Shown here: positions 1-18,127 of the stretch, piece after piece
How positions within the stretch are numbered: position 1 is the stretch's first letter
Layout of the letters: each line of letters starts with the position of its first letter
IMG/VR virus record: IMGVR_UViG_3300043464_001836
Coordinates: 96,002-114,128 of that record
DNA: 18,127 bases
Source of the DNA: a virus
Lineage: Duplodnaviria > Heunggongvirae > Uroviricota > Caudoviricetes
Direction: 5' to 3' (one strand)
Made by a program: the position numbers and the translations under genes
The notes under the pieces: model-generated
Told to the model about the DNA's origin: nothing
Seen by the model: the letters and a program-made list of their open reading frames with translations, nothing else
The model's database searches: none

Positions 1-1
1 A

Positions 2-1183
2 AAACTATCTAATTATATACGCAGCAAACTTAACCCCGCTCAAGCCTTGATAGCTCAAGATGAAGGGAGTTCTATATACCCTGAGCCTTCATATAACTAC
101 GCACAAGCATATGATAACGTACCAGTTGTTCGTAGAGCTGTAGACTTGATCGTTAACGGTGCTGCTAGTTTCAACGTTGATGTTACAGAGAAACTACCTA
201 TCACAGCCGTAGTTAATAATATTCGTAAAACTAAAGTAAATACTCTTTTAAATTACCAACCAAATCTTTATATAGACATACACAAGTTCCGTAGGCTACT
301 ATACACTGACCTAGTTCTAGAAGGTAATGCCTTTATTTACTGGGATGGTGCTTACTTATATGTTCTTCCCGCAGCCAACGTAGAGATTTTAACAGACCAA
401 CTGACTTACGTCAAGGGTTATAAATATGGTGGTACCACTACTTTCCTACCTAGCGAGATTATTCACATCTGTGATAACTCAGCTACATCAATCTATAGTG
501 GAACTAGTAGGTTAAAGTCTACAGCTGATAGTATTAATACTCGCGCTAGTATGCTATCCTTCCAGGCAAACTTCTTCAAGAATGGGGCTGTGCCAGGACT
601 AGTACTTGTTTCTGAGAATGTACTCGGAGATAAAGTTAAGGCTCGCATGGTGGAGAGCTGGTCACGTGAGTATAGCCCAAATAAAGGTGCCAAACGGCCT
701 ATTATTCTAGATGGCGGTTTGAAGCTTGATAAGGTTTCAGACGTAAACTTCCGCGAATTGGACTTCGAGGCCTCTATTACTCTCAAGGAGAAACAAATTC
801 TAGTATCTCTAGGTGTACCAGAGATACTATTAAACTCGGGTAATAATGCCAACCTCCAACCTAACCTACGTTTATTCTATCTAGAGACTGTACTACCCCT
901 AGTAACTATGGTTAATAGCGCACTAGAACGTTTTCTGGGCTATAATCTTGCCCATGAAGCAAGTAGAGTCTCAGCACTACAACCAGAGATGCGAGATTCA
1001 GCCAGCTATTACTCTACTCTAGTAAATGGAGGAGTTCTAGCTCCCAACGAGGCTAGAACGGAACTACGCTACCCACCAAAGCCAGACGCAGATGAACTGC
1101 GAGTACCTGCAAATATAGCAGGCTCAGCGGCAGGCGCAGCACCGGGCGAGGGAGCCCCCAAGAAAGATGAACAAAACCCTTAA
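2..1183 (+). CDS. Portal protein, T5 pb7-like (HK97-family portal); 5' end lies outside the window
   Basis: The frame is open from base 2 (KLSNYIRSKLNPAQALIAQD), upstream of the TTG at 47. KLNPAQ matches the recalled T5 portal N-terminus KLNPGQ. Further T5-portal-like motifs: FRRLLYTDLVLEGNAFIYWDG, IILDGG, GVPEILLNSGNNANLQPNLRLFY, LVNGGVLAPNEAR, RVPANIAGSA. Confidence 0.95.
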   Translation, partial: KLSNYIRSKLNPAQALIAQDEGSSIYPEPSYNYAQAYDNVPVVRRAVDLIVNGAASFNVDVTEKLPITAVVNNIRKTKVNTLLNYQPNLYIDIHKFRRLLYTDLVLEGNAFIYWDGAYLYVLPAANVEILTDQLTYVKGYKYGGTTTFLPSEIIHICDNSATSIYSGTSRLKSTADSINTRASMLSFQANFFKNGAVPGLVLVSENVLGDKVKARMVESWSREYSPNKGAKRPIILDGGLKLDKVSDVNFRELDFEASITLKEKQILVSLGVPEILLNSGNNANLQPNLRLFYLETVLPLVTMVNSALERFLGYNLAHEASRVSALQPEMRDSASYYSTLVNGGVLAPNEARTELRYPPKPDADELRVPANIAGSAAGAAPGEGAPKKDEQNP

Positions 1184-3038
1184 ACTAGTAGCAAACTTCG
1201 AGATTAAAGCCCTAGAGGATAATAACGATGATAATGTACAGGACCGAGAGGAACTATACATTACAGGATACGCCAACACTACTGATAAGGATAGAGTTGG
1301 TGATGTAGTACTAGCGGAAGCTTGGCAGAAAGGCGGCCTAGATAACTTTAGAGCTAACCCTATTATTCTAGCTTACCACGATCACAGCAAACCAATCGGC
1401 CTAGCTACAGAACTTTCAGTAGACCCCAAAGGGTTGAAGATCACAGCTCGTATTTCTAAAGCATCTGAAGAAATCTACCAACTAATCAAAGAAGGTATCC
1501 TAAAAGCATTTAGTGTTTCCTTCTACACGAAGGATGCGGACTACGACAGTACTTCTAGCATCTTTGTAATTAAAGACCTAGAGTTGCTAGAAATTAGTGT
1601 GGTCTCTGTGCCTGCTAATCAGTATTCAATCTTCTCCGTTGCTAAGTCTTTTGAAGACCAAGAGCAATACTTAGAATTTAAAAAGCAGTTTACCCCAATC
1701 CTCACAAATACGGAAGCTCAAGATACAGATCTTGCTAATTCATCTAGTGAGAAAGAAAATGAAGGAATCATTACTATGGATAAAGAACAAATTGACAAAC
1801 TAGTTGCTGAAGCTACTAACGCTGCTGCTGTAGCTGCTGTTGCTAAGGGAATCGAACTTGGCAAATCCGGCGCCGAGCGCCTACTTGCCGATGCTGAAAA
1901 GCGCCTACAAGACGTCGAAGCTACTAACCTAAAAGCTGTTGACGACCTACGTGCTGCTCTAGCAGAAAAAGCCACTGAAATCGAAGCTCTACAAAAGAGC
2001 AAGATTCAGTTCCAAGAAAAAGCCGCGGGTGACCAAGTTACCTATCAAGAGAAAGAGTCTGCCGTTCTACTAGCTAAGGCTGTTAACAAGGGCCTAACCG
2101 CTACTGGTCTATATCAGGGCCTAGTACAGAAGTACGGTGCTCATATCCCTAGTGCTACTTGGGAACTAGAAGTATCTACTAACATGCAGGACGAAATTCG
2201 TCGCGCTCTTATTCTTGACCCGATCTTTAATAAGAACATTAGCATGAATAACCCTGTTATGCGTCTACCTGTAAACCCTGAAGCTGGTTATGCCAACTGG
2301 GTACTAGAAAGTGGCTACAAAGCAGCTACATCTAGTGGTACCGCACAAGACCACGTGCTTAAGGAAATCAACCTAACAGCATATAAGCTAGCTACCAAAG
2401 AGTTCCTTGGTACGGAAGAAGAGGATGATAGTATTGTTCCCCTTCTACCAATCATCCGTGATGCTATTGTTAGACGTACTGCTAAAGCATGGGACAAAGC
2501 GCTTCTACGTGGCGCAGGTGCTGGATCTGACCCTATCAAGGGCATTATCACAACTGCTAATACCACACTATACACAACTGCTGGTGGTGAACAGGTTCAG
2601 CTAGCCGTAGCTTCTAAAGCCACTGTTGCTCACCTACTATCCATGCGTCGTGCCCTAGGTACCCGTGGTCTTAATCCTAGCGAGCTAGTATACATCGTTT
2701 CTAACGAAGTTTACTACGACCTACTAGAAGACACTAACTTCCAAACTATGGATAAGGTTGGCACTCGTGCTACCCTACTAAGCGGTCAGATTGGCTCTAT
2801 TGCTAATACTCCGGTTATCCTAAGTGGTGAGTTCGAAGCTAAGGCTGCTACGAAATTCGGGGCTGTCGTAGTTAATCAAAATAATTTCCTAGTTGGTCGC
2901 TATAAGGGTCTACGTGTTGAGTCTGATTACTCCGTTGAGAATCAGCAACGTCTAATCGTAGCTTCCCAACGTGTTGGCTTCCAACAAATCTCCAGTGTTG
3001 AAGGTTCTGGAGTCTGTAGCTTCAAGTGGATTGCTTAA
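1167..3038 (+). CDS. Prohead protease (HK97/T5 pb11 type) fused to major capsid protein (T5 pb8-like), 623 aa
   Basis: aa ~30-175 carry protease motifs: ITGYANT..KDRVGDVV, NPIILAYHDH (His), LKAFSVSF (Ser), KDLELLEISVVSVPANQ. aa 204-623 give a coiled-coil scaffold (delta) domain, then an HK97-fold capsid with T5 pb8-like AYKLATKEFLGTEEEDDSIVPLLPIIR and YYDLLED. There is no stop codon between the two parts. Confidence 0.95.
   Translation: MNKTLKLVANFEIKALEDNNDDNVQDREELYITGYANTTDKDRVGDVVLAEAWQKGGLDNFRANPIILAYHDHSKPIGLATELSVDPKGLKITARISKASEEIYQLIKEGILKAFSVSFYTKDADYDSTSSIFVIKDLELLEISVVSVPANQYSIFSVAKSFEDQEQYLEFKKQFTPILTNTEAQDTDLANSSSEKENEGIITMDKEQIDKLVAEATNAAAVAAVAKGIELGKSGAERLLADAEKRLQDVEATNLKAVDDLRAALAEKATEIEALQKSKIQFQEKAAGDQVTYQEKESAVLLAKAVNKGLTATGLYQGLVQKYGAHIPSATWELEVSTNMQDEIRRALILDPIFNKNISMNNPVMRLPVNPEAGYANWVLESGYKAATSSGTAQDHVLKEINLTAYKLATKEFLGTEEEDDSIVPLLPIIRDAIVRRTAKAWDKALLRGAGAGSDPIKGIITTANTTLYTTAGGEQVQLAVASKATVAHLLSMRRALGTRGLNPSELVYIVSNEVYYDLLEDTNFQTMDKVGTRATLLSGQIGSIANTPVILSGEFEAKAATKFGAVVVNQNNFLVGRYKGLRVESDYSVENQQRLIVASQRVGFQQISSVEGSGVCSFKWIA
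1776..3038 (+). CDS. Major capsid precursor translated from a probable internal in-frame start (M204, 420 aa)
   Basis: AAGGA at 1762-1766 lies 9 nt before an in-frame ATG at 1776 (MDKEQIDKLVAE). This is where a T5-type capsid gene would begin, just after a low-complexity linker. Confidence 0.7.
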   Translation: MDKEQIDKLVAEATNAAAVAAVAKGIELGKSGAERLLADAEKRLQDVEATNLKAVDDLRAALAEKATEIEALQKSKIQFQEKAAGDQVTYQEKESAVLLAKAVNKGLTATGLYQGLVQKYGAHIPSATWELEVSTNMQDEIRRALILDPIFNKNISMNNPVMRLPVNPEAGYANWVLESGYKAATSSGTAQDHVLKEINLTAYKLATKEFLGTEEEDDSIVPLLPIIRDAIVRRTAKAWDKALLRGAGAGSDPIKGIITTANTTLYTTAGGEQVQLAVASKATVAHLLSMRRALGTRGLNPSELVYIVSNEVYYDLLEDTNFQTMDKVGTRATLLSGQIGSIANTPVILSGEFEAKAATKFGAVVVNQNNFLVGRYKGLRVESDYSVENQQRLIVASQRVGFQQISSVEGSGVCSFKWIA

Positions 3039-3059
3039 TTAGCTAACCATTTAAACTAA

Positions 3060-3133
3060 TAAGGCGAAAAGGGTAGCTCCCCTGCTGTGTTCCTACACGG
3101 CTAGCCTTTACTACTATAGGAGGTAGACCCACT
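3060..3133 (+). promoter_or_regulatory. Structured GC-rich leader upstream of the HNH gene, including its Shine-Dalgarno
   Basis: AAGGC(3061-65)/GCCTT(3104-08) closes two hairpins: GGG-TAGCTC-CCC (3071-3082) and GCTGTGT-TCCT-ACACGGC (3084-3101). GGAGG at 3119-3123 is flanked by the complementary CTAC(3111-14)/GTAG(3123-26). Confidence 0.55.
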
Positions 3134-3931
3134 ATGAATTTAAAAGAAGTACTAGAAGTCATATTTAAAGAGAATAAGTATGTTGTGCCTTATAATAAAA
3201 AAGGTATAACAGTAGATAAAGTAATAGATGGCTTATCTAAAGGTTTAGTTGGCTTAGAATTAGCCCAGCACTTAGGGTATGCAACAGCTGGAAAAGCATC
3301 TGTATTTTTAATTAAGCTATTTAACTCCCCCAAAGATAAAAAAGCATCTGAAAGATGGACAACTTATTTATTGAGTAAGAAAGAATTAAAAATTTGTTCT
3401 AGGTGTGGAAGTGTAGAGCCTTTTAGCTCCTTTCCAAAAAGAGCAAATCTTAACAATGGATTATTTACACAATGTTATACTTGTGTAAAAGAAGACCAGT
3501 CCTCAGAAGTATACAAAAGAGGGCGTAAGGAACGTAGAGCTAAGCTTTCAGAACAAGAACTAGAGACGTTGAAAGCTTACCATAGAGCATACTACATTAG
3601 AAATAGACAACAACTTCTATTAAAACAAGTAGAGTACGCTAAGCAACATAAACTAGATAAAAAGGTATACGACAGTATAAGGTTTGTAACAAATAGAGGT
3701 TACTTTAAAGCTAAAGCCGCAAAGTACAGAGCTAGCAGATTAAAAGCAACCCCAATTTGGGCAAACTTGGTAACTATAAAAGAAATTTACCAAACATGCC
3801 CAGAGGGGTATCATGTAGACCACATAGTTCCACTTCAAGGTAGTCTAGTATGTGGACTACACTGTGAGTTTAACCTACAACACCTATCAGCAACTGAAAA
3901 CCTAAGTAAAGGTAACAGGTGGGTACCTTAG
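3134..3931 (+). CDS. Free-standing HNH endonuclease (putative homing endonuclease) with zinc ribbon
   Basis: CxxC-x(23)-CxxC (CSRC...CYTC), then a basic helical region and the C-terminal phage HNH motif ATPIWAN...YHVDHIVPLQGSLVCGLHCEFNLQHLSATENLSKGN. SD GGAGG lies 10 nt upstream. Confidence 0.92.
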   Translation: MNLKEVLEVIFKENKYVVPYNKKGITVDKVIDGLSKGLVGLELAQHLGYATAGKASVFLIKLFNSPKDKKASERWTTYLLSKKELKICSRCGSVEPFSSFPKRANLNNGLFTQCYTCVKEDQSSEVYKRGRKERRAKLSEQELETLKAYHRAYYIRNRQQLLLKQVEYAKQHKLDKKVYDSIRFVTNRGYFKAKAAKYRASRLKATPIWANLVTIKEIYQTCPEGYHVDHIVPLQGSLVCGLHCEFNLQHLSATENLSKGNRWVP

Positions 3932-3937
3932 TAACAA

Positions 3938-4001
3938 AGAAGATTGGGTTTCGACCCAATCTTCTCTATTAGCATTAAGTTTAGTACTAATAGAGAAGAT
4001 T
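3938..4001. repeat. Two overlapping inverted repeats
   Basis: AGAAGATTGGGT-TTCG-ACCCAATCTTCT (3938-3965, 12 bp) and AATCTTCTCTATTAG...CTAATAGAGAAGATT (3958-3972/3987-4001, 15 bp perfect). The two share 3958-3965. Confidence 0.85.
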
Positions 4002-4003
4002 AC

Positions 4004-4027
4004 GGGAGCTTATAAGCTCCCATTTTT
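4004..4027 (+). terminator. Rho-independent terminator (probable capsid-operon terminator)
   Basis: Perfect palindrome GGGAGCT-TATA-AGCTCCC followed by ATTTTT. Confidence 0.8.
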
Positions 4028-4041
4028 GTATGGAGAAATAC

Positions 4042-4074
4042 ATGCTAAATATTAGAGCTAACCTATGGCTTTAA
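4042..4074 (+). CDS. 10-codon upstream mini-ORF MLNIRANLWL overlapping the start of the 1105-aa gene
   Basis: GGAG (4032-4035) lies 6 nt before ATG 4042. TAA at 4072-4074 is out of frame with ATG 4065. Not in the ORF track. Confidence 0.4.
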   Translation: MLNIRANLWL

Positions 4075-7000
4075 CCATAACAAGAACAATACTTTCTGGT
4101 GCGATTTACAAGATCGTCCTGCTGGGGTTTGTCGAAAGTGGTACTGCCAGCTCAGGAACACTAACTACACTAACGGACACTAGTAAGTCACGCACTGTTA
4201 ACGCAGATATCGGTAGATGTATTTTTATACATACTGGAACCGGTACAGGAGCTGTCGGATGGGTAAGTTCCAATACTGCTACAGTTTGGACGGTGGAGGC
4301 GTTTTACCTACCTGATTTCCAGGGTGGTGTTACAAAAATCACGCCGGACAACACCAGCCAATACGGGCTGTTGGGCACAGATGCCGATATTTATGCAGCA
4401 TCAGTTGCAGGTGGTTGGGGTGCCGTAACTCTAACCGGCAATACCTATTACTTCTCAGATTGCCTATATATTGGTGACGGCACAAATAAAACAGGAATTC
4501 AGTTTACTAACAATGCGCAGTTTGGCATCTATGGAACTCCGAGAGCCTTTGCCAGCGCAGCTAACACTGCTGTTGTTCTTGGGCGCAGAACCAAAACAAA
4601 GAGCACGAGAAACGGTGTAATACTGCTTGAGTATTGCACAAGGGCCGATTCATCGGCTGGTGGATACGGAGCTAACTTCGGTGCACAGTGGGACGACCTT
4701 GCAGGCTATGTGTACGTTTATGGTTCAACGCTGAAAAGCAAGTTGCACAATGTACCTGTCCCCAATACCCAATCAGCGGCATTTTACCTTCCATATAAGT
4801 TCGATTTTCTACAATCAAACGTTGACTCTGACGGTTTTGCATTGTTCAGTACAATACTTGGCTCTTTCTCTCGCTGCAACATCACGAACGGCCAGGGTCT
4901 TCCGCTACCTTTGTGGTTGTATTCGCCAAACGTTACTTTTGATGATGTAACTATTTACGCATCTTATCAAGGGTTACGGATTGCATATAACTATGATGGC
5001 GTACTGAAAAACTGTAATTTAATTGATAACACCTACCCTGTTCATCTTTACGGGGCAGTTAATGATTCATCAAAGTTCAGCGGCCTGCTTCGTCTGATAA
5101 ACACACAAGCTGACCTAACCGCGATTTTGGTAGACACCTATGTTACCGGGTCTATCCAGAAGGAATATGAGTGGGGGCTAAACGCTAATAATGGTACCAA
5201 CCCAATAGCGGGTGTCAAGGTATATGCTACAAATGCTAGTGGTACAGAAGTTGTAAATACTATTACTGATGCATACGGCAACATACCAACACAAAGTATC
5301 ATCGTTCAGAAACGTACAGGGTACGCTGGGTCACTAGTAAATCATGCACCACACACCTACGGCTTCAGAAAATATGGATACTTTTCTGATGGCGCCACAA
5401 AAACCCTGACTTCAAAAACTGATGATGGTGTAAAACTACGGGTTAATCCTTACGTTGTTGCTAGTGAAGCTACCGCAGCCGCAATGACTGGTATTACTGT
5501 TACTAGTAGTGCAACAAGCCTAAGTTCCTCACATAGTCTTCAAGACATTTATGACCGTGGGCAGTACCTATCACAGCAAAGTTTCATTACCGAACCATGG
5601 ACTACTTCTGATGGTATTACATTCGTTCAGTCTACTGGCCGGGTATTCACGCCAGGTTCTTATATAGACTGGGGAACTAGTAGACTAGTTGGTGGTACTG
5701 TTACTTTCGGTACACCTGGCCCGTTCTCCCCGCGCATTGGCACCATCACTGTGCGATTTACAGCCGCGGGCACATACGCTATGACGGATGCTGACTTTGG
5801 TGGGATTGTGACTTTTACTAATACTTCTGGGGGTGCAGTCACAGTTGAACTACCTGCTGGAATATCTTATGTAAACACCGGGCCAAGTGTCACCATTGTA
5901 GAACCCCAAACTTACCAAAGCGTCACCCTTACGGGTGGCATCACGGGTTCCAGGGTACAACTATATGACTTAACATCTAGTACAGAGGTGTACAATGCTA
6001 TACCTAGTAGCTGGCCATTTACTTGGACAGATAGTGTACCTTATATAGCAGATAGACAGATTAGACTTCGTGTAATGAGTCAACCTGGTACAACAGCAAC
6101 ACTACTTATAGACCAGGTTATTGGAACTGCTACAGGCACCTCTCCGGCTATATCATTTTTAGTTGGTCAGGTAGTGGATACTGTGTACAATACAAATGCT
6201 ATTGTTGGTTCAACTGTTACAGGCGTTGAAATTATTGATGGCACGTTACGAGTACAGGTATCTACTGGTACTATTACTTGGCAAGAGCTATATGCTTATG
6301 AAACGTACTGGCTATTCACCGAAGAAGGTATTAGAGACGAAGGTAGATTCGCCTTCGCACCTGACCCTTCTAACTATAAATGGTATGACTTTAAGTTAAA
6401 GAATACTATTAGCCCTTCTGCCCCTCTAGTAGTTTCAGGTGGATACGGAGTAGACGGAGATACTGGCACTTCTATAGCAATGATAGATACTACTGGCGGA
6501 ACTATTATTATGGCTGTAGACCATGTAGTAAATAATATAGTTACTGTTGGTGGCTCTAACATTATTACAGGGGATATCGCTGAAGTAACATCTAAGGTTC
6601 AAGCAGGTCTTACTGCCCAGGGTTACACTGTTACTAAGGCGGGCTACTTAGATGCCACTATTAGTTCCAGAGCTACTATAAGTGGTATTGAAACCTCTGC
6701 TGTACTAGCAAAAGAAGCTACAGTAGCCACAATTCCTACTAGTACTTTACTAAGTACAGATATAAGGCTTAATAATCTAGATACTACTATTAGTTCCAGA
6801 GCCACTGTAAGTGGTATCGAAAGTTCTACTGTACTGGCTAAAGAAGCTACAGTAGCTTCAATTCCTACTAGTACGCTATTAAGTACCGATGCAAGGCTTA
6901 ATAATCTAGATACTACTATTAGTTCTAGAGCTACTGTAAGTGGTATCGAAAGTTCTACTGTACTAGCTAAAGAAGCTACAGTAGCTTCAATTCCTACAGC

Positions 7001-7382
7001 TACGCTACTCAGTAATGACTCTAGACTTAATAACCTAGATGCTACTATTAGTTCCAGAGCTACTGTAAGCGGTATTGAGAGCTCTACTGTACTAGCAAAA
7101 GAAACCACAGTAGCTGCAATTCCTACTACTACACTGCTAAGTAGCGACTCTAGACTTAATAACCTAGATGCTAATATTAGTTCTATATTAGCTACAGATA
7201 TTGAAAGTGGTTTAACCTTGGGGGATATGTCCAAGATTATACTAGCAGCAGTAGTAGGCAAGACTGCTGGAGTAGGTTCTAGTACAGAAACTTACTTAGC
7301 CCAAGATGGTACTACTCAGCGTATAGTAGTAGGTTTTGATTCTGATAACAATAGAACTTCGGTAACTTTAGATGCGCAGTAA
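4065..7382 (+). CDS. Large virion-appendage (fibre/spike-like) protein, 1105 aa, multi-domain
   Basis: T/S/G-rich and beta-rich. It has an N-terminal SGTASSGT..TLTDTSKS...I.TGTG.G phage module, a beta-helix-like segment (SRCNITNG...FDDVTIY...VLKNCNLIDN), a transthyretin/carboxypeptidase-regulatory-like segment (PIAGVKVYATNASGTEVVNTITDAYG...FRKYGY), four 43-aa repeats and a 65-aa C-terminal module (ESGLTLGDMSKIILAAVVGK...RIVVGFDSDNNRTSVTLD) that I recognise from phage structural proteins. The function is inferred. Confidence 0.75.
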   Translation: MALTITRTILSGAIYKIVLLGFVESGTASSGTLTTLTDTSKSRTVNADIGRCIFIHTGTGTGAVGWVSSNTATVWTVEAFYLPDFQGGVTKITPDNTSQYGLLGTDADIYAASVAGGWGAVTLTGNTYYFSDCLYIGDGTNKTGIQFTNNAQFGIYGTPRAFASAANTAVVLGRRTKTKSTRNGVILLEYCTRADSSAGGYGANFGAQWDDLAGYVYVYGSTLKSKLHNVPVPNTQSAAFYLPYKFDFLQSNVDSDGFALFSTILGSFSRCNITNGQGLPLPLWLYSPNVTFDDVTIYASYQGLRIAYNYDGVLKNCNLIDNTYPVHLYGAVNDSSKFSGLLRLINTQADLTAILVDTYVTGSIQKEYEWGLNANNGTNPIAGVKVYATNASGTEVVNTITDAYGNIPTQSIIVQKRTGYAGSLVNHAPHTYGFRKYGYFSDGATKTLTSKTDDGVKLRVNPYVVASEATAAAMTGITVTSSATSLSSSHSLQDIYDRGQYLSQQSFITEPWTTSDGITFVQSTGRVFTPGSYIDWGTSRLVGGTVTFGTPGPFSPRIGTITVRFTAAGTYAMTDADFGGIVTFTNTSGGAVTVELPAGISYVNTGPSVTIVEPQTYQSVTLTGGITGSRVQLYDLTSSTEVYNAIPSSWPFTWTDSVPYIADRQIRLRVMSQPGTTATLLIDQVIGTATGTSPAISFLVGQVVDTVYNTNAIVGSTVTGVEIIDGTLRVQVSTGTITWQELYAYETYWLFTEEGIRDEGRFAFAPDPSNYKWYDFKLKNTISPSAPLVVSGGYGVDGDTGTSIAMIDTTGGTIIMAVDHVVNNIVTVGGSNIITGDIAEVTSKVQAGLTAQGYTVTKAGYLDATISSRATISGIETSAVLAKEATVATIPTSTLLSTDIRLNNLDTTISSRATVSGIESSTVLAKEATVASIPTSTLLSTDARLNNLDTTISSRATVSGIESSTVLAKEATVASIPTATLLSNDSRLNNLDATISSRATVSGIESSTVLAKETTVAAIPTTTLLSSDSRLNNLDANISSILATDIESGLTLGDMSKIILAAVVGKTAGVGSSTETYLAQDGTTQRIVVGFDSDNNRTSVTLDAQ
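6648..7184 (+). repeat. In-frame tandem repeat, 129 nt / 43 aa, 4 full copies plus a partial fifth
   Basis: Units start at 6648, 6777, 6906, 7035 and 7164 (partial). Consensus is LD(A/T)TISSRATVSGIESSTVLAKEATVASIPTSTLLSxDxRLNN. Confidence 0.97.
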
Positions 7383-7426
7383 ACTGTTTAGCTCAAGGAT
7401 ATTCAGAACTAAACTATTTTATACTA

Positions 7427-7458
7427 AGATAGTGGAGTTGCTTACTACTCCACTATCT
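7427..7458. repeat. 12-bp perfect inverted repeat in the intergenic gap after the fibre-like gene
   Basis: AGATAGTGGAGT-TGCTTACT-ACTCCACTATCT, with no U-tract on either strand. Confidence 0.85.
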
Positions 7459-7484
7459 AGAATAATTAAAGTTAGGAGATTTTA

Positions 7485-7598
7485 ATGTATAGAGTAATAC
7501 CTATTCAAAAAGAAAATAGACTAGTACCTATAAGTAAAGAAATTAGACTTATAACAGTGCATAAAGACACAAGAGTAGTTCCAGTTACACAAGGATAG
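7485..7598 (+). CDS. 37-aa peptide made of four 9-residue repeats (not in the ORF track)
   Basis: Strong SD AGGAG at 7474-7478 and ATG 7485. Sequence: MY-RVIPIQKEN-RLVPISKEI-RLITVHKDT-RVVPVTQG, TAG at 7596-7598. It fills the gap exactly, and its last codons contain the AAGGA SD of the next gene. Confidence 0.8.
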   Translation: MYRVIPIQKENRLVPISKEIRLITVHKDTRVVPVTQG

Positions 7599-7601
7599 TA
7601 C

Positions 7602-7907
7602 ATGAAATTCAAGAAAGACCCAAATGCTGTACTAGACTACTTAGTAGACTTCAAAGCTAAGACTAATAGTACGGGGGCAGAAGACTATTTACAGACTAGT
7701 GAAACTATTACTTCTGCTACTGTAGTAAGTTCGGCGCCTACAGACTTAGTAGTTGATAGTAGTACAGTAATTACTAATAATACATGCGTACTAATTTGGT
7801 TGTCTGGTGGAACACTAAATAATACGTACTCAATTAGAGTACGTATTGTAACCAGTCTAAACCGCACAGATGATAGAACTTTTCAAATACAGGTGGTAGA
7901 ACGATGA
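7602..7907 (+). CDS. Small phage structural beta-sandwich/adaptor-type protein (KDPxxxLDY family), 101 aa
   Basis: Motifs KDPNAVLDYLVDF, ETITSA, VLIWLSGGT..NTYSI..RIVTS..RTDDRTFQIQV match a widespread phage family encoded near head genes (recalled as Gp77-like/fibre adaptor; needs HMM confirmation). SD AAGGA at 7591-7595. Confidence 0.7.
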   Translation: MKFKKDPNAVLDYLVDFKAKTNSTGAEDYLQTSETITSATVVSSAPTDLVVDSSTVITNNTCVLIWLSGGTLNNTYSIRVRIVTSLNRTDDRTFQIQVVER

Positions 7908-8455
7908 GCTTACTGTTTGATCTAGATGAGTACAAGCTAGCCTCAGGAATTGTCAGCACAGATAAGGATGATAAACTAGAAGCTCTAGCAGCCAGCGTTA
8001 GTACTTTAGTAAAGTCATATTGTGCTAGGACTTTTGTTGACTACTTCACAACAGATAAAACCGAGTACTATAATGGTGGTAATACCACTTACGCACCAGA
8101 AGAGTTCCCTATAGTATCAATTACTTCTGCAGCTTATTCCAGTGATTATGGCCAGACATATACACCATTAGTAGTATATACAGACTATGTATTAGATAAC
8201 TCAAAAGATGTTATTATACTATTTAATGCTGATACTGTAGACTCACCAAATGCTTATAAATTAGTATATAAAGCGGGGTATAGCACTGTACCAGCGGACC
8301 TAAAATTAGCGTTATACGACTTAATGGATTATTATCTTAAGAAAGAGGCTACACCTAGAAAGAGTTCTGGTAGCGTATCTATTGAATATATTACTAACTC
8401 TGACTTCCCACCGCATATTAAGCGTATTCTAGACTTATATAGAGCTATACGATGA
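7904..8455 (+). CDS. Head completion / head-tail connector protein (T5 p144-like, HK97 gp6/SPP1 gp15 class)
   Basis: YKAGYSTVPADLKLALYDLMDYY and the C-terminal FPPHIKRILDLYR resemble T5 p144 (PEDLKLAA...IPEHIRTIIEVYR). Confidence 0.88.
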   Translation: MSLLFDLDEYKLASGIVSTDKDDKLEALAASVSTLVKSYCARTFVDYFTTDKTEYYNGGNTTYAPEEFPIVSITSAAYSSDYGQTYTPLVVYTDYVLDNSKDVIILFNADTVDSPNAYKLVYKAGYSTVPADLKLALYDLMDYYLKKEATPRKSSGSVSIEYITNSDFPPHIKRILDLYRAIR

Positions 8456-9225
8456 CACTAGAAGAGCTACAGAAACAAGTAGACGCTCTTTTATATAGGG
8501 AGTTCTTGCGTAGTGGTATATCTCTGGAAACTACGATAGCTTTTGTAAAGAACTCCAAGTATAATTTAGGAGACTTGTTAGTTAGTATAGACGTAAATGA
8601 GGAAACTCCTGAAATCTCTGTAAAAAGAATAGTTGATAAGGTTCTTGAAAACATAGCTGATATTAAAACAAAAAAGAGCTTAAGGCAAGAAGTAGTAGAT
8701 AACTTAACAAACGTAATATTACGAGGTAAGCCAGTAACATCTACTGTTGGCGTTAAGCAACTTAAATCCTCTAGCGGTAAGTTTCAGAGTATAGACCAAT
8801 ATGTTGCTGAACATAAAGCTTTAAAAGACCTAAAAGGTAGATACACTACAAAAGCTAAGTTCGCAGAAGAGCAGAAGAATACACCTCTTAAAGACTTAAA
8901 AGGTAGGTTTGCTTCTGTGTCTAAGTTAGGTGCTTTAATCCAGACAGCCTTACATGGAAGTATACAAAAAAATATGTACCCACCTAGGTTACAGTATAGG
9001 TCTGGTAGGTTTGCACATAATGTAAGGTTAACAGCTCTGCAGTATGATAATAAGGAAGTCCAGTTAACTGCTTACTTAACTTATATGAAGTATCCTTACC
9101 AAACGTTCCAGCCAGGGTATAAGCAAGGTACTCCCGATCGAGACCCTAGAAGTCTAATTGATAAGTCTGTAAGAGATATAGCTATTAATCTTACAAAAGC
9201 TAGAATGAAAGTAGTGCATGTATAA
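8452..9225 (+). CDS. Tail completion / neck protein (T5 p143-like)
   Basis: GRFAS..., LQYRSGRFAHNV, YMKYPYQTFQPG and RDPRSLIDKSVRDIA parallel the recalled T5 p143 motifs. The size (257 aa) and position also fit. Confidence 0.85.
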   Translation: MTLEELQKQVDALLYREFLRSGISLETTIAFVKNSKYNLGDLLVSIDVNEETPEISVKRIVDKVLENIADIKTKKSLRQEVVDNLTNVILRGKPVTSTVGVKQLKSSSGKFQSIDQYVAEHKALKDLKGRYTTKAKFAEEQKNTPLKDLKGRFASVSKLGALIQTALHGSIQKNMYPPRLQYRSGRFAHNVRLTALQYDNKEVQLTAYLTYMKYPYQTFQPGYKQGTPDRDPRSLIDKSVRDIAINLTKARMKVVHV

Positions 9226-9236
9226 AGAAAATATAC

Positions 9237-9265
9237 TTGATTTTATTTTTAGTCTATCGTATAAT
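9237..9265 (+). promoter_or_regulatory. Sigma70-type promoter for the tail genes
   Basis: TTGATT (9237-9242), 17 nt spacer, TATAAT (9260-9265), with an A/T-rich UP-like stretch at 9221-9236. It sits in the 84-nt intergenic gap. T5-like phages use host sigma70 promoters. Confidence 0.85.
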
Positions 9266-9309
9266 GGCTATAGAATTTAAAAATCGCACACAGTATTTAA
9301 GAGGCCCTT

Positions 9310-9741
9310 ATGTCATCAAGAAGTTCAATTGCTAAGGTGCTGGCTGAAAAGCTAGCATTAATAAATGGGTCTAGTCCTTATAACTCTCTAGTTCATTCCG
9401 CTAATATATCTACAAAACTAAAATTCTGGGATGAAGTAAACGACTGGCCCTACATTTGTGTAGTACCGGGATCCGAAACTAGAGAGTATCTACCTGGGGA
9501 CTTTAAGTGGGGGCACCTCACTGTTACACTAAAAGTGTACGTACAAGAGGAAGACCCTCTAGAAAAATTAGAACTTCTATTAGAAGATGTGGAGACAGTA
9601 ATTACTCTTAATGAAGTACTTGAGTACACTCCGGGCAAGCATACTACAGAAATTCTAATAACCAGTATCACAACCGACGAAGGACTACTGGCCCCATATG
9701 GTGTGGGTGAAATTGTTCTTCAAGTTAGGTACGAGGTATAG
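9310..9741 (+). CDS. Tail tube terminator protein (T5 p142-like)
   Basis: RSSIAKVLAE, WPYICVVPGSETREYLP and ITSITTDEGLLAPYGVGEI match the T5 p142 motif TDEGLLAPYG. SD GAGG at 9301-9304. Confidence 0.92.
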   Translation: MSSRSSIAKVLAEKLALINGSSPYNSLVHSANISTKLKFWDEVNDWPYICVVPGSETREYLPGDFKWGHLTVTLKVYVQEEDPLEKLELLLEDVETVITLNEVLEYTPGKHTTEILITSITTDEGLLAPYGVGEIVLQVRYEV

Positions 9742-9795
9742 CACAATAAATAATAAAGATTATTTAAGCTGTAAAACCTCGACGAGGAGAAATAT

Positions 9796-11139
9796 ATGGC
9801 AGTAAATTTAAGTAGAAATACTAAAGTATTCATCAGCACTAATACTACTGATACGCTTGGAGACTTTACTCCTTCCAATACCTTTGAAATTCAGGTTATG
9901 GATGGGTATACCTTCAATCAGAATACTGAACAACAAACAATTACACTATCTGAAGCAGGAACTGCTCCTGTTCGTGGTGAGCGTTCTTTTAATAGTAAAC
10001 TAAACCCCGTAGAATGGAGTCTAAGCACCTATATTAGACCTTACCTAGCTTCTGGCGTTGTAACTGCTCCTGAGAAGTTCCTTTGGAACGCTCTAATGGG
10101 TTCCGCAGCTATTGATGCTACTGGTGTTGCGTTAAGTGCGGGTCAGCGTAATAGCGCTACGGAAGCTCAAGTAACTACTAGTGCGCAGCTATTTGCAGAT
10201 GCAGCAGACGCTGTAGGTCAGATGATTACTATTCGGGGTATCGCTGGCAATACTGCTTATAATGCAGAATTTAAAGTTACTAGCGTTACAGGTACTACTA
10301 CTCAAGTTGTGAAATTTGAGACTGATACAGACCTAACCTCTACTGCACCTACCTTTGCTGGTACACCTAAAGCCTTCAAAGGTCAGTGGCGAGAAGATGC
10401 CAGTAAGGCTATTACTAGTACTATTGGTTCTAATAGAAACTCTCTACAGTCATTTACTCTACTATTCAAGGTAGATAACACGATGTATAAAGTAGCTAGC
10501 TGTGCTGTAAACCAAGCTGATATCCAATTTGATATTACAGGTATTGCTATGATTGCGTGGTCTGGTTTTGGTACTACTCTAAGTACCCCTAGCCTTACAT
10601 TCGTTGCTGGTACTCATTATACAGCTTTCCCTTCAGCAGCAGATAACTATATCACAAACAAACTAAGTACTACTACGCTAGTATCTAATATTAGTGGTAC
10701 AGCAGGTACAACTTATACAGTACCTATTACTGGGGGTAACCTAACAATTAGTAATAATATTGAGTACCTAACTCCAGAGAATATGGGCGTAGTAAACAAC
10801 GCTATTGGTTACTTTACAGGTAACCGCTCTATTACTGGTGCTCTAAATGCTTACCTCAAAACGGGCAGCAACGAGTCTTCGACTCTACTTGCCGATATCG
10901 TAGCAGGTCTAGCAACCACCTCTGAAACCAAGTTCAAACTACAAATCGAAATTGGCGGTGCAGCTAGCGCAACTCGTGTTGAATGCCTAATGAATGGCTG
11001 TCAGCTACAAGTACCTACTGTAGATATTCAGGACGTTGTATCAACTGTTATCAACTTCACTGCTCAGGGCTACAATGGCACTGATTATGAAATTAGTAAG
11101 ACAAATAACCTAGTAGTTTCTTACTACGGGGTAGCGTAA
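9796..11139 (+). CDS. Major tail tube protein (T5 pb6-like), 447 aa
   Basis: LSRNTKVFIST, EAGTAPVRGERSFNSKLNPVEWSLSTYIRPY, YITNKL, VPITGGNLTISNNIEYLTP and IGYFTG.RSITGALNAYL match pb6. SD GAGGAG at 9784-9789. Confidence 0.95.
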   Translation: MAVNLSRNTKVFISTNTTDTLGDFTPSNTFEIQVMDGYTFNQNTEQQTITLSEAGTAPVRGERSFNSKLNPVEWSLSTYIRPYLASGVVTAPEKFLWNALMGSAAIDATGVALSAGQRNSATEAQVTTSAQLFADAADAVGQMITIRGIAGNTAYNAEFKVTSVTGTTTQVVKFETDTDLTSTAPTFAGTPKAFKGQWREDASKAITSTIGSNRNSLQSFTLLFKVDNTMYKVASCAVNQADIQFDITGIAMIAWSGFGTTLSTPSLTFVAGTHYTAFPSAADNYITNKLSTTTLVSNISGTAGTTYTVPITGGNLTISNNIEYLTPENMGVVNNAIGYFTGNRSITGALNAYLKTGSNESSTLLADIVAGLATTSETKFKLQIEIGGAASATRVECLMNGCQLQVPTVDIQDVVSTVINFTAQGYNGTDYEISKTNNLVVSYYGVA

Positions 11140-11145
11140 TAAAAG

Positions 11146-11168
11146 AAGGAGGGCTTAGCGCCCTCCTT
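11146..11168 (+). terminator. Stem-loop after the tail tube gene, probably a leaky terminator or mRNA stabiliser
   Basis: AAGGAGGGC-TTAGC-GCCCTCCTT (9 bp) followed by only a short U-run. There is an A-run upstream. Confidence 0.65.
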
Positions 11169-11187
11169 AACTGGAGAAACCTAATAA

Positions 11188-11613
11188 ATGTCAGTAGTTT
11201 CACTACAATCCCTATTAACCTCCTCTAAAACAGTAGAGGTAGACTACAGTTCTGAGAAGCCAGGGTTCAAGGTTAAAGTGGCTTTCCTTTCTAGAGAAGA
11301 ACTACTAAAGCTACGTAAGAGCTGCGTTACCACGAAGTTTGATAAGAGAACTCGCCAGCCAGTAGAAGAATTGAATGAAGACCTATTTACTAAGGCGTAT
11401 GTATCAGCAGTAGTTAAAGGTTGGTCAGGACTAAAACTAAAATACCTAGAAGATATGTGCCTAGTAGACCTAGATGCACATAAAGACCTAGATGTTGAGC
11501 TAGAGTTTAATGAAGACAACGCTCTTTACCTTATGAAGAATTCTGTTGAATTCGATGGCTTTATTACTGATATTACTAGTGATTTAGCTAACTTTCGTAA
11601 GTTCACAGTTTGA
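11188..11613 (+). CDS. Tail assembly chaperone, N part (lambda gpG analogue; T5-like)
   Basis: It lies between the tube and tape measure genes. FKVKVAFLSREELLKLRKSC, VKGWSGL and the C-terminal DLANF are typical of this chaperone class. SD GGAG upstream. Confidence 0.85.
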   Translation: MSVVSLQSLLTSSKTVEVDYSSEKPGFKVKVAFLSREELLKLRKSCVTTKFDKRTRQPVEELNEDLFTKAYVSAVVKGWSGLKLKYLEDMCLVDLDAHKDLDVELEFNEDNALYLMKNSVEFDGFITDITSDLANFRKFTV

Positions 11614-11956
11614 ACAGCTAGCAGAACAAATTAAGAATTTTAGTCAAAATAGGTACGCTAACATGAGTAGAGATACCTATTTTGATATGTGTGAACAGCT
11701 TGGAAACGACCCAGTAGAGTCCGAAATACCTATAGAGCTAGAGGACTTACCTATAGAAGCACAGGAAGCGTGGAAAGTATACTCTTATCTACCAGATAGA
11801 GTAGATAGTTTCAACGGTGTGTATCACGGCAAGTCTATAGAAAACGTAGCTAATTTAATGAACCTATTTGGAATAGATGACAAGCAAACTTACTTATTAA
11901 TAATAACACTATTTGATAAGTACGAAACAGAAGAAATAAAGAGAAAGAAGAGGTAA
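11588..11956 (+). CDS. Tail assembly chaperone, C part (gpT analogue); frame open from 11588, first ATG at 11663
   Basis: The frame is open for 25 codons before the ATG (LTFVSSQFEQLAEQIKNFSQNRYAN) and overlaps the end of the upstream ORF in the +1 frame. YFDMCEQLG..P.E.EIP.ELEDLP.E.Q is T5-chaperone-like. Confidence 0.8.
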   Translation, partial: LTFVSSQFEQLAEQIKNFSQNRYANMSRDTYFDMCEQLGNDPVESEIPIELEDLPIEAQEAWKVYSYLPDRVDSFNGVYHGKSIENVANLMNLFGIDDKQTYLLIITLFDKYETEEIKRKKR

Positions 11957-11959
11957 CCT

Positions 11960-14900
11960 ATGGCAGAAGCTAGAAATATTAAAGTTGGCGTAACAGCAGA
12001 TGGGCTAGCCGCTCTTCTTCGTGAGGCAACGGAACTAAATAGAGAACTAGATCGTGCCGAACGGCCTCGTAAAGTAAGGGCAGCTTCGGCTGCCCTTGAC
12101 GCGTCTACTGCTGGACTAAATAGAGGAACTGCTGGAGCCGGTAGAACCAACCAAACTAGAGATTTCGCTAGGCAAGCTCAAGGTCTAGGTGGATTAGTAC
12201 ACTTGTATGCTACCTTCGCAGCTAATATCTATACTGTAACAGCTGCTTTCAATGCTCTATCAGCTGCTATGGATTTCACTAATATGGAGAAGGCAGCAGA
12301 TATCCTATCAGTACGCCTAGGTACTGGTATTCGTAGTTTAGCTAAAGATATGAAGGCTCTAACAGATGGAGCTATCTCTATGTCTGATGCGCTATCTAGT
12401 GCTTCACTAGGTGCTACTGCGGGTCTGACAACTAAACAAATTAGAGAGCTTACTACTGTTGCCAAAGGTGCAAGTATTGCTCTAGGTAGAGACATGACGG
12501 ATGCACTAAATCGTGTATTCCGAGGCACTATCAAGATCGAACCAGAACTACTAGATGAACTAGGCGTTATGGTTAAAGTAGACGATGCTAATAAGTCTTA
12601 CGCTAGAACTCTGAATAAGACTATATCTTCACTTACCGACTACGAAAGACGCCAAGCATTCGTAAACGCAGTAACTGAGCAAGGTATTAAGAAGTATCAA
12701 GAACTGGCAGATAGCGCTGCCAACCCATTCTCTAAACTACTATCTAGTCTTAAAGACTTAGGTACAGAAACTTTACAGGTTGTTAACTCTACCTTTGGAC
12801 TAGGAGCCTTTGTTAATTTACTCTCACAAAGTCCTACAGCACTGATACTTGGTGTTATGGCATTAACTAGCCTACTTATAAAAACAGCTATACCTGCAGT
12901 TGGAGAAATCTCCGCCAGATGGCGAGAAATGACTCAAATTGCTCTCGCTGCTAACCAGGCTAGCATTGCTAATATAAATAATATTCAACAAGCAGCTAAT
13001 GCGCAAAAAGAAGTAGCAAAACAAGCTACCGTAGCACTACTAACTTCTAGAGATGAACTTGATAAAGACTCTAAGAAGAGAATGGTTGGTGGCAAGGATA
13101 TTCATAGTAAAGTAACAGATTATATCTGGGACAAAGATAAAGACCCAGCAATTTTAGAGAATAAGAAAGCGGAGGCTATAGCCGCTATAGAGAAGGCCAA
13201 GAAAGATATAAATAAAAAGATAGGTAAGCTTGAAGATATTACTAAAGATACTCGCTATGCTGCTGCACAGGAAACAGAGCTAAAGAAGCTGGAGAGTTTA
13301 AGAGCTGACGCAGCAAGATTAGATTCCCTACAAGAAAATCTTAATAGACATAGTACTTCTGCAGCTACTGCCGCACAAGCTCAAAGAGCTGTACACGAAC
13401 ACGATGAAGTATTAGCAAGACTTAGAAATGAAGGTACCGCACTAGAGCACGTAACTAAGAAGCGTCAAGCGCTATCCGCGGCGTACAATCAGACCGACTT
13501 ACTAGGCTTTACTGCTGGTATGAAAGAAATGAACTCTCAGGTTAATGCTCTAAACCTTGGGGGCATGGAATCTGGTCTACTAAAAGTACGTGGTGCACTA
13601 GGTGTAGTTACTGTAGGTGTATCAAAACTATTAGGTACTTTCTCTATTTGGGCCGCTGGTATAGCTATAGCATTGCCTCTTCTTAAGGGGCTAACAGACT
13701 GGCTGGGCTTAACTACTGACCATGCTAGTAAGCTTAATGAGGCACTCACCTCTGTAAGTGATAACTTAAAGCTGCACAATGAAATACAAGAGAAGATTAA
13801 GTTAAGTGCTAGTTTAGCTGATACTTATCAGCTACAGGCTGCTGCTGCTAACGCTTATGCAGATTCTTTACAAAAAGTTGAATTGGCTAGCAAAGAACTT
13901 AACGCATATAAAAACGCTGGGGTACTAACCAGAGTAGCAGAGCAGGCCACTAACCTAGTAACTTTTGGTACTGGTGGGGCTGTCGGGTCAGACGCAAATA
14001 AGGGACTAATAGAAGAGTATGATAGACTAATGGCTAGTGATGCAGACTTCGCAAGAAGAAATGCAGGTAGATTTCAACGTAAGTCTGGGGCCTTTAATGA
14101 GTCTACGGAGTATCTTACTGCGCAAGGTGCTTTCGATACAGCTAACCTAGGAGGTTGGGGTACCGGCCAAGAAAAGGTTATTGAAAGTATACTTAAGGCT
14201 CTAAAAGACCCCGAACTTGAGAAATCTGCAAGAGCGTACAATGAAGCCTCTAACGGTATGATAGCTAACTTCAAGGAGTTAGATACTATTACTAATGAGT
14301 ATTCTATTAGTATTACTAACCAGTCTAAAGACCTAAAAGCTTTAAACGCTTTTAACTCTTCTACTGTTAACGTATTCAAGCAGTTGGCTGACCCTCGTGG
14401 TGGTGTAGCAAACGTAAGTCAGTACTTAAAAGGTATTACTAGTCAGTTTCAAGAAATGTCTAGCGTATCTCTGCCTAGTACCTTAGTCAAACTAAGTACA
14501 GGATTACAAAGAGTAGAAGACGATGCAAATCGGATCTACCAAATACAGAAAGACTTAGCTGCAGGTGATGTAGATAAACTAAAGCAAGCCGAAGCACAAA
14601 GAACTAGAAATATTGAAGTAGGCTCTCAGGCAGAGATAACAGCAGCTGGTGGTATTGGTGCTGTACAGCGCGAATTTATTGACTATAATCTTAAAGCTAC
14701 TGAAGCCCTAGCTAAACTAGCTACTGCTGCTACTGACTCTGCGATAATTCAAGCTAAAGTAGCTAGAAACTTAAAAACTTCTCAACTACTAACTAGCTTC
14801 TCTGGTTCTAATACTGCTCTAATATATCGTAGAGAGCAGGAAGCAGAAAGAGCAAGAGTTAACGCTGAGAATGCTGCGCAGCGTACTAATATTAAAGAGC

Positions 14901-17155
14901 TAAAAGCTAGTAAGAGTGGTACTGAAGGAATCTTTAATACTTTAGTAGAACAAATTACTACTAGACTTGGCCTTGGTAGTGGTATGAACGTAGCAATAGA
15001 CAAGGCTACTACACCTAGCGGAAAAATTCAGGAACTAGCTAAAAAGGATATAACACCAGCAGAGATGGGTAACCTATTAAATACTGCTGGACAGCTACAG
15101 AACCTTAACGCTGCTTTAAGTATAGCAACTAGCAAAATCACTCTAAATAACTTAACTCTGGATACTAAGGCTCAGAAAGCAATCAATGATATAGTAAAAA
15201 CAGCGTCTGACTTAGCTTCTCTAGCTATTACAAGAGAGCAGAATAAACTAGATGCTAGCTTAGTATCTTTAGAGCATACACTTGAAAGAGACTCTTCTCT
15301 TAACTCAGAAGACCTAGACGCTAGAAATAGATATAACATAGCACTAGAACAAGCTCAGGCTAATGAACTTATAGCAAGGGCAAAGTTTATTGAGGCAGAT
15401 ACTAAAGCTGCGGAGGTACCTAAGCAGTTTCCTAAAACGTGGACTGAGGACCAAAGGGTTGCCGCTAGAGACTTAATAGACCTACGCACAGCCGCAGAAA
15501 TAGCACAAGAAAAAGCCATATCTGATAGAAACTTAGTAGATGTTACTGAAAAAGCTAGGGTAGAAGCTACTAGACTAGTTAATATGCAAAATGCTATTAA
15601 CCTGCTAGAAGAGGAAAACACACTACTAAGTGACTATTCTAGCCTAGTACTTTCCGTAACACAGAACTATGGACTACTAAATAGCACTACTAATACCTCT
15701 ATTAGTAACCTAGTATCACAAGTAGCTCTTGAAGATAAGCTTTATAGTCAGCAAGTAGATAGATTAAAAGAAGCTCTACTAAGTAATAATACTGTTAGTG
15801 GACAGATCGAGTATACGTCTAAACTAGCTAAGCTAGAATCAGATGCTCTAGAAAGTAAAATTAAGAAGGTTAAACAGCTTAGTACACTATATGCTCAACA
15901 GAATAGCCTAGTACTTAAAACTGCAGAACAGAATGGTATTAAAGAAACATTTACACCTGAAAACTTAGCAGTTGCTGGTAGTGTAATGGCAGATAGAATT
16001 TCCGAATCCATTGGAAAGTCCGAAGCCTGGCTACATCAACTCTCTACTGGTATTATAGATTCTGTAGTAACTATAGTCGATAACTTTACTACTATGATCC
16101 AAAAGCTCAGTGAAGAGCGTTTCCACTGGAGAACCTTCATAGAGATGGTTAGAAATACTTTCAGTGATATGGTTAGAAGTATTGCTTCAGATATGATTAA
16201 GAACGCAATGCTAGGCTTTATAAAGCAAGGACTAGAAAAGATTAAGCCAGGCTTGGGCAAGTCTAGTGAAGAAAAAGCTGCGGATGTTCTAAATTTAAGT
16301 CTTAAAACTAACGCTACTAGCTTAGATACCTTAAATGTTACTATCACTAACCTAACTACTCTGCTAAGTACACAAAAAAGCTTACCAAATCTAGCTGGTG
16401 CATTTACTAAACCACTACCGGGTGTAGATGCAGTTATTACTACTACAGACCCTAATGGTAACGTTATACCTGAATCTACTCCTAGTATAACACCACAACC
16501 AGAAGTAGGTGGACGCTTACTAGCTCAAGCTGAGGCTACTAAGGTTACAGACTTAGGAAAAGCGGCAACTAATATAAAACTAGCAGCAACCACAGACAGT
16601 GCATCCACTAAAACTTTTGCCCAGACTGTAACTGACATGGGAATTTCAACAAATGTATTTAGTGGTGCAGTAGGTGGCCTAGTTGGTGCTTTACTTACTG
16701 GTGGCTCTATGAAGGGTGCTTTAGCTGGTATAGCTACCGGTGTGGCAACTAATATGATCACTAGTGGAGCTATGAAAGCCTTTGGATTCGCAAATGGTGG
16801 TATTATGTCTTCCAGAGGTGCTGTACCGCTTCATAAGTATGCTACTGGGGGTATTGCAAGCTCACCTCAACTAGCACTATTCGGTGAAGGTAGACGAAAT
16901 GAGGCTTTCGTACCACTACCTGATAATAGAAGCATACCTGTAACTCTAAACGGTTCAACAGGCGGCGGTATGGTAGTTGGTGATACTAATGTCTATGTCA
17001 CAATTAGTAATAGTGGCGAAGGTTCTTCTAGTAAAATCGATGTTAAGCAGGCTAAAGAGTTTAGTAGTTCTATGACCACTGCAATTAAAAACGTAGTTCA
17101 AGAAGAGCTTATTAAACAGTCTAAGCCTAATGGTATGTTATATGCAAGGAGGTAA
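11960..17155 (+). CDS. Tape measure protein, 1731 aa
   Basis: Long Ala/Leu/Lys/Glu helical protein after the chaperones. T5 pb2-like N-terminus (QGLGGLVHLYATFAAN..., ALGRDMTDALNRVFRG..K.EPELLDELG), hydrophobic segments (ALILGVMALTSLLI; IWAAGIAIALPLL) and a lambdoid C-terminus (FANGG...YATGG...PQLALFGEG..NEAFVPLPD.RSIPV). Confidence 0.96.
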   Translation: MAEARNIKVGVTADGLAALLREATELNRELDRAERPRKVRAASAALDASTAGLNRGTAGAGRTNQTRDFARQAQGLGGLVHLYATFAANIYTVTAAFNALSAAMDFTNMEKAADILSVRLGTGIRSLAKDMKALTDGAISMSDALSSASLGATAGLTTKQIRELTTVAKGASIALGRDMTDALNRVFRGTIKIEPELLDELGVMVKVDDANKSYARTLNKTISSLTDYERRQAFVNAVTEQGIKKYQELADSAANPFSKLLSSLKDLGTETLQVVNSTFGLGAFVNLLSQSPTALILGVMALTSLLIKTAIPAVGEISARWREMTQIALAANQASIANINNIQQAANAQKEVAKQATVALLTSRDELDKDSKKRMVGGKDIHSKVTDYIWDKDKDPAILENKKAEAIAAIEKAKKDINKKIGKLEDITKDTRYAAAQETELKKLESLRADAARLDSLQENLNRHSTSAATAAQAQRAVHEHDEVLARLRNEGTALEHVTKKRQALSAAYNQTDLLGFTAGMKEMNSQVNALNLGGMESGLLKVRGALGVVTVGVSKLLGTFSIWAAGIAIALPLLKGLTDWLGLTTDHASKLNEALTSVSDNLKLHNEIQEKIKLSASLADTYQLQAAAANAYADSLQKVELASKELNAYKNAGVLTRVAEQATNLVTFGTGGAVGSDANKGLIEEYDRLMASDADFARRNAGRFQRKSGAFNESTEYLTAQGAFDTANLGGWGTGQEKVIESILKALKDPELEKSARAYNEASNGMIANFKELDTITNEYSISITNQSKDLKALNAFNSSTVNVFKQLADPRGGVANVSQYLKGITSQFQEMSSVSLPSTLVKLSTGLQRVEDDANRIYQIQKDLAAGDVDKLKQAEAQRTRNIEVGSQAEITAAGGIGAVQREFIDYNLKATEALAKLATAATDSAIIQAKVARNLKTSQLLTSFSGSNTALIYRREQEAERARVNAENAAQRTNIKELKASKSGTEGIFNTLVEQITTRLGLGSGMNVAIDKATTPSGKIQELAKKDITPAEMGNLLNTAGQLQNLNAALSIATSKITLNNLTLDTKAQKAINDIVKTASDLASLAITREQNKLDASLVSLEHTLERDSSLNSEDLDARNRYNIALEQAQANELIARAKFIEADTKAAEVPKQFPKTWTEDQRVAARDLIDLRTAAEIAQEKAISDRNLVDVTEKARVEATRLVNMQNAINLLEEENTLLSDYSSLVLSVTQNYGLLNSTTNTSISNLVSQVALEDKLYSQQVDRLKEALLSNNTVSGQIEYTSKLAKLESDALESKIKKVKQLSTLYAQQNSLVLKTAEQNGIKETFTPENLAVAGSVMADRISESIGKSEAWLHQLSTGIIDSVVTIVDNFTTMIQKLSEERFHWRTFIEMVRNTFSDMVRSIASDMIKNAMLGFIKQGLEKIKPGLGKSSEEKAADVLNLSLKTNATSLDTLNVTITNLTTLLSTQKSLPNLAGAFTKPLPGVDAVITTTDPNGNVIPESTPSITPQPEVGGRLLAQAEATKVTDLGKAATNIKLAATTDSASTKTFAQTVTDMGISTNVFSGAVGGLVGALLTGGSMKGALAGIATGVATNMITSGAMKAFGFANGGIMSSRGAVPLHKYATGGIASSPQLALFGEGRRNEAFVPLPDNRSIPVTLNGSTGGGMVVGDTNVYVTISNSGEGSSSKIDVKQAKEFSSSMTTAIKNVVQEELIKQSKPNGMLYARR

Positions 17156-17159
17156 TTAA

Positions 17160-17501
17160 GTGGCACAAATATTTACTTGGGTACCTTCTACGGGTTTTAC
17201 TAAAGAAAGTCAACCAGAAGTAACCACTACCAAGTTTGGTAGTGGTTATTCACAAAGAATCAGATATGGTATAAATACTATTACGTCCTCTTGGAGTCTG
17301 AGCTTTGTTAACCAGCCAGTTGCAGTAGCTAACGCTATTATAGCTTTTCTTGAACTTCATGGAGGCGCAGAGTACTTTTTATTTCAACCTCCTGGGGAGT
17401 CCATCTACTATAAAATTATCTGCAGTACTTGGAATTTAGAGTATACTTCGCATATTAGTAGAACCGTAACAGCAACCTTTACTAGAGTATATGATATATG
17501 A
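17160..17501 (+). CDS. Distal tail protein, lambda gpM-like
   Basis: FTWVP, KFGSGYSQR..GIN, FLELHGG..YFLFQPP and C..W match lambda gpM (FRWKV..RFGDGYSQR..GLN..FLEEHGG..FLWTPP). GTG start with SD AAGGAGGT. Confidence 0.93.
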   Translation: MAQIFTWVPSTGFTKESQPEVTTTKFGSGYSQRIRYGINTITSSWSLSFVNQPVAVANAIIAFLELHGGAEYFLFQPPGESIYYKIICSTWNLEYTSHISRTVTATFTRVYDI

Positions 17502-18127
17502 TAATTAACGAAGTTTTATCAAGTTCACCAAGTCATATAGTAGACTTATTTGAGGCGGATTTTACATCTATTAGCTCAGTACCTATTGATACAGCAGGAA
17601 ATACTGTATTAAGATTCTTTAATGATATTAATGAGTTAGGTTCAGAACTGGTATGGGACGGAGATACATATACTAGGTACCCATTTGAACTATCTGGTAT
17701 TGAATGGAGTGGTGCAGGACTTCCTACACCTAAGTTAACACTAAGTAACATTGGGGGTCTATTAACAGCTCTTAACTTTAAGTACCAAGATTTACTTGGT
17801 CTAAAGGTAACTAGGTATAGAACTATGCTTAAGTATCTAGATGCTGTTAATTTCCCAGGTAATAGCAACCCAGAAGCTGACCCAACTGCTAGTTTTCCTA
17901 AAGAAGTATACTATATTGATAGGAAAGTACTAGAAAATAATAGTGTTGTAGAGTATGACTTAGTATCTGCGCTAGATATAAGCTCTATAAAGCTACCTAG
18001 AAGACTAATTATTCAGAATATGTGCCAGTGGCGATATAAAGATTCAAACTGTGGGTACATTCCAAGCGAGCATGGAAATAGAATGTCTACCTCTGAAGGG
18101 GTAGTAACAACTGACCCCCAACTGGAC
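17498..18127 (+). CDS. Tail tip protein, lambda gpL-like; runs off the window end (not in the ORF track)
   Basis: ATGA overlap with gpM and an open frame to the last base: MIINEVLSSSPSHIVDLFEADF...LVWDGDTYTRYPFELSGIEWSG.GLPTPKLTLSNIGG...KVTRYRTMLKYLDAVNFP.GN.EADPT...YYIDRK...LPRRLIIQNMCQWRYKDSNCGY. The last motif carries two of the gpL Fe-S-ligand cysteines. Confidence 0.95.
   Translation, partial: MIINEVLSSSPSHIVDLFEADFTSISSVPIDTAGNTVLRFFNDINELGSELVWDGDTYTRYPFELSGIEWSGAGLPTPKLTLSNIGGLLTALNFKYQDLLGLKVTRYRTMLKYLDAVNFPGNSNPEADPTASFPKEVYYIDRKVLENNSVVEYDLVSALDISSIKLPRRLIIQNMCQWRYKDSNCGYIPSEHGNRMSTSEGVVTTDPQLD

Follow-up and report, generated by a model that had tools for sequence, protein, structure and literature searches.

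A conserved internal start in the protease-capsid fusion gene of T5-like viruses probably yields a nested capsid precursor

Introduction

When a prohead protease and a major capsid protein are encoded by one uninterrupted gene, does the virus place a protease on each of several hundred shell subunits, or can the gene also make the capsid protein alone? This copy-number puzzle follows from the annotation of protease-capsid fusions as single proteins, and it is raised by a locus in the window analysed here, an 18,127-nt stretch of a viral record (IMGVR_UViG_3300043464_001836). A preliminary description of the window, made from its sequence, proposed a true fusion that retains an internal translation start for capsid alone. 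We examined this proposal using domain and structure predictions, an independent contig, and a set of related loci.

Results

Organization of the fusion gene and its relationship to T5-like phages

The portal gene (positions 2 to 1183, + strand, 5' end beyond the window; PF04860 Phage_portal, E = 3.6e-51) is followed by a single 623-codon ORF (1167 to 3038, + strand) with a predicted product of 68.1 kDa, composed of protease, linker, delta and capsid regions. Both Pfam domains lie within this ORF, in agreement with the preliminary description. The S78 (HK97-type) prohead serine protease domain (residues 22-163; 1230 to 1655, +) matches PF04586 Peptidase_S78 with 64.9 bits, above the gathering cut-off of 21, and its candidate catalytic residues H71 and S116 occupy invariant columns across 37 relatives. 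The HK97-fold major capsid domain (residues 354-606; 2226 to 2984, +) matches PF05065 Phage_capsid with 49.5 bits, above the cut-off of 24.2. The protease part is 48% identical to the protease of the T5-like phage NBEco001 and the capsid domain 33% identical to its major head protein; the phrog_617 profile (626 positions) matches the fusion over residues 25-593.

Between the two domains lie three segments of different character. Residues 165-175 are conserved, with F171, K172 and F175 nearly invariant, and align to the C-terminal part of the protease encoded separately in T5-like phages. The linker that follows (residues 176-203; 1692 to 1775, +) is variable and predicted to be disordered: no residue in these columns is conserved in the alignment of relatives, the distance from F175 to the start varies from 5 to 38 aa, and residues 177-206 have AlphaFold2 pLDDT values below 50. 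Residues 172-203 read as first reported and fit the description of an acidic/Ser linker of about 30 aa, with six D/E, three K/R and 13 S/T/N/Q. The third segment is a delta/scaffold-like region (approximately residues 204-322, the boundary being approximate; 1776 to 2132, +), recognized from the T5-like alignment and from helices predicted at 207-226, 236-280, 293-306 and 314-319 in an AlphaFold2 model of low confidence (mean pLDDT 58).

The setting of the gene is that of an uncultured T5-like phage. The portal, protease, capsid, adaptor and tail completion genes occur in T5 order and encode T5-type proteins, the record is 114 kb, and among cultured phages tblastn gave Demerecviridae with unfused genes as the nearest. 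The window shares with T5 the type of its tail completion and tail terminator genes, and its capsid protein, like pb8, carries a delta/scaffold region at the N-terminus. The window differs from T5 in that its delta region is about 40 aa shorter and no decoration gene is found between portal and protease. It also differs in the feature under study: the separate protease and capsid genes of Demerecviridae are replaced by one ORF here and likewise at 174 related loci. In five cultured Demerecviridae the two genes are separate, as had been claimed for T5-type phages, with a stop codon, a gap of 6-17 nt, and a capsid Shine-Dalgarno (SD) sequence around the protease stop codon. These unfused phages group in a clade of their own, separate from the fused sequences (support 1.0). 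Given the short gap and the position of the SD, the fused state is one lost stop codon away. The alignment of the fusion to the T5-like capsid protein opens at fusion residue 288, which corresponds to T5-like residue 125, and BLAST comparison of the nested product with unfused T5-like capsid proteins gave no alignment before approximately fusion residue 288 (approximately nested residue 91). The delta regions are thus too diverged to align by BLAST, and the homology of M204 with Met1 of the unfused capsid proteins is a putative one, based on position.

The fusion is real and conserved

Because the cultured relatives hold two genes only 6-17 nt apart, an assembly or sequencing error could in principle have joined them. 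We looked for a stop codon or sequencing error in the linker and found none. An independent contig matched the window without a mismatch through the gene's first 1678 nt, which take in the whole linker, and through the 1000 nt upstream of the gene. A frame of at least 560 aa was open through the joint in 174 of 182 fetched loci, drawn from many samples, with no stop before M204 in the aligned relatives; six of the remaining eight loci were truncated by contig ends. The 174 loci include 153 distinct sequences, with pairwise identities down to 32%, and more than 120 protein clusters, at identities of 45-95%, contain the full-length fusion. We therefore count a joining error as refuted, its probability being practically nil, and conclude that the protease-capsid fusion is real and conserved.

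A probable internal start within the linker

Within the fusion ORF of the window, an AAGGA motif (1762 to 1766, +) precedes by 9 nt an in-frame ATG at codon 204 (M204; 1776 to 1778, +), exactly as first described. Initiation here would produce a nested, in-frame capsid precursor (1776 to 3038, +) of 420 aa and 45.3 kDa that contains the delta-like region and the HK97 fold. Strong SDs also precede the window starts at 3134, 9796 and 17160, consistent with use of SD sites by this phage.

Conservation of this site was assessed in the relatives. Methionine occupies the M204 column in 120 of 121 proteins, making it an invariant-class column inside a hypervariable linker, and an ATG is found at this column in 143 of the 153 distinct loci. 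In each of the other ten the in-frame start is shifted to another point in the linker, where a good SD again precedes it; it is an ATG at -20, -17, -13, -6 or +1 codons or, in three of them, a GTG at -11, -7 or -4. When an SD was scored as a duplex energy of -5.4 kcal/mol or better, a start with an SD was present in 152 of 153 linkers, compared to 582 of 16338 (3.6%) same-size segments elsewhere in the same ORFs, which strongly supports the proposal that the fusion retains an internal start. An SD-like motif lies 3-12 nt upstream of all 143 ATGs at the M204 column but of only 6% of other in-frame ATGs in the gene family. These counts ignore kinship, with 121 of the 153 sequences falling into one single-linkage cluster at 60% identity; all 20 clusters at that identity carry a linker start and SD. 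Gene-caller starts for two short proteins (P0024 and P0060) fall exactly on the M204-equivalent Met, and the N-termini of these and a third short call (P0065) lie at or near that position, though their contigs may be cut inside the protease part.

The manner in which the SD is preserved bears on whether the site is selected as RNA or as peptide. The core AGGA/GGAG is found in each of the three codon phases, and the residue pairs that it encodes include K-E, E-E, E-G, K-G and Q-D. The K/E codon that supplies a G to the SD ends in G in 77 of 85 cases, compared to 23-32% gene-wide, so the SD is kept at synonymous sites. The occurrence of the SD in several codon phases, together with this synonymous choice, indicates selection upon the nucleotides rather than the peptide. 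These sequence comparisons show that purifying selection acts on the nucleotides of the linker start codon and its SD.

This evidence also weighs upon the interpretation that the full-length fusion is the only product, with the Met and SD-like run representing relics of the two-gene state, a structural Met, or an interdomain ribosome pause. A protease on every shell subunit is possible in principle, and fusions in actinophages have been annotated as single proteins (PMC5513430, PMC7302621). A relic, however, would be expected to decay like the rest of the linker, in which no residue is conserved, and the synonymous choice preserves the SD instead. A pause site has no need of a fixed spacing to a start codon, whereas the SD-to-start spacing in the relatives peaks at 7 nt and ranges only from 5 to 10 nt. 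In three lineages GTG, which encodes Val within a peptide, replaces Met at a new position and is accompanied by a strong SD, as would fit a start codon but not a Met kept for structure. We consider production of the fusion alone to be very unlikely, and internal initiation at the linker start remains the preferred reading.

The short product could also arise from a separate transcript, initiated at a promoter inside the protease part. This arrangement has a precedent in herpesvirus UL26.5 (PMC4498786) and is compatible with use of the SD-ATG. A scan of positions 900-3300 for promoters of the sigma-70 type, the only type covered, found one weak site (1339-1366, 9 of 12 matches) compared to 3.5 expected by chance, and we rate a separate transcript as slightly less probable still than production of the fusion alone. 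The scan lends no support to an internal promoter of this type, and initiation on the shared mRNA is favored over a dedicated transcript. RNA structure around the internal start was also considered. The minimum free energy of this region is -1.6 kcal/mol in the window and averages -4.1 kcal/mol in the family, compared to -11.5 and -10.7 kcal/mol, respectively, in ORF-internal controls. The native values are approximately equal to those of their own shuffled sequences, the low structure being due to A-rich composition, and as independent evidence for the start it was set aside as carrying little weight.

Predicted relative strength of the two starts

The start of the fusion (ATG at 1167) overlaps the 3' end of the portal ORF, which ends at 1183, by 17 nt. 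The sole SD-like run before it is GAGGGAG (1148 to 1154, +), located 12 nt upstream; its predicted duplex with the anti-SD is strong (-7.7 kcal/mol) but the spacing is long, in agreement with the earlier statement that this start has only a distant SD. By a crude energy estimate, the internal start in the window is favored over the fusion start by about 4.4 kcal/mol. The preliminary description had inferred from the distant SD that the fusion is a minor product, and this holds for the window but does not extend to its relatives, where a strong AAGGAG usually precedes the fusion start at a good spacing and its SD is equal to or stronger than that of the internal start. The mean duplex energies among relatives are -7.6 kcal/mol at the fusion start and -6.3 kcal/mol at the internal start, and by the same crude balance the family median difference is -0.6 kcal/mol, which is near parity. 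With starts of nearly equal predicted strength, the sequence does not show the fusion to be the minority species.

The strength of the fusion start in most relatives is compatible with a further alternative, in which ribosomes use both starts but the fused chain cuts its own linker prior to assembly. Free protease would then enter proheads non-covalently, as in HK97 and T5, and the internal start would merely boost output of the capsid protein. The conserved residues 165-175, aligning as they do with the C-terminal part of the unfused protease, could remain as a non-covalent targeting element. But if free protease sufficed, nothing would hold the frame open, and yet 153 distinct linkers of 5-38 aa are free of stops and in frame; nor is there a conserved cleavage motif in the linker alignment. 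We regard self-cleavage before assembly as unlikely, although it is the least improbable of the alternatives. A fusion that stays joined to its capsid part until assembly is the reading that we carry forward.

Discussion

Our analysis supports nested expression as the likely interpretation of this locus, with one gene giving rise to a 68-kDa protease-capsid fusion and a 45-kDa capsid precursor that share a frame and a C-terminus. In the proposed mechanism, initiation at the ATG at 1167 would produce the 68-kDa chain of S78 protease, flexible linker, delta-like scaffold region and HK97-fold capsid domain, and initiation at the SD-ATG at 1762-1778 would produce the 45-kDa precursor alone. With no stop between the two parts, every copy of the protease would be synthesized joined to the N-terminus of a capsid subunit. 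By analogy to other systems, the capsid part of the fusion would co-assemble with protease-free subunits, thereby bringing tethered proteases inside the prohead. After assembly, these proteases would remove the linker, the delta region and themselves at putative cleavage sites, and the amount of protease in each head would depend on how often each start is used.

A more far-reaching reading, which we offer tentatively and consider doubtful, is that in this uncultured sister clade of Demerecviridae the protease is never free, and that its dose is set only by competition of two ribosome binding sites on one mRNA. The near-equal predicted strength of the two sites in most members suggests that a large fraction of shell subunits might carry a protease. 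In HK97 and the herpesviruses, the protease is a small minority component. If a large fraction of subunits did carry it, this would be an assembly regime unlike that of HK97 and the herpesviruses, and would mean that the capsid protein itself can be a nested product.

A conserved nested start would resolve the copy-number puzzle, and would also mean that one protein for each such gene is absent from annotations. The fused and unfused sister clades provide a clean natural comparison, since the gap between the two genes of the cultured members is only 6-17 nt. With about 150 naturally occurring versions of both start sites, one could also ask how protease dose is tuned.

It is already known that protease and assembly genes can be nested in one frame. 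In phages lambda (C/Nu3) and Mu (I/Z), an SD-driven in-frame start within the protease gene yields an abundant nested assembly protein, and the protease-bearing form is rarer. The nested product of these phages is a free scaffold, and a separate gene encodes the capsid protein (E in lambda, T in Mu); the predicted short product of the window, in contrast, contains the HK97-fold capsid domain. The defining elements of such a nested gene, an N-terminal protease ORF with an in-frame internal start, are present in the window as sequence signals. Protease-capsid fusion itself has been described in actinophages, in which a "major capsid and protease fusion protein" combines protease, scaffold-like region and HK97-type capsid in one gene; these include Arthrobacter clusters AM, AU and AN, Microbacterium clusters EE and EL, and Rhodococcus phage RRH1, and the fusion was called unusual, was found mostly in very small genomes, and was reported with no discussion of an internal start (PMC5513430, PMC7302621). 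PHROG 617 and PHROG 4523 are fused protease-capsid families. The likeness of the window to the actinophage fusions is one of architecture, with protease and HK97-type capsid in a single ORF that matches phrog_617; the difference is in the genome, which is 114 kb and T5-like, and the pattern is thereby extended from tiny actinophages to a lineage of large genomes common in environmental metagenomes. A full-text literature search, with much subscription literature outside its scope, returned no described internal start in protease-capsid fusions. A study of CBASS (bioRxiv 10.1101/2023.05.21.541620) was set aside as a precedent, the fusions of T1-like phages in that study being protease-scaffold and not protease-capsid.

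The herpesvirus UL26/UL26.5 genes are an established case of nested in-frame protease and scaffold genes, in which the long ORF starts with a protease and a shorter protein with the same C-terminus builds the procapsid; the longer protein carries the protease into that procapsid (PMC4498786). The herpesvirus protease belongs to family S21 (PMC4498786), whereas that of the window belongs to S78. UL26.5 has its own transcript and encodes a separate scaffold protein, whereas the short product of the window would be a capsid protein with its delta region, which internal initiation on a single mRNA would probably supply. The locus described here is a variant of this viral trick, and its variation upon lambda C/Nu3 and UL26/UL26.5 is that the predicted short product is the capsid protein itself.

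Results

The gene at 1167..3038 is one ORF of 623 codons, as the preliminary description had it, and the linker sequence quoted there was also recovered. The S78 prohead protease profile (PF04586) matches residues 22-163 and the HK97-type capsid profile (PF05065) residues 354-606, both well over the gathering score. PHROG 617, a profile of 626 positions, matches residues 25-593, indicating that catalogued phages include fused proteins of like architecture. An AlphaFold2 model built on 37 relatives was of low overall confidence (mean pLDDT 58); in it the protease part is folded (pLDDT 70-83), residues 177-206 are unstructured (pLDDT below 50), long helices span 207-280, in line with a delta/scaffold region, and the C-terminal domain is mixed alpha/beta. 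A short helix at residues 165-175 (window 1659-1691), in which F171, K172 and F175 are nearly invariant, lies just before the variable linker. This helix is common to unfused T5-like proteases and may be a capsid-targeting element, either still working or left as a remnant.

A potential concern with such a fusion is a sequencing or assembly error within the linker. None was found: an independent 10-kb contig from a different assembly is identical there, with 0 mismatches over the gene's first 1678 nt and 1000 nt upstream. A protein search recovered more than 120 clusters, 598-642 aa long and 45-95% identical, and both Pfam domains are present in nearly all. We then compared 182 loci, the window and 181 fetched from IMG/VR and metagenomes. 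A frame of at least 560 aa is open through the joint in 174 of them, 153 being distinct. Outside this set, six loci are cut by contig ends and one (L020) is a distant match to the protease only. Another (L106) has a single in-frame TAA within the capsid domain, at about 3814 in a conserved Glu-rich stretch (FEE*EDALL); this metagenome contig has either a nonsense mutation or a read error there. Linker length among relatives is 5-38 aa, with a median of 25, and no residue is conserved. Even so, every linker is in frame and has no stop ahead of codon 204 (M204), which argues that the fused state itself is maintained.

The closest cultured relatives are Demerecviridae (36-38% identity by tblastn), in which the fusion query always gave a two-piece match, on the annotated protease gene and the major capsid protein gene. 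Separate genes, as previously noted for T5, were seen in NBEco001, Eos, Kamaji, PR1 and KIT04, where 6-17 nt separate the end of the protease gene from the capsid gene, and the capsid Shine-Dalgarno (SD) site lies around or just ahead of the protease stop codon. Without its stop codon this layout would thus be the fused arrangement. Residues 32-190 of the fusion can be aligned with the T5-like protease, whose C-terminal tail falls at the linker and whose stop is close to M204; divergence between the delta regions is too great for an alignment. A tree built from protease plus capsid sequences groups the five cultured phages in one clade (support 1.0), with all 153 fused sequences outside it. 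This unrooted tree would fit one event, either fusion or fission.

The candidate internal start, AAGGA at 1762-1766 followed after 9 nt by the ATG of codon 204 (1776-1778), is present as described and is highly conserved. Column 204 is Met in 120 of 121 proteins, an invariant column after 28 hypervariable ones. At the DNA level ATG occupies this column in 143 of 153 distinct loci. An SD-like core stands 3-12 nt ahead of every one of these 143 ATGs, as against 6% of 2094 other in-frame ATGs in the same genes; duplexes with the 16S tail average -6.3 versus -1.0 kcal/mol. Spacing from SD to start clusters at 7 nt (range 5-10). The motif occurs in all three codon phases, encoded as K-E, E-E, E-G (the pair in the window), K-G, Q-D and other pairs. 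SD conservation extends to synonymous sites: the Lys or Glu codon giving the G of the SD ends in G in 77 of 85 distinct sequences, compared with 32% gene-wide and 23% before G-starting codons. These patterns indicate that the motif is kept as nucleotides rather than peptide.

The most telling evidence for the internal start comes from the ten apparent exceptions, each of which carries a start codon in frame at another position in the linker, with a good SD. Shifted ATGs lie at -20, -17, -13, -6 or +1 codons, and three lineages start with GTG at -11, -7 or -4, with AAAGGAG or TAAGGAG upstream. A moving start codon, sometimes GTG, fits selection that acts on initiation rather than on a methionine residue or a cleavage motif. 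In total, 152 of 153 linkers contain a start in frame whose SD energy is -5.4 kcal/mol or better, versus 3.6% of same-length windows elsewhere in the same ORFs. The sequences form 20 single-linkage clusters at 60% identity (11 at 50%), and the signal is present in every 60% cluster. Strong SDs at the genes starting at 3134, 9796 and 17160 indicate that the phage uses such sites.

The fusion had been proposed as the minor product owing to a poor start. The fusion start (ATG 1167) lies inside the portal gene, which shares its last 17 nt with the fusion ORF. The window agrees with the proposal: the sole SD-like run of the fusion start (1148-1154) is 12 nt upstream, local MFE is -8.0 kcal/mol at the fusion start versus -1.6 at the internal start, where structure is weak because of A-rich composition, and a crude energy balance favours the internal start by 4.4 kcal/mol. 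Relatives, however, are near parity; a well-placed AAGGAG usually stands ahead of their fusion start (mean -7.6 versus -6.3 for the internal start), and the median balance is -0.6 kcal/mol, favouring the internal start in only 57% of sequences. In relatives, therefore, the sequence at the two starts does not mark the fusion as the minor product. A scan for sigma-70-type sites suggested no internal promoter.

The window is the terminal 18 kb of a 114,128-bp IMG/VR virus record rated complete by CheckV. By ORF list and Pfam and PHROG profile matches, its structural module is T5-like, comprising the portal (2..1183), the fusion ORF, adaptor and head-completion proteins, a T5 p143-like tail completion protein, a tail terminator and the major tail protein; a further ORF of 1731 aa (11960..17155) occupies the tape-measure position. 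The portal-protease junction has no decoration (Hoc-like/pb10-type) gene, unlike that of the T5-like NBEco001 (window 1160-1185 versus 901-1392 of its locus, L182). Directly 3' of the capsid gene, an HNH/endonuclease VII-like gene (3134..3931; phrog_1035, phrog_2340), whose SD is very strong, looks like a homing-endonuclease-type insertion within the head module. An 1105-aa protein with a weak right-handed beta-helix match (4065..7382) is encoded between the capsid and head-tail adaptor genes, an odd site for a fibre- or depolymerase-like protein, and might be a head fibre or decoration protein. A 101-aa protein (7602-7907) matching PF23148, the podophage GP4 fibre-tail adaptor (gp77), occurs inside this siphovirus-type module. 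CTAG is present in 190 copies across 1-18127 (10.5 per kb; G+C 40%), owing to a preference for CTA (Leu) and for words containing TAG, and GATC is down to 0.43 of Markov expectation; the skew may reflect host restriction or modification pressure, or odd codon preference.

Discussion

Judged from sequence conservation, the fusion ORF probably gives two products, the protease-capsid fusion and the capsid precursor alone, co-terminal and from one reading frame. The protease would then be present solely as an N-terminal extension of a capsid subunit. By analogy, we somewhat favour co-assembly of this subunit into the shell with protease-free subunits, which would tether proteases within the prohead; after assembly these would remove the linker, the delta regions and themselves.

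Protease-capsid fusions in actinophage clusters AM, AU, AN, EE and EL have been called unusual and were thought typical of very small genomes (PMC5513430, PMC7302621); these papers do not mention an internal start. A full-text search covering part of the literature found no published description of one in protease-capsid fusions. Lambda C/Nu3 and Mu I/Z are in-frame nested protease/scaffold genes. The herpesvirus UL26/UL26.5 genes are nested in frame in the same manner (PMC4498786). The fusion ORF, as read from its sequence alone, resembles all three in its in-frame nested protease/assembly arrangement. Such nesting is already known; what sets the variant here apart from these systems is its predicted nested product, the capsid protein itself.

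Follow-up and report, generated by a model that had tools for sequence, protein, structure and literature searches.

The window analysed here is a stretch of 18,127 nt from the 114-kb genome of an uncultivated T5-like phage. Its head-neck module finds its best cultured matches in T5-like Vibrio, Escherichia and Salmonella phages, and Pfam matches to PF24163, PF25747 and PF23818 identify the head completion, p143-like tail completion and tail terminator genes, with the T5 order kept. The tail tip is lambda-like, unlike the T5-like head-neck module, and its genes M, L and a 2,620-aa J, with three more tail proteins, lie at a different locus from the three-gene cassette described here. The features of the cassette and its surroundings are the following.

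1167-3038, protease-capsid fusion, 5' of the cassette
3134-3931, HNH endonuclease, 5' of the cassette
4004-4021, + strand, terminator-like hairpin with T-run, in the interval between the HNH and fibre genes
4065-7382, + strand, 1,105-aa multidomain fibre or tailspike-like protein
4122-4388, + strand, its N-terminal small beta-domain, aa 20-108 (BLASTP map and alignment; pLDDT about 87-94)
4362-5348, + strand, predicted right-handed beta-helix, aa about 100-428, a candidate polysaccharide lyase/hydrolase domain
5154-5450, + strand, transthyretin/carboxypeptidase-regulatory-like beta-sandwich, aa 364-462 (VIA, Foldseek)
5502-6554, + strand, conserved beta-rich module, aa 480-830 (pLDDT above 85)
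6649-7183, + strand, stalk made of a 129-nt (43-aa) tandem repeat, 4.1 copies, 86% matches
7179-7379, + strand, C-terminal module of 65-70 aa, two helices then three strands, mobile between fibres
7419-7465, + strand, strong hairpin without U-tract 3' of the fibre gene (11-bp core 7428-7438 / 7447-7457)
7485-7598, + strand, 37-aa peptide, Met-Tyr then four nonamers x-R-h-h-x-h-x-x-[E/D]
7602-7907, + strand, 101-aa Ig-like collar/fibre adaptor (PF23148, GP4 gp77 family)
7904-8455, + strand, head completion/head-tail adaptor gene (PF24163, E 8e-17; phrog_442)

As the original prediction had it, three ORFs of 1,105, 37 and 101 aa lie on the + strand between the capsid/HNH genes and the head completion gene, and the stop of the last overlaps the start of the head completion gene in an ATGA (7904-7907). 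Its statement that T5 lacks genes of this kind at the position is in agreement with the cultured T5-like Vibrio phage D239, in which the head-tail adaptor gene follows the major head gene after 63 nt with nothing between; this gene order indicates that the cassette is an insertion relative to D239. The fibre gene is flanked by hairpins on both sides. The upstream one (4004-4021) has a 7-bp stem in which 5 pairs are GC, and ATTTTTGT comes directly after it. Downstream, 100 nt and the second hairpin (7419-7465) set the fibre gene apart from the 37-aa gene. This hairpin has a folding energy of -20.7 kcal/mol (z -4.9) that 0 of 200 shuffles reached, is kept in the close relative L002 and was not called by the terminator search. 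A second, overlapping 37-aa ORF that covers it (7372-7485) is most likely noise.

The 1,105-aa protein has 124 homologues, all unnamed, and its AF2 model has a mean pLDDT of 70.5, with residues 20-110 and 360-820 confident. Its matches in BFVD include tail-fibre or pectate-lyase proteins and, from Synechococcus phage Syn5, a structural protein (E 1e-16). The domain order proposed earlier held up, with the beta-helix near the N-terminus and the repeat stalk and 65-aa module toward the C-terminus. The beta-helix matched AlgG, PL6 alginate lyases, pectate lyases and the Pam1, APK16 and HK620 tailspikes with VIA Z of 10-11, in a part of the model at pLDDT 42-70, and narrowly missed the Pfam Beta_helix cut-off (23.5 bits, E 4.7e-5; cut-off 25.9). 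In the homologue P0004 it is replaced by a different beta-helix, the N-domain and C-half being kept. The N-domain is common to proteins that differ downstream, in 13 viral loci, and resembles the tailspike of Acinetobacter phage Solidus in its C-terminal domain (VIA Z 10.5 to the latter). The beta-sandwich gave Z 9-10 and rmsd 1.8-2.4 Å over 76-88 residues (VIA; Foldseek probability 1.0). Residues 614-822 are found in other proteins more widely than any other stretch, and in L023 the beta-rich module lies downstream of a gpJ-like tail protein. Repeats similar to the stalk occur in many homologues; in the monomer model this region forms short helices at low confidence. An HMM of the C-module matched the extreme C-terminus of nine other proteins that are otherwise different (P0004, P0009, P0010, P0011, P0031, P0032, P0041, P0063 and P0096), and found no match in P0003 or in P0002, the closest fibre homologue (70% identity over 970 aa), whose C-terminal tip differs. 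Together, these data identify the 1,105-aa protein as a fibre of tailspike type with a predicted beta-helix and a repeat stalk. Like the tailspike depolymerases (HK620, CBA120 TSP2, Acinetobacter APK tailspikes, Pam1), it has a gene within a virion structural operon, and its predicted right-handed beta-helix is of similar size (Z about 10). It differs from them in continuing beyond the beta-helix for about 700 residues, with further domains, repeat stalk and mobile C-module.

The 101-aa protein can be assigned with confidence to the Ig-like fibre-tail adaptors of the gp77 family of podophage GP4. It matched PF23148 (Gp77) with 68.7 bits (cut-off 27) over profile positions 1-84 of 84, and PDB 8jou_D with E 8.5e-5. 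Its AF2 model (pLDDT about 97) gave a TM of 0.83 with 8jou_B in Foldseek, and VIA placed it on this solved gp77 with Z 12.7 and rmsd 1.3 Å over 88 of 89 residues at 27% identity, 3 Z units ahead of the runner-up, the Milano collar gp13 (Z 9.7). Foldseek also matched the model to 9mt4_G of phage Bas63, and 866 relatives were found at E<=1e-3. In actinophages, gp77-like genes sit among 'minor tail' genes, and family membership therefore does not fix the location of the product.

The 37-aa ORF is the only nonamer-type ORF in the 114-kb genome and has an AGGAG 6 nt 5' of its ATG. Nonamers also end the protein encoded just 5' of the Ig gene in five unrelated phages (L004, Lacusarx with gp194, DSL-LC06, Itty13 and DC1). 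In three metagenomic proteins (P0133, P0232, P0224) they are joined to the Ig domain without an intervening segment, and two units occur near the C-terminus of GP4 gp79. Runs of at least three units were present in 5 of 17 lineages compared with about 0.4% of background 45-aa windows, for a motif that was defined after examples had been seen. Judged by its sequence, the 37-aa peptide is a homologue of the nonamers that lie at rope C-termini, or directly before the Ig domain, in other phages, and because nonamers elsewhere end upstream proteins or are fused to Ig, it would represent the collar-docking segment of a GP4/Bas63-type rope, orphaned here. We infer that this segment is the part that interlocks with the collar in GP4, whose rope chain did not turn up in sequence searches of the PDB.

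The 37-aa and 101-aa ORFs share a frame and are separated by TAG plus one codon. The shorter ORF might therefore not be an independent product, and could be what remains of a decaying gene for a rope or collar extension, or an N-terminal extension of the collar protein read through the TAG to give a Bas63-like rope-Ig protein of 140 aa. Such a product would match the natural fused nonamer-Ig forms and the N-terminal rope extension of the Bas63 collar protein (PMC12609058). AF2 folds the fused reading without clashes, with the first nonamer as a strand (residues 3-7, pLDDT about 70) and most of the peptide at pLDDT 54-66. The evidence of selection on the 37-aa ORF comes from one close relative, L002. 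Codon differences from L002 are four synonymous and two non-synonymous, both of the latter at variable positions of the nonamers, and each of the four units keeps the nonamer pattern. These observations, the ORF's own AGGAG-ATG, the lack of suppressor tRNAs (0 of 14 phage tRNAs) and the same stop-one codon-ATG layout in L004, which with its TAA fits ordinary translational coupling, make a dependent or decaying product quite improbable.

The original prediction knew of no characterisation of such a module. A collar, rope and fibre system has, however, been solved in podophage GP4 and myophage Bas63; our literature search found none characterised on a siphophage or T5-like virion. In solved virions (PMC11445570, PMC12609058), a gp77-family ring encircles the head-to-tail adaptor and holds fibres or whiskers; the GP4 ring has 15 copies, with holding fibres as the function of the adaptor (PMC11445570), and the references for GP4 gp77 with rope and Fiber I are PDB 8JOU and Zheng et al. 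2023 (as cited in the same two papers). The window shares with GP4 an Ig adaptor homologous by sequence and fold, and GP4-like Itty13 and DC1 encode, just 5' of the Ig gene, a rope-like protein that ends in nonamers of this type. In contrast to GP4, the phage of the window is a T5-like siphophage without Fiber-1 homologue or rope body, its nonamers form a free 37-aa peptide, and the adjacent fibre is a beta-helix protein unrelated to GP4 fibres. Bas63 (JohannRWettstein) has a collar-whisker complex (PDB 9MT4) with an Ig-like collar of 12 copies (PMC12609058), the ring of which sits at the adaptor/head-completion interface, and a similar complex is reported for Sf14 (PMC12609058). The ATGA coupling in the window is indirect support for an Ig ring at the head-to-tail adaptor. 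The order of nonamers then Ig corresponds to the Bas63 rope extension N-terminal to Ig, but whereas the Bas63 rope lies within the collar protein and carries small whisker dimers, the window has two separate ORFs and no whisker gene. Related rope fibres have been solved in A1002, and the VP1/A1002 ropes belong with GP4 and Bas63 among the chain-like fibre systems.

Beta-sandwich neck collars are likewise formed by gp13 of the Agrobacterium phage Milano and the N-terminal domain of gp53 of the Pseudomonas phage DEV. Milano gp13 is a 15-mer and its collar is fibreless (PMC10491603), with four rings and disulfide links, and the DEV collar domain is part of the fibre chain; unlike the window, neither has the nonamer peptide. 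In a model from the DEV paper, a 15-mer collar is joined to five trimeric long fibres (PMC11445570), a possible template for the mounting of a trimeric fibre. Neck whiskers have been observed on siphophages by EM (PMC8265664). T4 fibritin (wac), XM1 gp40 and the lactococcal neck passage structure or R7M whiskers are also fibres at the head-tail junction, but these are single-protein coiled-coil whiskers, or their genes have not been identified, and no sequence or fold relation to the cassette was found.

The three families had been expected to co-occur. Instead, there is no fixed triad, and the usual partners of gp77-like genes are rope and Fiber-1, not this fibre. An HMM of Fiber-1 (gp80-like, about 140 aa), built from 6 homologues, detected Fiber-1 in 10 gp77 loci, and the canonical triad of Fiber-1, rope and Ig was found at 10 loci. 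The same HMM found no Fiber-1 or whisker homologue in the window's genome even at E<=10, and no rope body with serial docking sites was found there, the 1,105-aa protein having no rope-like body; of the hallmarks of the chain-like fibre system, the window has only the nonamer segment beside the Ig gene (four units). None of the 13 loci sharing the fibre N-domain has a gp77-like gene within 10 kb. At L010, the fibre homologue P0003, which shares the N-domain and is without the C-module, occupies the same capsid/connector slot with no gp77-like gene nearby, and at L013 and L023 fibre modules serve in tail-fibre clusters. The fibre and Ig genes adjoin in the window and in L002. P0276, an Ig homologue at 68% identity, is listed for a single 10,593-bp Logan contig, as is the fibre homologue P0004, and the two probably share it.

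Overall, the data favour, with a probability of roughly 0.55, a neck collar plus accessory fibre inserted into a T5-like head-neck operon, and we infer a neck location for the products. The gp77-family membership of the 101-aa protein, the nonamer homology of the 37-aa peptide and the insertion relative to D239 support the earlier proposal that the two small proteins form the mount. Against a collar that carries this fibre stand the existence of fibreless collars such as Milano's (PMC10491603), the rarity of gp77-like genes beside the fibre family (the 13 N-domain loci and collarless L010), and a profile comparison that found the fibre N-domain dissimilar to the N-terminal domain of GP4-type fibres encoded beside gp77 (hhalign probability 1%). 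Milano's fibreless collar and collarless L010 would also fit collar and fibre as unrelated neighbours, with the Ig ring and a 37-aa staple as a Milano-like neck reinforcement and the 1,105-aa protein on the capsid as a head fibre or on the tail as a side fibre. The slot right after the capsid gene commonly holds decoration or head-fibre genes, the fibre modules of L013 and L023 serve tail-fibre clusters, and the fibre gene, with the terminator-like site on one side and the strong hairpin on the other, resembles an autonomous unit. This arrangement is nevertheless rather unlikely, as the GP4 adaptor serves to hold fibres (PMC11445570), fibre and Ig genes adjoin here, in L002 and probably on the P0004/P0276 contig, and the tail-tip fibres already have their own locus.

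If the fibre is mounted on the collar, we lean towards docking by its N-terminal beta-domain, for which the chances are about even, over docking by the C-terminal module, which is doubtful. Phage fibres are usually attached N-terminally. An inverted arrangement would have the C-terminal 65-aa module dock on the mount, perhaps by holding on to the 37-aa peptide, with reach determined by the repeats and the N-terminal beta-helix as the distal, exchangeable working end. It is unlikely, although several observations point that way. Ropes are anchored by C-terminal nonamers with the globular part N-terminal (PMC12609058), and the order fibre-nonamers-Ig mirrors rope body-nonamers-Ig. P0004 swaps the beta-helix yet keeps the C-half and C-module; the genomes known or suspected to have the C-module also carry Ig (the window, L002 and P0004/P0276), and P0003 is without both. 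However, P0002, the closest homologue, bears a different C-terminal tip, P0003 occupies the same slot with the N-domain but no C-module, the C-module resembles a mobile tip or folding nucleus in its presence on many proteins that otherwise differ, and the C-module loci examined belong to the window's own lineage.

For the neck collar with accessory fibre, we propose that 12 or 15 copies of the Ig protein would encircle the connector as a ring, at the level of the head completion protein. The 37-aa peptide would lay short beta-strands onto the Ig subunits and interlock or complete the ring in the manner of the GP4 and Bas63 ropes. Its existence as a separate peptide would best be explained as what is left of a rope gene, the large fibre gene having taken the place of the rope body and its Fiber-1 partner. 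The fibre, probably trimeric, would be displayed from the collar. The parts of a fibre-holding neck collar have so far been solved only in short-tailed and contractile-tailed phages. In this T5-like siphophage, a collar fibre would provide a second, glycan-directed reach besides the lambda-like tail tip.

The window forms the final 18 kb of a 114,128-bp IMG/VR virus record, and all of its genes lie on the + strand, in this order:

Portal, protease-major capsid fusion, HNH endonuclease and the three ORFs under study (+ strand)
Head completion protein (PF24163), T5 p143-like tail completion protein and tail terminator (PF23818) (+ strand)
Tube protein, chaperones, 1731-aa tape measure and lambda-type gpM and gpL (+ strand)

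At its start, the record carries on the tail genes with a gpJ-like central fibre of 2620 aa, followed by three more tail proteins. The tip genes are lambda-like: gpM, gpL, the gpJ-like protein, which bears a Phage_Tail_Tip domain, and then tail proteins of 693, 601 and 614 aa (window 17160-18127 and 1385-15008 of the whole record, G000:C1, the latter being locus L025), and the virion plan is a mosaic of this lambda-like tip with a T5-like neck and tube. Judged by the tail terminator, the closest cultured relatives are T5-like Vibrio, Escherichia and Salmonella phages (~40% identity). Megablast found no nucleotide match to the window among cultured phages, and the head completion protein used as query recovered zero new viral loci.

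The three ORFs lie where they had originally been placed, and an ATGA overlap joins the 101-aa gene to that for head completion. Together with two hairpins around the fibre gene, the features are:

4004-4021, terminator-like hairpin upstream of the fibre gene
4065-7382, + strand, 1105-aa fibre
7419-7465, strong hairpin without a U-tract downstream of the fibre gene (-20.7 kcal/mol, z -4.9)
7485-7598, + strand, 37-aa peptide
7602-7907, + strand, 101-aa immunoglobulin-like (Ig) protein

In the T5-like Vibrio phage D239, the head-tail adaptor gene begins 63 nt after the major head gene. Measured against this arrangement, the ~4.9 kb that hold the HNH gene plus all three ORFs are therefore an insertion. 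A single 623-codon ORF (window 1167-3038) encodes both the prohead protease (Peptidase_S78) and the major capsid protein, which are separate genes in D239. L002, a 94%-identical relative, retains the downstream hairpin, and the two hairpins flanking the fibre gene may tune fibre dosage against that of the neck genes.

The 101-aa protein matched Pfam PF23148 ('Podophage GP4 fiber-tail adaptor protein gp77') with 68.7 bits against a cut-off of 27, and PDB chain 8jou_D by sequence. Its AF2 model (domain pLDDT about 97) superimposed on 8jou_B with Z 12.7 and an rmsd of 1.3 Å over 88 of 89 residues, three Z units clear of the others; the runner-up was collar gp13 of Agrobacterium phage Milano, and the Bas63 collar chain was also among the Foldseek matches. 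The gp77-like family comprised 866 representatives (E<=1e-3), seen in podophages, the 130-kb phage Lacusarx and many actinophages. In four homologues (P0141, P0144, P0147 and P0177), a ~380-aa Cys-rich or ~150-aa domain without Pfam match is fused C-terminally to the gp77-like Ig domain, and these proteins may be collar-connector or collar-fibre fusions. In GP4, according to published work, the head-to-tail adaptor is a dodecamer ringed by 15 gp77 copies that hold three fibre sets (PMC11445570). The Ig collar of Bas63 is a 12-mer located at the interface of adaptor and head completion protein, and whisker dimers are threaded on its N-terminal 'rope' extension; the rope of GP4, unlike this collar-borne one, is a separate protein (PMC12609058).

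The 37-aa peptide, preceded by AGGAG 6 nt before its ATG, consists of Met-Tyr and four nonamers of the form x-R-h-h-x-h-x-x-[E/D]. A whole-genome scan found this motif in the 37-aa ORF only. Between the window and L002, the ORF differs at four synonymous and two non-synonymous codons, with both amino-acid changes at variable repeat positions. The same nonamers form the very C-terminal end of the protein whose gene directly precedes the gp77-like one in five phages or contigs:

L004, a marine podo-like contig
Sphingobium phage Lacusarx (gp194)
DSL-LC06
Pseudomonas phage Itty13
Burkholderia phage DC1

In the metagenomic proteins P0133, P0232 and P0224, nonamers are fused straight onto the N-terminus of the Ig domain, and the units of P0133 are almost identical to those of the window. 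These fused forms surfaced in an exhaustive search; a word-index search for longer fused Ig forms gave none. In-register runs of at least three units beside an Ig domain were present in 5 of 17 lineages, compared with ~0.4% of background 45-residue windows, by a simple scoring rule set after seeing examples, such that the effect size outweighs the exact number. Adjacent and fused forms together imply, by the Rosetta-stone argument, that nonamer segment and Ig domain act together physically. From these sequences, nonamers directly before an Ig gene or domain point to a docking segment used across very different phages. The original prediction that the two small proteins form a mount thus gains support from homology, as one belongs to the gp77 family and the other carries units found beside or fused to its Ig domain.

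The gp77-like loci of GP4, Itty13, DC1, L004, DSL-LC06, Lacusarx, Faith1, GodonK and Mae-JY22 also encode a gp80-like Fiber-1 protein, and most of them a rope-like protein. In the genome of the window there was neither a rope body nor, with the threshold relaxed to E<=10, any Fiber-1 homologue. In the simplest history, a rope-and-Fiber-1 module would have been trimmed to its collar-docking tail, which would then have gained its own start codon, and the large fibre gene would now occupy the place of the rope body. That the nonamers were retained suggests the Ig ring needs them. PDB sequence searches with the 37-aa peptide, the L004 rope-like protein, GP4 gp79 and GP4 gp78 gave no match, and as these were empty, which GP4 protein is the rope could not be confirmed from the deposited chains. 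Several gp80-like proteins are labelled 'head protein' (Faith1, Lacusarx) or 'major capsid protein' (Burkholderia phage DC1), and look like mis-annotated chain-fibre subunits. Fiber-1 genes with questionable labels are:

L005:1777-2199
L007:5349-5735
L006:5912-6340
L029:1208-1627

The 37-aa and 101-aa ORFs share a frame, with just TAG and a Tyr codon between them (window 7596-7604). Read-through of the TAG is a rival to separate synthesis; the resulting 140-aa nonamer-Ig protein would be built like the natural fusions and the Bas63 collar. However, none of the phage's 14 tRNAs is a suppressor for TAG, and L004 has the same layout of stop, one codon and ATG with TAA, so that translational coupling is preferred over read-through. 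When both ORFs were folded by AF2 as one chain, with TAG read as a residue, the Ig domain was confident and the first nonamer formed a strand (residues 3-7, pLDDT about 70), the remaining peptide being uncertain.

The 1105-aa fibre had 124 homologues, none of them named, and no sequence match in the PDB. The AF2 model (mean pLDDT 70.5) and fold searches gave the following layout:

aa 20-108, small beta-domain (AF2 and fold searches)
aa about 100-428, right-handed beta-helix like those of pectate/alginate lyases and tailspike depolymerases (Z 10-11; low model confidence)
aa 364-462, transthyretin-like sandwich (AF2 and fold searches)
aa 480-830, well-predicted beta-rich region (AF2)
aa about 862-1040, 43-aa repeat in 4.1 copies
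aa 1039-1105, two-helix, three-strand C-module

By sequence comparison, the fibre is a mosaic protein. Homologue P0004 retains the N-terminal domain and everything from residue 427 on, with a different beta-helix; residues 614-822 are the sole shared part for many proteins; and the C-module stands at the end of nine proteins that differ in their other parts. P0002, the homologue nearest to the fibre (70% identity over 970 residues), has another C-terminal tip in place of the 65-aa C-module, and close relatives thus have at least two interchangeable end modules. This alternative tip, in P0002 and P0006, ends in G-T-G-x-E-S-D-P-W. As a query, the C-module recovered zero new viral loci (and only unnamed viral clusters in an Atlas look-up); both metagenome scans, and a viral scan with P0002, turned up marginal matches only. 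BLASTP showed no similarity between the fibre and proteins encoded downstream of gp77-like genes, and homology of its N-terminal domain to the conserved N-terminal domain of the gp77-adjacent GP4, DC1 and Itty13 fibres was rejected (hhalign probability 1%).

The position of the family in three solved virions, the coupling of the 101-aa gene to the head completion gene and the separate locus of the tail-tip fibres lead us to infer a collar at the neck. Mounting of the large fibre on this collar is plausible from gene order: the fibre gene adjoins the Ig gene in the window and in L002, and P0004 and a 68%-identical Ig protein (P0276) are each encoded on a 10,593-bp contig, probably the same one. 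Homologous fibre modules also occur in the tail-fibre clusters of loci L013 and L023, and in L010, another phage, capsid and connector genes flank homologue P0003, while the neighbourhood lacks a gp77-like gene; a fibreless collar, with the fibre mounted independently, is a serious alternative. Between the L010 capsid gene and P0003 lies a 478-aa ORF (L010:7831-9267), by eye a candidate two-domain glycosyltransferase. If the fibre is collar-mounted, anchoring by its C-terminus has precedent, because the ropes considered here anchor by their C-termini. Two points speak against this inverted polarity: close relatives differ in the module at this end, and what the L010 homologue has in common with the fibre is the N-terminal domain only.

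A bolder reading, to which we give roughly a one-in-four chance, is that the 37-aa peptide, built solely of four docking nonamers, is a free connector in the virion that would staple the Ig ring and perhaps tether the fibre through its C-module, in inverted polarity and with fibres exchangeable while the collar genes stay untouched; the nonamer would then be a portable 'plug' for gp77-type collars in podo-, myo- and siphophages.

Fibre-holding neck collars were solved recently, and only in podophage GP4 and myophage Bas63. These two phages established the collar-and-rope principle (Sf14 is also cited in the Bas63 paper, PMC12609058), and related ropes occur in VP1 and A1002 (PMC13730344). We did not find in the literature a gp77-type adaptor in a T5-like siphophage, the nonamer signature as a conserved element beside an Ig domain, a free 37-aa nonamer mini-protein without rope or Fiber-1, or its pairing with a depolymerase-type fibre; the Lacusarx paper makes no mention of collars or fibres. 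Overall, these data indicate that the Ig adaptor seen in GP4 and Bas63 has been grafted into a T5-like siphophage beside a depolymerase-type fibre. With the nonamer signature, hundreds of unnamed 'minor tail' and 'hypothetical' genes could be annotated by rule, the 37-aa peptide is a test case for the minimum size of a docking element, and nonamer and Ig domain together are a candidate plug and socket for putting foreign fibres on phage necks in laboratory host-range work.

Follow-up and report, generated by a model that had tools for sequence, protein, structure and literature searches.

The tail assembly chaperone pair of an uncultivated T5-like phage is, in our reading of the sequence comparisons, very likely joined by +1 slippage at UUU_CGU, which would give a long form of 255 aa. 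The direction of this programmed frameshift has very probably flipped in evolution, from -1 to +1, on the same two codons. What is new here is a lineage that lies outside the T5 clade and whose nearest relatives harbor -1 heptamers on these codons. This amounts to a natural experiment, in which close relatives would slip backward on a heptamer and the lineage studied here forward on UUU-CGU, at the same Asn-Phe codons. It opens three questions to direct testing, namely, whether UUU_CGN is enough by itself on bacterial ribosomes, what makes CGN necessary, and in what way a gene can withstand a reversal of shift direction.

The chaperone pair and its reading frames

The window, by which we mean the whole stretch of DNA that was analyzed (18,127 nucleotides), is the final 18 kb of one 114,128-bp contig (40% GC, 14 tRNA genes). 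It carries a T5-like tail module encoding a p143-like tail completion protein, a tail terminator, a major tail protein, two small ORFs, and the tape measure protein. The two small ORFs, the chaperone pair, are flanked by the genes for the major tail protein and the tape measure protein, as in the lambda-type G/GT arrangement. The features of this region are as follows.

9796 to 11139, + strand: major tail (tube) protein gene, upstream neighbor (phrog_3575 major tail protein, E 3e-65)
11188 to 11613, + strand: ORF1, G-like tail assembly chaperone of 141 aa, standard decoding (phrog_313, E 2e-15; homologous to T5.143)
11585 to 11587, + strand: +1-frame TAG, the 5' limit for a productive shift (read from the sequence)
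11590 to 11598, + strand: proposed shift site AAC-TTT-CGT (TTT-CGN in 37/37 +1 loci and 0/95 -1 loci)
11597 to 11662, + strand: 22-codon linker in the +1 frame, without start codon, from the shift site to a conserved Met (coding selection)
11663 to 11956, + strand: ORF2, T-like domain, 97 codons from the Met plus stop, +1 frame relative to ORF1 (phrog_3914, E 1.4e-12)
11960 to 17155, + strand: tape measure protein gene (1,731 aa), downstream neighbor (phrog_3779 and phrog_1292 tail length tape measure protein)

ORF1 ends (positions 11581 to 11613) with the codons GAT TTA GCT AAC TTT CGT AAG TTC ACA GTT TGA, in which TTT occupies 11593 to 11595, CGT 11596 to 11598, and the TGA stop 11611 to 11613. 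The +1 frame contains a TAG at 11585 to 11587 and is thereafter open from 11588 to a TAA at 11954 to 11956. The two frames overlap by 26 nt (11588 to 11613). An earlier note on this DNA had reported these terminal codons, the position of the TTT, and the opening of the +1 frame at 11588, and its coordinates all match the sequence. It had also described the -1 frame as closed by TAA at 11598 and TAG at 11619, which we found to be correct, with a further TAA at 11589. No X_XXY_YYZ heptamer is present in register at the window junction, as the note had stated. When TTTC is decoded in one step, a product of 255 aa results, so that the length and the junction of the fusion proposed in the note were both reproduced; its interpretation as the outcome of +1 slippage gains support from the comparison with relatives, and we regard it as highly probable.

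The family assignment of ORF1 is complemented by a match to phrog_389 (XkdN-like; E 0.004), and for ORF2 both its position and a collinear alignment indicate homology to T5.142. Neither the two ORFs nor the fusion gave a match in local copies of Pfam (a copy without PF27119) and NCBIfam; PF27119 (Phage_YdaY) is precomputed on the ORF1 homologues P0002 to P0121. A sequence profile search of the PDB returned only a chance match to thioredoxin (E 0.47). We compared an AF2 model of ORF1 (pLDDT 78.6) with 48,161 PDB chains. The top match was the XkdN-type chaperone YqbN (Z 4.9, rmsd 4.6) and the second was the tail assembly chaperone of HK97 (Z 3.9, rmsd 5.6), each with 96 residues aligned and a weak score; Foldseek gave an E of 0.3. 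These weak matches of a predicted fold agree with the PHROG matches. Aligning the fusion to the 258-position phrog_313 profile was uninformative, as the match gained just 12 residues and 0.6 bits.

Slippery motifs, ORF2 frame, and coding of the linker

We assembled 132 homologous loci from IMG/VR and public assemblies and analyzed each junction by script. The loci represent 36 distinct junction contexts, 24 of the -1 and 12 of the +1 type, in a sample without individually drawn Klebsiella, Proteus, Pectobacterium, and Providencia T5-like phages. ORF2 lies in the -1 frame in 95/132 loci and in the +1 frame in 37/132, the latter including the window, T5, Sugarland, and Vibrio phages. All 132 loci share (Asp/Glu)-Leu-x-(Asn/Thr)-Phe as the end of the conserved ORF1 part. 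A canonical, register-correct heptamer (A_AAT_TTT, A_AAT_TTC, or G_GGA_AAC) is present in 95/95 -1 loci (24/24 contexts) and in 0/37 +1 loci (0/12 contexts). TTT-CGN shows the opposite distribution: all 37 +1 loci (12/12 contexts) harbor it, the codon following TTT being CGT, CGC, or CGA, and none of the 95 -1 loci (0/24 contexts) does. This co-occurrence of TTT-CGN with the +1 frame is far beyond chance.

The Phe codon is TTT in 12/12 +1 contexts, while the -1 contexts have either TTT (16 contexts) or TTC (8 contexts). Re-pairing of tRNA-Phe from UUU to UUC, the step postulated in the earlier note, requires TTT, and the invariant TTT of the +1 contexts fits such a step.

In one -1 subgroup (L018, L020, L021, L026, L097, L100, L115, and others), Gly-Asn-Phe is encoded by GGA AAC TTY, which is not slippery on Asn-Phe. 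The G_GGA_AAC heptamer of such loci lies one codon upstream, and its first G comes from the preceding Leu codon, invariably CTG or TTG. The chaperone family thus appears, from its junction sequences, to use two different -1 heptamers in addition to the +1 site. A distant relative (L063, 33% identity; around positions 1207 to 1230) has A_AAA_AAC directly before the ORF1 TAA, with ORF2 in the -1 frame, and this would represent a third -1 site type in the wider family. We also noticed that a +1-frame stop ending exactly 5 nt before the TTT is present in 11/12 +1 contexts and 6/24 -1 contexts (Fisher p 2e-4 by contexts, phylogeny not corrected). It may be a terminator of ribosomes that shift too early, or a by-product of TTA/CTA Leu codons.

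For the analysis of the region between the shift site and the Met, the product of each locus was built with its own shift direction before aligning. The -1 and +1 products align gap-free, usually as Phe, 22 residues, and Met, the 22 linker residues showing a conserved amphipathic pattern that is followed by a conserved Met-Thr/Ser-Lys/Arg. Coding of the linker was evaluated from synonymous and nonsynonymous single-nucleotide codon changes between pairs of loci. With pairs that are not phylogenetically independent, the 35 distinct linkers gave 261/112 (synonymous/nonsynonymous) in the ORF2 frame versus 132/317 and 71/319 in the other frames, the linkers of the +1 T5 group 746/79 versus 32/813 and 13/802, and those of the +1 subclade of the window 16/30 versus 3/42 and 4/41. 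Stops are absent from the ORF2 frame of the 35 distinct linkers and number 79 and 87 in the other frames. Between the linkers of the window and its -1 sister L005 there are 6 synonymous codon changes, one of them a serine switch between AGT and TCC.

These data have to be weighed against the alternative that no frameshift takes place and that ORF2, as a gene of its own, is translated from ATG 11663, a start that the earlier note had raised as a caveat. An AGGT (11651 to 11654) is indeed located 8 nt before this ATG, a Met 22 codons past the shift site is conserved in most lineages, though usually without a Shine-Dalgarno sequence, and the sampled T5-like GenBank records all annotate two separate CDSs and contain no joined CDS. 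In addition, T5 and Sugarland are said to be without a predicted frameshift signal (PMC6256483). However, the 22 codons preceding the Met are open in 35/35 distinct linkers and are coding in the ORF2 frame only. The window linker contains no in-frame start codon, and neither do most of the other linkers, a minority having an in-frame ATG or TTG. An SD-like motif precedes the Met in few loci only, and the AGGT of the window lies inside conserved Gln-Asn-Arg-Tyr/His codons, where L137 has AGAC and L139 AGGC. Moreover, the Met itself is absent from the L007 group, L121 to L134, pVp-1, and Sugarland, and an independent gene would leave unexplained that the slippery motifs track the ORF2 frame without exception. 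Since the linker is coding, mostly start-less, and not followed by a Met in several lineages, the region upstream of ATG 11663 is, as judged from these patterns, translated in the +1 frame and entered only from ORF1. We therefore consider an independent gene improbable. The caveat is weakened accordingly, although the AGGT is where the note had placed it, and some independent initiation at ATG 11663 besides the fusion is possible.

The ORFs could also be joined by an event other than slippage on UUU_C, namely, a prfB-like, stop-stimulated +1 shift at GTT-TGA (11608 to 11613), a -2 shift, or transcriptional slippage. There is a superficial likeness between GTT TGA and the CUU UGA of prfB, and the overlap from 11588 to 11613 permits any position inside it. 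The overlap is much more restrictive in Vibrio phage 70E37.1, where it measures only 11 nt, that is, AAC TTT CGT plus two bases of the preceding codon, and therefore pins the shift to AAC TTT CGT in this phage. Furthermore, the last sense codon of ORF1 is not a conserved one: it is ACT or GCT in the window subclade, GCG in T5, and in 70E37.1 the CGT itself. On UUU, tRNA-Val would be unable to pair at the first position, and the other codons in the window overlap cannot re-pair at +1 either. A -2 move from UUU lands on ACU in the window, with no pairing, and the run of T is 3 nt long, too short for polymerase slippage. Finally, only TTT-C-G is common to all +1 loci. Each of these other events, and all of them together, appear very unlikely to us.

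Regarding the preferred site, UUU_CGU, an in-frame TTT-CGN occurs once in the 5,807 codons of the window, at the shift site, and at about 7 other places in the 114-kb genome (crude ORF set), indicating that this dicodon cannot by itself account for frequent or exclusive shifting. The C of CGN is accounted for by the re-pairing, while the G could serve the zero-frame Arg codon or the +1-frame codon.

Relatives and the direction of the shift

A megablast search of the window region against phage genomes gave no match, and the 689 phage records found by tblastn, for the most part Demerecviridae, all had an identity under 60%. By tblastn, the identity is 31% to T5 and 37 to 38% to Vibrio phages (39 to 40% over the aligned part). 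In T5, pVp-1, and 70E37.1, the start-to-start offsets are 1 mod 3, which places ORF2 in the +1 frame, and C-TTT-CGN stands in the zero frame 1 to 5 codons before the ORF1 stop. In T5, 61 nt separate the T5.143 stop from the T5.142 ATG, and ORF2 itself contains a second in-frame TTTC. The +1 relation and TTT-CGN were also found in 28 T5-type IMG/VR loci, L057/L059, L137/L139, and Sugarland, which has ACT TTT CGT nine codons before the ORF1 stop and an Ile where T5 has the Met. The earlier note had proposed conservation of TTTCG and of the +1 register as a check, and both are kept in T5-type phages, Sugarland, pVp-1, Vibrio phage 70E37.1, L057/L059, and the window subclade.

The pairs T5.143/T5.142, Sugarland 177/176, and pVp-1 0150/0151 share with the window 31 to 39% identity, the +1 relation, and the zero-frame TTT-CGN, and the gene order around the chaperones is common to T5-type phages and the window. 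T5-type genomes are annotated with two genes, and the window differs from them in that it lies outside the T5 clade, among -1 lineages. It also lacks several T5 features, namely, the Thr-Phe, the 26-codon linker, the p140 gene before the chaperones, and the endonuclease gene after them. Specifically, no p140-like gene lies between the tube and chaperone genes (11140 to 11187), where T5 and Sugarland both carry one, and no endonuclease gene separates the chaperones from the tape measure gene (11957 to 11959), where T5 has T5.141.

In a maximum-likelihood tree of 55 sequences, at least 2 changes of shift direction are needed. The +1 state is found in the T5/pVp-1/70E37.1 clade, in L057/L059, and in the window lineage, which is nested among -1 lineages with strong support. 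A focused tree places the window/L004, L137, and L139 (all +1, with TTT-CGY) in a local group with the -1 trio L005/L065/L141, and this window group lies inside the successive -1 outgroups L143 (99/96) and L006 (100/97). Because the window lineage is nested among -1 lineages, its TTT-CGY would have been acquired independently. On these phylogenies, the parsimonious reading is that the ancestor was of the -1 type and that the +1 shift of the window lineage is derived, TTT-CGN having been reached independently.

The ORF1 of the sister loci is 72 to 74% (L005, L141, and L143) or 66 to 70% (L006 and L065) identical to that of the window. All five have the Asn-Phe shift codons in common with it, and their linker and T domain are collinear with those of the window. 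In the sisters, A_AAT_TTT is followed by CAG, ACG, or TCG and ORF2 is in the -1 frame, whereas the window has lost the first A of the heptamer (GCT AAC), has CGT as the next codon, and is 2 nt longer in this stretch. Compared with L005, this extra length is counted over the interval running from the Asn to the Arg codon that precedes the Met. The string TTTC..AAGTTCA occurs in both the window and L005, and the next three residues past the site are not the same in the two, as expected if they are read in different frames.

That an indel from assembly or sequencing has given a true -1 gene its +1 appearance, as the -1 sisters and their difference of 2 nt might suggest, has a negligible probability, for the same frame and site recur in the IMG/VR contig L004 (99% identity), the ENA assembly L137, the Logan assemblies L139 and L140, and many cultured T5-type genomes, and the canonical heptamer is destroyed as well in the window-type +1 loci. 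We found neither fused ORFs nor annotated slippage products among the best 120 database hits, and the ORF1/ORF2 split is therefore universal among close relatives.

Proposed mechanism and known systems

ORF1 and ORF2 would correspond to the G-like and T-like parts of a lambda-type chaperone pair. Most ribosomes would read to the ORF1 stop and release the 141-aa short form, while a minority would pause with peptidyl-tRNA-Phe on UUU (11593 to 11595) and CGU in the A site. The tRNA-Phe would then re-pair one base forward on UUC (11594 to 11596), decoding would resume at GUA (11597), and translation in the +1 frame through the 22-codon linker and the T domain would yield the 255-aa long form. We infer that the event is ribosomal and occurs exactly on UUU_C, and likewise its efficiency and the roles of both products. 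By analogy with lambda gpG/gpGT, the shared G part may coat the tape measure protein and the T part may recruit the tube protein. The window lineage itself presumably goes back to -1 ancestors in which these Asn-Phe codons carried A_AAT_TTT.

G-T frameshifting is described as widely conserved in long-tailed phages (Levin 1993 and Xu 2004, summarized in PMC5009743). As in the window, lambda gpG/gpGT are encoded by two small ORFs between the tube and tape measure genes, the second ORF being out of frame; the conserved N-terminal stretch of this second ORF is start-less, the first stop follows the shift site by a few codons, the short and long forms share the N-terminal domain, and a low shift rate is enough. 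However, lambda shifts -1 on a tandem slippery heptamer, while the window would shift +1 on UUU_CGU with a single P-site tRNA and no heptamer, and no sequence similarity of the window ORF1 to lambda G was detected.

The earlier note had named UUU-CGN as the +1 site of influenza PA-X and of amalgaviruses, and this likeness holds. PA-X, whose cassette is UCC_UUU_CGU, the amalgaviruses, and the bacterial UUU_Ynn site (Yersinia YopN-TyeA) follow the same tetranucleotide logic, UUU to UUC, with no stop needed (PMC5009743). An Arg CGN codon in the A site is shared by the window and the UUU_CGN sites of PA-X and amalgaviruses. The systems differ in that PA-X and the amalgavirus sites belong to eukaryotic RNA viruses and YopN-TyeA is a bacterial secretion regulator, whereas the window belongs to a phage. 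Furthermore, the E-site codon is AAC or ACT in the +1 phages and UCC in PA-X, and CGU is rare in the hosts of PA-X but not in the phage studied here. The G-T pair of the haloarchaeal myovirus HSTV-2, for which a +1 shift is reported as very likely (PMC5009743), resembles that of the window as a tail chaperone pair with a proposed +1 shift; unlike the window phage, HSTV-2 is a myovirus with an archaeal host. prfB differs in that it needs an A-site stop and an upstream SD-like stimulator, while the A-site codon of the window is CGT and no such motif was seen.

Our literature searches found no report of a +1 chaperone frameshift in T5-like phages. We lean, with some reserve, towards the broader view that UUU_CGN is a self-sufficient +1 signal on bacterial ribosomes, which arose at least twice in phage tail chaperones, is interchangeable with -1 heptamers, and is the same as in PA-X and amalgaviruses. 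If this is true, the signal would be a universal property of the ribosome and tRNA-Phe, and T5 and all Demerecviridae would make an overlooked GT-type fusion protein. To our knowledge, utilized programmed +1 frameshifts are rare in bacteria and their viruses and hard to spot, and annotators therefore concluded that T5-type phages are without the near-universal chaperone frameshift. TTT-CGN would provide annotation pipelines with a simple rule for the missing long chaperone in hundreds of T5-like genomes. Many T5-like phages are used in phage therapy and biocontrol work.

We also looked for stimulators of the shift. No downstream stimulatory RNA structure was apparent in ten folded loci, none of which clearly beat shuffled sequences and among which nothing was shared (z of about 0 in the window and -1.9 in T5), and no SD-like stimulator was seen in the 45 nt upstream of the shift site. 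A G:GT ratio of 30:1 is sufficient in lambda (PMC5009743), so a weak, stimulator-free site would suffice here, in agreement with the absence of a conserved structure.

The idea of a hungry A-site codon was not well supported. CGT is moderately used (8.9 per 1,000 codons, compared to 15.2 for AGA) and is not rare in the phage genome, which makes this argument weak. The cluster of 14 tRNA genes (G000:C1, 45569 to 58467) includes a tRNA-Arg(UCU) for the preferred AGA, no CGN reader, and no tRNA-Phe. Genome-wide, TTT is followed by a pyrimidine in 130/613 cases (21%) and TTC in 190/415 cases (46%; p 1.5e-16). The low value for TTT is consistent with an avoidance of shift-prone sites, without being specific to it.

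Two further differences from T5 were found in the head region of the window. Between the capsid and head-completion genes (4065 to 7382), the window encodes a protein of 1,105 aa that weakly matches a right-handed beta-helix, with nothing comparable there in T5, and the prohead protease (Peptidase_S78) and the major capsid protein, which are separate genes in T5, are fused in one 623-codon ORF (1167 to 3038).
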